A DNA stretch of 64,000 bases from an uncultured Coriobacteriaceae bacterium (GCA_964435565.1 CAYSZR010000002.1:102-64101); one strand, 5' to 3'. Positions 1 through 64,000 are shown, counted from the stretch's first letter. The notes: generated by a model from the letters alone, not told the origin. Translations and numbers: made by a program.

Positions 1-187
1 TTGCCGGTGTGTGCTTATGAATGGGTATGCATCTACTCATTTATACGTATTTCTACTGCCTGTCTCCACAAAAAATCAACTGATATCCATCTGGCATGCC
101 AATGGTTTTACTCAATGCCCCCTCTGTAATCTGGGGACGTCAAGTGGATTCATGGGAGGAATCCCCAAGACTCTCAAGGAGGAGAGT

Positions 188-1267
188 ATGCGAGTTGAAA
201 TGCAACCGTTCCCGTTATGCGAGCTCAAAGGTTCATGGCGTGACATGGGTGTCCAGTACGGAAAGGACATGGCTCCTGAAATCGAGCATATGGCTAAGTG
301 GTGGGAAGATGTGCTTATGGCTCATTTTCCGAACTTCGATAGGCGCAAGGGTTTTCATGGAGCCATTTCGATGTATGAAGGTGAAATTGAATCATATGCG
401 CCGCGCTGGATAGAGTTTATGAAAGGTGCGGGCGAAGGCAGCGGGCTCGGTTATGAGACGATTTTTTGGATTAATGCGGCTTCCAATCTTCTTGAAGGCC
501 CAGTGTGGGCCCTTAAGGACATCGGCGGCTGTACAAGTCTCGCTGTAGAGCCTGCTCGCACGGCTGATGGCAAGACCATCATCGGCCAAAATCTTGATTG
601 GCATCCCGAGCTCAAAATGGTTGCCATCAGGCTTGAACCCGAAGATGCTCCGCGTGCAATGACATTCGCACTTGCTGGTGCGTTGCCGCAGCTCGGTGTA
701 AATGAGAATGGCTACGCTGCCGTTATGAACACCATTGGGCGTGCAAACAACCAAAGCGGCGTTTTGATGAATGTTATTTGTGCCGAAGCATTGTTTGGCA
801 GCTGTATAGGTGAGGCAGCCGAGCGCATCACCATGGCCAAGCGTGCTATGTCGTTCAATCATATGCTTGCGGCCAAAGATGGTGCAATGGTCGATTTTGA
901 AACGACCTGCGAGACATACGGGTTTCTTTCGCCGGTCAATGGCCGTCTTGTGCATACAAATCACTTTCAGACCTCGTGGTTACAAGAGGGCGACACGTTC
1001 AAGGTCTTTTCCGATACGATTATTCGTCAACATTGGGCAGAGACGATTATCGATGCCGAAGAGCAGGTCACGATCGATTCATTTAAAAAAGTCTTTACCG
1101 ACCATCATGGAGACCGGACGCGTTCTATCTGCTGTCATCCCGCCAAAGATGCGTCGTTTACGGACACGTGGTCGACGGTGCTCTCGGTCATCATAGTTCC
1201 CGAAGATGGAAGCATGATCGCAACACATAATCCCTGTGAAAACGAATACGTCGAATATAGCCTGTAG
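188..1267 (+). CDS. C45-family (acyl-CoA:6-aminopenicillanic-acid acyltransferase-like) Ntn hydrolase/acyltransferase
   Basis: ORF 11..1267. The preferred ATG at 188 is preceded by AAGGAGGAG. A Gly-Cys nucleophile context (DIGGC/TSLAV) is typical of self-cleaving C45 enzymes. Recognised by motif only. Confidence 0.55.
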   Translation: MRVEMQPFPLCELKGSWRDMGVQYGKDMAPEIEHMAKWWEDVLMAHFPNFDRRKGFHGAISMYEGEIESYAPRWIEFMKGAGEGSGLGYETIFWINAASNLLEGPVWALKDIGGCTSLAVEPARTADGKTIIGQNLDWHPELKMVAIRLEPEDAPRAMTFALAGALPQLGVNENGYAAVMNTIGRANNQSGVLMNVICAEALFGSCIGEAAERITMAKRAMSFNHMLAAKDGAMVDFETTCETYGFLSPVNGRLVHTNHFQTSWLQEGDTFKVFSDTIIRQHWAETIIDAEEQVTIDSFKKVFTDHHGDRTRSICCHPAKDASFTDTWSTVLSVIIVPEDGSMIATHNPCENEYVEYSL

Positions 1268-1301
1268 CCTCTCGTGAATCGAGTAAAGAGGAGGATTTTC
1301 A

Positions 1302-2534
1302 ATGCTTGAAAACTCACGCAACATTTCCAAAGGCCGCACAATATTGCTGCTTGTCGCATTATTCTTGTCGAGTATGTGCACACTCGGCGATATGGTCGTT
1401 ACGCCCATCGCCGCAAATCTCTATGAAGTTTTCGCCGATTCCCCTGAGGCGCTTATCAACTTCGGTATAACAGGACCCGCCCTTGTGGGCTTGCCTTTCT
1501 CGTTTCTTGCCGGCTGGCTGTGTGACCGGTTCGACAAGAAATGGATTATGGTTATTGGCTTTGTCGCCTTTACCATCACAGCTGTTCTTGGTGCGGCTGT
1601 TCAAGATATATGGTATTTCGTAATCACTCGTTCCATTGCAACTGGCGTTGCTTGGGGCACCACGAATGCAGCGGCTATGTCCATCATCGCGGATCTTTTC
1701 CTCGATGAAGACACTCACGGCAAAATGGTTGGTTACTATAACGCGACCATGTCTATTCTTGGTGCCATTCTTGCGCAGGTCGCAGGTATTCTTGCTGCTT
1801 CTGGCAATTGGACGACTGCTTTCCAGGCGTATTGGATTGCCATTCCCGTCGCTATTATGCTGATTGTGTTCTTGCCATCCATGAAACCGCGAGCAAAGGC
1901 TGACACAGAACAGACGGGGGCAAAAGCTTCAGAGAGCAGCCCAGCAGGCTGGTGGAAGCCCCTCATGCCTTTGACTGTTCAGGTTTTCTTCATTGCCCTT
2001 ATGTATTTTGTTGCCATGTATATGATTGCTCTGTTTGTTGCAGACGCAGGTATCGGTGACGAGGCCTTTGTTGGAACCGTTGCATCTGTCATGACGTTGT
2101 CTTCGGCAGTCGGCTCTGTCGCGTTCGGCTTCTTCTTTGCCAAGATGAAGAATACGGTTTACTTTGCACCTGTCGTTATCATGGGCGTTGCATTTATCGT
2201 CATGGCGATGGCCCCAAGCGAGATTATGACAGTCGTCTGTGGTGCCGTTCTTGGGTTTTTCTGGCCGTTTTACTTCTGCTACTTCTATGCGCATTGCACT
2301 GAGCTCGTCCCGGGTAACCGTGCTGGTACGGCGACGGGCATCGTTGCACTTTCGGACGGACTTGCTGCGACGTTATGCTCGTACCTTCTCACTGGCCTTA
2401 TCGGGGCAACAGGCATGAATTCTGTTCAGCTTTGGCCCTACTTTGGCATCGTGCTGATAGCCGTTGCGGTCATTTCGATTGTCGCGCACTTTGCAAAGGC
2501 GAAGAAGGGTGCCGAAGCGGTATCCATCTCGTAG
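1302..2534 (+). CDS. MFS transporter
   Basis: 410-aa ORF with GAGGAGGA 8 nt upstream of the ATG. About 12 hydrophobic segments with a central hydrophilic loop, and a GWLCDRFDKK loop-2/3 MFS-like motif. Confidence 0.75.
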   Translation: MLENSRNISKGRTILLLVALFLSSMCTLGDMVVTPIAANLYEVFADSPEALINFGITGPALVGLPFSFLAGWLCDRFDKKWIMVIGFVAFTITAVLGAAVQDIWYFVITRSIATGVAWGTTNAAAMSIIADLFLDEDTHGKMVGYYNATMSILGAILAQVAGILAASGNWTTAFQAYWIAIPVAIMLIVFLPSMKPRAKADTEQTGAKASESSPAGWWKPLMPLTVQVFFIALMYFVAMYMIALFVADAGIGDEAFVGTVASVMTLSSAVGSVAFGFFFAKMKNTVYFAPVVIMGVAFIVMAMAPSEIMTVVCGAVLGFFWPFYFCYFYAHCTELVPGNRAGTATGIVALSDGLAATLCSYLLTGLIGATGMNSVQLWPYFGIVLIAVAVISIVAHFAKAKKGAEAVSIS

Positions 2535-2617
2535 ACTTGTATACGCTTGTTTTGTTGTGAGGGCCCCGGGTAATGGCAGACGCCAGTGCTCGGGGCTCGT
2601 CTGTATGTAAATATAAA

Positions 2618-2804
2618 GCCGTGCCTTTCGTGGGATAGCGCTCGAAATGCTCTCTCAGGGTGCCGAAAGGGCGTGCCTTTCGCGATGATTTGCTTGAAGG
2701 GCACGAATTTCGAGGTGCAAAGAGAGCCCTTCGCATGGTTTTGTCCGAAATGCACGCCGTTTTTTGCTGCTAGTCGTGCCCTTCGAGGAATAGCGCTCGA
2801 AAGG
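2618..2804. repeat. Repeat- and hairpin-rich convergent intergenic spacer (CGTGCCYTTCG family)
   Basis: Two 32-nt direct repeats (2618-2649 and 2773-2804) are 27/32 identical. The core CGTGCCYTTCG occurs at 2620, 2672 and 2775, and inverted (GAAGGGCACG) at 2696. Two overlapping hairpins are possible: 2664-2670/2676-2682 and 2673-2681/2696-2704. Confidence 0.7.
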
Positions 2805-4058
2805 TTATTTGGCGCCCTTCAGAATGGTGCGTACAACGTTCTTGCCTGCGTGCTTCGCTTCGTAGAGCGCCCGATCGACGCGAAGATAGAGCGTGTCAAG
2901 ATCATCACCGGAATCTGCTTCGGTAACTCCCAGGCTGATGGTCTGCGGGCTTGCCTCGGGATAATCGAGGTTGCTGAAGCACTTTCGTATGCGTTCCGCT
3001 ACATCGCTTGCTTCTGGATCTTGTATGCCGGGAAGAAGCAGCATGAATTCTTCGCCGCCCCAACGGCCTGCAGAGAGGCTGTTCACGCCGTACTTTTCTC
3101 CATCGAGCAGAATGTTTGCAAGGCACTGGATAATGTAATCGCCCTGCCGATGACCGTAGGTGTCATTCAAGACTTTGAAATTGTCGATGTCGAGCATGAC
3201 AAGCGAGAAAGGCGACTCTTCCAGATTGCAAAGAGCTTCTTTAATGCGCCTTTGAATTTCCGTGCGGTTATACAGGCCGGTAAGACCGTCGATCGTCGAT
3301 GCCCGGTGCAGCTTCTTTTTCAGAAGCTCTTGTTCGGTGATGTCATAGATAAGCGCGATGATGCCGCTTGCCTTGCCATGTTCGTCGAGTATGGGCTCTT
3401 TGGTTATGTCATAGAACTCTTTGATACCGTCGGTGTTGATTTCGATCGTATAGCGTGTGCCCTGGCCGGTCTCAAGTATCTTTTTGTCTGCTTGCATGGC
3501 GAGAATCGCATTGTCTTTATCTTTGCGAATCTCTATATCGGTCTTGCCGCGAATCGTCCAGTTGGGATCATCGCTATAATCAAGGTGGTGCCAGTAATGT
3601 GTCGCAAAAATATACCTGCCTTCGGAATCCTTCATGAAGATATTGGAGGGCAGCACGTGCACGAGCTCAGAGAATTCATCGAAGGTCATTGAGTCTTTAA
3701 TATGAATAGCATTTGCGATGCGGTTTTGGACGACTACTGGGCATGCGGTTGCGCCGACAAGATCGAGGATTCCATGTTGCAGGGCATCAGCGGCTTCATC
3801 TTGCGAGGGAGCATCTGAAAGTCCCAAAATCGGTATGTAATCATATCTATGGTCGCTTGTTATCGCATTGATAAAGGCATAGTTGTCTGCAGAGGCCATA
3901 CGCAGGTCGACGAGCACTGCGCTGGTGGTCATATGATGAGTGTCGAGATAAGCAAGGGCATCTTCGCAGGTCTGGACCGTTACGTACGCATACTTGCCTT
4001 GCAGCATGTCGCGAATCCAGTATTGCGTTTGCGTGACCAGGAGCGCTGTTTTATCCAT
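2805..4058 (-). CDS. Diguanylate cyclase: receiver-like domain, PAS, GGDEF
   Basis: 417 aa with an intact GGEEF active site (RWGGEEFMLLLP) and a PAS-like segment. The N-terminal CheY-like fold lacks the usual acidic pair (LLVTQTQ). No RxxD I-site lies 5 residues upstream of GGEEF. Confidence 0.85.
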   Translation of the reverse strand: MDKTALLVTQTQYWIRDMLQGKYAYVTVQTCEDALAYLDTHHMTTSAVLVDLRMASADNYAFINAITSDHRYDYIPILGLSDAPSQDEAADALQHGILDLVGATACPVVVQNRIANAIHIKDSMTFDEFSELVHVLPSNIFMKDSEGRYIFATHYWHHLDYSDDPNWTIRGKTDIEIRKDKDNAILAMQADKKILETGQGTRYTIEINTDGIKEFYDITKEPILDEHGKASGIIALIYDITEQELLKKKLHRASTIDGLTGLYNRTEIQRRIKEALCNLEESPFSLVMLDIDNFKVLNDTYGHRQGDYIIQCLANILLDGEKYGVNSLSAGRWGGEEFMLLLPGIQDPEASDVAERIRKCFSNLDYPEASPQTISLGVTEADSGDDLDTLYLRVDRALYEAKHAGKNVVRTILKGAK

Positions 4059-4208
4059 GTCTGTTCAAATCTAGAATGCAGCGTCTTATAGGATGCACTC
4101 GTGCAAGTAACTCTACAAAAAAGATTATAGACGCTTGCAGATGTTCGGTTGTCCGCTCTTTTCAGAAAACCAATATAAATATACGGATACGCAGTTGAAA
4201 TTAGGGCC

Positions 4209-6131
4209 TTACCCCATTGCGATTTGCCAGCCGTTGAGGAATGAGGGGTAATCTTCCAGGGGCATTGGATGCGCGAAATAATAGCCCTGGATATAATCGG
4301 CGCCGCATGCGATGACCTTCGACGCTTGTTCTGCCGTCTCGACGCCTTCGACAACGACCTGATGCCCCTTGCGATGGAACATTCCTATAAGCTCGCATAC
4401 GGTCTCATAGCCATCCCGTGTTCCCTGGTCCACAAGGCTCTTGTCTATTTTTATCTTGCCAAATGGGAATTCAAAGACTGCGGCGATACTGGAAAAACCT
4501 GTGCCGAAATCGTCCATAAGAAACACGTAGCCAAGGTCGCGCAAACGCGAAAGCGAATTGATGACCCGTTCATCGCGGCTGACGAGCATGCGTTCTGTGA
4601 TTTCAAGCGATACCTGATTGCGATTGATACCGTGCAGGGCAAGCGTCTCTTCAAGCTCGTCGACGAATCGTTCATTGACGAGCTGCTGCATTGAGAGATT
4701 GATAGAGACGTTTTCGAGTTGTTCGTGGGACTTTGAGCTGAGAAATCCGCAGACGTCCTCGACCGTCTGTTTTCCAATATCTGCTATGAGCCTGCTTTCC
4801 TCTGCGATAGGAATGAACTGGCCGGGAAGTATCATCGTGCTGTTGGGGCCGGTGAGCCTGCAAAGTATTTCCCCAGAAATCAATGTGCCTGCGCGAACGT
4901 CGTATATCGGTTGCACCCATGTCCTGAATCTGCGGCTCTTCACGGCATCTTCCATGTAGCTTGTCAGCTTCTTCTTGTGATTGAGCTCCTCTGCCACAAC
5001 GGCATCGACACGCATCTCAATGGTTTCATCGTGACGCATCTTATCCTGCGCGTATTCTATGCGCTCGAGCGTTTCTTCGGGGGTCGCCCCATCGTTTCCA
5101 ACGGTATAGTCGATGAAGCTCAACGATACTTCGATCTCTTGACCGCCCACGTGAATCGCATGGGGCGCATCGGCCACGAGCGAGGAAAAGAACTGGTCGC
5201 CCTTTTCAAGAGCGCATGTAGAAAAGACGAGGGCAAACGATGTTTGGTTGATACGGTAGACGTTGTCCCGATCACATCTTTTGCATGCCCATTCGGCAAT
5301 TTTATACAATGCACGGTTTCCCCGATCAGAGCCATAGGTCGCATTGAGTGAACGCATGTGATCAAGCTTGATGACGAAGATACGGTCTGGATTGCCACGT
5401 CGCCTCCAAGCTTCAGCTTCAAAGAGGAAGTCGAGCTGATTGCCAAGGCCGGTCAGGGGGTCTGTTTCGATGCTGTGCCGTTGGATGACGAGTTGCAAGA
5501 CGAGTGCAACACACGCTGCGGTCATGCCGTTCATGATTATCTGTGGATAGAAGGCCTGAAACATCAGCAAAAGCAAGACGGCAGGTGTGCCGATGCTCAA
5601 AATGCGCTTGATGTCATTGGAAATGTCCTTGCGGTGGATGATAGCGCAGACGAAGATGAGAACTATCATTGCCGCAGCTTGCATGTACCCGATAGTCCAT
5701 AGTGAGCCGTGGTGAAACACTTCGCTCGCATCGAAATAATATACCCATGACGTGATGGGATTAATTAGGAGCAGCGTCACGGCACCCGTGCCAATCACGC
5801 GTACGGAATGTATCGCAATTGAAAGCGCGCGTGGGTCGTCGGTGCGCCTGAGCATGTTATGGAGAATATACATCGCGTAGGCTTCTATCATGCCAAAGCA
5901 GACAAGGTCATAGGCGGTTTCGGTGATGGCAACGAGAAAGGCAGAAGCTCTTGATTCCGGGGCTGTTATGAATAGGAATGTGGCATCGATGATGATTGAG
6001 AGCATATTAAGGATAACTGCCGCGAAAAAGTACTTTTGGATATCGGCATGGCGCAGGCTGCGTTTGCCGGTGCAAGCAATAACAATTGTCAAGATGACGA
6101 GGGCAAGGAACTCCGCGACAAACGAAATCAT
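4209..6131 (-). CDS. Membrane-bound c-di-GMP phosphodiesterase (multi-TM sensor, degenerate GGDEF, EAL)
   Basis: 640 aa with about 6 N-terminal TM helices. The GGDEF position reads NQTSF, so it is degenerate. EAL-domain signatures are present: EIL, LEITE, DDFGTGFSS, KIDKS, EGVE, QGYYF. Confidence 0.85.
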   Translation of the reverse strand: MISFVAEFLALVILTIVIACTGKRSLRHADIQKYFFAAVILNMLSIIIDATFLFITAPESRASAFLVAITETAYDLVCFGMIEAYAMYILHNMLRRTDDPRALSIAIHSVRVIGTGAVTLLLINPITSWVYYFDASEVFHHGSLWTIGYMQAAAMIVLIFVCAIIHRKDISNDIKRILSIGTPAVLLLLMFQAFYPQIIMNGMTAACVALVLQLVIQRHSIETDPLTGLGNQLDFLFEAEAWRRRGNPDRIFVIKLDHMRSLNATYGSDRGNRALYKIAEWACKRCDRDNVYRINQTSFALVFSTCALEKGDQFFSSLVADAPHAIHVGGQEIEVSLSFIDYTVGNDGATPEETLERIEYAQDKMRHDETIEMRVDAVVAEELNHKKKLTSYMEDAVKSRRFRTWVQPIYDVRAGTLISGEILCRLTGPNSTMILPGQFIPIAEESRLIADIGKQTVEDVCGFLSSKSHEQLENVSINLSMQQLVNERFVDELEETLALHGINRNQVSLEITERMLVSRDERVINSLSRLRDLGYVFLMDDFGTGFSSIAAVFEFPFGKIKIDKSLVDQGTRDGYETVCELIGMFHRKGHQVVVEGVETAEQASKVIACGADYIQGYYFAHPMPLEDYPSFLNGWQIAMG

Positions 6132-6250
6132 TACCGTTTTCTCCTCAGACGCTTTTGGCTACATTTAATTTACGTTAAGCGTGCGCGTTATTTTAGCGCA
6201 AGCGCAGGCAGACTATAATGGGAGCAACAAGATTTGTTCAAGGAGGCATC

Positions 6251-7138
6251 ATGCATATTGAAAAACCACAGCATCAGACGCCATCGGTCATGAATTGCCC
6301 CATGTTGCAGGTTGTAGAAGGATGCACGCACAACAAGTGCCATTTTTGCGATATCTACCGTGACATTACGTTTCATAAGGCGCCCATTGAAGAAATCGAA
6401 GAAGACTTAGACGAACTGGCCGCGGTGCTCCGTCCCAATCAACAACGTATCAATCTTATAGGTGGAAACCCGTACGCTCTATCGACAGATCAGATCATTT
6501 CGATTCTCGATCGTATTAAGGAAAAACTGCCCTATATCAGGAGTTTTGGCGGGTTTTGCCGCATCGCGGATATCAAGCGTAAAAGTGATGAGGAACTTGC
6601 CCTCCTTGCTTCGTATGGCGTCAATGACCTGAGCATCGGGGCTGAAAGCGGCTATGATCCCGCACTTTCGTTCATGGAAAAGGGGCACACGGCTGCAGAT
6701 GTTGCCGAACAGGGGCAGCGCCTGCACGCTGCGGGCATCGACTTCACCTATTTCTATCTGGTCGGCATGGCGGGGGCGACAAAGGGACATGCAAATGCGG
6801 TTGCAAGTGCGAAGGCGTTCAGTGAAGCGGCGCCGGGTCACATTCTTATCGTTTGCATCACTCCAACCAAGACGTGGCCGCTTTCTGCAGATATAGAGGC
6901 CGGTCTATGGACGCCACCCGACGAGATTGAAATGATCGAGGAAATACATTCCTTCATCGAGCACCTTGATTGCAAGACATATGTGAACTGCTCGCATGAT
7001 ACTGATGTGATTCGGTTCGAAGGCCTGTGCCCGAAGGATCAGAAAAATATGTTGCTGCTAATAGAGGATCGTTTGCCAAAGGTCAATCCCGATGCAGCAC
7101 GTCGCATGCGAGAGATGATACACAGAGCGACGTTTTAG
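6251..7138 (+). CDS. Radical SAM protein, function unknown
   Basis: CTHNKCHFCDIY contains the CxxxCxxC cluster motif. The ATG at 6251 is preceded by AGGAGG, whereas the ORF track starts at 6218. Confidence 0.75.
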   Translation: MHIEKPQHQTPSVMNCPMLQVVEGCTHNKCHFCDIYRDITFHKAPIEEIEEDLDELAAVLRPNQQRINLIGGNPYALSTDQIISILDRIKEKLPYIRSFGGFCRIADIKRKSDEELALLASYGVNDLSIGAESGYDPALSFMEKGHTAADVAEQGQRLHAAGIDFTYFYLVGMAGATKGHANAVASAKAFSEAAPGHILIVCITPTKTWPLSADIEAGLWTPPDEIEMIEEIHSFIEHLDCKTYVNCSHDTDVIRFEGLCPKDQKNMLLLIEDRLPKVNPDAARRMREMIHRATF

Positions 7139-7146
7139 GAGCGTAC

Positions 7147-7686
7147 ATGGAGGCTGAAATCAAATACCTGCCAGGCGTGAAGCTTACGCATATTCCGTCT
7201 ATAGATGATTGCGAATATATGATGATTGAGCAGGAGTCTGGCCAGGATGTCTATGTGGCTGCAGTCGATGCGAAAGGGGAGCAACGGGTCGTTGCCTTTA
7301 TCGACGCGGCAACGGGTGCGGCATTTCCCTGCGGGCAACTTGGGACAAAGCCGGGGGATAATCCCCGTGACAGGGGCGAGGAGCCCCTGGTCAAGCTTGT
7401 GGGAACGCCAGATGAACAGACGGGTCAAATTGTTATCAAGCAAACCGAAGGTCATTGGCGCCGGTATAGCCGTTGGGACAAGGTGACTGTTGCACCGCCT
7501 ACGCAGCCGCATGCCGTCGTGCGAACGCTGCCCCAATGCGGGTGCGGTGGTTACCTTGGAGCGCCGTCGATGTTCGATTCGTTCGAGGAGATGATCGCAT
7601 ATTTCTTCGTCGTGTTTTCTGATGCCCAGGCGGTGAATGCAAAGCATGCGGCCAATCTTCGCGGCGATGCGTGTTGCGCGATCTAA
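7147..7686 (+). CDS. Hypothetical protein with Cys-rich C-terminal part
   Basis: The ATG at 7147 lies 5 nt after AGGAG and 8 nt after the radical SAM stop. No family was recognised. It contains QCGCGG and ends in DACCAI. Confidence 0.45.
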   Translation: MEAEIKYLPGVKLTHIPSIDDCEYMMIEQESGQDVYVAAVDAKGEQRVVAFIDAATGAAFPCGQLGTKPGDNPRDRGEEPLVKLVGTPDEQTGQIVIKQTEGHWRRYSRWDKVTVAPPTQPHAVVRTLPQCGCGGYLGAPSMFDSFEEMIAYFFVVFSDAQAVNAKHAANLRGDACCAI

Positions 7687-7737
7687 CGGTGATACTATCG
7701 TTTCGCAAATGCGTTTTAAGAGAAGGCAGGGATTGTC

Positions 7738-8199
7738 ATGAGCGAGCTTGTGCGGTTTACGGTAGCGATGCCTGAGGATCTGCTCGATGCGTTGGATACG
7801 TATACGGCGCGTCGCGGTACCGCGCATAATCGTTCTGAGGCTATCCGTGATCTGGTGCGCGGGGCTCTTGTCGAAGAAGAGGTCGAAGATCCTGAATCGC
7901 GCATCTTCGGCACGCTCACGATGGTTTTCAATCACCATTCGAATGACCTGCGCGACAAACTCGATGCTATCCAACATGAACACGTCGAAGAGATCGTCTC
8001 GACGGTTCACGTGCACCTAGATGAGGAAAACTGCCTGGAAGTCGTGCTTATGCGCGGGCAGAGCAGAACGATTCGCTCGATTGCCGATACGTTGCTGGGA
8101 ACGAAAGGTGTCATGCACGGCAAGCTTGTCGTGACGACAACGGATGCACCGCATGCCCACAGCCATGACCATGCGCATGGCCATGTGCATGAGCACTAG
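7738..8199 (+). CDS. nikR: Nickel-responsive regulator NikR (RHH plus ACT-like domain) with a His-rich tail
   Basis: The N-terminal ribbon-helix-helix (RFTVAMPEDLLDALD...RSEAIRDLVR) and the C-terminal pattern HH..D........H..VHVHLD match the NikR layout. The tail is HAHSHDHAHGHVHEH. Confidence 0.8.
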   Translation: MSELVRFTVAMPEDLLDALDTYTARRGTAHNRSEAIRDLVRGALVEEEVEDPESRIFGTLTMVFNHHSNDLRDKLDAIQHEHVEEIVSTVHVHLDEENCLEVVLMRGQSRTIRSIADTLLGTKGVMHGKLVVTTTDAPHAHSHDHAHGHVHEH

Positions 8200-8519
8200 G
8201 CTTTGGGGGCTTCTTCCGGCTCCTTGTCCTCTGCTGCGGGGGCCTTCTCCGCTTTGGCCTTGCTATCGTCGTCATCGAACATCTTGTCGATACGGTCTTG
8301 GAAACTCTCGACCTTGTCGAGCACGCCGTCTTTGTCGATAGTGTTCAAATCGACATCCGTGCCAGCCGCCTTCGCGCCGCTTTCGATGCTTTTCTTAGCG
8401 GCTTTCCCCGTTGCTTTGACCTGTTTGTTGAGCTTCTTGAATAAGGCGGGGCCGAAGAGTACGCAGATGATGAGTACAATGATGATGAGTTCAGGAGCGC
8501 CCAGTCCAAAAATTCGCAT
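8196..8519 (-). CDS. tatA: Twin-arginine translocase subunit TatA/E
   Basis: MRIFGLGAPELIIIVLIICVLFGPALFKKL is the canonical TatA TM helix plus amphipathic helix, followed by an acidic C-tail. The start was moved to the ATG at 8519. Confidence 0.8.
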   Translation of the reverse strand: MRIFGLGAPELIIIVLIICVLFGPALFKKLNKQVKATGKAAKKSIESGAKAAGTDVDLNTIDKDGVLDKVESFQDRIDKMFDDDDSKAKAEKAPAAEDKEPEEAPKA

Positions 8520-8676
8520 AAGATGATCCAGTCTCTTTCTATGGCATATCGTGTGCCCATAATATCCCATGGCATCCATATTCGTGGGCAATCAACATAC
8601 AAAACCAATGTGCGGATGCACATTTACGTTAAGATGACGGGAGAGATATTTCAAAGCGTTGCGACGAGGGGGTTTC

Positions 8677-9054
8677 GTGAATCAGGATGCTGCGAGGTCT
8701 GCAGATGTATACGATCAGATCAGGGCGATGTCTGAGCCAAATAGGCTTAAGATCATGCGTCTTCTTTCAGAGAAAAGGCATTGTTCACGTTCCCTTTCCC
8801 TCACCTTGGGCATCAGCGAATCGGCCGTTTCGCAGCATATGACTGTTTTGCGTCAGGCGGGGCTCGTCGATGGGTTGCGCCATGGGCACCATATCCACTA
8901 TCTAATCAATAAAGATGCGGTCGAAAAGATTTCGGCCGAACTCGATCGCTGGATTGCGAGCGTAGATAATCTGGGCGATTGCCACGAGGTCGACACGTGC
9001 GAGTATCGTCTTGACGATGGCTCAAGTGGCTGTCTGTACTATTCGGGCAGCTAG
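8677..9054 (+). CDS. ArsR/SmtB-family metalloregulator
   Basis: Carries an ArsR-type wHTH (PNRLKIMRLLSEKRHCSRSLSLTLGISESAVSQHMTVLRQAGLV). The GTG at 8677 lies 5 nt after GAGGGGG. The C-terminus is Cys-rich (CHEVDTCEY...GC). Confidence 0.8.
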   Translation: MNQDAARSADVYDQIRAMSEPNRLKIMRLLSEKRHCSRSLSLTLGISESAVSQHMTVLRQAGLVDGLRHGHHIHYLINKDAVEKISAELDRWIASVDNLGDCHEVDTCEYRLDDGSSGCLYYSGS

Positions 9055-9070
9055 TAAGTTCGCAATCCAT

Positions 9071-9103
9071 ATTTGCAATTAAAGGCTACCTTTGATTGCA
9101 AAT
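9071..9103. repeat. Dispersed hairpin element, copy A (15-bp stem, 3-nt loop)
   Basis: ATTTGCAATTAAAGG-CTA-CCTTTGATTGCAAAT, 16 nt after the arsR-like stop. There is one G-T pair in the stem. Confidence 0.75.
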
Positions 9104-9132
9104 GATTTAGACGCGTATGAAGAGAGGGATTT

Positions 9133-9579
9133 ATGGTCGCTTTGCCATTTGGAGCCATGCAGTCGTATCGCGTGCCCCCCGAATTTCGCTCCTATGAACA
9201 TGTGAAGGAAATCGAGTTCATCGAGATCGATCCTGATAGGCCCTATCCGCGATCGGTGGCATACCGGGCTGCGGAAGATGGAGCGCAGATGCTCATTAGG
9301 CGTGCCGCGCCAGAACTTGATGAAATCGAGCTTTGCGCAGATGAAGCCCGTGCCTTGATCGAAGATGTGGCTGCTGCCGGCCTCTTCGAATGGCAGCGCG
9401 TCTATAAGCCCGTGCAGGGCACCTTCGTGAATGCTTCTCTTGAATGGCGTATCGAAGTGAGTTTCGATGAGCCATACGCCAAGCGCGCAAGTTCATTCAA
9501 AGTGGAAGGTGAAGGTACTCGTCCTGATACTTATGACCAGGTGATAGACGTGCTGATGCGCCCTCGGGAGCAAGGCTGA
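9133..9579 (+). CDS. Hypothetical protein
   Basis: 148-aa ORF with an AGAGAGGGA RBS. Its stop lies 1 nt before the next gene's ATG. No family was recognised. Confidence 0.5.
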   Translation: MVALPFGAMQSYRVPPEFRSYEHVKEIEFIEIDPDRPYPRSVAYRAAEDGAQMLIRRAAPELDEIELCADEARALIEDVAAAGLFEWQRVYKPVQGTFVNASLEWRIEVSFDEPYAKRASSFKVEGEGTRPDTYDQVIDVLMRPREQG

Positions 9580-9580
9580 T

Positions 9581-10063
9581 ATGGCAAAGAAGAAGGACGC
9601 CAAGACCAATGCGATGCGTGCCCTTGATGCGGCGGGCGTCAAGCATGTCGTGCATGTTCTAGAGGCGACAGGCGATGACACCGGTGTGGACATTGCCATG
9701 AAGGCTGGCGAAGACCCCGATCACGTCTTTAAAACACTCGTCACGCAGGGCAAGGATGGCGAACACCTGGTCTTCATGATTCCCGTTGCCCAAGAGCTCG
9801 ACCTGAAAAAGGCGGCGAGCGCGTCTGGCCAAAAATCCGTTGCGATGCTTAGGTCCCGCGACCTATTCGATTTAACGGGATACGTTCATGGCGGATGCAG
9901 CCCACTTGGCATGAAGAAGAGCTTTCGCACGTTCATTGACGAGACATGCGTTCTTTTCGATACGATCCTGTTTTCAGGCGGCAGAATCGGCACCCAGATA
10001 GAGATGAGTTTTGATGATCTTGCGCAGGTTATAGAAATCAGTGCAGTCGACCTTACCGTGTGA
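9581..10063 (+). CDS. ybaK: Cys-tRNA(Pro)/Cys-tRNA(Cys) deacylase, YbaK/EbsC family
   Basis: The N-terminal KTNAMRALD...V, the internal HGGCSPLG and the size (160 aa) are typical of YbaK. Confidence 0.8.
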   Translation: MAKKKDAKTNAMRALDAAGVKHVVHVLEATGDDTGVDIAMKAGEDPDHVFKTLVTQGKDGEHLVFMIPVAQELDLKKAASASGQKSVAMLRSRDLFDLTGYVHGGCSPLGMKKSFRTFIDETCVLFDTILFSGGRIGTQIEMSFDDLAQVIEISAVDLTV

Positions 10064-10136
10064 TATACAATACCCCCAAGAGGGCACATTCCCTTCGAAA
10101 AGGTGTATCCAACAGGTGTAAGAGAAAGAGGCAATC

Positions 10137-10517
10137 ATGGGTGAAGTCAGCTTTTTTCGTTGCGAACGCTGTGGCAACATCATCACGAAGATCATCGATG
10201 CGGGCCCCACGCCCTTCTGCTGCGGTGAACAGATGGTCGAACTCACTGCAAACACTGTCGACGCCGCTGTTGAAAAACATGTTCCCGTTATAAGCATCGA
10301 TGGCGACAAAGTCACGGTTACCGTGGGCGCAGTCGATCACCCCATGCTCGAAGAGCACTACATCCAGTGGATCTGCCTTCATACGCAACGCGGTTTGCAG
10401 TTTGCGATGCTCAAGCCCGGCGACAAGCCGCAGGCGATCTTTGCGCTTGCAGGCGACACCGCTTTAGGGGCATATGCGTATTGCAATCTTCATGGATTGT
10501 GGAGTGCCCAGGCATAG
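10137..10517 (+). CDS. dfx: Desulfoferrodoxin (superoxide reductase, 2Fe-SOR)
   Basis: The N-terminal desulforedoxin module has CxxC...CC (FFRCERCGNII...PFCCGEQM). The C-terminal neelaredoxin module has HPM..EHYIQWI and CNLHGLW. Confidence 0.85.
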   Translation: MGEVSFFRCERCGNIITKIIDAGPTPFCCGEQMVELTANTVDAAVEKHVPVISIDGDKVTVTVGAVDHPMLEEHYIQWICLHTQRGLQFAMLKPGDKPQAIFALAGDTALGAYAYCNLHGLWSAQA

Positions 10518-10631
10518 AGCTCGCCAATGGTATGTGGTGGCTTGTTCGGGGTTTTATGGATTGTCTGTGATGGGTCTTTTAGCTGATAGAATTGCCTTTA
10601 TCAGGCACAAGAAGACGGGAGGAGCAAGGAG

Positions 10632-10982
10632 GTGGGAGGACGCGTGGTTGAAGAGCATGTGGGAAAAAAACGCCGCAAAGAGGTGCGGCAGGCCATCGCC
10701 TTGAAAAAGGAGATGAACAGATCCCTTCTCTTCATTCTGATTGCGATCGTGGTCGGTGGTATCTTGGTTACGGTTCTTACCGTGCTTACGACTTCGGGCG
10801 TGATACAGATCGACAATGTCGTGACTCAGGCCATCCCGCTCGCCGTCCTTGCCCTTGTCTTCGTATTCATCGGCCCCCGCTGCTCTAAATGGCGAGACAT
10901 CCACGATCAATACAAGCTGCATCTCAAGCGCTATAACATCAGCAAAGACGACATGAACGCTCTTGAGCGCGGCGATTTATAA
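10632..10982 (+). CDS. Small membrane protein (2 TM), unknown function
   Basis: The GTG at 10632 lies 8 nt after GGGAGGA. It has a basic N-terminus followed by two hydrophobic helices. An alternative ATG is at 10713. Confidence 0.45.
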   Translation: MGGRVVEEHVGKKRRKEVRQAIALKKEMNRSLLFILIAIVVGGILVTVLTVLTTSGVIQIDNVVTQAIPLAVLALVFVFIGPRCSKWRDIHDQYKLHLKRYNISKDDMNALERGDL

Positions 10983-11098
10983 CTTTCGATTGTGGCACCA
11001 GAAAAACGCGGTTAGATTCGGTTTTAATTTCGCATGTAACGTTGCGTTGCGGTACAATTAGTCATCGTTGTTATAGGTGAAACGGGTGTAGGTTAACG

Positions 11099-12964
11099 GT
11101 GTCGAAGTATTCGAATGGCAAACATGCTATCGAACGCTTTCCTAAGGGTACGCACTCAGTTGAGCGCTATCCTCTTGGACAGCATGGCGTCGCACATCCT
11201 TGCACGTGGTACATCAATCGCGAAGTACGCAAACGTTCCGTTCCCGCAATCGCCGTTCTGCTTTCTTCAAGCATGGGCGTGGGCAGCCTGAGCGTTCCCG
11301 TGCGTGCATTCGCATCTGAATTGCAAAACGCGGCTCAGGCCGAACAAACTGTGTCTACTGGCCAGACAGCGCCTGATCCCGATCGCCTGGTTTATGAAGA
11401 GGCAACTGGCCTTTACCTTGACCCCGAAACGGGCCTGAGGTATGCGCCGGGCACATATGAACTTGTAGATTCGCAGACAAGTTCAACCACGGACGATACG
11501 GAAAAGACCTCAACTGAAACGCCAACTGCCCCGACTACGGATCCTTCTAGCTCGACTGGCAGCTCCTCTTCGTCCAGTTCGACGCAGACAAATGGGACCA
11601 GCAGCTCGACCGCAGGGCCGGACGCGTCAAAATCTTCTAGCAGCTCAAGTTCGACGACGTCTCAAGAGGCGACGCAGGCAGCCGAGTCGTCAGCAGAAAC
11701 CACTGCCAGCGAAGCAGAGACAGAAGATACTGACTCCAGCTCTGGATCGTCCTCTGATTACACGAGCGTTGCCGATGACGGTACGACGCTTTCGGCGACC
11801 ATGACAGAACTGCAAGTTGCAGCGCGCTTGCTTGATGCGGGCTGGACGCCCGAGATGATTGCCGCCGCGCTTGGAAACATGTATGCCGAATCTAGTTCGA
11901 ATGCAGCGTCGTTCTGCGATATGAGCGGGCAATTCAATTACGGCTACGAAGTAGCGGGCGGCTTGTTCCAGTGGACTGACGCGGGCTCTTCTGCAGCATC
12001 GCTGTCTTCTTCTGGTTTTACCGGGCTCACGACTTATGCAGCGCAAAAGGGAAAAAACTGGACTGACCCAACGCTTCAGACTGAATACTTCCTGCAGACA
12101 TGGCGGGCAAGCTGGGCAGAACGTCAGACATATTATGATTCCGCTTCTCCCGAATATGCGGGAGTCGATGTTTCACTTGCGTCGTTTGATGAAAGCCGCG
12201 GTAACGATTTTGATGGTGACGGGATTGTTGACGCACGCGATGACGATGTCGATGGCGATGGCGTGAAAAACGACAAGGACAAAGCTACGTTCGTGACCGA
12301 AAACGGCAAGGTTGTACGCTATAAGTCTGCCGATGCGGCAAAGGCGATTCCAACGCCAGTGAACATGCGCACGGATGCTCAGAAGCAGCAGCACGTTGCA
12401 GAGCTCACCTTTATGTTCATGGCTGGCTATGAAGGCCCGTCTGCAAGCGTCTCGCATCTGGACCGACGTGTCGCGCATGCGCAGCGCGTGTATCCGGCGA
12501 TCGTTGCCCTTGAAGAGACTCACGAACTCGGTGTTACCAACAAGAATTCAGGAATGGTCATTGCATCTGCCGAGACCATGCTTGGCGGATCTTATGTGTG
12601 GGGTGCTGAGTCTCCTGCTGAAAAGACCTTCGATTGTTCCGGTCTTACCAGATGGTGCTATTCGCTCGTGGGCGTTGATCTTGATCACTACTCAGAGACG
12701 CAATATCTGCAGGCAGATAAGGTCTACAGCATCGACGAAGCGGTTCCGGGCGATATCCTATGGAAGCCGGGGCATGTTGGAATCTACATTGGCAACGGCC
12801 AGACGGTCGAAGCCAAGGGCAAGAATTACGGAATCGTCTATGGCGAAGCATCGTCGTTCATGCAGGCGCTGCATTTCAACGAACTCGACCTTAAGCAGAT
12901 TGAACAGGTCCAGCAGAAGGCTCAAAGCGCCCGTCTCCAGCAAATCGTGAAGACCGTTTGCTAG
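11099..12964 (+). CDS. Secreted multidomain peptidoglycan hydrolase (lysozyme-like domain, Asp-rich repeats, C-terminal NlpC/P60)
   Basis: The C-terminal NlpC/P60 domain has the catalytic-Cys context FDCSGLTRWCY and GHVGIYIGNGQTVEA. There is a signal-like segment and a long S/T-rich linker. GNMYAESS...GGLFQWT resembles a phage-tail-type lysozyme. DGDGIVDARDDDVDGDGVKNDKD resembles Ca-binding type-3 repeats. Confidence 0.85.
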   Translation: MSKYSNGKHAIERFPKGTHSVERYPLGQHGVAHPCTWYINREVRKRSVPAIAVLLSSSMGVGSLSVPVRAFASELQNAAQAEQTVSTGQTAPDPDRLVYEEATGLYLDPETGLRYAPGTYELVDSQTSSTTDDTEKTSTETPTAPTTDPSSSTGSSSSSSSTQTNGTSSSTAGPDASKSSSSSSSTTSQEATQAAESSAETTASEAETEDTDSSSGSSSDYTSVADDGTTLSATMTELQVAARLLDAGWTPEMIAAALGNMYAESSSNAASFCDMSGQFNYGYEVAGGLFQWTDAGSSAASLSSSGFTGLTTYAAQKGKNWTDPTLQTEYFLQTWRASWAERQTYYDSASPEYAGVDVSLASFDESRGNDFDGDGIVDARDDDVDGDGVKNDKDKATFVTENGKVVRYKSADAAKAIPTPVNMRTDAQKQQHVAELTFMFMAGYEGPSASVSHLDRRVAHAQRVYPAIVALEETHELGVTNKNSGMVIASAETMLGGSYVWGAESPAEKTFDCSGLTRWCYSLVGVDLDHYSETQYLQADKVYSIDEAVPGDILWKPGHVGIYIGNGQTVEAKGKNYGIVYGEASSFMQALHFNELDLKQIEQVQQKAQSARLQQIVKTVC

Positions 12965-13058
12965 ACAGCGTATTTTCAAAAGGGCGAATAGGCGAAACGA
13001 CGACACTCCGTTCATGGTTCTTACCTGCGTGAACGGTATAAACAAACACCTTATTTAA

Positions 13059-13068
13059 TGCTATAATA
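13059..13068 (+). promoter_or_regulatory. Candidate extended -10 promoter (TGcTATAAT) for the pilus operon
   Basis: TGCTATAAT at 13059-13068 lies in the AT-rich spacer, about 85 nt upstream of the first pilin GTG. No convincing -35 was found. Confidence 0.4.
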
Positions 13069-13153
13069 TAAAGGTTAAAAAGGGCTTGCAAGCGGGTCTT
13101 ATGTGCCTTGCGGGTTCTGAAGCGCATGTTGAACGTGTCAGCTGGGAGAGTGC

Positions 13154-16135
13154 GTGGTGATAAGCGGGCGTAACATAGCACGCGCACATCGGGGCTTCAC
13201 GATGATGGAGCTTCTGGCTGTTGTTGCGATTCTGGCGATTGTTGCGGCCATTGCGTTTCCTGCCGGCGCCAGTTTGGCCCGCTCTCTTGATATGACACGC
13301 AGAGACGATACGGCAAAGCAGATTTATCTCTCCGCGCAGACCAGGCTTACGGCCCTGCAGTCGAGCGGTCAATTAGACAATCTTTTTACGAACATCAAGG
13401 AAACAAAAGGCCCAAATTCGATAAGCAAGCCCTCTGATTATCCCGAAGATGATTATGCGGGCCGCGCTCTATATCAAGTTGCGAAATCTGACAACGCTAC
13501 GACTCAATATCTTGTTACGTCGAACGGCGACTTAATGACTTCGACGATGTCGGGCAGCTATATTATCGAGCTCAGCCCGTCAACTGGCGAAGTATATGGC
13601 GTGTTCTATTGGGACGACGCCTCTGATGGCAGCGCGGTTACGCACAGCTATGATGAAATCATAGGCCTCGTGGGCGACCGCACTCGAAGCGCGCGCGAAA
13701 AGGCTGGAATCGGATATTACGGCGGTGGCCCTGTAAGTGCAGCCATCAATCGCGGGGGCAAGATCTCCATTGATGACACGGACATTAAGACGGTTAACAG
13801 CGAAGAGCTCTATATCAAACTCACGAACAAATCATTTGGCAAAATCGTTCAGGAAGGCAAGACCGACAAACTCACAATTAACGTTACGGTCAGCGGACCG
13901 AAGCTGGGAGTAGGAAGTTGGTCGACGGCCACGAGGACACTTTCTTTTTCGGGGGCCGATCTTGGCATGACGTCGCAAAGCGACGAAGTGGATATTATCC
14001 TCGACAGCATGATCGACGGAAAGTCCTTCTATGACATTATCGATAAGGACCGCGCTTCAGGCGAGCAGATTCAGCCAGGAGCTGATATTACATATGATGT
14101 GACGATCACGTATGATGCCGTTGATTACAAGCTCGGTGGTTCAACTGTTAATTCACTGTATGGCAGTTTGGGGGCAAGCACGGCCAATCCGGGCAGCAAT
14201 CAGATAACTGTCTATGCTTTGCGCCACCTTAACAATATTCGTACTACTAAGCTGCACGGAATCATATGGGGTTCAAATAGCTTCAGGGACATCGTTTTCC
14301 AAAACAATACGTCGGAAACGTCAGACGATTTTATTGATTTCAATGCTGCAAGCTGGGCAAATACTAGCGTCTCCATCCCTAGTCGAGTCGGGGGCGTCTC
14401 GACCGGAGCTGCACAGAATCCCCTTGCTTCTACAACAACGAAGCTCATCTCATTGGATAACCTTGCCGTCGACGGAACCGCACTCAGTTCTGGTTCGGTG
14501 GTTACGGGTAACGGTTTTCTGCTTAAAAACTTCGAGGTCACCCAGGGTATAAGCGGTGCTACAGGATTGTTCGGTTCAGTAGGGCCTACTATTACGAGCC
14601 TGTATATGACCGATCCCATTGTGAAGGGCGGGAATAATACGGGCGCGCTGGTCGGGAATTTGACGAATGGCTCCGTTTCGAATTGCGGAGTGTATCTTAC
14701 GAGCGGGGCCGATCGTGCTAATCGCACGGTTTCCGGCGGAGAAAATAGTGGCGGGCTTGTGGGTACTGTAAATGGGGGAAGCTCTGGCATCTCAAGTTCA
14801 TTTGCCGCGATTGACGTTAATGGGACAACGACGGTCGGAGGGCTTGTCGGCCTTACTTCGAATGCCATCAGGCAGAGCTATTCTTCCGGAACTGTGAAGG
14901 CGACGGATTCAGGCGCAGGAGGGCTTGCCGGTAATGTCGCGCAAGGCGTAGACGTTGCGAATTGCTATACAACCTCGAATGTGTACTGTAATAGCCAAGC
15001 TGGTGCATTTGCCGGCACTCTTGGTAGTCTTAACGATAATAATTATGCCTACGGCTATACGGTTAAGGCCGATGGGACCGTCGATTCGACGTTTGCCAAT
15101 ACCACCTATGGTTTTGCCGGCGTGTCCGGACTAACCTCTTGGACTGTATACAAGAACGCATACTACCTGCGGGATGTTGGCTATAACTCGAATGTGACGG
15201 CATCGTTGTTTAAGACCAAGTCGTTCAGTGACGTTCAGTCAGTCAAAGGGTCTGCATATGTGTCCAAACCCTATGACTCAGCGCTATCGGGCAAGGCATT
15301 CCCGTTGATCGACCCGACGGGCATTGGCAGCCACTACGGCGACTGGCCGACTGAGATTGGCGTTCAGTGGCTTAACGGGAAAAACGAGCAGGTTGAAAGC
15401 TACTCAACGCTCACAGGCGCAATTCCAGAGTTTGTTAATTCGACGAGTCATCCCGCTCCTGACTACACGGCAACAAGCACTGACGGCCGCAAATATCTTG
15501 CCTTCTGGAACGGCAGTGGGACCAGGGACGATGAAGTATCGATGGCACTTGGTATGACCAAGAATACGGTCATTACCGCAACGTATGCATCGATTGCCTA
15601 TCCAGACTTTTCAACTATGGCAAACGCGCTGGCCAGCTCATGGACTGTGACCAACGGGAGCACGTCTACAAGCCCCGTTGCTTATTTGGGCAAATCAAAC
15701 AATCAGAAACAGATCGATTCGGAAGCTCCTTGGCTTGTGGGTAATTATGCGAACGCCGCCACGTCTATGCGGTCTTATCTTATATATCAGGGTTACTATA
15801 GTTCCGACTATGCGCAGCAGATTAGAAGTAACCCGACAGATGCAGCCGCCAACCACCCGGAGTACATTCCTTATTCGTTCCGCGTGGTGAAAGCTTCGGG
15901 CTCCAAGACGGATACCAAGGAGGAAGGTCGGTACCTTGTCTTTTTGGGCGAAAAGATTACGGACGGTATGGCGTCTTGCAATGTGATCAAATTTGACGTT
16001 GGCCGCTCGAATAATGGCAAGCCTGCTTTTCAGCGAGGGACTATAGACATTGGAACAACGACGCAGGTAGGGAAGACATACTCTCTGTATCTGGAGAACA
16101 CATTCACACCAACGAGCGCCTGGTTTACTTTGTAG
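13154..16135 (+). CDS. Giant modular type IV pilin-like protein (class III signal peptide plus GLUG-repeat module)
   Basis: The N-terminus MVISGRNIARAHRG/FTMMELLAVVAILAIVAAIAFP is a prepilin cleavage/methylation motif with Glu at +5. Residues about 350-625 carry GLUG-type repeats (TGLFG, GALVG, GGLVG x2, GGLAG, GAFAG). Length is 993 aa. Confidence 0.85.
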   Translation: MVISGRNIARAHRGFTMMELLAVVAILAIVAAIAFPAGASLARSLDMTRRDDTAKQIYLSAQTRLTALQSSGQLDNLFTNIKETKGPNSISKPSDYPEDDYAGRALYQVAKSDNATTQYLVTSNGDLMTSTMSGSYIIELSPSTGEVYGVFYWDDASDGSAVTHSYDEIIGLVGDRTRSAREKAGIGYYGGGPVSAAINRGGKISIDDTDIKTVNSEELYIKLTNKSFGKIVQEGKTDKLTINVTVSGPKLGVGSWSTATRTLSFSGADLGMTSQSDEVDIILDSMIDGKSFYDIIDKDRASGEQIQPGADITYDVTITYDAVDYKLGGSTVNSLYGSLGASTANPGSNQITVYALRHLNNIRTTKLHGIIWGSNSFRDIVFQNNTSETSDDFIDFNAASWANTSVSIPSRVGGVSTGAAQNPLASTTTKLISLDNLAVDGTALSSGSVVTGNGFLLKNFEVTQGISGATGLFGSVGPTITSLYMTDPIVKGGNNTGALVGNLTNGSVSNCGVYLTSGADRANRTVSGGENSGGLVGTVNGGSSGISSSFAAIDVNGTTTVGGLVGLTSNAIRQSYSSGTVKATDSGAGGLAGNVAQGVDVANCYTTSNVYCNSQAGAFAGTLGSLNDNNYAYGYTVKADGTVDSTFANTTYGFAGVSGLTSWTVYKNAYYLRDVGYNSNVTASLFKTKSFSDVQSVKGSAYVSKPYDSALSGKAFPLIDPTGIGSHYGDWPTEIGVQWLNGKNEQVESYSTLTGAIPEFVNSTSHPAPDYTATSTDGRKYLAFWNGSGTRDDEVSMALGMTKNTVITATYASIAYPDFSTMANALASSWTVTNGSTSTSPVAYLGKSNNQKQIDSEAPWLVGNYANAATSMRSYLIYQGYYSSDYAQQIRSNPTDAAANHPEYIPYSFRVVKASGSKTDTKEEGRYLVFLGEKITDGMASCNVIKFDVGRSNNGKPAFQRGTIDIGTTTQVGKTYSLYLENTFTPTSAWFTL

Positions 16136-16229
16136 CCGGTCTTATGAGGGAGAGATAATAGCCGACACACGACATATCGAAGAAAGAATCAAGAGCGAAC
16201 GCGGTGCTTCGATAATCATCGCGCTGGTT

Positions 16230-17252
16230 TTGCTGCTTATCTGCGCCATGGTCGCTGCTGTGGTGGTAAGCCTCGCCGCCTCAAACGCAAGCAGGAGCCC
16301 CCAGCACGTGAAAGAGGAGCAGGTGTATTTCACAGCAACTTCTGCCCTCAAGCTTGTTCAGGACTCTTTTTCTTCGACCGACAGCTGTTATCTTGATATG
16401 CCTACGGCTGGCACGTCCGTTTCTTCAGCGTTTACATACGGCAAGTTTTCTTCTACTAGTGACATCGGCAAATGGGCATACAAATGGACGACAACCATTT
16501 ATCAAGATTATGTTGCTGGAACGATTGGCTCGTATAGTGAGTCAAGCAGTTCCGAAGATTTTACCATCCATGCGGATAATTCTCTGATGAGTGGCAGCGA
16601 TGTGACGGTTCGTCTGACTATGAGCAAGGACTATACGATAAGCGCTTCCATTGTAAATGCTGATGAGAACTACAACTATGATTTGCAGGTTGAAATCCCC
16701 CTGTCTTCGAGCCAGTCGAAAGTGAATGTCGACTCAAGCGGCAAGCCTACGTATTCGTATGTGGTTTCTTGGGGAGCGGCTGTGAGTGGATATCCGACGA
16801 CGAAGGGCGCGCCTTATTACCAGCCCCAGGCGGCAGGTATTGCATCGGCAAATAGCCTTACTTCGGCAAGTGACCAAAATACGAAAAGCCTGCAGCAGCT
16901 ATATAAAAGTGCGAACGACAGTGCATATCCCAATATTACAGAGGAAGAAGCTGCCCTTAATTCCATTAGCGCTGGGCACGCAAGCGACTACGTATGGAAG
17001 CCGATTATTGCTACGGACGGGACGGTCATCTTAGCCGCCTGTAAAGCGAGCGGTCAGGGCGTTGGCGATGCTACGGGGACGATAATGATCTATGTCGATG
17101 GACGTTACTATAGCTGGAAAAAGCTTGTTTTTTTTGTCTATTATGATGATGTCACGACAATAGATTCTTCTGGATTTGACAAGGACCAAATAACCAATCT
17201 CTTCTTGTGGGGGCTACTTTGGAAGTGGGAGGAAGTGCAATGGAAAAACTGA
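16230..17252 (+). CDS. PilX/GspK-like pilus-associated protein (start codon uncertain)
   Basis: The canonical TTG start is at 16230. The same frame is open from 16071 and encodes ...SERGASIIIALVLLLICAMVAAVVV, a PilX_N-like anchor, upstream of any ATG/GTG/TTG. A GAGGGAGAG SD lies at 16146-16154. Confidence 0.6.
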   Translation: MLLICAMVAAVVVSLAASNASRSPQHVKEEQVYFTATSALKLVQDSFSSTDSCYLDMPTAGTSVSSAFTYGKFSSTSDIGKWAYKWTTTIYQDYVAGTIGSYSESSSSEDFTIHADNSLMSGSDVTVRLTMSKDYTISASIVNADENYNYDLQVEIPLSSSQSKVNVDSSGKPTYSYVVSWGAAVSGYPTTKGAPYYQPQAAGIASANSLTSASDQNTKSLQQLYKSANDSAYPNITEEEAALNSISAGHASDYVWKPIIATDGTVILAACKASGQGVGDATGTIMIYVDGRYYSWKKLVFFVYYDDVTTIDSSGFDKDQITNLFLWGLLWKWEEVQWKN

Positions 17253-17536
17253 CTCGACGTATTGCGAAGAACAACAGGGGCGAGACGATTGTCGAGACGC
17301 TTGCGGGTATTGTCGTATGCACCCTTGCGGTGTTGATCTTGGTAACGGCAACGGTTACGGCCGCAAGAATCAATAAGCAAGCCGAAGATCGAGATGCCCA
17401 GTTGAATGTCGAGCAGCTCCAAGCAGAAAAGAACGTTAATCCCCTGGCTACGGAAGGAACGGTTACATTTGGTGGCAGTTCTTTGACGGTTACCTATTAT
17501 GGAGGGGAGAGCATGACGTCCTACGTCATGAAGTAA
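17240..17536 (+). CDS. Minor pilin-like protein (atypical Glu at +1)
   Basis: MEKLTRRIAKNNRG/ETIVETLAGIVVCTLAVLILV has the G, Glu+5 and hydrophobic helix. The ATG at 17240 follows GGGAGGA and overlaps the previous gene by 13 nt. Confidence 0.7.
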   Translation: MEKLTRRIAKNNRGETIVETLAGIVVCTLAVLILVTATVTAARINKQAEDRDAQLNVEQLQAEKNVNPLATEGTVTFGGSSLTVTYYGGESMTSYVMK

Positions 17537-17539
17537 AGC

Positions 17540-18118
17540 ATGAGGCCTCTGCCGGTGATACAGAGCATCGAAAGGATTCGTTGCAGTGCTAAGCTCGGTT
17601 CACGCAGAACCGGCGGCTTCACATTGGTGGAGATGCTCGCTGCACTTGTTATCTTGATGCTTCTTACCGGGATAGTCACCATGGGCGTCAATCTGGGAAT
17701 GAAGACGTATCGCGAAGCAACGTTCGCATCGGAAAGCCAAATTCTGGCGGGTACCATTAACAGCGCTCTCTCAGATCCTTTCCGCAATATGACGTATACA
17801 GAAGACGCGTTGGGCAATAGGACCTATTCGATCGTGTATCGTGATGACGCGACAGGCGGGGCGGTTACTTCCCCTAGCCTGAAGGCTATTGATGGCCAGA
17901 TATATATACAGGGAAGTAATACGTCCGGCAATGGGATCGCACTTCTTAACAAGAAAGCTTATTCTGACTGTAAAGTTACCAGCATAAAGCTCGATGATTG
18001 TGATGGCGTGATAGTCTCGGGCACGTTTTCCATCCAAAGCACTGTCGATTCGAGTTTGAAGAAAGAGGATATAGCATTTTCCTTCGTGCCCATCAGTCCG
18101 ATTCATAAACCAAACTAA
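17540..18118 (+). CDS. Minor type IV pilin
   Basis: ...SRRTGG/FTLVEMLAALVILMLLTGIV is a canonical prepilin N-terminal cleavage/methylation motif. Confidence 0.8.
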   Translation: MRPLPVIQSIERIRCSAKLGSRRTGGFTLVEMLAALVILMLLTGIVTMGVNLGMKTYREATFASESQILAGTINSALSDPFRNMTYTEDALGNRTYSIVYRDDATGGAVTSPSLKAIDGQIYIQGSNTSGNGIALLNKKAYSDCKVTSIKLDDCDGVIVSGTFSIQSTVDSSLKKEDIAFSFVPISPIHKPN

Positions 18119-18145
18119 GATTAGGCTTAGAGGAGCAAACACACT

Positions 18146-19834
18146 ATGAAATACACCAGGCTCGGAGATCTTCTCGTCGATTCAGGACTCATCGACAACG
18201 ATCAGCTGAAAGACGCCCTAGCTGCTCAGAAGAAAACCAGGCAGCGTCTGGGTGAGACGCTCATTTCTGAGGGCATCATCACTGAGCGTCAGCTCATCAA
18301 TGCGCTCACCATGCAGTTGGGTATCGATTTCATCGACTTGACCACTGCCGATATTCTTCCAGAAATGACGCAGCTGGTCTCTAAGAACCTGGCAAAGAAG
18401 TATTCGGTCGTTCCCGTGAAAACCAAAGGCGACGAGCTGTATCTTGCTATGGCCGACCCGCTGAACTTCATTGCAACTGAAGAGATAAAGTCCGCTTCCA
18501 AAAAGCGCATTGTTCCCATGATCGCCACGCAATCCGCTATCGATCATGCCATCAGCGCCTTGTACGGCACCGAAGGCGCCAAGCGAGCTATTCGCGAGAT
18601 GCAGCAGGAAAACGAACGCGAGACAGCCTACACGGTTGGCGCGACTGCACAGATCGACGAAGCAGGGCAGGCGGCCCCTTCCATCCGCTTGGTCGACAGC
18701 ATCATCGAACGTGGTATTTCCGATCGCGCCAGCGATATCCACATCGAGCCGCAGGAAGGCGAAATGCTGGTACGCATGCGTGTCGACGGCATGCTGCATA
18801 ACGTGCTGACCATCCCCAAGGAATTGCAACAATCGGTAACCTCGCGCATCAAGATCATGTGCAATATGGATGTCACCGAACGTCGTGTTCCGCAGGACGG
18901 CCGCGCCATCGTCAGTGTTCGCATGAAGGAAGCAGACCTGCGCGCATCCACATTGCCCACGGTCCACGGTGAGAAGATCGTGCTTCGCATCCTTGATCGC
19001 AGCAACCAGCAGAACACAGCTGAAGAGCTGGGCTTTTATGGTACGAATCTGGAACGTTACAACAGGTTGCTCACGAATCGGCAGGGCGTTATCTTGCTGG
19101 TTGGCCCCACGGGTTCTGGTAAATCGTCCACCATGTTCACGATGATCCAGAAGCTCAATACCGAAGAGGTCAATATCGTCACGCTGGAAGACCCCGTCGA
19201 ATACAACATCGAAGGCGTCAACCAGGTGCAGGTAAACGAAAAGACCGGTACGTCGTTTGCCGGCGGCCTTCGATCCATCCTGCGTCAGGACCCCGACATC
19301 ATCGGCGTCGGCGAAATCCGCGATGCCGAAACAGCGGATATCGCCATGCGCGCTGCCGTCACGGGCCATTTGGTGGTCTCTACCGTACATACGAGCGACG
19401 CTGTATCCACGCTCGATCGTTTGGATGACATCGGCGTCGAGCCGTACATGATGGCAAGCGCTCTGAAAGGCGTCATCAGCCAGCGTTTGGTGCGCCGCAT
19501 CTGCCCGCATTGCCGCGAAGCTTATATGCCGACCCCCGAAGAGCTCGAGGGCCTGGGAATGGATCCCGCAGCCTTGGATGTGGAGTTCTACCGCGGCGCC
19601 GGTTGTTCTGAATGCTTCGGGAGTGGCTATAAGGGCCGCACCGTTGTGGCGGAAGTGCTGATGATCGACAAGGCCATGCGTCAGGCTATTCATGAGCAGC
19701 GCTCGCGCGAAGACCTGATGGTCGCCGTGCGCGCATCGGGTTTCCAGCCAATTATCCAGAATTGCCGCGAGCTGGTGCTGAATGGCATCACCACCGCGGA
19801 AGAGGCGTTCCGTACCATCTTCACGACCGACTAG
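18146..19834 (+). CDS. pilB: Type IV pilus assembly ATPase PilB (GspE family) with an MshEN-type N-terminal domain
   Basis: Walker A GPTGSGKS, Asp/His boxes, and the tetracysteine motif CPHC...CSEC. The N-terminal domain has two RLGxx(L/V/I)... motifs. Confidence 0.95.
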   Translation: MKYTRLGDLLVDSGLIDNDQLKDALAAQKKTRQRLGETLISEGIITERQLINALTMQLGIDFIDLTTADILPEMTQLVSKNLAKKYSVVPVKTKGDELYLAMADPLNFIATEEIKSASKKRIVPMIATQSAIDHAISALYGTEGAKRAIREMQQENERETAYTVGATAQIDEAGQAAPSIRLVDSIIERGISDRASDIHIEPQEGEMLVRMRVDGMLHNVLTIPKELQQSVTSRIKIMCNMDVTERRVPQDGRAIVSVRMKEADLRASTLPTVHGEKIVLRILDRSNQQNTAEELGFYGTNLERYNRLLTNRQGVILLVGPTGSGKSSTMFTMIQKLNTEEVNIVTLEDPVEYNIEGVNQVQVNEKTGTSFAGGLRSILRQDPDIIGVGEIRDAETADIAMRAAVTGHLVVSTVHTSDAVSTLDRLDDIGVEPYMMASALKGVISQRLVRRICPHCREAYMPTPEELEGLGMDPAALDVEFYRGAGCSECFGSGYKGRTVVAEVLMIDKAMRQAIHEQRSREDLMVAVRASGFQPIIQNCRELVLNGITTAEEAFRTIFTTD

Positions 19835-19861
19835 CGCATGGGCAAGAAGGGGGCAAACCAT

Positions 19862-20914
19862 ATGACAGCACTCGACAGCATCATATCCCACGCCAATGAA
19901 AGGCGAGCTTCTGATATACATATCGCCGCTGGGGTTCCCGTTCGCTTTCGTATCGACGGACGTTTAGTCGATGCAGATGATCGCGTCTTGGAAGCTGAAG
20001 ATTGCGAGCAGCTGGGCAAGATCGCGGCGGGTGACGATTTCGAGAAGATCGCCAGAATCGGTGAATTGGACATGGCAGACACCTATGCCGGCTCCATTCG
20101 TTGCCGCTTGAACCTCTATCGCAGTCAAGGCAATATCTGCATCGCCATCCGCTTGCTCTCCAACGTCATTCCCGACCTGGATACGCTTGGCTTGCCGCCC
20201 ATCATGTTGGATTTTCCCACCTATAACAAGGGTATCGTCATTGTCACGGGTGAAACGGGGTCGGGCAAATCGACCACGCTGGCATCGATATTGAACGAAG
20301 TCAATAAAACGCGTTCTGACCATATCATCACCTTGGAAGACCCCATCGAATATATCTATACGCCGCAGAAATGCAGCATCGACCAGCGTGAGATCGGCCA
20401 TGATACCCACAGCTATGCCGACGGCCTGCGCGCCATCTTGCGCGAAGACCCCGACGTCATTCTGATCGGCGAGATGCGCGACCTCGATACGATTGAAACC
20501 GCGTTGACCGCGGCCGAAACGGGCCACTTGGTCTTTGGAACCTTGCATACGCAAAGCGCCGCCGATTCCATCGATCGTTTGGTCGACGTGTTTCCCGAAG
20601 GCCGCCAGCGTCAGATTCGCCTGCAGCTTTCCATGACGCTCGTGGCCGTGGTGTCGCAGCAGCTGCTGGTGCGCCGCGAAGGCACGGGGCGTGCAGTGGC
20701 ATGCGAAGTCATGATGGTGAACCCCGCCATCCGCAACCTCATTCGCGAGGGAAAGACCCCGCAGATCGAGAACACTTTGGCAACTACGGCAGAGCTGGGC
20801 AGCATCACCATGGACAACATGCTCATTCGTATGGTTCGCAATCGCACCATTTCTCCGCAGACTGCTGTCGAGGCGGCGCACGACCCCGAATATGTGAAGC
20901 GTAACGCCCGATAG
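19862..20914 (+). CDS. pilT: Pilus retraction ATPase PilT
   Basis: About 350 aa with Walker A GETGSGKST and a PilT-type AIRNLIREGK motif. The ATG at 19862 lies about 9 nt after AAGGGGG; an alternative ATG is at 19838. Confidence 0.95.
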   Translation: MTALDSIISHANERRASDIHIAAGVPVRFRIDGRLVDADDRVLEAEDCEQLGKIAAGDDFEKIARIGELDMADTYAGSIRCRLNLYRSQGNICIAIRLLSNVIPDLDTLGLPPIMLDFPTYNKGIVIVTGETGSGKSTTLASILNEVNKTRSDHIITLEDPIEYIYTPQKCSIDQREIGHDTHSYADGLRAILREDPDVILIGEMRDLDTIETALTAAETGHLVFGTLHTQSAADSIDRLVDVFPEGRQRQIRLQLSMTLVAVVSQQLLVRREGTGRAVACEVMMVNPAIRNLIREGKTPQIENTLATTAELGSITMDNMLIRMVRNRTISPQTAVEAAHDPEYVKRNAR

Positions 20915-20941
20915 CGACGGCGCGTCAGGAAGGCACGGCAT

Positions 20942-22147
20942 ATGAAGACGTTCAATTACAAAGCCAGGACTGAAACAGGTTCCACCATCGACGGCGTTGC
21001 CGAGGCGAATACGCGCGAAGAGGCGGTATTGAACCTGAAAGACGCTGGCCTTATTGTCGAGTCCATTGCCGAATCCGGCGGCGAACATGACATCGACTTG
21101 CGCTTGGGTGGTCGCAAAGCCAAGGAAAAATCCCTGGCCATCATGTGCAATCAGTTTGCCATCATCTTGACGGCGGGCATGCCCATCGTTCGCACATTGC
21201 AGCTAGTGGCCAATCAGACGGAAGACAAGACGCTGAAAAGCATCTTGGGCGATGTGGCTGACGACGTTGCTGCAGGTTATAGTCTGGCCGATAGTTTTGC
21301 CAAGCATGGCAAGGGTTTGCCGGTCACCTTTGTGGAAACGGTGCGCGCGGGCGAGGCCTCTGGCAACCTGGACGTGGTGTTTCGGCGCCTGAGCGATTTT
21401 TACGAAAAGTCCAGCAAGACGAAATCCAAAGTGAAATCTGCGATGATCTATCCCGCTTTTGTCGTGTGCATTGCTGTTGTGGTTATCGCCATTATCATGA
21501 TTTTCGCCGTTCCTACGTTTACTTCAACGTTTGCAACAATGGGTGTGCAGCTGCCTTGGATCACCCAGTTTATGATCGATGGATCGGCCTTCCTGACACA
21601 TAACATCCTCTTCATCATTGGCATCATCATCGTGCTGGTCATTGCAGTAAAGGTGGCCAAGAAAAATGATGATTTCCGTTTGAAATGGAGCAGCATCGGT
21701 GTGCGCGTTCCCGTCATCGGCCGCATCAACCTTATGAATGCTGCCAGTCAATATTCGGGTACCATGGGCGTCATGATGGAAGCGGGCCTTTCGGTTATCA
21801 GCGCCGTGGGCGTTACCGCGCGGTCTATGAGCAACTATTATATGGGGCATGAACTGGCTGCCACGCAGACTGACCTGGAATCGGGCAAGCCGCTGGCCTC
21901 GTGTCTGGCAAAAGCCGATATCTTTCCCGAGTTGGTTACCGAAATGACCGGCGTGGGCGAACAGACGGGCTCGCTGGAACATACCTTGACCGTGCTTTCT
22001 GAATATTACGATAATGAGGTGGAGACAGCCAGTTCGCGCGCGCTGTCTATTTTAGAACCGCTCATCATTGTCATTCTGGCGGTTGTTGTGTGTGGCATTT
22101 TATTGGCGGTATATCTGCCCATGTTCAGCCTATATGGAAATATGTAA
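20942..22147 (+). CDS. pilC: Type IV pilus platform protein PilC (GspF family)
   Basis: 401 aa with two GspF repeats and 3 TM segments, typical of T2SSF. Confidence 0.95.
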   Translation: MKTFNYKARTETGSTIDGVAEANTREEAVLNLKDAGLIVESIAESGGEHDIDLRLGGRKAKEKSLAIMCNQFAIILTAGMPIVRTLQLVANQTEDKTLKSILGDVADDVAAGYSLADSFAKHGKGLPVTFVETVRAGEASGNLDVVFRRLSDFYEKSSKTKSKVKSAMIYPAFVVCIAVVVIAIIMIFAVPTFTSTFATMGVQLPWITQFMIDGSAFLTHNILFIIGIIIVLVIAVKVAKKNDDFRLKWSSIGVRVPVIGRINLMNAASQYSGTMGVMMEAGLSVISAVGVTARSMSNYYMGHELAATQTDLESGKPLASCLAKADIFPELVTEMTGVGEQTGSLEHTLTVLSEYYDNEVETASSRALSILEPLIIVILAVVVCGILLAVYLPMFSLYGNM

Positions 22148-22195
22148 GGCTGGGTTACGGCGTTTGTGAGGGCGAAACGGAGCAATTATCAGGAT

Positions 22196-22225
22196 ATTGT
22201 ACAGTCCGTGACGTTGAACTATAAT
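22196..22225 (+). promoter_or_regulatory. Candidate sigma70-type promoter for pilA (TTGTAC-18-TATAAT)
   Basis: TTGTAC at 22196-22201 and TATAAT at 22220-22225, about 95 nt upstream of the pilA ATG. Confidence 0.4.
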
Positions 22226-22321
22226 GTAGGTTGCATAAATGGATGAGGGCTTCCTTCTCAGACGGGTTTCAACCCGGCCCGAAACCTAGAGGGACCGCCT
22301 AAGAAGACAAAGGAGGCTCAT

Positions 22322-22750
22322 ATGAAAGAAATGATCCAAGCTCGTAAAGAGCAGCTTCAAGAGCGCGGCGTCAAGGGTTTTACCCTGATGGAAATGCTGA
22401 TTGTCGTCGCTATCATTGCCGTGTTGGTCGCTATTGCAATTCCTATCTTTACGTCGCAGCTTAATAATTCCAAGGTGCAGGCAGACGCTGCAAATATTCG
22501 CTCTGGCTATGCCCAGGTTTCGGCAACTGTTCTGACGGCGTCACCGGCGCCCGCTACTGGTGCAACGTATGGTCTGAATACTGATGGCACTATTACTACT
22601 GGCTCAACGGGGGACTTTAAGGCTCAAGGAAAGCCAAGTGCTGCAGAATCTATTGGTGGATCATCGATTACGTGGGATGTTGGTCAAACGCCGACTTATA
22701 CTTGGGATGGCTCAAAGATAGTTATTACGATGGCTGCTGTGACTCCCTAG
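22322..22750 (+). CDS. pilA: Major type IV pilin PilA
   Basis: MKEMIQARKEQLQERGVKG/FTLMEMLIVVAIIAVLVAIAIPIF. Length is 142 aa, with a strong RBS (AAGGAGG), its own promoter and a terminator. Confidence 0.85.
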   Translation: MKEMIQARKEQLQERGVKGFTLMEMLIVVAIIAVLVAIAIPIFTSQLNNSKVQADAANIRSGYAQVSATVLTASPAPATGATYGLNTDGTITTGSTGDFKAQGKPSAAESIGGSSITWDVGQTPTYTWDGSKIVITMAAVTP

Positions 22751-22788
22751 TCGAGCTTGCATGAACCGTGGGTTGCGGTTCTAAAAAA

Positions 22789-22821
22789 CAGGGTCCGGAG
22801 AAATCCGGGCCCTGTTTTATT
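22789..22821 (+). terminator. Rho-independent terminator after pilA
   Basis: CAGGGTCCGG-agaaat-CCGGGCCCTG forms a 10-bp stem with one G-T pair, followed by TTTTATT. Confidence 0.7.
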
Positions 22822-22891
22822 CTCGGTGCCCGCCTTCATTTCGATGCGATGGTATGCTTATAGCATCTTCAACTGAAAGGCGTCCACGCTC

Positions 22892-23767
22892 ATGTTGCTC
22901 TATGCCACACCTGCCATTACCGCATACGTGCTTGTGTTGACTGCCGTTGTTGGTTTGGTCATGGGTAGCTTTCTTAACTGTTGGGCATGGCGCATCACGC
23001 ATCATGAATCCGTTATGCACGGTCGCTCGCATTGCATCACGTGCAATCACATTCTTGCCGTACGTGATCTTGTTCCCGTGTTCAGTTGGCTTTCAACCAA
23101 GGGCACCTGCCGCTATTGCGGGCAGAAAGTGTCCGCTCGCTATCCGCTGGCGGAGCTTTTTTGCGCTGTGGTGTTCGTGTCCATCGTCATGCGTTACAAC
23201 ATCAGTCTGGAAGCGGCGCAGCTGCTGTGTTTCGCATCCATCTTGCTGGTGCTCTCTCTTACAGACTTAGACGATTACATCATTCCCAATGGCTGCATTA
23301 TCGCAGCCATTATCGTGCGTGTGCTCTACATCGTGGCGTCAGGGCTGCTTGTTGGAACGGATATGCTTACGCTGGCACTCGATTCCCTGTTAGGTGGCGT
23401 GGCGGTGTTCGTTCCGTTGCTGTTAGTGGTGTTGGTCGCTGATAAGTTGCTGGGTCGCGACAGCATGGGTGGCGGCGACTTGAAGCTCTTCTTTGTGGCA
23501 GGTCTCTATTTTGGCTGGCAGCAATGCCTGTTCCTGGTTATTGTGGCCTGCGTTATCGGCATCGTGTTGGCTCTTATCGTTCCAGCTGAATCAGCGGAAA
23601 ACTTGCAAGATTCCCAGGGTGCTTCCCAGCCTGATGAAGCCGATTCCTCTTCGCTTTCCGCAAAAGCGCAGCGTCTCATTCCGTTCGGTCCCTCCATTGC
23701 CCTTGCATGTTGGATTACCTGCTTGTGCGGCGGCCCGCTTGTCTCGTGGTATTTGGGACTATTCTGA
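22892..23767 (+). CDS. pilD: Prepilin peptidase/N-methyltransferase PilD (A24 family)
   Basis: The N-terminal Zn-like motif CITC...CRYC is present, with multiple TM segments and GGGDLKLF containing the catalytic Asp. Confidence 0.9.
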   Translation: MLLYATPAITAYVLVLTAVVGLVMGSFLNCWAWRITHHESVMHGRSHCITCNHILAVRDLVPVFSWLSTKGTCRYCGQKVSARYPLAELFCAVVFVSIVMRYNISLEAAQLLCFASILLVLSLTDLDDYIIPNGCIIAAIIVRVLYIVASGLLVGTDMLTLALDSLLGGVAVFVPLLLVVLVADKLLGRDSMGGGDLKLFFVAGLYFGWQQCLFLVIVACVIGIVLALIVPAESAENLQDSQGASQPDEADSSSLSAKAQRLIPFGPSIALACWITCLCGGPLVSWYLGLF

Positions 23768-23870
23768 TTCTAGGAACTATTGCGCCTTAACCTGCGAATT
23801 TGTATGAAAAGCGCTACAATGAATAATTGATGAGCAATGGTGCAGGCAACACACAGGGGAAAGGAAGCCC

Positions 23871-24878
23871 ATGTCGTCGTTTGTGGGAATTGACATCGGC
23901 AACAATAACTGCAAAATCGCAGTTCGCGAAGGTGGTTCCATTCGTTTGGTGTCACGTCGCATGCCTGAGAATATGGTGAAGTCGGGCGAAGTGACGGCAC
24001 CTGAAACCATGGCTACCTTTCTGAAAGAAGTACGCCAGACGGAAAATATTCACGATCGCGACTGCGTGCTGGTATTGGCAGAATCGCAAACGTACTTTCG
24101 CCATGTCACACTGCCGGCTATGACCGTGGGCGAGCTTGAACTGAACCTCCCATACGAATTTCGCGACTTCATTGCTGGCGACCCCAGCGAATATGTATAT
24201 GACTATTCCGTTGATGAAATGGTCAACGATGAAACGGGCAAACCGCAACGGCTCGAGCTCTACGCCGCCGCTGCTGAAAAGGCGATGGTCGATAGATATT
24301 CTGGCATGTTGCGCAAAGCAGGATTTCGGCTGAAGGCGGTTGTGCCGGCTCCTATGGCATATTCCCGCTTACTGCGTGCGCATATCGACGCAAACCCCGA
24401 CGATGAGAATAAGGACATCGTCTTGGTGGACATTGGCCATGCCGACGCAACCGTTATGCTGTATCGTGGGGCGCATTATGAAGCCATGAAGACCGTCGAT
24501 TTTGGGTGCGATGAATTCGACGACACCATTGCGGTTTTGAAGAACATCGACCCCTATACGGCAAGCAGCTACAAATATTCCAATTTCGAAGGCGTGCTCG
24601 ACTCGCCTGAATGTCGGTCCATTTGCGATCGGTTTGCGCTAGAAGTGAACAAAGTCGTCAATTTCTATAACTTTAATAATCCCGATAAGGACATCGAGCA
24701 GATGTACTTCTTAGGTGGTGGCGCGCAGATTCCGCAGTTGACGAACGTAATTGCCGAGGCGGTGTCTATCCCGGCTCAAAGTGTGGAAGCTCTGCTACCG
24801 GCAGATGTGCAAGATCTTCTGAACGGCCCCGTATGCACGCTGGCGGTTGCCGGCATGCTTGAAGGCGAGGCGATGTAG
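23871..24878 (+). CDS. pilM: Pilus assembly protein PilM (actin-like ATPase fold)
   Basis: FVGIDIGNNNCKIAV N-terminal phosphate-1-like motif. Its size and its position ahead of the PilN/PilO-like genes fit PilM. Confidence 0.85.
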   Translation: MSSFVGIDIGNNNCKIAVREGGSIRLVSRRMPENMVKSGEVTAPETMATFLKEVRQTENIHDRDCVLVLAESQTYFRHVTLPAMTVGELELNLPYEFRDFIAGDPSEYVYDYSVDEMVNDETGKPQRLELYAAAAEKAMVDRYSGMLRKAGFRLKAVVPAPMAYSRLLRAHIDANPDDENKDIVLVDIGHADATVMLYRGAHYEAMKTVDFGCDEFDDTIAVLKNIDPYTASSYKYSNFEGVLDSPECRSICDRFALEVNKVVNFYNFNNPDKDIEQMYFLGGGAQIPQLTNVIAEAVSIPAQSVEALLPADVQDLLNGPVCTLAVAGMLEGEAM

Positions 24879-24879
24879 C

Positions 24880-25476
24880 ATGGCGCTGGACTGGAACAAA
24901 TCGCTCAGCTTTGGCGGTTCTTCGAAGAAGGCGGCCGAATACCCCACGAAGACCATCATCAATCTGAATACGGTTACCTCCACAGCAGTTGACCCACGCA
25001 AAGCCATCATCCTTGGCGTGATCTTGGCCGTTTTGGTGGGCTGCTTCGTCAAATTTGGCGTTATGGATTTCTATGGGCAGGTCTCTGCCAAGCAAGCCGA
25101 GCTTTCGCGCCAGCAGGCAACGCTTGCCCAGGTCGAAAGCAAGCTCGCGAATTACGATTCTATTAAGGCAGAATACGAAAGCTACGGGTCGTATCTTTCA
25201 GGCAGCAGTGCTGCGGCGGTTGATGCCATTACGGTGCTCAATCTGATAGACCAGCAGATCATGCCTGTTGCGAAGGTGACCTCGGTCACGCTGAAGGATA
25301 ATTCGCTCTCGCTTTCTTTGACGAACGCGAGCTTGAGTACCATCGGCAATCTGGTCAACACGCTGTCTGCTCAGTCCATCGTTTCCAATGTGTCCGTTTC
25401 GACCGCCGCCACCAACGCGACGGCAGCTCAGGATGTGACCGCCACCATGGTCATCACCCTGAAGCAGGCAAGCTAG
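24880..25476 (+). CDS. pilN: PilN-like bitopic pilus alignment protein
   Basis: The ATG at 24880 lies 1 nt after the pilM stop. It has a short cytoplasmic N-terminus, a single TM helix, a coiled coil and a C-terminal beta-rich domain. Confidence 0.65.
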   Translation: MALDWNKSLSFGGSSKKAAEYPTKTIINLNTVTSTAVDPRKAIILGVILAVLVGCFVKFGVMDFYGQVSAKQAELSRQQATLAQVESKLANYDSIKAEYESYGSYLSGSSAAAVDAITVLNLIDQQIMPVAKVTSVTLKDNSLSLSLTNASLSTIGNLVNTLSAQSIVSNVSVSTAATNATAAQDVTATMVITLKQAS

Positions 25477-25488
25477 GAGGGGGCGGCA

Positions 25489-26082
25489 ATGCTGACGTAT
25501 ACGTTTTCCAAACGCGAGAAAGTGATGCTGGCTGCGCTGGCCTGTATCTTGGTGTTGGTTGCCTGGTACATGCTTGTCTTTCAGAACGTGAACAACCAAG
25601 TGTCTTCGCTTAATAGCCAGATAGCAACGGTACAGGATCAAACCACGGTTGATTCGGCCAAACTCGCTCAGATGAATACGATGCAGAAGGCCATCGATGA
25701 CAGCAAGGCCAAGGGCTTGAAGGCCACGGCTCTTCCCACGTATGACAACGTGCAGGCGCTGATGGCGTCTTTGAATACGACGCTTGCTTCCACCAACAAT
25801 TACTCGCTTGCGTTCGATAATCTGGACCGTAGCGAATCGAAGCTGGTGAAGCGTGGTGTGACCATGACGTTTGGTTGCAATAGCTATGCCGATGCAAAGA
25901 CCATCATCACTGCCATCAAGCAGGGTACCTATCCATGCACGATCGACTCGGTCAGCATGACCGACAACACGGTGAAGACGACGAGCTCCTATTCGAACGC
26001 GGGCAGCGGATCGTCCAGCGCTGCGTCGAGCTCGAACTATGGCGTGTCGATGCACGTGACGTATTTCGAGAAGGCTTCGTAG
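25489..26082 (+). CDS. pilO: PilO-like bitopic pilus alignment protein
   Basis: The N-terminal TM (MLAALACILVLVAWYMLVF) is followed by a coiled coil. Gene order is pilM-pilN-pilO. Confidence 0.65.
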   Translation: MLTYTFSKREKVMLAALACILVLVAWYMLVFQNVNNQVSSLNSQIATVQDQTTVDSAKLAQMNTMQKAIDDSKAKGLKATALPTYDNVQALMASLNTTLASTNNYSLAFDNLDRSESKLVKRGVTMTFGCNSYADAKTIITAIKQGTYPCTIDSVSMTDNTVKTTSSYSNAGSGSSSAASSSNYGVSMHVTYFEKAS

Positions 26083-26167
26083 CTTTCCGTTGCAACCTGT
26101 CCGTTAACGCAAAGAAGCGTTTTGTCTTTTACCGAATACCTTTCGCCCGTCGGGCAGAGGTGGATAA

Positions 26168-27601
26168 ATGCGGTACAATCGTTTCGAGAGCTGGGCCTTG
26201 AGTGGAACAGGAACGCAGCATATGGATAAACATGAAGTTCCCACTGTCATAGGCACAATCGACCATCTGTCGCACCCGGGCTTTTCTTTCGCCGTAAGCG
26301 ACGCCGATGAAGCGTGCTCGTCAAACGATGCCGCCATCGGCCTTTTCAACGCTCTTGCAGAGCAGGTTAACCTTTTCCCCGGCGGGCTTGTCCGCTATGA
26401 CGCAGATGAGAAAAGTGGCTATCACGTGACCATGGTGAGCCAGTCTTTTCTTGATATGCTCGGGTTCGAGTCGGTGGATGACTTCGCCCGGAAATTCGAT
26501 TGCAGATATGATCGAATCGTCTTTGGGGATGATCGTGAGCGTACCTTAGAGCTTATACGGTCGGAAAACCCGATCAGGACGACTGACTTCAATCTATATC
26601 GCCTTATCAAGGCAGACGGCAGCCCGCTGTGGGTTTATGGCCGGGGTGGGGTCGTTGACGATGGCACTGGCCATAAGTCGGTCTATGTCATCTTGCTCGA
26701 TGCGCAGGAATTTATGGAAGAACAGGCGGTCTTGCGTTGGCAGAAAACCAAGCTCGATCTGCTCGAGGGCATTCCTGGAATCGTCTCGTTTGACTATGAC
26801 CCCGCAACTGATGTTTTTACCGCTTCGTTTTCAAATCGCGAAGGCGAGACGGTGCGCCATAGCTACGAGCATTTCGTCGAGGATGCGGGCGAAAAAGAAT
26901 GGATCGCCAAGGAAAGCCTGGGCGAATTCGCAAATGTGAGCAGCTTGGTTTTGGGCGAAAGCGCCATGAGCGAATTCGAAGTGCGAATCAACGTCGGTGA
27001 TATGGGCTTTGACTGGTACCAGGCAGCCTGCAAGAGCGTCACTGACAACAATGACAAGGTGTACCGCGTCGTTGGACGCGCGATTAACATCGAGCATTAC
27101 AAGCAGCAGGTCAGCAAATGGCAAGAACGCGCCCGGCACGATTCGCTTACGGGCGTTGCGAACCACGGTTGGCTTATCGAGAGCATGCGCAGGGAACTTA
27201 CGCGCAACGGTTCTGGCACGCTGATCATGATAGACATCGATGATTTCAAGGGCGTGAACGACGCATGCGGTCATCTTAAAGGCGACGACGTACTGCGCAG
27301 CGTGGCTATGGCGCTTCTGGATGCGTTTCGTGCGACAGACATCATTGGGCGCTATGGTGGCGATGAGTTCGCGGTTTTCCTTCCGTGCGTGACGGACAGA
27401 GAACTCGCCAGAAGGCGCGCGAAAGACATCATGAAGAGGATCAGCCTGCTGGGCGATGACTTTGGGATCGATATCACTGCGAGCGTCGGCGTAAAAATCG
27501 TCGATGGCGGCGATTGCACTCCCGAGCAATTCATCAAGGAAGCTGATACTGCGCTCTATAAATCCAAGCGCAATGGCAAAGATAGGTGCACGTTCGCCTA
27601 G
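26168..27601 (+). CDS. Diguanylate cyclase (PAS-like domains plus GGDEF with RxxD I-site)
   Basis: RATDIIGRYGGDEFAVFLP shows an intact GGDEF with RxxD exactly 5 residues upstream. The ATG at 26168 follows AGAGGTGG. It lies 85 nt after pilO on the same strand. Confidence 0.85.
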   Translation: MRYNRFESWALSGTGTQHMDKHEVPTVIGTIDHLSHPGFSFAVSDADEACSSNDAAIGLFNALAEQVNLFPGGLVRYDADEKSGYHVTMVSQSFLDMLGFESVDDFARKFDCRYDRIVFGDDRERTLELIRSENPIRTTDFNLYRLIKADGSPLWVYGRGGVVDDGTGHKSVYVILLDAQEFMEEQAVLRWQKTKLDLLEGIPGIVSFDYDPATDVFTASFSNREGETVRHSYEHFVEDAGEKEWIAKESLGEFANVSSLVLGESAMSEFEVRINVGDMGFDWYQAACKSVTDNNDKVYRVVGRAINIEHYKQQVSKWQERARHDSLTGVANHGWLIESMRRELTRNGSGTLIMIDIDDFKGVNDACGHLKGDDVLRSVAMALLDAFRATDIIGRYGGDEFAVFLPCVTDRELARRRAKDIMKRISLLGDDFGIDITASVGVKIVDGGDCTPEQFIKEADTALYKSKRNGKDRCTFA

Positions 27602-27704
27602 TCCTGCTGCCGTTTTGCCGCGAATGCCGTATAATGCCTTCACGTTTGCGTCAGTAACTATTGCACTGCAGTAGGGCACTCGTCTTGCCCTTGTTGGAGG
27701 TATT

Positions 27705-28556
27705 TTGGAATTCTTATCGAGCCTTATCGAGCCGCTTACCACGGTAAACGGTTGGATTGAGGTCGTTATCCTGATGTTCCTCGAGCTTGCGCTCGGCATC
27801 GACAATCTTGTATTCATCGCAATCACCGCAGACCGTCTGCCTGCAGATAAGCAGCATATCGGCCGCAGGCTTGGATTGGCAGCGGCCATGATCATGCGCT
27901 GCATCCTGCTGTGCTGCGTGGTCTGGATCATGTCCATCAACGTTGTCGTGTTCAGCCTGCCCTTTGGCATCGAGGGCGGACACACCGATCTGAACGTGCG
28001 CGACATGGTGTTTCTGTTGGGTGGCATCTACCTTGTATACAAGGGCATCACCGAACTCTACGAAGTCTTCGAGGCTGCTGGTTCCGCACCTGCAAAAGAG
28101 GGTATCGCTCCGCCGCCACGCCGCACCATCGGGCTTGCTCAGGCGGTGTCCACCATCATGGTCATGGATATCGTGTTCTCGCTCGATTCGGTAATCACCG
28201 CCGCGGGGCTTTCGGGTCAGATCCTTATCATGGTCATTGCCGTGATAGGGGCGGTTACGCTCATGATCATCTTCGCCGATCCTATCAGCGACTTCATCAA
28301 CCGCAATTTCGAGATCAAGATCGTGGCGCTCTCGTTCATCATTCTTGTTGGCTTCGAGCTTCTGCTCGAAGCGTTTCACATCGACTATATCGCCGGTGCG
28401 CCCATGGCGACGCTGCTTTACGGGATGATGCTGTTTGGCTTCATCGTCTCGCTGCTCACGATGTTGCAGCGACATATTCGTGAAAGGGCGGTCAAGGCTC
28501 TGGAAAGCGCATCTGCAGAAGACGAAAAGGCGGGAAAGGATACGTCCGTTGAGTAG
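27705..28556 (+). CDS. TerC-family integral membrane protein
   Basis: LELALGIDNLVFIAI and a second IVFSLDSVITA repeat are typical of TerC. The TTG start follows GGAGG. Confidence 0.85.
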   Translation: MEFLSSLIEPLTTVNGWIEVVILMFLELALGIDNLVFIAITADRLPADKQHIGRRLGLAAAMIMRCILLCCVVWIMSINVVVFSLPFGIEGGHTDLNVRDMVFLLGGIYLVYKGITELYEVFEAAGSAPAKEGIAPPPRRTIGLAQAVSTIMVMDIVFSLDSVITAAGLSGQILIMVIAVIGAVTLMIIFADPISDFINRNFEIKIVALSFIILVGFELLLEAFHIDYIAGAPMATLLYGMMLFGFIVSLLTMLQRHIRERAVKALESASAEDEKAGKDTSVE

Positions 28557-29697
28557 CTTTATCACGACAGACGCCGAGCTCGAGACGCTCGCGGCACAGC
28601 TTGAGGGATCCAAACTGCTTGCTATCGATACGGAGTTCATGCGCGAGAAGACGTATTTCGCCAAGCTTTGTCTGCTGCAGATCAATAACGGCACGGTTTC
28701 GGCTTTGATCGACCCGCTTTCCGTTAGCGACCTTTCGCCGCTCGTTCCCGTCCTCACCGATAAGAATTGCGTGAAGGTCTTTCATGCGGGGACGCAGGAC
28801 ATTGACATTCTGTATCACGAAACGGGCGTGACGCCGTTTCCGATCTTCGATACGCAGATAGCCGCGTCGCTGTTGGGATATCCGCTGCAGGTGGGCTATG
28901 GCCCGCTCGTTCGATCGGTATGCAACGTCAAGCTTGCAAAGGCGGATAGCTATACCGATTGGTCGCGCCGCCCGCTTACCAACAATCAGGTCAAATATGC
29001 GCTCGAAGACGTCGTCTATCTGCCGCAGATGTATGAATGGCTGCAGGCTGAATTGGAACGCAAGGGCCGGTTGACTTGGTGTGAGAGGGATTTTGCAGAG
29101 CTTGCAAATCCCAAAAGCTATGAAAACGACCCGCGTGAGATGTGGCAGCGCGTGAAGCGCGCCTCTTCCCTTTCCCGAGGACAGCTTGCAATTGCGCGCG
29201 AGATTGCCGCATGGCGTGAAACCGAGGCGATTCGCCGCGACTTGCCGCGCAAGTGGGTGCTCGCCGACGAGGCAGTTGTCGAGATCGCGCGTAAGGCTCC
29301 CAAGACGCGCGAGCGTCTGCTCGAGGTGCGCGGACTTTCCAATAGGCTTTCCAGTCGGGACGTGAACCAGATTCTCGAGGCCGTGCGCAAGGGCAAGGAG
29401 CTGCCGCAGGGTCAGTGGCCCAAGCTTACGCGCAGCCCCAAAGGCGAGGTCGAGGCAGAAGGCAGCGTCGAGCTGCTCTCTTCGCTGCTTGAGGTGCGCG
29501 CCGAAGAAAACGATGTCGCGGCTCCTCTGATTGCGACGCATTCCGACCTTTCGAAGCTCGTGCGCGGGCATCGCGAAGGGTTGCCGCTTCTCGAGGGCTG
29601 GCGTTACGAGATCGTGGGCCGTGAGCTTGTCGAGCTGCTTGAAGGGCGCCTTGCGCTCTATCTGGAAAAGGGCGCCATCAAGGTCTCTGCGCGCTAA
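28549..29697 (+). CDS. rnd: Ribonuclease D (DEDDy 3'-5' exonuclease plus HRDC)
   Basis: LAIDTEF (ExoI), H..QDI, YALEDV (ExoIII) and an HRDC-like region. The TTG at 28549 overlaps the TerC stop. Confidence 0.85.
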   Translation: MSSFITTDAELETLAAQLEGSKLLAIDTEFMREKTYFAKLCLLQINNGTVSALIDPLSVSDLSPLVPVLTDKNCVKVFHAGTQDIDILYHETGVTPFPIFDTQIAASLLGYPLQVGYGPLVRSVCNVKLAKADSYTDWSRRPLTNNQVKYALEDVVYLPQMYEWLQAELERKGRLTWCERDFAELANPKSYENDPREMWQRVKRASSLSRGQLAIAREIAAWRETEAIRRDLPRKWVLADEAVVEIARKAPKTRERLLEVRGLSNRLSSRDVNQILEAVRKGKELPQGQWPKLTRSPKGEVEAEGSVELLSSLLEVRAEENDVAAPLIATHSDLSKLVRGHREGLPLLEGWRYEIVGRELVELLEGRLALYLEKGAIKVSAR

Positions 29698-29716
29698 ACC
29701 GTCCGCACCCAAAGCC

Positions 29717-29826
29717 ATTTGCATTTAAGGGTTGCATTTAAGGGTAGCCTTTGATTGTAAAAACGGTTGTACGCAATTAAATTTACATTTAAAGGTACAT
29801 TTAAAGGTAGCCTTTGATTGTAAAAC
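29717..29826. repeat. Dispersed hairpin element, copies B1 and B2 (63-bp period, each with an internal half-duplication)
   Basis: B1 is TTGCATTTAAGGG-TAG-CCTTTGATTGTAAAAA (29732-29763). B2 is GTACATTTAAAGG-TAG-CCTTTGATTGTAAAAC (29795-29826). Each is preceded by an extra CATTTAARGG half copy. Confidence 0.75.
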
Positions 29827-29916
29827 CGGGTGCTTATTTAACGGTTACCTTACTGGCATTTTTTCGCAGGTGCTTCGCTGTTATGATAGGAACTCAAAAC
29901 GACACCGGAGGTGCAT

Positions 29917-30615
29917 ATGTCCTACTGGATTCTCATTATCACGACAATGGTGCTGGGCTTTGCCGCTCAGGCGTACATCAATTCCTCATATCGCAAATTT
30001 TCATCCGTCCCCAATGACGTGGGAATGACAGGCGCGCAGATTGCACGCAGCATGCTCGATGCGAACGGTCTGAACGACGTTGCGGTGCAGGGGGTTTCCG
30101 GCACGCTGAGCGATCATTATGACCCGCGCTCGCGCGTCGTGCGCCTTTCGGAGGGCGTCTATGGCGAGACGTCGGTGTCTGCCATGGCGATTGCCTGCCA
30201 CGAATGCGGGCATGCAGTGCAACACGCTCGCGGCTATGTGCCCATGAAGGTGCGCACCGCTCTGGTTCCCGTCGCGAATTTCGGCTCGAGCGCCTGGCTC
30301 ATCTTGCTGTTCATCGGAATTTTTCTGAACATGATGTCCCTGGTATGGGCGGGCATCATTCTCTATGCGTTTGCCGTCTTGTTCCATGTCGTGACGTTAC
30401 CCGTCGAGCTCAATGCCTCGCATCGTGGGCTCGCCTTCATCACGGGAGACGGCTCGCCAAGCACGGTGAACACGGCAGGCGTGCTGGCGGTTCCCGGCAA
30501 CAGGTCCGCTAGCGGCGCAAAGACGGTGCTGACGGCAGCGGCGCTTACCTACGTGGTCGGAGCGCTCACGAGTATCATGCAGCTGCTCTATTTCATCGGC
30601 ATGGTTCGCGAATAA
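29917..30615 (+). CDS. Membrane-associated zinc metallopeptidase (YugP/Zn_peptidase_2-like)
   Basis: HECGHAVQH is a HExxH motif. There is an N-terminal TM segment and C-terminal TM helices. The ATG at 29917 lies 6 nt after GGAG. Confidence 0.8.
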   Translation: MSYWILIITTMVLGFAAQAYINSSYRKFSSVPNDVGMTGAQIARSMLDANGLNDVAVQGVSGTLSDHYDPRSRVVRLSEGVYGETSVSAMAIACHECGHAVQHARGYVPMKVRTALVPVANFGSSAWLILLFIGIFLNMMSLVWAGIILYAFAVLFHVVTLPVELNASHRGLAFITGDGSPSTVNTAGVLAVPGNRSASGAKTVLTAAALTYVVGALTSIMQLLYFIGMVRE

Positions 30616-30695
30616 CCGGCAGACGTCATGTCCGGTTTTGAAAATCATGTCACAGAGAGCGTGTACCCTTTCAGTGTCAGAGAAAGAGGTGATGC

Positions 30696-32051
30696 ATGGA
30701 AGATTCTGAGGAAAAGCAGGCGTTCACGGTAACTCAAGCCATGAACGCTGCGAAACGCGGCCTTGAGAAGATTCGTCTTACGGTTATTGGAGAAGTCTCC
30801 GAATTCAACGACAAGTCGGGCTATAAGGCTGCGTACTTCACGGTGCGTGACGATGAGTGCTCCATGCCATGTCTGATGTGGCGCGATCGTTATCGTGCAA
30901 GCGGTGTGGAACTGCACGCGGGCATGCTCGTCGAGCTCACCGGCAATTTCTCATGCTATCCGGCAAAAGGCCGCATGCAGTTCTCGGTTTCATCTTTGCA
31001 GCTTGCGGGGGAGGGCAAACTGCGCATGCAGGTTGCCTTGCTTGCGCGCAAACTGCAGGCAGAAGGGCTTATGGATCCGGACCGCAAGCGCCGTATCCCG
31101 GCACTGCCGCTTCGCATAGCCGTCGTAACGTCTCCACGGGGCAAAGCCGTGCACGATGTTTTACGCACGCTGCGTCGACGCTATCCGTTAGGAGAGCTCT
31201 TCATCTGTGGCGTCCCCGTTGAAGGCGCTGATGCGCCGGCGCATATCGCTGCGGGTCTCGAGGCGGCCTGCGCAGCAGACCCTGCTCCCGATGTGATTTT
31301 GCTCGTGCGCGGCGGCGGGTCGTATGAAGATCTGATGCCGTTCAATGACGAACATCTTGCCCGTGCCGTTGCCGCCTGTCCTATTCCTGTGGTCACGGGT
31401 ATCGGTCACGAGCCGGATAACTCGATTTGCGATATGGTTGCCGATTATCGCTGTTCAACGCCTACGGCTGCGGCAGAGGCCATCGCCCCTTCGGTTGCCG
31501 AGCTTGCGGGTAAGTTGAATAACGCCAGGTCTGCTCTGGGTACGGCGCTTGCCAGTTATTTGCAGACGCAGCAATCGCAGATCATGCGTCTGTCTGACCG
31601 CCCGCTTTGGCATGATGCGCAGTATCTGACGGGGTCATATCTGCAATCGCTCGATATCATGGGCGAACGTCTGACGCGTGCCATTCCCGATGCGATCGGC
31701 GCCGACGCCCATGCACTCGATCTTTTGCATGAACGCCTACGCCTCGCGCTTCCCAGGCTCGTCACCACGCAGGCGCATAGGCTCGAAGTTGAAAAGGAAC
31801 GCTTCGCGCACCTGGGCCCGCAGGTCACCATGGGTTATAGCAGAGAGGTCGCGCTCGGGGCCGCCAAGCTCGATGCGCTCTCTCCGCTCAAGACCCTTAG
31901 CCGCGGTTATTCAATAACCTATGCGCAAGATGGCCATACGGTTATAGACACTGTCGAACAAGTCGCGCAAGGCGACTGCATCCATGTGCAAGTGCATGAC
32001 GGAAAGATCGCCTGTAGCGTCAACGAAGTGGAAAGAGGAAACAATGGCTGA
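30696..32051 (+). CDS. xseA: Exodeoxyribonuclease VII large subunit
   Basis: N-terminal OB-fold region plus RGGGS.EDL and GIGHE.D motifs. It is followed by an overlapping xseB. Confidence 0.9.
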   Translation: MEDSEEKQAFTVTQAMNAAKRGLEKIRLTVIGEVSEFNDKSGYKAAYFTVRDDECSMPCLMWRDRYRASGVELHAGMLVELTGNFSCYPAKGRMQFSVSSLQLAGEGKLRMQVALLARKLQAEGLMDPDRKRRIPALPLRIAVVTSPRGKAVHDVLRTLRRRYPLGELFICGVPVEGADAPAHIAAGLEAACAADPAPDVILLVRGGGSYEDLMPFNDEHLARAVAACPIPVVTGIGHEPDNSICDMVADYRCSTPTAAAEAIAPSVAELAGKLNNARSALGTALASYLQTQQSQIMRLSDRPLWHDAQYLTGSYLQSLDIMGERLTRAIPDAIGADAHALDLLHERLRLALPRLVTTQAHRLEVEKERFAHLGPQVTMGYSREVALGAAKLDALSPLKTLSRGYSITYAQDGHTVIDTVEQVAQGDCIHVQVHDGKIACSVNEVERGNNG

Positions 32052-32301
32052 AGAGCAAACGCAGGATCGTCCCATCGAGGACCTGAGCTTCAAAGAGGGC
32101 TTAGTTGAACTTGACAGCATCGTTCGTGCGCTCGAGAGCAACCAGCTTGAACTCGAACAGAGCATCCAGAGTTACGAGCGTGGTGTCGTCTTGCTTGGAG
32201 CGCTTCAAAAGCGCCTGAACGACGCCCAGCAAAAGGTCACCGTCCTTATGGGAGAGCTTGAACCTGAAAGTGACGATAGCGTCGATACGACTTTGAGCTA
32301 G
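32044..32301 (+). CDS. xseB: Exodeoxyribonuclease VII small subunit
   Basis: 85 aa with LSFKEGLVELDSIVRALESNQLELEQSIQSYERG, a typical XseB helical hairpin. The ATG overlaps the xseA end. Confidence 0.85.
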   Translation: MAEEQTQDRPIEDLSFKEGLVELDSIVRALESNQLELEQSIQSYERGVVLLGALQKRLNDAQQKVTVLMGELEPESDDSVDTTLS

Positions 32302-32419
32302 GACACGCCCCCTCATTTGCGAAAACATGCCGCTTACGACTTGGAGCATGTACTCTATTATGTTGACGTGCGAAAATATCAAAATGCATTCGCCAGGGTG
32401 ATAGAGGGAGCAACAGTCA

Positions 32420-33625
32420 ATGTACGTACTTGTGGTAAATGCGGGTAGCTCGTCGCTCAAGTACCAAGTTATCGACTCTGATACCGAGGAGCTCATAACG
32501 CGCGGCCTTTGCGAGAAGGTCGGTTATTCCGATGCGTTTGTTCAGCACTGGAACAAGAACGACAAGCGCGTTTTCGAAGAGCCGATGGAAGATCATCTTT
32601 CCGCTGTGAAGATGGTGCTGGAAGTCCTCGTTCAAGATCCCGACTCTGGTGTCGATAGTCTTGATCAGATTGGCGCGGTGGGACATCGAATCGTCCATGG
32701 CGGCGAAAAATTCAGCGAATCCGTTTTGGTCGACGATCAGGTAATCGCTGATATCGAGCTTTGCTCCGAATTGGCGCCTCTGCACAATCCTCCCGCAGTC
32801 GAGTGCATTCGCGCATGTCGCGCGATTATGCCCAATATTCCGCACGTCTGTGTTTTCGATACCGCGTTTCATCAGACGATGGCCCCGCGCGTGTATATGT
32901 ACCCACTGCCCTATGAGTTCTATGAGCATTACGGTATTCGCAGGTACGGCGCTCACGGCACCTCGCATCGCTATCTTGCCCAGCGCACGGCAGAGATACT
33001 GGACAGAAATGTCGATGATCTCAAGCTGATCACCTGCCATCTGGGTGGCGGCTGTTCGATTACGGCTATCGATCACGGCATGTCCGTCGACACCTCTATG
33101 GGATTCACTCCGCTTGGCGGCGTCATGATGGGCACACGCTGCGGAGATATCGATCCTTCAATCGTCACGTACTTGATGGGCCAGGAAGGCTATACCCCGG
33201 GCGAGATTACCGACGTTATGAATCGCGAATCCGGCTTGTATGGCATCAGCGGTCTTTCCGCCGATATGCGCGATATCGATGCGGCGACTAAAGCCGGTCA
33301 CAAACGTGCCGCTCTTGCCTATGATATGTTCGCCGGATCTGCAAAGAAGATGATCGGTGCCTACATCGCCGAAATGGGCGGAGTCGATGCCATCGTGTTT
33401 TCCGGGGGCGTGGGAGAGAATTCCGAGCGCATGCGCCGCATGGTTTTGGGCGGTATGGAATCGCTGGGAATCATCCTCGATTACGTTGCCAACAAAGTTG
33501 CAGGTGAAGAGCGTATTATCAGCGACGAACGCTCCAAGATCAAGCTGCTTGTCGTGCCGACCAATGAAGAGATCATGATCTCTCGTGACGCAGCGCGCAT
33601 CGCGCACGAGAATGGCTTCGACTGA
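32420..33625 (+). CDS. ackA: Acetate kinase
   Basis: VLVVNAGSSSLKYQV N-terminal signature, HRIVHGG and RRYGAHGTSH. Confidence 0.95.
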   Translation: MYVLVVNAGSSSLKYQVIDSDTEELITRGLCEKVGYSDAFVQHWNKNDKRVFEEPMEDHLSAVKMVLEVLVQDPDSGVDSLDQIGAVGHRIVHGGEKFSESVLVDDQVIADIELCSELAPLHNPPAVECIRACRAIMPNIPHVCVFDTAFHQTMAPRVYMYPLPYEFYEHYGIRRYGAHGTSHRYLAQRTAEILDRNVDDLKLITCHLGGGCSITAIDHGMSVDTSMGFTPLGGVMMGTRCGDIDPSIVTYLMGQEGYTPGEITDVMNRESGLYGISGLSADMRDIDAATKAGHKRAALAYDMFAGSAKKMIGAYIAEMGGVDAIVFSGGVGENSERMRRMVLGGMESLGIILDYVANKVAGEERIISDERSKIKLLVVPTNEEIMISRDAARIAHENGFD

Positions 33626-33659
33626 TACTTCCGGGCTTAGACAAACGAATATCTTTCTA

Positions 33660-33770
33660 AAACTGCATAAAATAATTATTAAATGCAAAAAATATGCATA
33701 AATCTAAAATAATATTGATTTATCTATAGAAGAGGTAGACAATGTCGTGCATATGCAATGTATATGTCAC
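33660..33770. promoter_or_regulatory. AT-rich arg operator/promoter region with TGCAT/ATGCA (ARG-box-like) half sites
   Basis: TGCATAAAATAATTATTAAATGCA (33664-33687), AATGCAAAAAATATGCAT (33682-33699) and TGCATATGCA (about 33749-33758). It lies immediately upstream of argC, with argR in the same operon. Confidence 0.4.
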
Positions 33771-33785
33771 GAGATTGGAACGGAA

Positions 33786-34826
33786 ATGAAGAGAGCGGCT
33801 GTCGTTGGAGCGGCTGGCTATGCGGGTGTCGAGGCGGTACGCATCCTATTGGGGCATCCTGACTTCGAGCTTACGTGCATTACCTCTACAAGCGACGCGG
33901 GCGTGCCCATCGCAACGCTCTATCCGGCTCTCGACGGTATCTGCGACCTGGCCTTCGAGCCGCATGACGTAAAGGCCGTCGCCAAAAAAGCCGATGTCGC
34001 GTTTCTTGCTGTGCCACATACGGCATCGCTTGCCATGACACCTGCGCTCGTCGAAGCCGGCGTGCAGGTTATCGATCTTTCCGCCGACTATCGCATTGCC
34101 GATGCTGCGACGTACGAGCAATGGTACGGCGTTGAGCACACGAGCCCCGACCTGCTGGCAAAGGCCATTTATGGGTTGCCCGAAGTCGCACGCGACCAGC
34201 TTAAGGCGGGCACGCCGGTTGTTGCCTGCCCGGGATGCTACCCAACGGCGTCGGCACTTGCGGCGTTGCCTGCCATAGAGGGCGGCTTGAAAGGCGAGGG
34301 CTCCGTGATCGTCGCTGCGCTTTCAGGCGTTTCTGGTGCAGGTCGCAAGGCGACGGCAAAGACGCATTTCTGCAACGCGGGAGAATCTGTGGGCATGTAT
34401 GGCATGCCGCATCGGCATACTCCAGAAATTGCCCAGACGCTTTCGCGGGCGGCGAATGCCGATGTCGAGGTCATTTTTACCCCGCATCTGGTTCCGATGG
34501 TCCGTGGGCTTCTTTCTACCGTGTATATCCCGCTCAATGGCACGCCCACGCTCGAAGAGGTCCACGAGCTTTATGCCAAGCGCTATGCAGGCGAGCCGTT
34601 CGTGAGCGTGCGTCCGGCAGGTGATATGCCTCAGACCGCTTGGGTCGAAGGGTCTAATCGTGCGCAGGTCGGCATTTGCCTCGCGCCAGGCGGGCACACC
34701 CTTATCGCCAGCTGTGCTATTGACAATCTGGTTAAAGGCGCTGCGGGTCAGGCGGTTCAGGCCGCTAATCTGGTATGCGGGTTTGAGGAAACAGCCGGTC
34801 TCGTTTCTAGTTGTCCGGTGGTATAG
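33786..34826 (+). CDS. argC: N-acetyl-gamma-glutamyl-phosphate reductase
   Basis: VVGAAGYAGVE Rossmann motif and the catalytic-Cys context ACPGCYPT. Confidence 0.9.
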   Translation: MKRAAVVGAAGYAGVEAVRILLGHPDFELTCITSTSDAGVPIATLYPALDGICDLAFEPHDVKAVAKKADVAFLAVPHTASLAMTPALVEAGVQVIDLSADYRIADAATYEQWYGVEHTSPDLLAKAIYGLPEVARDQLKAGTPVVACPGCYPTASALAALPAIEGGLKGEGSVIVAALSGVSGAGRKATAKTHFCNAGESVGMYGMPHRHTPEIAQTLSRAANADVEVIFTPHLVPMVRGLLSTVYIPLNGTPTLEEVHELYAKRYAGEPFVSVRPAGDMPQTAWVEGSNRAQVGICLAPGGHTLIASCAIDNLVKGAAGQAVQAANLVCGFEETAGLVSSCPVV

Positions 34827-34829
34827 ATC

Positions 34830-36050
34830 ATGAATCAAGAAGAGCTTACCTACATCGATGGGGGCGTCACGGCGCCAGCTGGAATCAAGGCGGCAGGCGT
34901 CCATGCGGGTTTTCGCAAGGATCCGCAGCGCTTGGATGCAGCGCTTGTCGTGGCCGACGGCCCCGAGGTCGTTGCCTGTGGCATGTTCACCAAGAATGTC
35001 TTTTCCGCTGCTCCGGTGCAGCTTGACCGCGAGCTTGTCGGTTCTGGCAAGGCGCGGGCGGTCATTCTCAATTCCGGTAACGCGAATGCGGCAACGGGCG
35101 AGCCGGGCCTTGCCCTTGCGCGCAGGTCGGCTAACGAGACTGCCAAGGCGCTTGGCTTTGAGCCCGGCGAAGTCCTGGTTGCCTCAACGGGTGTCATCGG
35201 TGTCGAGCTGCCCTGGGAGCCTTTTGAGGCCGGTATTCCGGCGCTTGTCGATGCGCTTGATGATTGCGGTGGCCACGATGCGGCATGCGCCATCATGACC
35301 ACAGACACGCACCCAAAGGAATGCGCGGTGAGCTTCGAGCTTGACGATGTCACGTATACGATTGGGGGCATGGTCAAGGGTTCGGGGATGATACAGCCGG
35401 ACATGGCCACGATGCTCGCGGTACTGACCACCGATATGCCCATTTCGCGTGCTTCGGCCCGCGAGGCTCTGCGTCGTGCGGTCAATGCTTCGTTCAACAA
35501 GGTCACGGTCGATTCTGACACATCGACCAATGACAGCGTCTTCTTCTTTTCGAGCGGCGTTGCGGCAACTCCATATGACGATGACGAGGCGTTCGAGATA
35601 TTCGCCATCGCACTGCGCGCCGTGTGCGAAGACCTCGCGCGTCAGATCGCTGCCGATGGCGAAGGTGCGACCAAGCTCGTCACTGTTTATGTGCGTGATG
35701 CGAGTAGCGACAAGGATGCGGATTGCGCAGCGCGCACTATAGCGAATTCGCCGCTCGTGAAGACCGCGATCGCCGGCCGCGATTGCAACTGGGGTCGTAT
35801 CGCGGCGGCTCTTGGAAGGAGCGGCGCGAAGTTCAAGCAGCAAGATGTTGATATCGACATTATGGGTATACCGGTGCTACGTGCTGGCTTGCCCTGCGGT
35901 TTTGACGAAGACGACGCCCTGCAGAGGTTCGAGGCGTCTGAAATCGTCATCGATGTTTCGCTCGGTACGCGTGGCGGCTTTGGTACGCGCATCTGGACCT
36001 GCGATCTGACGCATGAGTATATTCACATCAACGCCGATTATCGGAGCTAG
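34830..36050 (+). CDS. argJ: Bifunctional ornithine acetyltransferase / N-acetylglutamate synthase
   Basis: ATMLAVLTTD self-cleavage site, KGSGMI and a C-terminal INADYRS. Confidence 0.95.
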   Translation: MNQEELTYIDGGVTAPAGIKAAGVHAGFRKDPQRLDAALVVADGPEVVACGMFTKNVFSAAPVQLDRELVGSGKARAVILNSGNANAATGEPGLALARRSANETAKALGFEPGEVLVASTGVIGVELPWEPFEAGIPALVDALDDCGGHDAACAIMTTDTHPKECAVSFELDDVTYTIGGMVKGSGMIQPDMATMLAVLTTDMPISRASAREALRRAVNASFNKVTVDSDTSTNDSVFFFSSGVAATPYDDDEAFEIFAIALRAVCEDLARQIAADGEGATKLVTVYVRDASSDKDADCAARTIANSPLVKTAIAGRDCNWGRIAAALGRSGAKFKQQDVDIDIMGIPVLRAGLPCGFDEDDALQRFEASEIVIDVSLGTRGGFGTRIWTCDLTHEYIHINADYRS

Positions 36051-36104
36051 CAAGACGGCTGCAGAAGGCCGCTTCCCAAAAGCGATTCGATGGTGAGGAA
36101 AGAC

Positions 36105-37100
36105 ATGAGGTTTCGTAAAAAATACGAGGAAGTCGAGATAGCCGACATCGACACCCTGCCTAATCAGGTGCGCTCGCGTGTTCTGCTTGACGCGCTGCCG
36201 TGGATCGAGGATATCACCGGCAAGACGGTCGTCATCAAATACGGTGGTGCGGCGATGGTCGCGGGTGGGCTGCGCGATGCCGTGGTCGACGACATCATCA
36301 TGCTCAAGCTCATGGGTGCCAACCCCATTATCGTGCATGGTGGGGGACCAAATATCAACGCGATGCTCGACCGTCTCGACATTCCCACGCGCTTCGAGCA
36401 TGGCCAGCGCGTGACCGATGATGAGACCATGGAGATCGTCAAGATGACGCTCGTGGGTCAGGTAAACCAGGATCTGGTAAGCGCCATCAACCGCCATGGA
36501 TCTGTCGCCGTCGGCTTGAACGGTGCGGATGCCAAGATCATCCAGGCAGAGGCGCTTGACTCGTCGCTTGGCCGCGTGGGCAAGGTCAAATCCATTAACG
36601 CGCGGCTGATCGAGGACTTGCTTGCGGCTGACTATATTCCGGTCATCGCTACGGTTGGTTATGGTGAAGACGGCGACTACAACATCAATGCCGATACGGT
36701 TGCGGGCGAGATTGCGGCAGCTGTCGGCGCGCAGAAGATCGTTTTCATCACCGATGTCGATGGTATCTATACCGATTTTGACGATAAATCGACGCTCGTG
36801 TTGCGCATGGCGCTTTCCGAAGCGGTCGACCTTGCCGAATCCGGAACGATGTCGAGCGGCATGATTCCCAAGATCAATGCATGCGTGACCGCTCTTTCGG
36901 CAGGCGTCAAGAAGGCACACATCATCAACGGCACCGTTCCGCATTCCCTGGTGCTCGAAATCTTTACCGATGCGGGTGTTGGCACGCTTATCGTGCGGCA
37001 CCACGATGATTATATGGACCCCGATTTTGTCGAGGCGCCCGTGAGCAATTTTGCAAGCAAACTCGAACAGTCCATCCAGACCATTGGAAGAGGCGAATAG
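36105..37100 (+). CDS. argB: Acetylglutamate kinase
   Basis: VVIKYGGAAM, VHGGGP and NINAD motifs. The ATG at 36105 follows GAGGAAAG; an alternative ATG is at 36090. Confidence 0.9.
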   Translation: MRFRKKYEEVEIADIDTLPNQVRSRVLLDALPWIEDITGKTVVIKYGGAAMVAGGLRDAVVDDIIMLKLMGANPIIVHGGGPNINAMLDRLDIPTRFEHGQRVTDDETMEIVKMTLVGQVNQDLVSAINRHGSVAVGLNGADAKIIQAEALDSSLGRVGKVKSINARLIEDLLAADYIPVIATVGYGEDGDYNINADTVAGEIAAAVGAQKIVFITDVDGIYTDFDDKSTLVLRMALSEAVDLAESGTMSSGMIPKINACVTALSAGVKKAHIINGTVPHSLVLEIFTDAGVGTLIVRHHDDYMDPDFVEAPVSNFASKLEQSIQTIGRGE

Positions 37101-37101
37101 C

Positions 37102-38322
37102 ATGGGAAAGCAGTTCGATACCGCCAAGACCCTTGATGATACGTACGTCATGCACACCTTCGCGCGTAAACCCGTTGAATTTGTAAGCGGAGCTGGTCAG
37201 TGGCTTATTGATGATGAGGGCAATGAGTATCTCGATTTTCTTTCCGGTATTGGCGTCGTGAGCGTGGGGCATTGCAATACGCGCGTGACGACGGCGCTGG
37301 AAGAGCAGGTCAACAAGCTTTTGCATGTGAGCAACTATTACTATATCGAGCATCGTGGCGAGGTCGCCGAGCGCATCTCGGGTATGCTTGCTGCTGGTGG
37401 CGATGAGGTTTGGCAGACGTTTTTTGCCAATTCCGGTGCCGAGGCCAATGAAGGCGCTATAAAGCTCGCGCGTCTATGGGGCAAGCAGAAACTCGATGGC
37501 GCATACGGCATAATCTCGGCGGTCAGTTCTTTTCATGGCCGTACCCTTGCGACGTTGGCTGCGACTGCGCAGGATAACAAGCAAGATCCGTTTGCTCCGC
37601 TGCCCGCTGGTTTTGGACGCGTCCCGTTTAATGACATCGATGCGCTCGAAGCTGCACTTGACGCGACATACGATGGGACCCGTGCCTGTGCGCTCATGCT
37701 CGAATGCATCCAGGGCGAATCGGGCGTCTGGCCGTGCACGCAAGAGTTTTTGCAGGCGGCGCGCAATATGACGAAAGAGCGCGGGATGCTGCTGATCGTC
37801 GATGAGGTTCAAACCGGTTTTTGCCGCACGGGCGATTTTTTCGCCTTCCAGGGCTATGACATCGAGCCTGATATCGTGACGATGGCCAAGGGTATCGCCG
37901 ACGGGATTCCCATGGGTGCGTTTGCCGCGAAAGCCAACCTTGCTGCGTTGATGCAACCCGGCATGCATGGCACCACGTTTGGCGGCAGCCCGGTTGCCTG
38001 TGCGGCTGCAGATGCGACGACGCAGATTATGTGCGAAGACGGATTCCTGGAGCACGTGGTTCAGATGGGGGAATATCTGCGGGCAGAGCTCGCCGCTCTT
38101 CCGTTTGCGAAAGACGTGCGCGGGCGTGGCCTGATGTGCGGTATGACCCTCGAAAAACCAGTGGCAAACGAGCTCGTGCTCAATGGCTTGCGTCATGGAT
38201 TCGTCCTTAATGCACCCGCTGCTGATATCGTGCGTTTCCTTCCGCCGCTTATCATCGAGAAAGAGGACATCGATCAGCTTGTCGGCGCGCTACCGGCAAT
38301 GTATGCGGAGGTCGCGAAATGA
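37102..38322 (+). CDS. argD: Acetylornithine aminotransferase
   Basis: Class-III aminotransferase with DEVQTGFCRTG and the PLP lysine context (TMAKG). Confidence 0.9.
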   Translation: MGKQFDTAKTLDDTYVMHTFARKPVEFVSGAGQWLIDDEGNEYLDFLSGIGVVSVGHCNTRVTTALEEQVNKLLHVSNYYYIEHRGEVAERISGMLAAGGDEVWQTFFANSGAEANEGAIKLARLWGKQKLDGAYGIISAVSSFHGRTLATLAATAQDNKQDPFAPLPAGFGRVPFNDIDALEAALDATYDGTRACALMLECIQGESGVWPCTQEFLQAARNMTKERGMLLIVDEVQTGFCRTGDFFAFQGYDIEPDIVTMAKGIADGIPMGAFAAKANLAALMQPGMHGTTFGGSPVACAAADATTQIMCEDGFLEHVVQMGEYLRAELAALPFAKDVRGRGLMCGMTLEKPVANELVLNGLRHGFVLNAPAADIVRFLPPLIIEKEDIDQLVGALPAMYAEVAK

Positions 38323-39263
38323 GCGAGAATACCCTTGCAGGGCGCGATTGCCTGCGTCTGCTCGACCTGACTCCCAACGAATTCGCGCTGGTTCTCGATA
38401 CGGCGGCAAAGCAGAAGGCTGACTGGGCGGCTGGTGTCCACGAGGCTCCCTGCGCTGGGAAAGCCGTTGCCATAATCATGGAAAAGCCCAGCTTGCGCAC
38501 GCGCTCGAGTTTCGAGGTCGGCGCCTATCGTCTGGGTGCGCACCCGCTTGTCATGAGCGATAAGCATTCCGCGTTTTCTCGTGGTGAGACCGTGCAGGAC
38601 ACGACACTCGTGCTGGAGCGTTTTGTAGACGCTATCGTGCTGCGCACGTTTGAACAAGAGAAAGTCGCAGAGGTCGCCAAATGGGCAAAGGTGCCCGTCA
38701 TTAACGCGCTTTCCGATGACTTTCATCCATGCCAGGGCCTGGCCGACGCGCTGACGATTCGCGAGCATAAAGGTGCGCTTGCCGGTCTTACGCTTGCCTA
38801 TGTGGGCGACGGCAACAATATGGCGCATACGTATCTTGAGCTTGGCGCGCTTGCGGGGATGCATGTGAGGCTGGGGTGTCCTGCAGGTTATATGCCGGAT
38901 GCGCATGTTGTTGAGGAGTGCAAGAACGTTGCCGCGCAGACGGGGGCGACTCTTGATATCTTCGAAGATCCGCACAGGGCGGTTGCCGGGGCGGATGTTG
39001 TCTTGACGGACACCTGGACCTCGATGGGCGATGAGGCAGAACACGATAAGCGCCTCGCTGCATTCGAGGGCTTCCAGGTGAATGCCGATCTTATGGCAGA
39101 AGCTGCAGATGGCGCGATTTTCATGCATTGCCTTCCCGCGCACCGCGGTGAAGAAGTGACTGACGACGTCATGGACGCTCCGTATTCCGTTATCTTCGAC
39201 GAGGCGGAAAACCGATTGCACGCGCAAAAAGCGCTGCTCTCGCTGTTGATGGGAGCATGTTAA
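38319..39263 (+). CDS. argF: Ornithine carbamoyltransferase
   Basis: PSLRTRSSFE (STRTR-like), HPCQ and HCLPA motifs. ATGA overlap with argD. Confidence 0.9.
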   Translation: MSENTLAGRDCLRLLDLTPNEFALVLDTAAKQKADWAAGVHEAPCAGKAVAIIMEKPSLRTRSSFEVGAYRLGAHPLVMSDKHSAFSRGETVQDTTLVLERFVDAIVLRTFEQEKVAEVAKWAKVPVINALSDDFHPCQGLADALTIREHKGALAGLTLAYVGDGNNMAHTYLELGALAGMHVRLGCPAGYMPDAHVVEECKNVAAQTGATLDIFEDPHRAVAGADVVLTDTWTSMGDEAEHDKRLAAFEGFQVNADLMAEAADGAIFMHCLPAHRGEEVTDDVMDAPYSVIFDEAENRLHAQKALLSLLMGAC

Positions 39264-39265
39264 TC

Positions 39266-39700
39266 ATGGCTGGCATCCGACAGAAACGCCAAGATGTAAT
39301 TCGCATGCTCGTGCGTAGCGAGCATATTCGGACGCAGGCAGAGCTGGTTAGCCGTCTGGGCGAGAACGGCTGCGAAGTGACGCAGGCGACGGTTTCACGC
39401 GATATCACCGATCTGGGCTTGGAGAAGGGCAAAGGCGGCATATATGTATTGCCCGAAGACCACAGGCTTCATGCGCTTGTAACAGGCGCGATGCGCGAAA
39501 CGCGCCGTGCGGGAAACCAGGTGCTTTTGCTATGCGATCCGGGCACGGCTTCGAGTGTTGCTGCTGCTTTAGATGCGGCAAATTGCCCGGGCGTGTTAGG
39601 ATGCATTGCCGGCGATGACACGATCCTCGCGATCTGCGCCGACGACTCATGTGGCAAAGACTTTCAGGCGTCTATGGACGCGTTGCTTATTGCAAGGTAA
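39266..39700 (+). CDS. argR: Arginine repressor
   Basis: The N-terminal wHTH is QAELVSRLGENGCEVTQATVSRDITDLGL. The C-terminal oligomerisation domain has GCIAGDDTIL. Confidence 0.9.
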   Translation: MAGIRQKRQDVIRMLVRSEHIRTQAELVSRLGENGCEVTQATVSRDITDLGLEKGKGGIYVLPEDHRLHALVTGAMRETRRAGNQVLLLCDPGTASSVAAALDAANCPGVLGCIAGDDTILAICADDSCGKDFQASMDALLIAR

Positions 39701-39729
39701 CGAACAGGAATTGTTGAAAGGATACAGGC

Positions 39730-40953
39730 ATGTCTAAGGAAAAGGTTGTTCTTGCATATTCAGGCGGTTTGGATACCTCCGTATGCATCAAGTGGCTGAT
39801 GGAGGAAAAGGGGCTCGACGTTATTGCCGTGACCGGTGATGTTGGACAGGAGCGCCAAGACCTTGAGTTTGTTAAGGCCAAAGCGCTGCAGGTTGGCGCG
39901 ATAGAGGCGCTTGCGATCGACATGCGCGAGGAATACGTCAATGATTTTCTGACCAAGGCGCTTGCGGCCAACTGCATGTACGAGAACAAATATCCGATGG
40001 TATCGGCGCTTTCCCGCCCGGTCATCTCTAAGAACCTGGTTGAGGTAGCGCAAAAGTACGGCGCGAAATACATTGCTCATGGATGCACGGGCAAGGGCAA
40101 CGACCAGGTGCGTTTCGAAGTCGCTATCCAGAGTCTCGACCCGAATATCACCGTTTTGGCTCCGGTGCGCGAGTGGGATCTCCATACGCGCAACGACGAA
40201 ATGGAATATGCCAAGAAGTACGGGATTCCGGTTCCCACGACCAAGGCGTCGCCATATTCGATCGACGACAATCTTTGGGGCCGTGCAATTGAATGCGGCG
40301 AGCTGGAAGACCCGTGGAATGAGCCGCTCGAGGACATCTATACGATGACTACGTCGAGCTATGAGGCTCCCTCGGAAGGCGAATACGTTGTCATGGGCTT
40401 TGATGCAGGCGTGCCCTGTTCGCTCGACGGCGAGATGATGAGCTTCTATGAAATCATCTTGAAGATGAATGAAATCGCTGGCCGCAACGGTTTTGGCCGC
40501 GTTGACATGATCGAGAACCGCCTTGTCGGCGTGAAGAGCCGCGAGTGCTATGAGGTGCCGGGCGCCCTTGCGATTGTTCAGGCTCACAAAGCCCTTGAAG
40601 ACTTGTGTCTCGAACGTGAGCTTTTGCACTTCAAGCCGCTCGTGGAACAGAAATGGTCCGAGCTTGTCTATAACGGACTTTGGTTCTCGCCGCTCAAAGA
40701 AGCGCTCGACGGGTTCTGTTCGACCACGCAGCGCCTTGTTACCGGCGATGTCCGTCTGCGCTTTTTCAAGGGAAGCTGTGTGACGGTCGGACGACGCAGC
40801 AGTTATTCGCTCTATGACTACGGACTGGCGACTTATGACGCAGCTGACACCTTCAATCGCGATAGCGCGGCCGGTTTCATCGATCTGCACGGGCTGTCAA
40901 CGCGCGTCTGGGCAAAGCATCGTCAGGATGAGGGCTTCCCGGGCGTTGTCTAG
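39730..40953 (+). CDS. argG: Argininosuccinate synthase
   Basis: AYSGGLDTS P-loop-like motif and GCTGKGNDQVRFE. Confidence 0.95.
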   Translation: MSKEKVVLAYSGGLDTSVCIKWLMEEKGLDVIAVTGDVGQERQDLEFVKAKALQVGAIEALAIDMREEYVNDFLTKALAANCMYENKYPMVSALSRPVISKNLVEVAQKYGAKYIAHGCTGKGNDQVRFEVAIQSLDPNITVLAPVREWDLHTRNDEMEYAKKYGIPVPTTKASPYSIDDNLWGRAIECGELEDPWNEPLEDIYTMTTSSYEAPSEGEYVVMGFDAGVPCSLDGEMMSFYEIILKMNEIAGRNGFGRVDMIENRLVGVKSRECYEVPGALAIVQAHKALEDLCLERELLHFKPLVEQKWSELVYNGLWFSPLKEALDGFCSTTQRLVTGDVRLRFFKGSCVTVGRRSSYSLYDYGLATYDAADTFNRDSAAGFIDLHGLSTRVWAKHRQDEGFPGVV

Positions 40954-40980
40954 GGGCTGACATAGACACTATTTAGTCAG

Positions 40981-41189
40981 AAATCATACAAACAGTCAGA
41001 GGGATCACTTATTTCGCGACTGTTTGTATGATTTTCTTTATTATCTATGTATATGATTAATAGTTTGAAAAGATAAACGCAGGTCAGAACCTTGCAGTTT
41101 TTACTATATCCGGCTTCTTGAAAAAGGGCCTTCTCAAATCATACAAACAGTCGCGAAAAACATAATTTCCCTGACTGTTTGTATGATTT
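40981..41189. repeat. 209-bp MITE-like nested palindrome (two 54-bp hairpin ends in inverted orientation around an AT-rich core)
   Basis: Hairpin 1 pairs AAATCATACAAACAGTC (40981-40997) with GACTGTTTGTATGATTT (41018-41034). Hairpin 2 pairs 41136-41152 with 41173-41189 using identical 17-bp arms. Loop 2 is approximately the reverse complement of loop 1. Confidence 0.75.
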
Positions 41190-41205
41190 TGGGAGCATTT
41201 TTTGG

Positions 41206-42921
41206 CTAAACGAGCGTTTCTTCGCTTTCGTCGCCCTCTGCGATGGCGCTCTCGGCACTCTTTGCTACCGCTTTATCATGTTCGACGGGGGTGCCGACGG
41301 GCATATTGATGCCCTTAAGCGGAATGCCGCCTTCGATGACAGCGTCGAGGTTGCGATCAACGCGTTCCTCATCCATATAGTGGTCGAATTCGTCATAGAT
41401 GGCCTGCGAGGGTTCTTTGCTCAGCAGCGATACGACGACGATTGCGATGCAACCCAGCAAGAATGCCGGAAGCAATTCATATATGCCGAATATGCCACCA
41501 AGGGGCTTGATAAGGTTGTGCCAGATAAGAACCATAGCTGCGCCGGTGATCATGCCGGCGATCGCGCCCGATTTCGTGGTTCTGCGCCAGTAGAGCGAGA
41601 AGAGTGTGAGCGGGCCAAATGATGCGCCCAAACCTGCCCAGGCATAGCTTACGACGGTGAAGATAACTGAATTCTCATCCCAGGCGACCAAGATGCCGAA
41701 GAGCAGGACGCAGGCGAGCGTGATGCGGCTCACGATGAGCACCTGGTTGTCGGTAGCGTCCTTTTTGAAGATGCCGCGGAAAATGTTTTCTGCAACTGAA
41801 GAGCCGGTTATCAGCAGGTATGCGGATGCAGATGACATGGAGGCGGCAAGAATACCTGAGACGACGACGCCGCACAGGAACGACGGGAGCATCATCTGCG
41901 AAAGCACGATGAAGATGTTCTCGGCGGCTGATTGCGTAAGCAGTTGGGTCGGGATGATGTAGCGGCCGATAATGCCGATCATGACGGCGCAGAACATCGA
42001 GATGACAACCCAGACGATGGCGATGCGGCGCGACATCTTGATCTCAGCGTCGTTGCGGATGCCCATGAAACGGACGAGTACCTGCGGCATGCCGAAGTAG
42101 CCCAATCCCCAGCTCATGGTAGAGATGATGGTCAGGACCCCGTATTGTGCGGGGATGCCAAAGATCGGCGCGCCGTTTTCGACGAGCTGCGTCTTGCTGG
42201 CACCGACCGTGGGCACGGCCGTCATCGTCATTGAGAGGTAGCCGGGTATGTCGGAAAGAAACGCGACCGTGTTGTCGAGGCCGCCTGCCATGGCGATCGA
42301 ACCGATAACGACGACCGAAAGGGCGAAGAACATGAGCGTGCCCTGAAGGAAGTCCGTTGCGACAACAGAAAGGTAGCCGCCGACCATGGTGTACATGAAG
42401 ACGATGATGGCGCCAAACACCATCATGAGCGAATAGTCAACGCCAAAGAGCGTATGGAAGAGTTTGCCGCAGGTCACGAAGCAGCTTCCGGTATATACGC
42501 AGAAGAAGACGAGGATGATGATTGCGGCAATCGTGCCAACGGTGTTTTTAGTGTCGTGGAAACGATTTGAGTAAAAGCCCGGCAAGGTGATGGAATCGTT
42601 GGCCTTTTCCGAATAGCGGCGCAAGCGCTTGGCGACAAGAAGCCAGTTGAGATATGTGCCGATAGCCAGGCCGATAGCCGTCCAACCTACATCTGCGGCA
42701 CCGGTGAAATACGCGAGACCGGGCAATCCCATGAGCAGATACCCCGACATATCCGATGCCTCGGCTGAAAGCGCCGTGAACCATGGACCGACTTGGCGTC
42801 CACCCAAGAAGTATTCCGAAGATGATTTGTTCGAGCGTCGTGCATACGAAAAACCGATGATGAGCACTGCCATGAAATAGATCAAAATGGCAATGATGAC
42901 TGCGATGTCCCCTGAATTCAT
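41206..42921 (-). CDS. putP: Sodium:solute symporter (PutP-like sodium/proline symporter) with a C-terminal extension
   Basis: SSS-family N-terminus (EYFLGGRQVGPWFTALSAEASDMSGYLLMGLPG) and about 13 TM segments. About 70 extra hydrophilic residues sit at the C-terminus. Confidence 0.8.
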   Translation of the reverse strand: MNSGDIAVIIAILIYFMAVLIIGFSYARRSNKSSSEYFLGGRQVGPWFTALSAEASDMSGYLLMGLPGLAYFTGAADVGWTAIGLAIGTYLNWLLVAKRLRRYSEKANDSITLPGFYSNRFHDTKNTVGTIAAIIILVFFCVYTGSCFVTCGKLFHTLFGVDYSLMMVFGAIIVFMYTMVGGYLSVVATDFLQGTLMFFALSVVVIGSIAMAGGLDNTVAFLSDIPGYLSMTMTAVPTVGASKTQLVENGAPIFGIPAQYGVLTIISTMSWGLGYFGMPQVLVRFMGIRNDAEIKMSRRIAIVWVVISMFCAVMIGIIGRYIIPTQLLTQSAAENIFIVLSQMMLPSFLCGVVVSGILAASMSSASAYLLITGSSVAENIFRGIFKKDATDNQVLIVSRITLACVLLFGILVAWDENSVIFTVVSYAWAGLGASFGPLTLFSLYWRRTTKSGAIAGMITGAAMVLIWHNLIKPLGGIFGIYELLPAFLLGCIAIVVVSLLSKEPSQAIYDEFDHYMDEERVDRNLDAVIEGGIPLKGINMPVGTPVEHDKAVAKSAESAIAEGDESEETLV

Positions 42922-43100
42922 GAAATTTCCTCGTCCACATGTGATAGTTACGGCGAGTTATTATAACTTTAGCGTGATAAAGTAGGGCACTCAACTTGAA
43001 GTTATTTCGCCAAAGTGGGCGCAAAGCGTATCTATATGTACCGGGTATCGTCTACAATCAATGCGAATTTCAAACGTGCCGGTTGTTTTAGGGAGGGCAC

Positions 43101-44528
43101 ATGGACAAAACAGAACACGGAAGCGACGCACTGTGGGGTGGCAGATTCGAAGACTCCCCGACGGAGTTTACGCAGGCCTTTGGTGCATCACTGCCGGTAG
43201 ACAGACGCATGTGGGAATCGGATATCGCCGGTTCGAAAGCACATGCGGCGATGCTTGCCAAGCAAGGCGTTATTTCGGATGAGGACGCAGCAGCCATTCG
43301 TGCGGGGCTTGACGACATCGCCGCCCAGATCGAAGCGGGCGATTTCGAGTTCGATATCGACGATGAGGACATCCACATGTCCATCGAGCGCAACCTGACT
43401 GAAGCCATCGGTGCTGCCGGCGGCCGACTGCATACGGGCAGAAGCCGCAACGACCAGGTCGCAACTGATGCGCGTCATCACGCCAAGAGGCTCAGTCATG
43501 GCCTCATGCATCAGGTACTGGATTTGCGCAGCGCCTTGATCGAGGTGGCCGATGCGAACTTCGGTGTCGTGATGCCGGGATACACTCATATGCAGAAGGC
43601 ACAGCCAGTGCTTTTCTCGCATCATATGCTCGCGTACTATTGGATGTTCACGCGTGATTTCACACGGCTGCGTGCGGCATACGATGCGGCCGACACGCTC
43701 GCGCTGGGAAGTGCGGCGCTGGCAGGCACGACGTATCCGCTCGATAGGCAATCTGTTGCTCAAGAGCTCGGGTTCTTGAGCGTTAGCGAGAATAGCATGG
43801 ATGCGGTGAGCGATCGCGATTTCCTGCTTGACCTGAACTATGCATGTTCCGTCGCGATGATGCACCTTTCGCGGCTTTGTGAGGAGCTTATCTACTGGTC
43901 GAGCAACGAATTCAGCTTCATCAGGCTTTCCGATGCGTATTCGACGGGCTCGTCGATTATGCCTCAGAAGAAGAACCCGGATTTCGCCGAGTTGATTCGC
44001 GGCAAGACGGGACGTGTCTATGGCGACCTCATGGGTTTGCTCACAACCATGAAGGGGCTGCCGCTTGCGTACAATAAGGATATGCAAGAGGACAAAGAAG
44101 GCGTCTTCGATGCGGTCGACACGCTTGGCAACGCGTTGATCGTGATGGCGGGCATGATTCGCACCATGCAGGTGAATGCCGACACAATGCGCGAGGGGGC
44201 ACACGGCGGTTTTATGGCGGCAACCGATCTTGCCGATTATCTTGTTGGCCGTGGCGTGCCTTTCCGCGAAGCCCATGCCGTCGTAGGAAAGCTCGTGCTC
44301 GAATGCGAAAAGCGGGGCAAGACCCTGCAGGAGCTGAGCGCGGCAGAGCTCGCCGATATTGACGAGCATTTTGGCCCCGATGCAATCGAAGCTGTCGATA
44401 TCGATAAGGTCGTGCAGCGTCGTACCACCTATGGCGGGACGGGCCATGATGCCGTGAAGGTACAGCTCGAGCATGCGAAAGCGAGCCTTGCCGTCGATAC
44501 CCGATTTGCATTTGAAGGTAGCCTTTAA
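43101..44528 (+). CDS. argH: Argininosuccinate lyase
   Basis: LWGGRF N-terminus, TGRSRNDQV, and the GSSIMPQKKNPD fumarate-lyase signature. Confidence 0.95.
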   Translation: MDKTEHGSDALWGGRFEDSPTEFTQAFGASLPVDRRMWESDIAGSKAHAAMLAKQGVISDEDAAAIRAGLDDIAAQIEAGDFEFDIDDEDIHMSIERNLTEAIGAAGGRLHTGRSRNDQVATDARHHAKRLSHGLMHQVLDLRSALIEVADANFGVVMPGYTHMQKAQPVLFSHHMLAYYWMFTRDFTRLRAAYDAADTLALGSAALAGTTYPLDRQSVAQELGFLSVSENSMDAVSDRDFLLDLNYACSVAMMHLSRLCEELIYWSSNEFSFIRLSDAYSTGSSIMPQKKNPDFAELIRGKTGRVYGDLMGLLTTMKGLPLAYNKDMQEDKEGVFDAVDTLGNALIVMAGMIRTMQVNADTMREGAHGGFMAATDLADYLVGRGVPFREAHAVVGKLVLECEKRGKTLQELSAAELADIDEHFGPDAIEAVDIDKVVQRRTTYGGTGHDAVKVQLEHAKASLAVDTRFAFEGSL

Positions 44529-44536
44529 TTGCAAAA
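44504..44536. repeat. Dispersed hairpin element, copy C, overlapping the argH stop codon
   Basis: ATTTGCATTTGAAGG-TAG-CCTTTAATTGCAAAA. The argH TAA (44526-44528) lies in the right arm. Confidence 0.7.
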
Positions 44537-44554
44537 GTCTAGAAATGAATACTT

Positions 44555-46714
44555 ATGAGAAAACCTGAATTATTAGCGCCAGCGGGCAATCGTGCGGCAT
44601 TCGAGGCTGCGCTGGGCGCAGGTGCAGATGCGATTTATCTGGGCACCGACTTTCTGAACGCGCGCCGCAACGCGGACAACTTCACAACCGATGAGCTGCG
44701 CTCCGCGTGCAGGGATGCACATCTGCGCGGGGCGAAAGTGTACCTCACGGCGAACACGCTCGTCTTTCCGGGAGAGATGCGCGATGCGCTGTCGATGGTC
44801 GGCGCCGCAGCGGAGGCGGGGATTGACGCTGCGATCGTGCAGGATGTGGGACTTATCTCGGCACTGCGCCGCGATCTTCCCGAGCTTGATATACATGCAT
44901 CGACGCAGATGAACATCCGTGACAAGCGCGGTATCGAGCTGGCGACGCGTATGGGTTGTTCTCGCGTGACACTTGCCCGCGAGCTAACCCTTGAACAGAT
45001 TGCGCGTCTGACAAAACTTGGTGTTGACCTCGAAATCTTTGTTCATGGTGCGCTTTGCATCTGCCAATCGGGGCAGTGTCTGCTCTCCTCGCTTATTGGC
45101 GGACGCAGCGCGAACCGTGGGCTGTGTGCGCAACCGTGCCGATTGCCCTACAAGCTTGTCAATGAAGAGGGCAAGCGGCTCGCCGATACGGACCCGTATC
45201 TGTTGAGCCCGCGTGATTTGTGTGCAATCGATTTGCTCCCCGAGATCATCGCGGCGAACGTTGCTTCGATCAAGATCGAGGGCCGCATGAAGTCGACTGA
45301 ATATGTGTCGACAGTCACGTCCGTATATCGCGAAGCGCTTGATCGTGCTTGGCTCAACGAGGAGCCGTTTACCGTATCGGATACGGAGGAAAACGAACTT
45401 GCCGAGGCGTTTAGCCGCGGATTCACCAAAGGTTATCTGGTCGGCGAACGCGGCAATGAGATGATGGGCTATAAGCGTCCCAATAATAGAGGAGTTGCGG
45501 TTGGGCGTGTTGCCGGTTTTTCCGCTGGCAAGGTGAAAGTGACCGCCTCCTCTGAAATCAACGTCGGCGACCTGCTGGAATTTTGGACTTCGAAGGGACG
45601 TGTAATCTACACCGTTAATTCCGAGGACACGCTCAAAGGTGATACGAAGTTTCTGAAGGTCCCTGAGCCCGTTTCAACAGGCGACCGTGTGTTTCGCGTG
45701 CGTTCGGCATCCCTTTTGCAAGCAGCGCAAAAACGCACCGAAGCTGGTCTTGCGATTCCCGTCTCTATTGAAGCGCGGCTGCAACAAGGCGAGCCCGTGT
45801 CCGTTTGCGTGCGCGATGCGGCGGGACACGAAGGCAAGGCGACCGGTGCCGTTATCGAAGCTGCCCGCACGAAGGCTATCACGCGCGACGAGGTCATCGA
45901 GCACGTGGGCAGGCTCGGCGGCACGCCTTATGTGTGTGATGACTGGCATGTCGATCTTGACGAAGGCGTTGGAACTGGTTTTTCCGCTCTGCATAAGGTG
46001 AGGGCAGCGGCGATCGCCGCATTCGAAGACGCCCTGCTTGCAGATGCAGGAAGGCCTGCTTCACAGGCTCAGCGCGTGGAAATCGAACGCGTGAACGATA
46101 TGTCTCGCATGGCGCCATTCGTGACCGTTGTCGACTTCGGTGCTACCGATATAGCCCTCGAGATTGGCGATTTCGAAGCACATCACGCCATTGGCCCCAA
46201 GCTGTATGCCACGAATGTCGAGGCGCTTCAGACTTGGGCCGCGCTCGGCGCTGATTTCGCGTGGCTTTCACCCGAGCTCACCTTGCATCAGATCAAACTG
46301 CTTGCTGACGAATCGCCACTTCCGCTGGGCCTTTTCGTCTGCGGACGTCAGGAACTTATGGTGAGCAGCCACTGCTTCCTTATGGCGCAGGGGGATTGCG
46401 ATGGGCATTGCGCCCAATGCAAGCGCAGGACCGGCGATATGACATATCTGGAAGATCGCAAAGGGTATCGTTTCCCGGTAACGACGGATCTGCAGGGACG
46501 CGGGCATATATATAACGCCGTCTCGCTCGATGTCGTGCATGCGGTGGGCGATCTGGTCCGAGCGGGCGTGCGCGGGCTCGCGATTGACGCGACATTCATG
46601 GGCAAGGGCGAGGCAGAACACGAGGTTAATCGCATACGAAGTGCCATGAACGGTAACAAGGTCGAGAAAAAGCCTGACACGACTACAGGACATCTCTTCC
46701 GCGCCGTGCAGTAG
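44555..46714 (+). CDS. U32-family peptidase (long form)
   Basis: The N-terminus MRKPELLAPAGN....AL.AGADAIYLG and an E..VHGALC..QSGQC motif are typical of U32. Confidence 0.85.
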   Translation: MRKPELLAPAGNRAAFEAALGAGADAIYLGTDFLNARRNADNFTTDELRSACRDAHLRGAKVYLTANTLVFPGEMRDALSMVGAAAEAGIDAAIVQDVGLISALRRDLPELDIHASTQMNIRDKRGIELATRMGCSRVTLARELTLEQIARLTKLGVDLEIFVHGALCICQSGQCLLSSLIGGRSANRGLCAQPCRLPYKLVNEEGKRLADTDPYLLSPRDLCAIDLLPEIIAANVASIKIEGRMKSTEYVSTVTSVYREALDRAWLNEEPFTVSDTEENELAEAFSRGFTKGYLVGERGNEMMGYKRPNNRGVAVGRVAGFSAGKVKVTASSEINVGDLLEFWTSKGRVIYTVNSEDTLKGDTKFLKVPEPVSTGDRVFRVRSASLLQAAQKRTEAGLAIPVSIEARLQQGEPVSVCVRDAAGHEGKATGAVIEAARTKAITRDEVIEHVGRLGGTPYVCDDWHVDLDEGVGTGFSALHKVRAAAIAAFEDALLADAGRPASQAQRVEIERVNDMSRMAPFVTVVDFGATDIALEIGDFEAHHAIGPKLYATNVEALQTWAALGADFAWLSPELTLHQIKLLADESPLPLGLFVCGRQELMVSSHCFLMAQGDCDGHCAQCKRRTGDMTYLEDRKGYRFPVTTDLQGRGHIYNAVSLDVVHAVGDLVRAGVRGLAIDATFMGKGEAEHEVNRIRSAMNGNKVEKKPDTTTGHLFRAVQ

Positions 46715-46757
46715 ACCTTCTGCTAACATAGCGGATTTGAACGAAAAAGAATGATTC

Positions 46758-47987
46758 ATGAAAGGTAAGACCGTGCTTTCCAGTGAAGAACAACTCCATA
46801 TCATCCAATCGGGTGTTGCAAATCTCACGCCGTACGACGGCATGAAGAAGAAACTCGATCGCGGCACTCCGCTTACCATCAAGCTTGGCGTCGACCCGAC
46901 CAGTCCCGATCTGCATATTGGCCACGCTGTGCCTTTGCGCAAGTTGCGTCAGTTCCAGGACTTGGGGCATACGGTCACGCTCATCATCGGCGACGGTACG
47001 GCGATGATCGGTGATCCGAGTGGACGAAATTCCACGCGCCCGCAGCTTTCCGCCGAGCAAATCGACCAGAACGCGAAGACGTACATGGACCAGGCGATGA
47101 AGGTCCTTAATCCTGAGATGACCAAGGTCGTGCACAATCGCGATTGGATATTCGATCTCGATTTGGCCGGCTTGCTCGAGCTGCTGAGCAACTTTACGGT
47201 CGCGCGTATTCTCGAGCGGGATGATTTTTCGAATCGCTATCACAACCAGCAGCCTATCGCTATGCATGAGTTCATCTATCCCATCATGCAGGCCTATGAT
47301 TCGGTCGTTATCAAGGCCGATGTCGAGCTTGGCGGAAACGACCAGCTCTTCAATCTGCTGGCTGGGCGCGAGCTTATGGAAAAGAAGCAGATGGAGCCGC
47401 AAGTCTGCTTGACGCTTCCTTTGCTCGAAGGCCTTGACGGGGTGCGCAAGATGTCGAAGTCCTATGGCAATTACATTGGCCTTACCGATGAACCTGCCGA
47501 CATGTTTGGCAAGGTCATGAGCATTCCCGATACGCTGATGCCCAAGTATTATCGTTTGGCGACGGCCCTGTCCGTGTCAGAAATCGACGAGATTGATGCG
47601 GCGCTTACCGCAAACGAGCTTGACCCGAACAAGGCAAAGCGCCGTCTTGCCCGTGAAATCATCAAGATCTATCACAGCGAACAGGCCGCAGAAGAAGCAG
47701 AAGAGCAGTTCAACAAGGTCTTCAAGGCGCATGATGTGCCCGATGACATTGAGACCTACGATGTCGAGCTTGCTGAGGATGCTGAAAAAGGCGGCGTCTA
47801 TCTGCCTAAGCTGCTTGCCGAGCTCAAGCTTGTCGCAACGGGTGGCGAAGGCAGGCGCATGATCGATCAAGGCGGCGTGAAGATTGACGGCAAGGCCATG
47901 GAAGCCAAGGCATATTACGTGCCGGCAAGTCAGCTGCATGGAGCGACCTTGCAGGTTGGCAAACGCAAATGGGCAAAGCTCGCGTAG
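46758..47987 (+). CDS. tyrS: Tyrosine--tRNA ligase (type 2, C-terminal S4 domain)
   Basis: HIGH motif (DLHIGHAVPL), KMSKS (RKMSKSYGN) and a C-terminal S4-like RRMIDQGGVKIDG. Confidence 0.95.
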   Translation: MKGKTVLSSEEQLHIIQSGVANLTPYDGMKKKLDRGTPLTIKLGVDPTSPDLHIGHAVPLRKLRQFQDLGHTVTLIIGDGTAMIGDPSGRNSTRPQLSAEQIDQNAKTYMDQAMKVLNPEMTKVVHNRDWIFDLDLAGLLELLSNFTVARILERDDFSNRYHNQQPIAMHEFIYPIMQAYDSVVIKADVELGGNDQLFNLLAGRELMEKKQMEPQVCLTLPLLEGLDGVRKMSKSYGNYIGLTDEPADMFGKVMSIPDTLMPKYYRLATALSVSEIDEIDAALTANELDPNKAKRRLAREIIKIYHSEQAAEEAEEQFNKVFKAHDVPDDIETYDVELAEDAEKGGVYLPKLLAELKLVATGGEGRRMIDQGGVKIDGKAMEAKAYYVPASQLHGATLQVGKRKWAKLA

Positions 47988-48020
47988 TGAACTTGCGCTG
48001 CAAGGAGCATGACCGAAAAT

Positions 48021-48060
48021 GAAATTCGCCCCTGGGAGTGATCTCCAGGGGCGAATTTTT
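48021..48060. terminator. Bidirectional rho-independent terminator (tyrS / marR-like)
   Basis: AAATTCGCCCCTGGGAG-tgat-CTCCAGGGGCGAATTT has A-runs upstream and T-runs downstream. It sits between convergent genes. Confidence 0.75.
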
Positions 48061-48079
48061 ATAAGCTAAAGTTTTTCGT

Positions 48080-48568
48080 TTAGTGCTTCGTGCAGTGTTT
48101 CTTGCACCCGCGGTGCTTCTTGCCGCCCTTGCGCTTTCCGTGCGCGCCCTGCTCCTTCGCGGAGAGGATGATCTTCTCGGTCAGGGCGTCGAGCTGGGCG
48201 ATCTCGTCTGCCGAAAGCGGCTCGAGAAGTGTGGCCGCGGCCTTGTCCTGCGCCGCGCAGCGCTTTTCGGCGAGCTTGTCGCCTTCCGCGGTGAGCTTGG
48301 CGGCGTAGGTCTTCTTCTCGCCCGCGTCCTCGATGGTCACGAAGCCGGCGCGCTCGGCCTTGCGCACGATCTCCTTGAGCTTGGTGCGGTCCCAGCTCAG
48401 CTTCTCGACGAGCTCGCGGGAGCTCATCTCGCCGCCGGCCTTGTGCAGGACCTTGAGCAGGGCCCCGACGCCCATCTTGTAGCTCTTGGGGCCGTTCTTC
48501 TTCATGGCGCGGTTGGCAAGTGCGGTCGCCTTACGCAGCTGCTTGAGGGTTCTGGTTGCCTGTGACAT
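48080..48568 (-). CDS. MarR-like winged-helix regulator with a basic Cys/His C-tail
   Basis: The ATG at 48568 follows AGGAAGGA. The wHTH-like core is SSRELVEKLSWDRTKLKEIVRKAERAGFVTIED and the tail is HGKRKGGKKHRGCKKHCTKH. One hand-counted line gave about 68% GC. Confidence 0.65.
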   Translation of the reverse strand: MSQATRTLKQLRKATALANRAMKKNGPKSYKMGVGALLKVLHKAGGEMSSRELVEKLSWDRTKLKEIVRKAERAGFVTIEDAGEKKTYAAKLTAEGDKLAEKRCAAQDKAAATLLEPLSADEIAQLDALTEKIILSAKEQGAHGKRKGGKKHRGCKKHCTKH

Positions 48569-48752
48569 TGTTCTGTCCTTCCTCGAATTATCTACTTTTA
48601 CAATAATCATATTTTCAGATTAACGCAAAAGTAGATAAAAGCAAGACGTTTCGGGAAATTATCACAATTTGAGATTATTATTTTGTAGAATAACTACATT
48701 TCAACTGATGCTGCACGCGAGGGAAAAATTGCGGTATACTTCCTTCTCGCGT

Positions 48753-48829
<77 letters not shown>

Positions 48830-48910
48830 ACTATATGGTTGGGTATAGAAAAAATGTTTCGTTAGTCTATACTCTTCGATATTGTGTGGCGCTATGATAT
48901 GCGCAGCACC

Positions 48911-48986
48911 GCGGCGGTAGTTCAATTGGTAGAGCCCTAGCCTTCCAAGCTGATTGTTGCGGGTTCGAGTCCCGTCCGCCGCTCCA
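48911..48986 (+). tRNA. tRNA-Gly (anticodon TCC), CCA encoded
   Basis: Acceptor GCGGCGG/CCGCCGC, anticodon loop CTTCCAA and T-loop TTCGAGT. Confidence 0.9.
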
Positions 48987-49057
48987 TAGTATCGATCGAA
49001 GGGCATCCGGTGCGATGCTCTTCGTGTTATACGACAAAGAGGATGGGGTTTTGCGTT

Positions 49058-49900
49058 ATGAAACGTATCGTCAGCATTCAGGACATCTCTTGCGTAGGTA
49101 AATGCTCGCTCACAGTTGCTTTGCCGATCATTTCTGCGATGGGCGTCGAATGCGGTATCGTGCCGACAGCCGTGCTTTCTGTGCATACTGCGTTTGATAG
49201 TTTTACCTTTGATGACCTGACCGATCAGATTGACCCAATCTCGAAAAGCTGGAAAGAAAACGGCGTAACATTCGATGCCATATACACGGGCTATCTTGGA
49301 TCCTTCAAACAGCTGGAACTTGTAAGCCGCTTCTTTGACGAGCATAGACGAGACGACACATTCGTGTTCGTCGACCCCGCAATGGCCGATAACGGCGTTC
49401 TTTATAAGGGCTTTACCCCCGAATTCGCGCGTGCCATGGGCGCCGTTGTTTGCTCCAAGGCGGATATCATCGATCCTAACATCACCGAAGCCGCCTTCAT
49501 GTTGGGCGCCGAATACAAAGACGATGGAACATACGATGAAGACTACGTACGCGACCTTCTGCAGGGTCTTACATCCCTTGGTGCAAAGAAGGCCGTGCTT
49601 ACAGGCGTGAGCCTCGAGCCAGGTACTTGTGGTGTATATGGCTTAGACAGTGAGACCGGCGAATACTTCTCGTATTTCAACGAGCTCATTGAGGCACGCT
49701 TTCATGGCACGGGCGACGTGTTCTCTTCTGCAGCCGTTGGCGCGTTGCTCAATGGGCTGCCGCTTGACCGCGCCCTTGCCGTCGCAGCTGATTACACAGT
49801 TGCGACGATCAAGACGACTGTCGGGCACGATGACCATAACTGGTACGGAGTCGATTTCGAGACTGAAATACCCTATTTGCTCAAGCTTATCGGGAAATAA
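49058..49900 (+). CDS. pdxK: Pyridoxamine/pyridoxal kinase (PdxK/PdxY family)
   Basis: IQDISCVGKCSLTVALPIISAMG N-terminus, ribokinase-like fold motifs and a C-terminal GTGDVFS. Confidence 0.8.
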   Translation: MKRIVSIQDISCVGKCSLTVALPIISAMGVECGIVPTAVLSVHTAFDSFTFDDLTDQIDPISKSWKENGVTFDAIYTGYLGSFKQLELVSRFFDEHRRDDTFVFVDPAMADNGVLYKGFTPEFARAMGAVVCSKADIIDPNITEAAFMLGAEYKDDGTYDEDYVRDLLQGLTSLGAKKAVLTGVSLEPGTCGVYGLDSETGEYFSYFNELIEARFHGTGDVFSSAAVGALLNGLPLDRALAVAADYTVATIKTTVGHDDHNWYGVDFETEIPYLLKLIGK

Positions 49901-49903
49901 TCG

Positions 49904-52900
49904 TTATTTATCAGCGTCACCTCCCAGGAATCTGCGCCGGAAGAAGAAGAGGGATCCAAGAACGAGGGCCGCGATGCAGCCACAAGCTGCGAAGGCGAGA
50001 AGCGATTCGTCGCCGGTCTTGACTATATTTCCCAGGACACGGGAAAAGCCAGAGGATGTTTTGTCGGCAACGTGCACGGTCTGACGTTTGTCCTCGAGAT
50101 TTTCATGCGCGATAAGCCTGGAGCCGCTTGCATCGAGTAGCTGCTCGAAGGCGACAAGGTCATGACCGGCAATTCTTCGTGCATCGAGCTCGAAGCAGAC
50201 ATCGGCGCTGCCGCTTTCGCGTGTTGCCACAAAACGCGCTTTGACGGTGACGGGCCGATCATCGACAAGCAGCGGGGATCCGTCCGTCTTGTCCATCAAG
50301 GTACCGGCGATTATGTATTCTCTGCCGCATTCGAGCCCCGTGTATGTAACGGCATCTATGATCTTGCAGTCCAACGTTGCGGCAAGTTCGGAATCGCCGT
50401 CACTTGCATCGGATGCATGCGTTTCGAGTGTAGGCGAGACGATGTGGACAGTCTGCCCTTCATCTGCGAGGTCTGCATGCGTTGCCAATGTCGAGCCTGC
50501 ACGCAGCAGCGTCTCGAACACGACGACGTCTGCGTCGTTATCCATGATCGTGGTGTCGATTTCAAAATCGAGTTCGATACTGCCATGGGCAGTTTCAGGT
50601 GTGAATTTTGCCTGGGCGCTGATGGGGTTGCCAAAAGCATCGAGCGCGGGAGTGCCGGCCAAAGTCCCGTCGTTGACCATAAGGGTTCCCGTGAGTTCGT
50701 ATTCCTCGCCTGGTTTCAAACCCGTGTATGCGACGGTATCTGTAATGGTCGCGACTCGCCCGCGCATGATGACCTTGTCTGCATCAGCTTTGTCAATGGC
50801 GCTTGTCTGAATATTTGGCAGGCTTGCTATGACGGTTTGAGATGCGTTGTCGAGATTCTCATGAGAGGCGATGAGTTTTTCATCTCTATAGAGGTTTTCG
50901 AAGACCACCGCTGTTTGGGTCGTATTGTCGAGCGATGCATCATAGCGGAACGCGACTTCTGTTGTGCCGTCTGTTTTGTCAGGGATAAACGATTGAGTGC
51001 TCTGGATGGTCTTTCCCTGGGCGTCGAGCAACGGTTGGCCCGCTTCCTTGTCCATCAAGGTTCCCACGATGGTATAGCTTGCGCCTGGCTGCAGCCCGCG
51101 ATAGGACACCGCGTCGAGGATACGTGTTCCATCACCTGCTGAAATCTCACGGTCTCCGTCTTCGGGATCGCTTGCGCTCGTGGAAATGTCCGGTGGTTGC
51201 ACGCATACGGTCTGGCCTTCGTCTGCGATGTCTTCATGCTTGGTGATTTCGATGCCATCGCGAAAGAGCTTCTCGAAAACGACTAATTCGGAGCCGGCTT
51301 CGAGCGAGCTCGCGTCGAATGTGACGGTCAGGGGGAATTCGCCGTTTGCGTGTTCGGGCGTGAAGGTTGCGCTTGCCGTTGGCACGTTTCCCGAAGCGTC
51401 TGTGAGGGGCTGTCCTGTTGTCTTGTCCATAAGAGTTGCCACGAGGGTATATTCAGCCGCTGGCATAAGGTTCGCATACGATACGGTGTCTATGATGTGC
51501 GCATCTGTATCGCGCACGACGGTCTTCGTGTTGTCTCGCGAGACGGCGGATGTTTTGATCTGGGGTATTGCGATTGTGACGGTCTGCCCCGCATCATCGA
51601 GGTCTTCATGACGCGCCAGTTTGACGCCCGCGCGCGAGAGCCTTTCAAAAACCACGAGTTCGGCGCCTTCGTCTACGACTGTTGCATCAAGAGAAAACGA
51701 CATATGGGCTACCCCGTCTGAGCTTTCGGGGCTGAACTGCATTGTCGAGCTTACCGTGCTTCCATCGCGTTTTCTGAGCACTGTGCCGCTCTGCTTATCC
51801 ATGACCGTGCCGATAAGCTGGTAGGTCGTTTTTGGCTTGAGTCCCCTGAAGGCTACGAAATCATTAAGCGTTACGCCGTCATCGCGTGCAATGGTCTTTG
51901 ACATGTCATCGCCGCTCGCCGTGCTCTGCATGGAGGGCTGCTCGATGACGATGCTCTGCAAAGCGTCCTCGATATCGATATGGCTGGCGAGCTTGCGTCC
52001 ATCTCGGTATAGCTCTTCAAACACGACGCCGACTGTGGCGACGTTCGTGTTCGAGGCATCAAAGACGAATGGGATATCCACGCTTCCGTCTGATGTGATG
52101 GGAGCAAAGGTGCGAGAAGCGGTTACTTGCTGGCCAAATGGATCTGTTATCGGACGTCCGGTTTGTTTTTCTACGAGAGCACCTTTCATCGTGTATTCGC
52201 GTCCAGGTTGCAGGCCACTGTATGAAACAGTGTCAAGAATCGTTGTTTCTATATCCGCAGAGGCGATCTGATCGCCATCGGCCTGGTCGGCAACGCTCGT
52301 TTCGATTCTTGGAGGGAATACGGTCACGGTCTGGCCTTCATCTGATATATCTTCATGAGTGGCGATTTCCCTATCGCCCCGCGTGAGTTTTTCGAAAACG
52401 ACGAGCTCGGTTCCTGAATCGAGGCCAGTGGCATCGAATGTGAATGCCATATCCACCGTTCCATGCGATTCTTGCGGAGCAAAAGAAGCGCTGGTGCTGA
52501 TAGGAGCTCCGCTTGCAATATATGGTTGCCCGGTTTTCTTGTCCATGATGGTTCCCGTTAGGGTGTAGGTTGCACCCGGGGCTAGGCCGGTGAATGTGAC
52601 GTGGTCAAGCACAGTCGTGTCGACATCTTTGATTACGCGAGCGTCGCCGTCTGTAGCATCGCATGCAGACGTTGCGATGGCTGGCTGCACGACTGTCGCA
52701 GATTGGGAAGCGTCGTCAAGATCTTCATGGCGTGCCAGCACTCTGTCTCCTTCAAAGAGCGTTTCGCAGACGACGATTCGCGCTCCATCGGAAACGACGC
52801 TTGCATCGAAGACAAAGGGGAGTTCAAGAGTGCCGTTGGTGGCGGGCGCCGTAAACGTTGCATGGGATGTCACGGGGGATCCGTCGCTGCTCGGCAGAGC

Positions 52901-55045
52901 AAGGCCGGAGCCAGCATCCACCAACCACCCGTTGACTGTATACGAATGCCCGGCGACTAAACCGCTGTATGAAACGGTGTCGTTAAGGTGGGCGTCCATA
53001 TCTCGGCTAATGATTTTGTCGCCGTCTGCTGCATCGTAGGCAGTCGTGGCAATCGTAGGCGTGAGGTTTCCTACGGTGCCAAGATCGATGGTCGTCGCGT
53101 GTGCTGCATGCGCATAGGCTTCGAAGCTCACGAGCGCTTTGCCTGCGTTGGCTGCTACGGGCAACTCTTCGAAAAGATATTTGCAGGTAGAGCTGTCGGG
53201 CAAGGCCCCGTAATCGCTTCTGGGATCAATCCAGCCGCCATTAGCCGTCACGCCGAACCAGGTGCCTGCATCGGCATCGAGGCGCGTCTCATCGACGATG
53301 TATGCGCCGGTCATGTCTGTGCGCAATGCGGCGTCATTGGCATTTGTGCGTGTCGTGTGTTCGACATGGTTGGTATTCGAGTTGAATACGCCATTTGCGT
53401 CGGTAACTATCACATGGCGCTCGATCGGCGTCACGCCATCTGGCCCGATGCGGGTGACAAGGAATGGTATGCCGCTCATGGGGCGCTGCGTGTCCAGATC
53501 GCGCTTGGCAAAGCTGATGTCTTGGCGTATCGGGGTCTCCCAGATAGTGACTCCGTCTGCCCCAAGTGTTTCGCCTGCAGTCGTGTCGTGTTCGCCCGTG
53601 CCATTTGCTCGGACGGTGAAGACCGTGGGGGAGTTTTCTTTGGGAAACTCATAGGACGCAGGCACCGCGGTTTCGACGATTCTATAGGTCCCAAGCGGAA
53701 AGGCGCAGCTTCCATCTGCGCAGAAGAACAGCGCGTCTCCTCGCACGAAGCTTGCCTGAAGGTTTGAACGCAGGTCGACCTTGCCAGCTGCATCCGTTTT
53801 AAAGACCCATGTCCGTATAGGTGTGCCAGATGTTTCGCCATCGAGGTTCGCGAAATAGCTCACTTCGAACAGCGCATCTGCAAGGGGAGCGCTTCCAGAG
53901 GGGATGGATCCCCGTGTGAGTATGTCGTATTTGCTTATAAGAACACTGGGTGAAAGGCTTATCGGTTTATCGGAAACGTCATTGCCATGCGTATCCCCGG
54001 CCGTGCTGGCCGTGTCATGGATCCAGGCGTCTTGTCCGCCTTTGACCTCGCAGGTATAGATGGTTGAATTATAGGCATACCCTCTGCCCGTGACAGATGA
54101 TTCGACTTCGCGAATGAAGTAGGTTCCTGCATGCAGGTCTTCTGCTTCGGCATAGCCGTCTGCATTAAGAACGAGCGATTTTCCCGTGCCATGAGTGGAG
54201 CCGTTGCAATCCGCATTGGTGTAGATTCCATAGATGATTCCTTCAAGCGAATAACAAGGATTGCCATTTGTTATCTGGTCGTTTGCTGATGTCTTGTTTA
54301 TCTTTATCGTGCCGGTCGGGTTGTAGTACGAACTCATTGCGATGGTTTGAGAATCGCCGCCGTCGATTTGGTATGTCGCGAAGTCGCTGGGGACCTCGCC
54401 AGAACGTGCATAAGCACGCCGGCCCACGGCATTTGAGTTCTTCAATTCGCCGGTATTGATATCAAAGCCCGTGATGTAGAGCGTCAGCCAGTCAGAGAAG
54501 CTCTCGCTTGCGCCATATGTCGCATCGTATGCGCTTGAGCTATAGGTGTCTGCGAGCCATATATGAGAAGCGAGATAATAATCATCGCTGCTCATGGGCT
54601 CCCCGTTCCAGTTGACCGGTGGCCACATGCTCGCATCAAAGCCTGGTCCGCCATAAGCAAACCAGAGATCGGTTCTCATCTCTGCTTCTCGTCCGCTTAT
54701 CGTGCTGATGGGCGATTTCGAATAGTCACCTTCGCCTGGAGATGTTTTGGACGGTTCGACGCAGTATGCGACGGTGTCGCCTGCCCCGTCGTTGGCCCGA
54801 AATTTATGCGTATTCCACGAGCCGTCTGAGTAATCGATGGAACCGTCTTTCCAAAGGGACACGGTTTCGCCGGATGCCAGCGCGGGCTGGACGATGGATG
54901 CGCCCGGCCCCTGCAAGAGCAATGCGATGGCAAGAATGAGGCTTGCCGTCGTGATCATCAGCTGGAGTGTCGATTGTGCTGGGGATGTTTCTGATACTCC
55001 AAGAGATTTTCTTGTCGGATGTCGCTTTAAGGTTCGCATGCTCAT
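49904..55045 (-). CDS. Giant cell-wall-anchored adhesin with a Thr-Gln ester-bond (VaFE-type) repeat shaft
   Basis: 1713 aa. It has a signal peptide (...IVQPALA/SGE), an N-terminal region with YCVEP, and SpaA/Cna-B-like domains. Eight repeats of about 124-130 aa each carry VVFE and HxDxxDxxQ. The C-terminal sorting-like signal is IVKTGD plus a TM helix plus RRRF. Confidence 0.9.
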   Translation of the reverse strand: MSMRTLKRHPTRKSLGVSETSPAQSTLQLMITTASLILAIALLLQGPGASIVQPALASGETVSLWKDGSIDYSDGSWNTHKFRANDGAGDTVAYCVEPSKTSPGEGDYSKSPISTISGREAEMRTDLWFAYGGPGFDASMWPPVNWNGEPMSSDDYYLASHIWLADTYSSSAYDATYGASESFSDWLTLYITGFDINTGELKNSNAVGRRAYARSGEVPSDFATYQIDGGDSQTIAMSSYYNPTGTIKINKTSANDQITNGNPCYSLEGIIYGIYTNADCNGSTHGTGKSLVLNADGYAEAEDLHAGTYFIREVESSVTGRGYAYNSTIYTCEVKGGQDAWIHDTASTAGDTHGNDVSDKPISLSPSVLISKYDILTRGSIPSGSAPLADALFEVSYFANLDGETSGTPIRTWVFKTDAAGKVDLRSNLQASFVRGDALFFCADGSCAFPLGTYRIVETAVPASYEFPKENSPTVFTVRANGTGEHDTTAGETLGADGVTIWETPIRQDISFAKRDLDTQRPMSGIPFLVTRIGPDGVTPIERHVIVTDANGVFNSNTNHVEHTTRTNANDAALRTDMTGAYIVDETRLDADAGTWFGVTANGGWIDPRSDYGALPDSSTCKYLFEELPVAANAGKALVSFEAYAHAAHATTIDLGTVGNLTPTIATTAYDAADGDKIISRDMDAHLNDTVSYSGLVAGHSYTVNGWLVDAGSGLALPSSDGSPVTSHATFTAPATNGTLELPFVFDASVVSDGARIVVCETLFEGDRVLARHEDLDDASQSATVVQPAIATSACDATDGDARVIKDVDTTVLDHVTFTGLAPGATYTLTGTIMDKKTGQPYIASGAPISTSASFAPQESHGTVDMAFTFDATGLDSGTELVVFEKLTRGDREIATHEDISDEGQTVTVFPPRIETSVADQADGDQIASADIETTILDTVSYSGLQPGREYTMKGALVEKQTGRPITDPFGQQVTASRTFAPITSDGSVDIPFVFDASNTNVATVGVVFEELYRDGRKLASHIDIEDALQSIVIEQPSMQSTASGDDMSKTIARDDGVTLNDFVAFRGLKPKTTYQLIGTVMDKQSGTVLRKRDGSTVSSTMQFSPESSDGVAHMSFSLDATVVDEGAELVVFERLSRAGVKLARHEDLDDAGQTVTIAIPQIKTSAVSRDNTKTVVRDTDAHIIDTVSYANLMPAAEYTLVATLMDKTTGQPLTDASGNVPTASATFTPEHANGEFPLTVTFDASSLEAGSELVVFEKLFRDGIEITKHEDIADEGQTVCVQPPDISTSASDPEDGDREISAGDGTRILDAVSYRGLQPGASYTIVGTLMDKEAGQPLLDAQGKTIQSTQSFIPDKTDGTTEVAFRYDASLDNTTQTAVVFENLYRDEKLIASHENLDNASQTVIASLPNIQTSAIDKADADKVIMRGRVATITDTVAYTGLKPGEEYELTGTLMVNDGTLAGTPALDAFGNPISAQAKFTPETAHGSIELDFEIDTTIMDNDADVVVFETLLRAGSTLATHADLADEGQTVHIVSPTLETHASDASDGDSELAATLDCKIIDAVTYTGLECGREYIIAGTLMDKTDGSPLLVDDRPVTVKARFVATRESGSADVCFELDARRIAGHDLVAFEQLLDASGSRLIAHENLEDKRQTVHVADKTSSGFSRVLGNIVKTGDESLLAFAACGCIAALVLGSLFFFRRRFLGGDADK
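50070..53120 (-). repeat. Intragenic tandem array of 8 repeats (about 375-390 nt each) encoding Ig-like shaft domains
   Basis: The protein-level period contains I.TSA...D.V.Y.GL.PG..Y...G.LMDK.TG.P...VVFE.L.R....A.HEDI.DEGQTV. The boundaries are approximate. Confidence 0.8.
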
Positions 55046-55251
55046 TTCTCCTTCATGTACAGGTGCTTACACGGGGCATAGCCCACCGAGGTTCACTCAT
55101 GCTATCGCCCGGCTCCCTTGCCAAACCACCCCCAAAATCTGCTGGTTATCGGCACTTTTTTGGAATGAAAACGGAGCTGAATCCGAACAAGATCGGAATT
55201 GCGAAGCTCAAGAAATGGATTCGCCCGCACCAGCCTCAACAATCGGGGGCT

Positions 55252-55281
55252 GCCTTCGTTGCAAACGCCTTCGTTGCAAAC
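55252..55281. repeat. Perfect 15-bp tandem duplication GCCTTCGTTGCAAAC x2
   Basis: 55252-55266 and 55267-55281 are identical. The unit resembles the right arm (GCCTTTGATTGCAAA) of the dispersed hairpin family. It lies between the divergent adhesin and mobB genes. Confidence 0.8.
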
Positions 55282-55287
55282 GTTAAT

Positions 55288-55315
55288 TTGTCGCAGTGGC
55301 GCGCTGCGCTATACT
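55288..55315 (+). promoter_or_regulatory. Candidate promoter for the Moco operon (TTGTCG-16-TATACT)
   Basis: The hexamers are at 55288-55293 and 55310-55315, about 50 nt upstream of mobB. Confidence 0.35.
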
Positions 55316-55364
55316 CTCTGCAATATAAATTGATTGAGCGTACGCTGAAATGAGAAGAGGGCGC

Positions 55365-55901
55365 ATGGGCACGGTTCCTGTGATTACGGTGACGGGGTGG
55401 TCGAATTCGGGAAAGACCACGTTTACCACGCGTGTCGTCGAACAACTCAGCAACGCCGACGTGCGCGTTGGCGTTATCAAGCATCACGGCCATAGGGAAG
55501 GCGGCGTGGACCAGGAGGGTAAGGATTCCTGGAAATATGCGCAGGCTGGTGCAAACCCTGTCGTCCTCGCAGCCTCTGCTCAGTACGCGATTTTCGTGAG
55601 CACGCCGCAGCGTGAGGCAACACGCGACGAGCTTGTCGCGAAAATTGCAGACGATGTCGATTTCGTCATTGTCGAGGGCTTTCGGGCAGAGGCGGACGGT
55701 GCGGTCGAACTGTATCGAACCGCAGCGGGACATCCCGACCCCAAGCTTTCGCCCGAAGAGCGCATCGCGCTCATAACCGATAACGACGACCTTGCAGCAC
55801 AAGTTCGCGCCGAAGGAAAACCTGTCTTCGGTCTCGACGATGCCGAAGCCGTTGCCCGTTATTTCTGTGACCTCGCGGGCGTGAGAAACGTCGAGCTATA
55901 G
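55365..55901 (+). CDS. mobB: Molybdopterin-guanine dinucleotide biosynthesis adapter MobB
   Basis: VITVTGWSNSGKTT Walker A and VGVIKHHGH. The ATG at 55365 follows GAAGAGGG; an alternative ATG is at 55350. Confidence 0.85.
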   Translation: MGTVPVITVTGWSNSGKTTFTTRVVEQLSNADVRVGVIKHHGHREGGVDQEGKDSWKYAQAGANPVVLAASAQYAIFVSTPQREATRDELVAKIADDVDFVIVEGFRAEADGAVELYRTAAGHPDPKLSPEERIALITDNDDLAAQVRAEGKPVFGLDDAEAVARYFCDLAGVRNVEL

Positions 55902-55934
55902 TATTCTGCTCTGAACGAATAACTGGGAGCGTGC

Positions 55935-56939
55935 ATGAAAGACCATTTAGGGCGCAAGATCGATTATTTGCGCATTTCACTGACTGACAGATGCAACCTG
56001 CGCTGTATCTACTGTATGCCTGAAGAGGGCGTACCTTGGAGGGCGCACGAGTCGATCCTGCATATCGAGGAGATAGCGGAATTTACGCGACGCGCTGCAA
56101 AGGCGGGTATTCGCAAGATTCGTTTGACGGGAGGCGAGCCCCTTGTGCGTAAGGGCGTTGTCGACCTTATCCGCGAGATCCACGCGATTCCTGAAATCGA
56201 GGATATTTCGCTCACCACAAACGGGCTGCTTTTGCCAAGTATGGCGGCCGACCTGAAAGATGCGGGACTGAACCGCGTCAACATCTCGCTCGACACGCTT
56301 GATCCCGTGCAGTTCACCTATATCACCCGCTTAGGCAAGATCGAGGACGTCTTTTCGGCTATCGACGCTGCACTCGAATACGGTTTTGATCCTGTGAAGG
56401 TCAATGCCGTTGCCGTCCGCAGCCTGGATCAGGACTTCTTCGGGTTTGCCAAACTGTCCTATGACAAGCCCCTCCATGTGCGTTTTATCGAATACATGCC
56501 CGTCGGCGAGAGCACGGGCGGTACGGGCGCTGGCTGGACCGAAGACGATATCATCCCTGCCTCAGAGATTATCGAGCGCATTAACCAAGGTGCTGCAGCG
56601 GCGGGTATCGGCAAACTTGAGCCCGTAGGCGAAGACGGTCTTCCCGCAGGTTCTGGTCCCGCTATTTACTATAGGTTTCCAAACGCGCAGGGTACGGTCG
56701 GGTTCATCAGCGCGATGTCGAACCATTTCTGTTCGGCTTGCAACAGGCTGCGTCTCACCGCCGACGGCAAGATCAGGCCATGCCTTTTCAGCGATGAAGA
56801 AGTTGATGTCATGGCGGCGATTCGCAGCGGTGATGAAACGGCAATTGACAAGGCGATTGAACAGGCGATTGGCATCAAGCCTGATGAGCATCACGAAGAG
56901 CGCGGCACGGTGCGTCGCATGAGCCAGATTGGCGGATAG
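55935..56939 (+). CDS. moaA: GTP 3',8-cyclase MoaA (radical SAM)
   Basis: YLRISLTDRCNLRCIYCMP contains CxxxCxxC. The C-terminal second cluster is CSACNRLRLTADGKIRPCLF. Confidence 0.95.
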   Translation: MKDHLGRKIDYLRISLTDRCNLRCIYCMPEEGVPWRAHESILHIEEIAEFTRRAAKAGIRKIRLTGGEPLVRKGVVDLIREIHAIPEIEDISLTTNGLLLPSMAADLKDAGLNRVNISLDTLDPVQFTYITRLGKIEDVFSAIDAALEYGFDPVKVNAVAVRSLDQDFFGFAKLSYDKPLHVRFIEYMPVGESTGGTGAGWTEDDIIPASEIIERINQGAAAAGIGKLEPVGEDGLPAGSGPAIYYRFPNAQGTVGFISAMSNHFCSACNRLRLTADGKIRPCLFSDEEVDVMAAIRSGDETAIDKAIEQAIGIKPDEHHEERGTVRRMSQIGG

Positions 56940-56949
56940 GAGAGCGAAG

Positions 56950-57504
56950 ATGACGCAGGAACGACCTGGCGGACTTGCCGCAGGCACATCCGAAAACGAA
57001 GAGGCGCGCGATGGCTTTTTAAGCCATGTCGACGAAAAGGGCGCTGTGCGCATGGTCGATGTCTCTGCCAAGGCAGATACCGACCGACAGGCTATTGCCG
57101 AGGGGTGGATCTTCATGCATCCCGATACGCTTGCTATGATTACCGAGGGGGCTGCGGCTAAAGGCGATGTGCTTGCCTGTGCACGTGTCGCCGGCATTCT
57201 GGGATGCAAGCAGACGAGCTCGCTTATCCCAATGTGTCACCCGCTCAATATTACCAAGTCGAAATGCGAGCTTGAACCAGTGCTTGCAGGCCAGCGCGAC
57301 GATGGGCGCGTGGGCATTCACGCTGTGATGACCACTGGCGTTACCGGGAAGACTGGTATCGAAATGGAAGCGCTGACTGGTGTCAGCATCGCGCTGCTTA
57401 CGGTATACGATATGTGCAAAGCGGTGGATCGTGGCATGGAAATCTGCGATGTGCATCTGGTGCGTAAAGAAGGCGGCCGCACGGGCCTTTGGACGCGCGA
57501 ATAG
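56950..57504 (+). CDS. moaC: Cyclic pyranopterin monophosphate synthase MoaC
   Basis: VRMVDVSAK, LIPMCHPL and GVEMEALT-like (GIEMEALTG) motifs. The ATG follows AGGAGAG. Confidence 0.9.
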   Translation: MTQERPGGLAAGTSENEEARDGFLSHVDEKGAVRMVDVSAKADTDRQAIAEGWIFMHPDTLAMITEGAAAKGDVLACARVAGILGCKQTSSLIPMCHPLNITKSKCELEPVLAGQRDDGRVGIHAVMTTGVTGKTGIEMEALTGVSIALLTVYDMCKAVDRGMEICDVHLVRKEGGRTGLWTRE

Positions 57505-57518
57505 AAACTGAGGTTGTC

Positions 57519-57992
57519 ATGGATATCAAATTTTCAATTGTCACCTGCTCGTCCACACGCAGCATCGAAGATGATACCGCTGGAGCACGTCTGGAAGAGC
57601 TCATTGCCAGTCAGGGATGGATGACGATTTCTCATGTCGTCGTGCAAGACGATGTCGACCAGATTGCTGCCGCCATCGTCGCTGGTTGTGATGCTGGCGC
57701 AGACGTTGTTTTGACCTGCGGTGGCAGCGGGCTTTCGCTTGCTGACGTCACACCCGAGGCCACACGTAAAGTATGCGATCGCGAGGTGCCCGGCATTGCC
57801 GAAGCTATGCGTGCGTATTCCATGACAAAGACACATCGCGCAATGCTAAGCCGTGCGATAGCCGCGCAGCGCGGACGTGTGCTCATCGTGAATCTTCCGG
57901 GCTCTAAAAAGGCGGCAGAAGAAAACTGGGAGGGGATCTTCGACCAGTTCGATCACGCCGTTTCCATGATGGCAGGCGAAGGCCATGTCTAA
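57519..57992 (+). CDS. mog: Molybdopterin adenylyltransferase MogA/MoaB family
   Basis: VVLTCGGSGLS..DVTPEAT, PGIAEAMR and NLPGS motifs. Confidence 0.85.
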   Translation: MDIKFSIVTCSSTRSIEDDTAGARLEELIASQGWMTISHVVVQDDVDQIAAAIVAGCDAGADVVLTCGGSGLSLADVTPEATRKVCDREVPGIAEAMRAYSMTKTHRAMLSRAIAAQRGRVLIVNLPGSKKAAEENWEGIFDQFDHAVSMMAGEGHV

Positions 57993-58374
57993 ACGCGATG
58001 CTGAGTACCATACCGGCAGGCTCAACATCTCGTGCCCGCCGTCTATAAAGGATGCCATTGCTTCGGATGCGACAGCGCATGGACAATCGATAAGCCAGTT
58101 CATCTTGGCGCTTTATGAGAAAAGCGGTCAAGCTGGCAGCTCCGAGCATCTTGCGCGCGTGGGCCTTGACCTCGTGGGTCTCAAAAAGCGTATCGTCGAT
58201 ATCGACGTGCACATGCGGCGGATGCTGAGTCGCAACCAGGGCATGGTCGATCGGTCCGTTCTTGATGATTTAGCACAGCTCAAGACAATCGAGGCCGAGA
58301 TAGACGTTACGTTGCGTGAGACTATCAGCGCAGTGAAGCTCCTTAAAGAACGAGAGCACAATGACGGATATTAA
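57985..58374 (+). CDS. Ribbon-helix-helix (DUF1778/TacA-like N-terminus) protein with a coiled-coil tail
   Basis: RLNISCPPSIKDAIASDATAHGQSISQFILALYEK fits the RHH pattern (beta strand plus two helices). It overlaps the mog end by 8 nt and the next GNAT gene by 14 nt. Confidence 0.5.
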   Translation: MSKRDAEYHTGRLNISCPPSIKDAIASDATAHGQSISQFILALYEKSGQAGSSEHLARVGLDLVGLKKRIVDIDVHMRRMLSRNQGMVDRSVLDDLAQLKTIEAEIDVTLRETISAVKLLKEREHNDGY

Positions 58375-58855
58375 GATCAGGGCGTATTCGGATGCCGATG
58401 TTGCGACGATGGTCGCCATCTGGAACGAGGTCGTTGAAGACGGCATCGCCTTTCCGCAGGAAAATATGCTCGATGCTGGTACGGGGCGAGAGTTTTTTGC
58501 AGAACAAACTTATTGTGGGGTAGCCGAAGGCAACGATGGCCGAGTGTACGGGCTGTATATTTTGCACCCCAACAATATCGGGCGCTGCGGGCATATCTGC
58601 AATGCGAGTTATGCCGTTGCGGCAGCGAGCCGCGGTCTGCATATCGGGGAATCGCTTGTTAAAGATTGCCTCGAGCAGGGCAAGGTGCACGGGTTTCGTG
58701 TGCTGCAGTTCAACGCCGTGGTTGCGACCAATACGCACGCCCGTCACCTTTATGAACGATTGGGCTTCAAACAACTTGGAACCATTCCGGGTGGTTTTCG
58801 CATGCCTGATGGCAAGTACGAGGATATCTGCCCGTATTATCGCGAGCTGCTATAG
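58361..58855 (+). CDS. GNAT-family N-acetyltransferase (PAT/Mpr1-like)
   Basis: The acetyl-CoA motif A region is RGLHIGESLVKDCLEQGKVHGF. FNAVVATNTHARHLYERLGFKQLGTIP is typical of GNAT. Confidence 0.8.
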   Translation: MTDIKIRAYSDADVATMVAIWNEVVEDGIAFPQENMLDAGTGREFFAEQTYCGVAEGNDGRVYGLYILHPNNIGRCGHICNASYAVAAASRGLHIGESLVKDCLEQGKVHGFRVLQFNAVVATNTHARHLYERLGFKQLGTIPGGFRMPDGKYEDICPYYRELL

Positions 58856-58889
58856 CACGAAGTTTTGCGCTAGAATGATTTGCCGCAGC

Positions 58890-58966
58890 GCGCCCTTAGC
58901 TCAGCTGGATAGAGCACCGGACTTCTAATCCGACGGTCGAGGGTTCGAATCCCCCAGGGCGCGCCA
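58890..58966 (+). tRNA. tRNA-Arg (anticodon TCT), CCA encoded
   Basis: Acceptor GCGCCCT/AGGGCGC, D-arm GCTCAGCTGGATAGAGC, anticodon loop CTTCTAA and T-loop TTCGAAT. There is one mismatch in the T stem. Confidence 0.85.
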
Positions 58967-59160
58967 ATTCTCTCGAAGCCCGATAATCAAAAAAGGCATC
59001 TGAGCCGCTCAAACGGCGCTGAAATCCAAGAACATCAAATAGAGCAAAATCACCTGCCGTCAAATTGGCACCAAACAGATAAGCACAACGCATTCATTTG
59101 TTATCGGTAATCGCTAAGGATTTTAGAAATTCCAGCTCAATGCGGGTGAATAGTGCGCTA

Positions 59161-60960
59161 TTACTTCGTCAGGGAAAACGTTGAGCAGTTCAAATTGATG
59201 TTATTGTTGTATGTGCAGCGTTGCGCTGTTTTCAGCAGCGCGCGGATCTCGTCTCCGGCAACCTGCTCATAGGGATTGAGGGTAGCGCCGTTATCCCGCA
59301 TGCGCACGTGCACACATTCCTCGCAATCCGAAACGCTTAGCACCATTAATTTTTTTTCATTTGGAGCCAGCTGCCCATACGTCGCACGGGCAAGTCTCAA
59401 GCAAGCAAAGATCTGCTCTTGCAAAGGTTGCGAATATCCCTGTCGGTTCATGAATTCCGACAAGTCCCGCTCATTGGCCCGGTCGCCGTCTGCATTGATC
59501 TCCAGGCAGATATAGGCATCTTCCGATGCCGCCTCTTCGCCGGTATACATCATGAGGCCGTCTAACGTTAGGGTCCGCAAGCTCCGCTTTCCGCTTCTTA
59601 TCGTCCCCATCGTGAAGATAATGAAAAAAGTCAGAGCCTCGCTTACGATAAAGGACGCCCACAGGCCATCGGTGCCCATAAGCCCGCCCAGCAAAAACTC
59701 AAACGGGACGATGAGAAGCAGCAGCTCCAGTATGCTCAGAATCGTTGCAAGGTTCTCCCTTTTGCTGTTTTGGCAATAGAGGATCACCGTGGTGTTAGCT
59801 GATCGAAACACCAAGCTTATGGTAAGCATCACCATAGCGTTGCAAGCTATGGGCATAGCGGGGCTATCGGCCTCGATGCCCATAAGAAGCGGCGCCAATT
59901 GCGGGAAGAAGATGGTGAGCACCATTGCCGCAAGGCAGAATGCGACGCTGACGTTCAGCGTAAGGTAGAAGACTCTTTTTTGGGAAACGCGGTCCCCATC
60001 TCCTTGCATGACACCGATGATCGGAACCCCCGCCTGGATGAAGCCATACACAACCGCCAGCAAGACGTTGATCGACTGCGAGCGCACATTGAGGGCGGCC
60101 CCTGCCAGAGGCCCTGCGTAGGAAAATGCCAATACGGTCATGATCGTCATGTTGATGTATTCGCACAACTTGCCGCTGGCATAAGGTGCCCCTACCTTGA
60201 ATATTGCAAAGAGCGGATCCCTACGCGCCCCTTTTGCCACGAGTTTCAAGGTATTTGACTTCTTGCGAAAATGGGTGAGCAGAACTCCGATACCTGCGAT
60301 ATAGCTTATCGTGGTTGCCACGCCCAGACCGATGATGCCATAAGGTGCTACTATCAGCAGGTCCAGCACGATATCCAAAACCGCGATGACGGCAATGGCG
60401 ATAAGCGTCAGGTTCTTCGACCCATCCAGCCGGAGAAATGCGTTCAGGACCATGAGCGGGATGATAAGCGCTATGCCTGGCATGGTGCTGACGATATACT
60501 GCCAAGCCATAAGCCGTAAGGATTCGTCGACGCCTGTGCCACATATGAAATCGACGATCTGTGTGGCAAATACCATGCCGACGATAATCGTAATGACAGT
60601 CATCAAGATGCTGATGACCAGCGATTGGGTAAACCTGACATTGGCCGTTTCCCTATCGGCTTCGCCGATTGCATGAGCGGCGATCGTAGCACCACCCATG
60701 CAGAAATTACCGAGCATGGATGTAATCAACAGGAGAGGGGATGCTACCGCAATGGCGCTGAGCGCATTTTCGCCCAAAATCTGCCCGGCGATGACGCTGT
60801 CCGCAAAATTCCCGATGTAGTTGGTTACATACATCAGGACGGAAACCCAGAGGAAAGAGCGGAACGCTGAATTCAGCATCTTGAGTAACGCTGCTTGCCC
60901 GGAAAAGACGCGCTTCCTGTCTGTTTGTGTTTTCGGAAAACCGCGCGACTGCATCAGCAT
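59161..60960 (-). CDS. MATE-family efflux transporter with a cytoplasmic C-terminal extension of about 150 aa
   Basis: About 12 TM helices with MATE-like N-terminal packing. The start lies 1 nt after the GH3 stop. The last ~150 aa are hydrophilic and unassigned. Confidence 0.8.
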   Translation of the reverse strand: MLMQSRGFPKTQTDRKRVFSGQAALLKMLNSAFRSFLWVSVLMYVTNYIGNFADSVIAGQILGENALSAIAVASPLLLITSMLGNFCMGGATIAAHAIGEADRETANVRFTQSLVISILMTVITIIVGMVFATQIVDFICGTGVDESLRLMAWQYIVSTMPGIALIIPLMVLNAFLRLDGSKNLTLIAIAVIAVLDIVLDLLIVAPYGIIGLGVATTISYIAGIGVLLTHFRKKSNTLKLVAKGARRDPLFAIFKVGAPYASGKLCEYINMTIMTVLAFSYAGPLAGAALNVRSQSINVLLAVVYGFIQAGVPIIGVMQGDGDRVSQKRVFYLTLNVSVAFCLAAMVLTIFFPQLAPLLMGIEADSPAMPIACNAMVMLTISLVFRSANTTVILYCQNSKRENLATILSILELLLLIVPFEFLLGGLMGTDGLWASFIVSEALTFFIIFTMGTIRSGKRSLRTLTLDGLMMYTGEEAASEDAYICLEINADGDRANERDLSEFMNRQGYSQPLQEQIFACLRLARATYGQLAPNEKKLMVLSVSDCEECVHVRMRDNGATLNPYEQVAGDEIRALLKTAQRCTYNNNINLNCSTFSLTK

Positions 60961-60961
60961 A

Positions 60962-62647
60962 TCAGCTATCGACCAGGGCGAAGAAGAAATCTTCTTTGAA
61001 GGGGTTGTCTATCAGCCTTACAGGTTTGACCTGATTGGGAGATGCCCCTCTCATCTCCATCATCTCTCGGTAGAGCATATAGGTCTGCGGCTGCACGAAA
61101 TGGACGACGCACGGATCGATTGTCCCGTGCTCGCGGTAGTACTTGAAAATGGAACTCAGTTTCTGAAGACGCCTGTCTATGATCTCTGCATAATCGATTT
61201 CTGGAGAAGCGGGCGCATCGCATTCCATGAAGATGACGTATCTGCCGCTTGCCTGCGTATCCAAATCGATATACACGCTGTATTCCAGAACGCTGAGCCC
61301 GGTCTCTTCCTCAAACCCGCTGATTGCCATGTTGAATTCTTCTTCGGCGGTGTTCTCGCCGACTATGTTGGCAACCATATTTTTTCGATATGCGACCTTT
61401 ATATAGGGATTCTGATTGTAATAGCCTGTAACCTGCACGATGTCGTTGATTCGGTACCGGTAAAGACCCGAAGGCGTCGTAATGATGAGTTCGTAGCATT
61501 CTCCCACGGTGAGCTTGTCCATCGTAAGGGGAGTTTCGTCGACGGAATTAACCGGAATGAACTCGAAGAAGCAACCCTGGGTATCCAGTAGAAAATCGTT
61601 CGAATTCATTTTTGTGGGAAAAGCGAAGAAGCCTTCAGAGGCTGTATAGGCCATGGTGTCTACGGGAATGTCCTCGCCTAAAAACTCCTTCATCCTCATT
61701 CTGTAGGGGGTAAATACACCTGCTCCGATTGCGGTTACCCATCTTAGATTCTTCCAGATTCTTGGGCAGATGGGCGTATCGAAACCTTTGCCGAATTCCT
61801 CTCTCAATTCGGCGGCTCTTTCGGGGTCGGCCTGAAGCTTTGATTCGAACAAGGTCCTCTGTTCTTTTGGTATCGAGATTGAAGGGTCTATCCGTCCCTT
61901 CTCAAGGTCGTCGCACAGCATCTCCCATTTCGATTGCATGTAGCAGAACTTGTCGTAGACCAACGATGCGAACACGGAGAAGACAAAGAAGAGATCCTTT
62001 TCCGCTAAGGCAAAGAGAAGCAGCACGTACTTCATGTTGGCGGTGCTATCTGGATATAGGCACTCGGTCGGAGCTACAGATAGGTCGGCATAGTCTTCTT
62101 GGAAGGCCGTGAGGAAGGTGCTCGATATTCCGCTTATGGGGAGTCCGCAAGGCGATGTCAGTGCATTCAAATCGAGAAAGAACAGGCCTTTTCCGCATGT
62201 GAAATCGCGATTGTTCTCTTTGCAGTACTTTCGTGCAAGGGAAAACGAGCGTACATAGATCATCGTGGAAGCCAGCTGCATATCTTTTCGCGAGACGGGA
62301 ATGTGCTTTGGCACACCAGTGCTGCCCGAGGTCTGTGCATAGCGCACGATGGGGGTTGTTGTCAGGATATCCTGCTCGTTTTTCGTGAACATTCTTGAAA
62401 TATAGGGCTCTAAATCGTCGTAATTGAGCAGCGGCACCGATTTTCTGTAATCCTCGAGGGAGTGTATTTCCGAGAAATGATGTTTCAAGCCGAATTCCGT
62501 GTTCACATTCCGCTGAATGAGCTCCATGAGCTTTGCTTCGGCATCTGCCTCGCCGGTTTCGGTACCTTTGAAAACATCAGTAAGGATCATGTCGCCTCGG
62601 TCGGCCAGATCATTGATGACCTTGGAGGTTCTGTCTTTGTCGTTCAT
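60962..62647 (-). CDS. GH3-family acyl-acid amido synthetase (adenylating enzyme)
   Basis: YAQTSGSTGVPKHIPVS phosphate-binding loop, YR..D.V and size (561 aa), typical of bacterial GH3 'auxin-responsive promoter family' proteins. Confidence 0.8.
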   Translation of the reverse strand: MNDKDRTSKVINDLADRGDMILTDVFKGTETGEADAEAKLMELIQRNVNTEFGLKHHFSEIHSLEDYRKSVPLLNYDDLEPYISRMFTKNEQDILTTTPIVRYAQTSGSTGVPKHIPVSRKDMQLASTMIYVRSFSLARKYCKENNRDFTCGKGLFFLDLNALTSPCGLPISGISSTFLTAFQEDYADLSVAPTECLYPDSTANMKYVLLLFALAEKDLFFVFSVFASLVYDKFCYMQSKWEMLCDDLEKGRIDPSISIPKEQRTLFESKLQADPERAAELREEFGKGFDTPICPRIWKNLRWVTAIGAGVFTPYRMRMKEFLGEDIPVDTMAYTASEGFFAFPTKMNSNDFLLDTQGCFFEFIPVNSVDETPLTMDKLTVGECYELIITTPSGLYRYRINDIVQVTGYYNQNPYIKVAYRKNMVANIVGENTAEEEFNMAISGFEEETGLSVLEYSVYIDLDTQASGRYVIFMECDAPASPEIDYAEIIDRRLQKLSSIFKYYREHGTIDPCVVHFVQPQTYMLYREMMEMRGASPNQVKPVRLIDNPFKEDFFFALVDS

Positions 62648-62676
62648 AAGATGGCTTTACCTTTGCAGTATTGGAG

Positions 62677-63099
62677 CTATTTCCGATGCCAAGCAACTGG
62701 CAGGGGGTTACAGGTAGCTAAGCGCTCGCAGGTTGGACAGTCACCGGAAATCTTCGGATCGAGCTCGTCCCAGGGAACCTCGTGAAAGCCCAAACTTAGA
62801 TAGAATCCAGAAGACTCACCGCGTGCTACGCAGCGGATGTCGTCATATCGTTCCATGACATCTTCTAGCAACAAGCGGCCAACGCCGGTGCCGCGCAAGG
62901 ATGCGTCTATGATGATTGGTTCCAAGTAGGCGATGCCCTCGATGATATTCAACCGTACAAATCCTACGATGGGTTCTGATTCGCTTGCGCGCACCACACG
63001 CACGACATCATAATCATGAGGCGTTGCCATGGATGCTTTTTTGCAAAGCTCGTCTACGCGGGGAATGTCTTCTTGCTTCATTGTTTGTACCTGCATCAT
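62677..63099 (-). CDS. Short ArgA-like (COG1246-type) amino-acid N-acetyltransferase, GNAT fold with a C-terminal Cys motif
   Basis: GNAT motif A is RGTGVGRLLLEDV. The C-terminal PWDELDPKISGDCPTCERLATC resembles the ...KvW.DC..C....C tail of short N-acetylglutamate-synthase-like GNATs. The ATG at 63099 follows AAAGGGG. Confidence 0.7.
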   Translation of the reverse strand: MMQVQTMKQEDIPRVDELCKKASMATPHDYDVVRVVRASESEPIVGFVRLNIIEGIAYLEPIIIDASLRGTGVGRLLLEDVMERYDDIRCVARGESSGFYLSLGFHEVPWDELDPKISGDCPTCERLATCNPLPVAWHRK

Positions 63100-63185
63100 T
63101 GCACCCCTTTCGGTTGCAGTTGATGCTACCATGATTGAAACGCGCATTCTATGCCAATGCGTGTTTTATTTTAGAAGGGTAGGGC

Positions 63186-64000
63186 ATGCATTTTAGAAAC
63201 ATACAGCTTACCGATAAGCAACCTATAGAGGCAGTGTTGAGTCGTCTTGCACGCAATGATTCTGCTTTAGGGTTCGCCAATATCTATGGCATGCAAGATA
63301 AATACGGCACGAAGTTCTGTATTGAAGACGAGGTCCTTTATCTGCGTCAAGATGCGCGTATTCCCGGCAGAATCGCTTACTATCTGCCACTCGGCGCATC
63401 CGACATGCTGAGTGAAACTGCCAAGCTGGCCTCCATGGTCTCATCGGAAGGCCCGTTTGCCTTCGTGGGTATCACGCCAGAGGAGAAGGCCGCATTCGAA
63501 GCTGCTGGAACCACTATGACGTTTTCGACCGATCGGACCTTTGCCGAATATATTTTTCGCACCGAGGATATCGCGGAGTATCGCGGACACGAGCGCGCCA
63601 AGAAACGGCAAGAGGCAAACAGGTTCAGAAAGCTTTACGGCGCGGGCACGCGCATCGAGCCGATTGGCGAGCATAACCTCGACGCTGTCGCAGCTTACGA
63701 GGATGCGTGGTTCCATGCAAACCTGGGTCGTCACATGGATTCGCATCATCCGCTTGAAGCAGAGCACGACAAAATCATGCTGGAACTGCAGCACTTCGAG
63801 GCGCTGGATCTGGAAGGTATCGTCATGTATATCGACGATACTGCAGCTGGCTATGCCTACGGGCAGTTGCTGCCGGGTGGAGCTTTCGACGTGATAGTTT
63901 TGAAGGGAACGCTCTCTTATCGCTTTATCTGGCGTGCAATGTTGCAAGAGATAGCTAAGTTCGTTGTCGACCGTGCCCCCTTGCTCAATTTAGAAGAGGA
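63186..64000 (+). CDS. DUF2156 / LPG_synthase_C-like protein (truncated by the window end)
   Basis: Own translation from the ATG at 63186 gives MHFRNIQLTDKQPIEAVLSRL...STDRTFAEYIFRTEDIAEYRGHERAKKRQEANRFRKLYG..., open to position 64000 (271+ aa). It is absent from the ORF track because no stop lies in the window. The pattern matches DRd.(f/y)eYiY..edl..l.G....KRn..NrF. Confidence 0.6.
   Translation, partial: MHFRNIQLTDKQPIEAVLSRLARNDSALGFANIYGMQDKYGTKFCIEDEVLYLRQDARIPGRIAYYLPLGASDMLSETAKLASMVSSEGPFAFVGITPEEKAAFEAAGTTMTFSTDRTFAEYIFRTEDIAEYRGHERAKKRQEANRFRKLYGAGTRIEPIGEHNLDAVAAYEDAWFHANLGRHMDSHHPLEAEHDKIMLELQHFEALDLEGIVMYIDDTAAGYAYGQLLPGGAFDVIVLKGTLSYRFIWRAMLQEIAKFVVDRAPLLNLEE

Follow-up and report, generated by a model that had tools for sequence, protein, structure and literature searches.

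Near the end of the window (the whole stretch of 64,000 nt analysed here, from an uncultured gut Coriobacteriia with an Eggerthellaceae-like genome) a tRNA-Arg gene is followed by genes for a MATE exporter, a GH3 enzyme, a GNAT acetyltransferase and a DUF2156 protein, and the question is which of these act together and to what end. The original prediction was of a single four-gene pathway, on a low-GC island flanked by the tRNA, that makes and exports an N-acyl or aminoacylated small molecule. The features of the region, in window coordinates, are as follows.

58361..58855, plus strand: GNAT164, a small acetyltransferase unrelated to the operon (Pfam Acetyltransf_1, 7e-12)
58890-58966, plus strand: tRNA-Arg(TCT), the conserved boundary of a variable block (ARAGORN; Rfam tRNA, 64 bits)
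58997..59015, minus strand: terminator-like hairpin and T-run downstream of the MATE stop codon (consensus scan, a pattern match only: 8-bp stem, then CCTTTTTTGA)
59161-60960, minus strand: MATE open reading frame, 599 aa (Pfam MatE, 1.5e-20)
59164..59595, minus strand: C-terminal cytoplasmic domain of MATE, about aa 456-599 (predicted RsbW/SpoIIAB-like GHKL fold lacking the N-box residues)
59596..60960, minus strand: MATE transporter core, about aa 1-455 (Pfam MatE, hydrophobic segments)
60962-62647, minus strand: GH3-family acyl-acid amido synthetase, 561 aa (Pfam GH3 N-terminal, middle and C-terminal domains, 5e-67, 2e-22 and 2e-16)
62677-63099, minus strand: GNAT140, 140 aa, first gene of the operon (Pfam Acetyltransf_10/7/1; GNAT 1.6e-08)
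63100..63185, no strand: divergent intergenic region between GNAT140 and DUF2156, 86 bp (read from the sequence and measured from the 140-aa GNAT start)
63186..64000, running off the window, plus strand: free-standing DUF2156 / LPG_synthase_C tandem-GNAT protein (Pfam LPG_synthase_C, 6e-19)

The gene order, strands, gaps and 86-bp spacer first proposed agree with these ORFs and coordinates, the ARAGORN call puts tRNA-Arg(TCT) at the boundary as claimed, and the family assignments are borne out by Pfam matches for MatE, GH3 (all three domains), GNAT and LPG_synthase_C. The gaps between the minus-strand genes are 29 nt (GNAT140 to GH3) and 1 nt (GH3 to MATE). These short gaps, with the terminator-like hairpin after MATE, suggest that GNAT140, GH3 and MATE are co-transcribed.

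Homology to about ten sister genomes ends at 58966-58975, the 3' end of the tRNA. In these genomes (L008-L017) mIHF-like, MurA and LCP genes come after MoaABC, hyp129 and tRNA-Arg, and none of the island genes is present at this tRNA site. By comparison with them, the block is lineage-specific and starts exactly at the 3' end of tRNA-Arg(TCT); its far border may lie past about 65,547, where all the available contigs stop. Nucleotide homology to the sister genomes is also broken at about 58355 to 58864. GNAT164 is absent from those genomes, where hyp129 directly precedes tRNA-Arg, and on this alignment it is an insert specific to this lineage, placed between hyp129 and the tRNA. In another relative (L018) HgdAB-like genes lie before the tRNA and an Fe-ADH gene after it.

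Of the proposed tRNA-flanked island, then, the lineage-specific block abutting the tRNA 3' end stands and the mobile element does not. The block resembles tRNA-linked genomic islands in that it is variable, adjoins the 3' end of a tRNA gene and is missing there in sister genomes. Unlike them, it has no integrase, as originally noted, either inside the window or over the 1.5 kb past its end. The tRNA end is not repeated in the window when up to 3 mismatches are allowed over 25 nt, and no exact direct repeat of it of 10 nt or longer occurs in the 6.6 kb visible (58967-65547). The composition is not atypical either. The GC content of the region is 0.508 against 0.536 window-wide, which is within the spread of 5-kb windows (mean 0.539, sd 0.019; 8.6% fall at or under this value), GC3 of the four genes (0.54-0.66) is about average (other genes, 0.619 ± 0.069), and the arg-region genes used as the high-GC reference reach 0.595-0.597 rather than the 0.63 claimed. 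The low-GC island is therefore not supported, and, given the lack of an integrase and of a tRNA repeat, neither is a mobile element integrated at the tRNA. The host-like codon composition suggests that the genes are maintained and are not recent debris.

The DUF2156 gene appears to stand apart from the other three. The first 271 of its 300 aa are in the window, and in an overlapping contig it is complete, ending at window-equivalent 64088. Pfam PF09924 scores 68.6 bits (cutoff 27.5) on the truncated 271 aa, and the precomputed match on 300 aa agrees. The sequence matches PDB 2hqy (5e-29), and the AF2 model (pLDDT 93.7) has Foldseek TM scores of 0.92 to 2hqy, 0.62-0.71 to MprF C-terminal domains and 0.57-0.62 to Sbb17 and FemX. 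In the model two GNAT lobes are joined by a K/R-rich helix (H135-154, GHERAKKRQEANRFRKLYG), so that the tandem-GNAT fold and basic connecting helix resemble those of the MprF synthase domain. In contrast with MprF, there is no N-terminal flippase domain and no transmembrane or hydrophobic segment in the 300 aa; the protein is of the free-standing type, like 2hqy (BT) and ErgS (PMC8913301). Such enzymes can modify lipids, as fungal ErgS does, and DUF2156 specificity is not predictable from sequence (PMC8913301).

Orthologues of this gene (44-64% identity) are spread across Eggerthellaceae in unrelated settings, beside rpoB, AIRS or Fe-ADH, and in several Eggerthellaceae they lie in a housekeeping region near SpoU/YacP/rpoB. 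Neither GH3 nor MATE was found near the orthologues at the loci examined (six distinct contexts), and among 83 GH3 loci none has a DUF2156 or GNAT140 homologue nearby, even at E<1; many of the metagenome contigs are short, so these absences are weak evidence. A Raoultibacter GNAT with 42% identity to GNAT140 is likewise divergent from a DUF2156 gene, with a 79-bp spacer (L090) against 86 bp here, and both GNATs have a C-terminal DCxTCE..C.PLP motif; this divergent pair is kept in Raoultibacter without GH3 or MATE. GNAT140 next to GH3 was seen at this locus only, among the loci reached. Because the orthologues occur in six contexts, and the pair in Raoultibacter, without GH3 or MATE, DUF2156 is separable from the operon and looks like a separate unit, a widespread solitary gene in Eggerthellaceae. 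It may still be co-regulated with the operon through the common 86-bp spacer, in which a consensus scan (63100..63185) found no sigma-70-like consensus.

These data bear directly on the four-gene pathway, in which GNAT, GH3 and an aminoacyl-tRNA-dependent DUF2156 enzyme would build an acyl or aminoacyl small molecule for MATE to export. The genes are adjacent, the divergent spacer could carry a shared regulatory site, and GNAT bridges both sides, being linked to DUF2156 in Raoultibacter and to GH3 here. Additionally, enzymes of this fold class are known from natural-product pathways, one being Sbb17 (TM 0.57-0.60 to the model). Against this, the gene-neighbourhood comparison did not recover a link between GH3 and DUF2156 in either direction, several DUF2156 orthologues are in the housekeeping region, and within the data reached no other genome has the four genes in synteny, an outcome that the original prediction itself had named as refuting it. 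We therefore consider the four-gene version improbable. What remains of the predicted pathway is that GH3, GNAT and the exporter are co-oriented and tightly packed and that GH3 with a long MATE recurs; it is DUF2156 that drops out, and the idea of a three-gene operon survives.

The GH3 protein has the N-terminal, middle and C-terminal Pfam domains (226.6, 79.6 and 61.2 bits; cutoff 23.6) and aligns over its full length with OsGH3.8 (7dk8, E 2e-53). The nucleotide motifs are S107-G108-x2-G111-x2-K114, Y334-x-A336-x-E338 and Y396-R397-Y398-x3-D402, and TSGSTGVPK114, YTASE338 and YRYRIND402 are invariant in 24 homologues and align with OsGH3.8. Taken together, the domains, the ATP/AMP motifs and the full-length plant match suggest that GH3 is catalytically intact. 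The three-domain architecture and ATP/AMP motifs are those of the plant enzymes OsGH3.8, VvGH3-1 (4b2g), JAR1 (4epl) and PBS3/GH3.12 (4epm), with full-length alignments at E 2e-53 to 1e-46, and the same chemistry would be expected here, that is adenylation of a carboxylate followed by transfer to an amino acid. The plant proteins are distant in sequence (best E 2e-53), however, and ours is bacterial and shares its operon with GNAT and efflux-pump genes. In plants the GH3 protein PBS3 and the MATE protein EDS5 are partners in salicylate synthesis, which is an analogy and implies no homology of the systems.

The statement that bacterial GH3 proteins are essentially uncharacterised is now outdated, since OlsH was characterised in 2025 as a bacterial GH3 that carries out ATP-dependent N-acylation of an amino acid to give N-acyl-ornithine (PMC12493201). 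OlsH of Singulisphaera acidiphila, a lyso-ornithine lipid synthetase, has homologues mainly in Bacteroidota, Pseudomonadota and Planctomycetota (PMC12493201). OlsH is the sole NCBIfam match of the window GH3, which raises membrane aminolipid remodelling, with GH3 making an N-acyl amino acid (lyso-aminolipid), DUF2156 aminoacylating a lipid and MATE translocating the product. The activity of OlsH is proven (PMC12493201), the MprF synthase fold of DUF2156 has a lipid-modifying precedent in ErgS (PMC8913301), and MATE shares a superfamily with the MurJ and Wzx flippases, with a weak MurJ match (22.5 bits; cutoff 27.4). However, the OlsH match, at 109 bits (cutoff 620), is confined to the C-terminal half (residues 296-513), whereas plant GH3 proteins match over the full length. 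There is no planctomycete-type OlsI partner (an OlsI-like alpha/beta hydrolase O-acyltransferase) among the neighbours, which are GNAT, MATE, DUF2156 and LysR, and DUF2156 has neither a membrane segment nor synteny to GH3. This makes lipid remodelling the least probable of the explanations considered.

The surroundings of other GH3 genes are more informative. A long MATE gene follows GH3 within 3-30 nt at four loci (L087, L139, L150 and L163) and the pair is reordered at two (L107 and L175); among the local matches to the window MATE, the proteins of these loci rank highest, and they align through its C-terminal domain. Within three genes of 70 full-length GH3 genes, with neighbours labelled by crude ORF calling and BLAST, there is an exporter in 18/70, an AMP-binding/NRPS protein in 13/70, an ATP-grasp ligase in 8/70, a STAS protein in 11/70 and SpoIIE in 6/70. 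GH3 relatives are often beside NRPS A-T-C modules, stand-alone condensation-like proteins, ATP-grasp ligases or a second GH3. The exporters, NRPS proteins and ligases suggest a setting of small-molecule assembly and export.

The nearest GH3 homologue, in a clade found in gut Clostridia and Eggerthellaceae, is only 41% identical. Identity is 30-36% to MATE-linked GH3 proteins and 40-41% to ABC-linked ones (the branches of the NJ tree are long), and the low values for the former suggest that the GH3-MATE pairing here could be independent. Both sides of the tRNA vary among relatives (the GNAT164 insert here; the HgdAB-like and Fe-ADH genes of L018) and GNAT-GH3 adjacency was seen nowhere else, as would be expected if unrelated cargo without a common function had gathered at a recombination hotspot by tRNA-Arg. 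A real module is favoured by the 1-nt spacing of GH3 and MATE and by at least six other loci that combine GH3 with a long MATE, and maintenance of the genes by their host-like codon composition, so that chance juxtaposition is very unlikely.

The MATE core matches Pfam MatE in two stretches (73.9 bits; cutoff 24.9) and has about 10-11 hydrophobic segments (aa 61-454). TIGR00797 scores 92.4, under its cutoff of 147.4, which suggests a divergent member of the family; among NCBIfam models the nearest are for multidrug MATEs such as FepA, none of which reaches its cutoff. There is no Pfam domain match in aa 441-599, but Pfam finds HATPase_c_2 in six MATE homologues (1e-13 to 4e-4), and in an alignment of at least 16 homologues the tail is colinear with the HATPase_c_2 domains of long MATEs. 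The AF2 model of the tail is of moderate confidence (pLDDT 79.6), and its top Foldseek matches are UsfX, RsbW and SpoIIAB (8ih8, 6m37 and 1th8; target-normalised TM 0.66-0.75). This suggests an RsbW/SpoIIAB-like fold with a degenerate ATP site, which the original prediction had missed. The tail retains RMRDNGxxxNP and a C-terminal Y..N..N, but in the N-box LRLARATYGQ stands in place of EExxGNxxxH (LRLARATYGQL for the consensus IEEMAGNxxxH) and the Asn and His are lost. The loss of ATP-binding residues suggests that the tail is probably a non-catalytic interaction module.

In an exhaustive search almost all of the best 150 relatives are 570-610 aa. The operons of two close relatives read SpoIIE-RsbW-STAS-STAS-APH-MATE (L178) and APH::STAS-MATE (L180). 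The long MATEs appear to be a large family, with STAS/SpoIIE genes and an enzyme that modifies the cargo (GH3 or an APH-like kinase) as neighbours of its members. The likeness to the anti-sigma-factor kinases RsbW, SpoIIAB and UsfX lies in the fold of the tail and in family members with HATPase_c_2 beside STAS/SpoIIE; the difference is that here the domain forms one protein with a 12-TM-type transporter and is not a soluble kinase. STAS partner switching differs further, since the window MATE tail is without the N-box Asn and His and there is no STAS, SpoIIE or sigma factor gene within the available 65.5 kb. A regulatory role may therefore not apply to this copy.

GNAT140 was originally called ArgA-like. 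All its NCBIfam matches are far below cutoff (PRK07757, 41.8 against 154; PRK07922, 15.7 against 180), so the label is dropped, and the profiles are consistent with generic GNAT membership only. An alternative start at 63147 makes a 156-aa reading possible; in four contigs the gene is called in its 140-aa form.

The probable role of the operon is to make a small amide conjugate and export it. In the full reading that we prefer, at a probability of roughly 0.4, there are two units, the GNAT140-GH3-MATE operon and a separate DUF2156 gene. GH3 would adenylate a carboxylic acid with ATP and couple it to an amine, for which an amino acid is the likeliest choice; GNAT140 would acetylate a free amino group on the substrate or product; and the long MATE would export the conjugate. 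The RsbW/SpoIIAB-like tail may be a docking or regulatory domain, as relatives are paired with STAS and SpoIIE partner-switching proteins.

The same enzymes could serve detoxification, with GH3 (on an aryl or fatty acid) and GNAT (on an amine) conjugating an incoming dietary, host or drug molecule and MATE expelling the product. Drugs and toxins are the classic cargo of MATE pumps, and the nearest NCBIfam models, though below cutoff, describe multidrug MATEs. The APH-family kinases that partner the nearest long MATE relatives come from a family that, like the GNATs, has typical xenobiotic-modifying enzymes among its members, and the inactivation of hormones by plant GH3 conjugation is a precedent. 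However, the NRPS A-T-C, condensation-like, ATP-grasp and second GH3 neighbours fit multistep assembly better than one-step inactivation, no TetR- or MarR-type regulator flanks the operon, and the adjacent LysR gene faces another gene. Detoxification is therefore rather unlikely, and we lean towards a self-made, secreted amide, either N-acetylated or an amino-acid-linked small molecule.

A comparable logic for such an amide is found in Ngg (N-acetylglutaminylglutamine synthetase), in which a GNAT and an ATP-dependent ligase give a small N-acetylated peptide-like molecule. The likeness to GNAT140 with GH3 is in the combination of an acetyltransferase with an ATP-dependent amide ligase and is not one of homology; in Ngg the ligase is ATP-grasp and not GH3, the two are a fusion protein, and there is no dedicated exporter. 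The Ngg family name also appears, as TIGR03103, in the NCBIfam search.

The acetyltransferase GNAT140, the GH3 amido-synthetase and the MATE exporter lie beyond tRNA-Arg(TCT) in a single predicted operon, and a gene for a protein of the MprF/FemX fold (DUF2156) diverges from it. The original prediction placed all four genes in one pathway, carried on a low-GC island at the tRNA. Its domain assignments were all confirmed by Pfam, its gene order holds, and the two gaps and the divergent spacer are the lengths that it gave. The features are as follows.

58890-58966, plus strand: tRNA-Arg(TCT), found with ARAGORN
59015-58997, minus strand: terminator-like hairpin 3' of the MATE stop codon
59161-60960, minus strand: MATE exporter, ORF of 599 aa, 1 nt from GH3 (MatE, E = 1.5e-20)
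60962-62647, minus strand: GH3, ORF of 561 aa, 29 nt from GNAT140 (Pfam GH3 N, M and C, E = 5e-67, 2e-22 and 2e-16)
62677-63099, minus strand: GNAT140, ORF (Acetyltransf_10, E = 1.6e-08); the 140-aa form is the one given by gene calling in four independent contigs
from 63147, minus strand: alternative reading of GNAT140, open frame of 156 aa
from 63186 past the window end, plus strand: DUF2156 gene (LPG_synthase_C, E = 6e-19), 86-bp spacer to GNAT140, 300 aa when complete in L001

L001 is an overlapping Logan contig with 20 mismatches to the window across 13 kb. Beyond the DUF2156 gene it supplies a LysR regulator gene in convergent orientation and then the opening 24 codons of a further gene, and all available contigs end at window-equivalent ~65,547. 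The same breakpoint is seen in all four contigs that carry the locus, and apparently also in the 65.7-kb NCBI contig; it lies ~70 nt into the gene beginning MENTPYKVDEGNGTFKVRTCAWSP, which is divergent from LysR (L001:1-272, equivalent to ~65276-65547 and outside the window). This suggests that a repeated or strain-variable gene family is located there, and it places the far end of the block outside the available sequence. A scan with the sigma-70 consensus, which is uninformative for the host phylum, matched promoter-like sites less often than in shuffled controls, and the spacer between GNAT140 and DUF2156 had no match. The tRNA was the sole accepted Rfam match. A 'Plastid-ycf2 5UTR' match antisense to it (58890-58964, minus strand) scored 37 bits against a gathering score of 65.7 and was rejected as a tRNA-like artefact of that model.

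The GC content of the region is 0.508, while 5-kb windows of this sequence have a mean of 0.539 (sd 0.019), with values this low or lower in 8.6% of them. The GC3 of the four genes is 0.54-0.66 (window mean 0.619 ± 0.069), and the arg genes have a GC content of 0.595-0.597, not 0.63. With GC within the spread of the window and GC3 on its mean, the argument for a horizontally acquired low-GC island does not hold. MoaA was scanned across species-representative genomes. About ten MAGs carry a MoaA that is 82-86% identical, which places the host among uncultured gut Coriobacteriia near Eggerthellaceae. These relatives keep the order MoaA-MoaC-MoaB-hyp129-tRNA-Arg, where hyp129 is the gene upstream of a second acetyltransferase in the window, GNAT164. 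In the relatives the genes after the tRNA are mIHF-like, MurA and LCP, with none of the island genes, and nucleotide homology to them ends at 58966-58975, the 3' end of the tRNA. There is no sign of an element integrated at the tRNA: the tRNA-Arg 3' end is repeated only as chance-sized matches, and the available sequence has no integrase. Other direct and inverted repeats are likewise of chance size.

GNAT164 (58361-58855, plus strand) is unrelated to GNAT140. Its start lies within hyp129, with an overlap of 14 nt, and all sister genomes lack it at this site, which makes it a second and independent insertion, upstream of the tRNA. Its best NCBIfam match is weak (ArsN1 family, 40.5 bits; cutoff 170). 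L018, a contig from a more distant relative, has different cargo on either side of the same tRNA (L018:12373-17026). ORF translations read by eye show 2-hydroxyacyl-CoA dehydratase/BcrAD-like genes between hyp129 and tRNA-Arg and an iron-type alcohol dehydrogenase between tRNA-Arg and MurA. Taken together with the differences from the sister genomes, these insertions show that the tRNA-Arg neighbourhood is a hotspot of variable gene content in this lineage, despite having no compositional signature.

The window GH3 can be aligned over its whole length with crystal structures of plant GH3 proteins (best OsGH3.8, 2e-53) and retains the nucleotide motifs, which are invariant across 24 homologs. 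With all three domains present, the ligase is intact. A word-indexed search of 5.8 billion proteins found a nearest homolog that is 41% identical, and the top matches are from Clostridia, for example Lachnospiraceae and Eubacterium; when the GH3 sequence alone was scanned against species-representative genomes, no relative turned up. OlsH is the sole NCBIfam match, and its 109 bits fall short of the cutoff of 620. To our knowledge, the role of OlsH in lipid synthesis is the only function of a bacterial GH3 characterised so far. The view that bacterial members are essentially uncharacterised has thus been overtaken by OlsH (PMC12493201), a study that does not cover this GH3 clade or its contexts.

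A profile-guided metagenome scan gave 80 GH3 loci; in these and three others, neighbours were labelled by BLAST and Pfam after ORF calling. An exporter lies no more than three genes away from 18 of the 70 full-length GH3 genes, in a survey with crude ORF calling, BLAST labels and contigs that were often short. The following settings were found (long MATE denotes a MATE pump with an extra C-terminal tail).

Setting A: [SpoIIE::HATPase_c_2]-STAS-GH3-long MATE (L087, L139, L163; L150 without a detected STAS)
Setting B: STAS-GH3-ATP-grasp-ABC-ABC (L144, L152-L160; L006 similar)
Setting C: NRPS A-T-C then GH3 (L106-L108; long MATE upstream in L107)
Setting C, variant: condensation-like protein after GH3 (L115, L126)
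Setting D: SpoIIE-GH3-GH3-ABC-ABC (L005)

In a neighbour-joining tree with long branches, the window GH3 lies near the NRPS/MATE-linked clade of L106-L108. In L107 (5303-11671) a long MATE, a single NRPS module (A-T-C, 975 aa) and GH3 follow one another on one strand, and L106, L108 and L149 belong with it. The condensation-like proteins 3' of GH3 in L115 and L126 are stand-alone and of 456-471 aa. In setting B the operon is conserved as STAS-GH3-ATP-grasp (RimK-like)-ABC-ABC-447 aa (human gut metagenome contigs L152-L160 and L144, and L006:8001-16747), and the version in Eubacterium sp. AB3007 includes an 837-aa ATP-grasp::GH3 fusion. It looks like an amide assembly and export cluster that is independent of NRPS. 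Within one paper library, we found nothing linking GH3 to STAS or SpoIIE and no such system described for GH3 in gut bacteria or biosynthetic clusters; GH3 is not named in the paper on OaaC and fatty-acid amides.

None of the surveyed GH3 loci has a DUF2156 or GNAT140 homolog, even at E<1. A word-indexed search with DUF2156 returned 23 other proteins, of which ~20 are full-length with 41-64% identity; those with a named source are from Raoultibacter and Adlercreutzia. The orthologues lie in the contexts PAS-GGDEF/DUF2156/rpoB, YacP/DUF2156, rubredoxin/DUF2156/AIRS and Fe-ADH/DUF2156, and GH3 and MATE are absent from all of them. The same type of search with GNAT140 found the query itself only, and the survey of this GNAT covers the window and Raoultibacter, where a GNAT 42% identical to it is divergent from the DUF2156 gene across 79 bp and GH3 and MATE are absent. 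The four genes therefore do not look like one unit, since searches from GH3 and from DUF2156 both fail to rejoin them. The surveys suggest instead two modules placed side by side, GNAT/DUF2156 and GH3-MATE, with the GNAT now at the head of the GH3-MATE operon. Lipid remodelling by OlsH-like, MprF-like and flippase-like proteins would unite all four genes, but it fails on this synteny and on the OlsH score.

GNAT140 had been called ArgA-like; it reaches no curated NCBIfam cutoff and is a generic GNAT. It has a C-terminal Cys motif, DCxTCE(x5)C.PLP, in common with the Raoultibacter homolog (62677-62730, minus strand; L090:7469-7921, minus strand), possibly a metal or redox site. DUF2156 matches Bacteroides 2hqy (function unknown) at 5e-29. 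Its AlphaFold model (23 homologs, pLDDT 93.7) superposes on 2hqy with a TM of 0.92, on MprF synthase domains with 0.62-0.71 and on Sbb17 and FemX with 0.57-0.62. The helix between the two lobes is basic, and the protein lacks a membrane segment. Together these features identify a free-standing member of the fold, a type for which donor and acceptor are not predictable (PMC8913301).

The MATE extends ~145 residues past the transporter core (59164-59595, minus strand). Pfam finds nothing in this tail, which aligns with the C-terminal HATPase_c_2 of GH3-linked long MATEs and of 16 further relatives. It retains RMRDNGxxxNP, while the N-box IEEMAGNxxxH has become LRLARATYGQL, and judging from these residues it looks non-catalytic. 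The top structural matches of the tail model (pLDDT 79.6, moderate confidence) are UsfX, RsbW and SpoIIAB (target-normalised TM 0.66-0.75), each of which was crystallised with a STAS antagonist or sigma factor. L087:5267-5866 is a further example. An exhaustive search shows the family to be large, with 5,328 matches at E<1e-3; the best 150 cluster representatives are nearly all 570-610 aa and the closest is 32% identical. Two relatives were placed in their operons: L178 (MATE 6001-7782) has SpoIIE-RsbW-STAS-STAS-APH-like kinase-MATE, and in L180 (MATE 6001-7755) the gene immediately before the pump is an APH::STAS fusion. What is constant in the family is the pump and STAS partner-switching parts, and what varies is the modifying enzyme, GH3 or APH-like kinase. 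By tblastn, STAS, SpoIIE, MurA, mIHF and LCP are all absent from the 65.5 kb. In the one library searched, no MATE with an anti-sigma-factor-like (HATPase/STAS) tail has been described, and the tail suggests a way to couple or gate efflux.

The window thus holds an intact GH3 ligase gene, a GNAT gene and a MATE gene, the last with an RsbW-like tail, in tight packing, and GH3 recurs with long MATEs elsewhere. GH3 would adenylate a carboxylate and couple it to an amine, the GNAT would acetylate an amino group on substrate or product, the pump would export the conjugate and the tail would dock or gate. The company that the pump family keeps with APH and GNAT makes detoxification a serious rival. 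The NRPS, ATP-grasp and second-GH3 ligases next to GH3 relatives make us favour a biosynthetic role, with a secreted amide as the product. In a more novel reading, to which we give a probability of roughly one in five, long MATEs with RsbW/SpoIIAB-like tails would be a large undescribed 'modify-and-export' class; the tail would bind STAS, free-standing or enzyme-fused, gating efflux by partner switching or docking the GH3 or APH-like kinase, and the window operon would be a streamlined derivative secreting a new N-acetyl/amino-acid-conjugated metabolite. The finding joins known kinds and is not a new category. In the gut Clostridia/Eggerthellaceae clade, the neighbours of GH3 are exporters, ligases of the NRPS or ATP-grasp type and partner-switching proteins. 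Such surroundings suggest that gut bacteria secrete amide metabolites or conjugate acids from the diet or the host, and either would bear on host-microbe chemistry.

Additionally, a Pfam-negative family of 517-537 aa lies 3' of GH3 in six loci (L110, L111, L124, L135, L140 and L147). A defence-system reading of the region was dropped because PADLOC matches were at noise level only. Finally, positions 49904-55045 of the window (minus strand) encode a surface protein of 1,713 aa in which Pfam-type domains TED_2 (thioester) and TQ are present and SpoA/fn3 matches are faint; it is probably a covalent adhesin of a type typical of Gram-positive gut bacteria.
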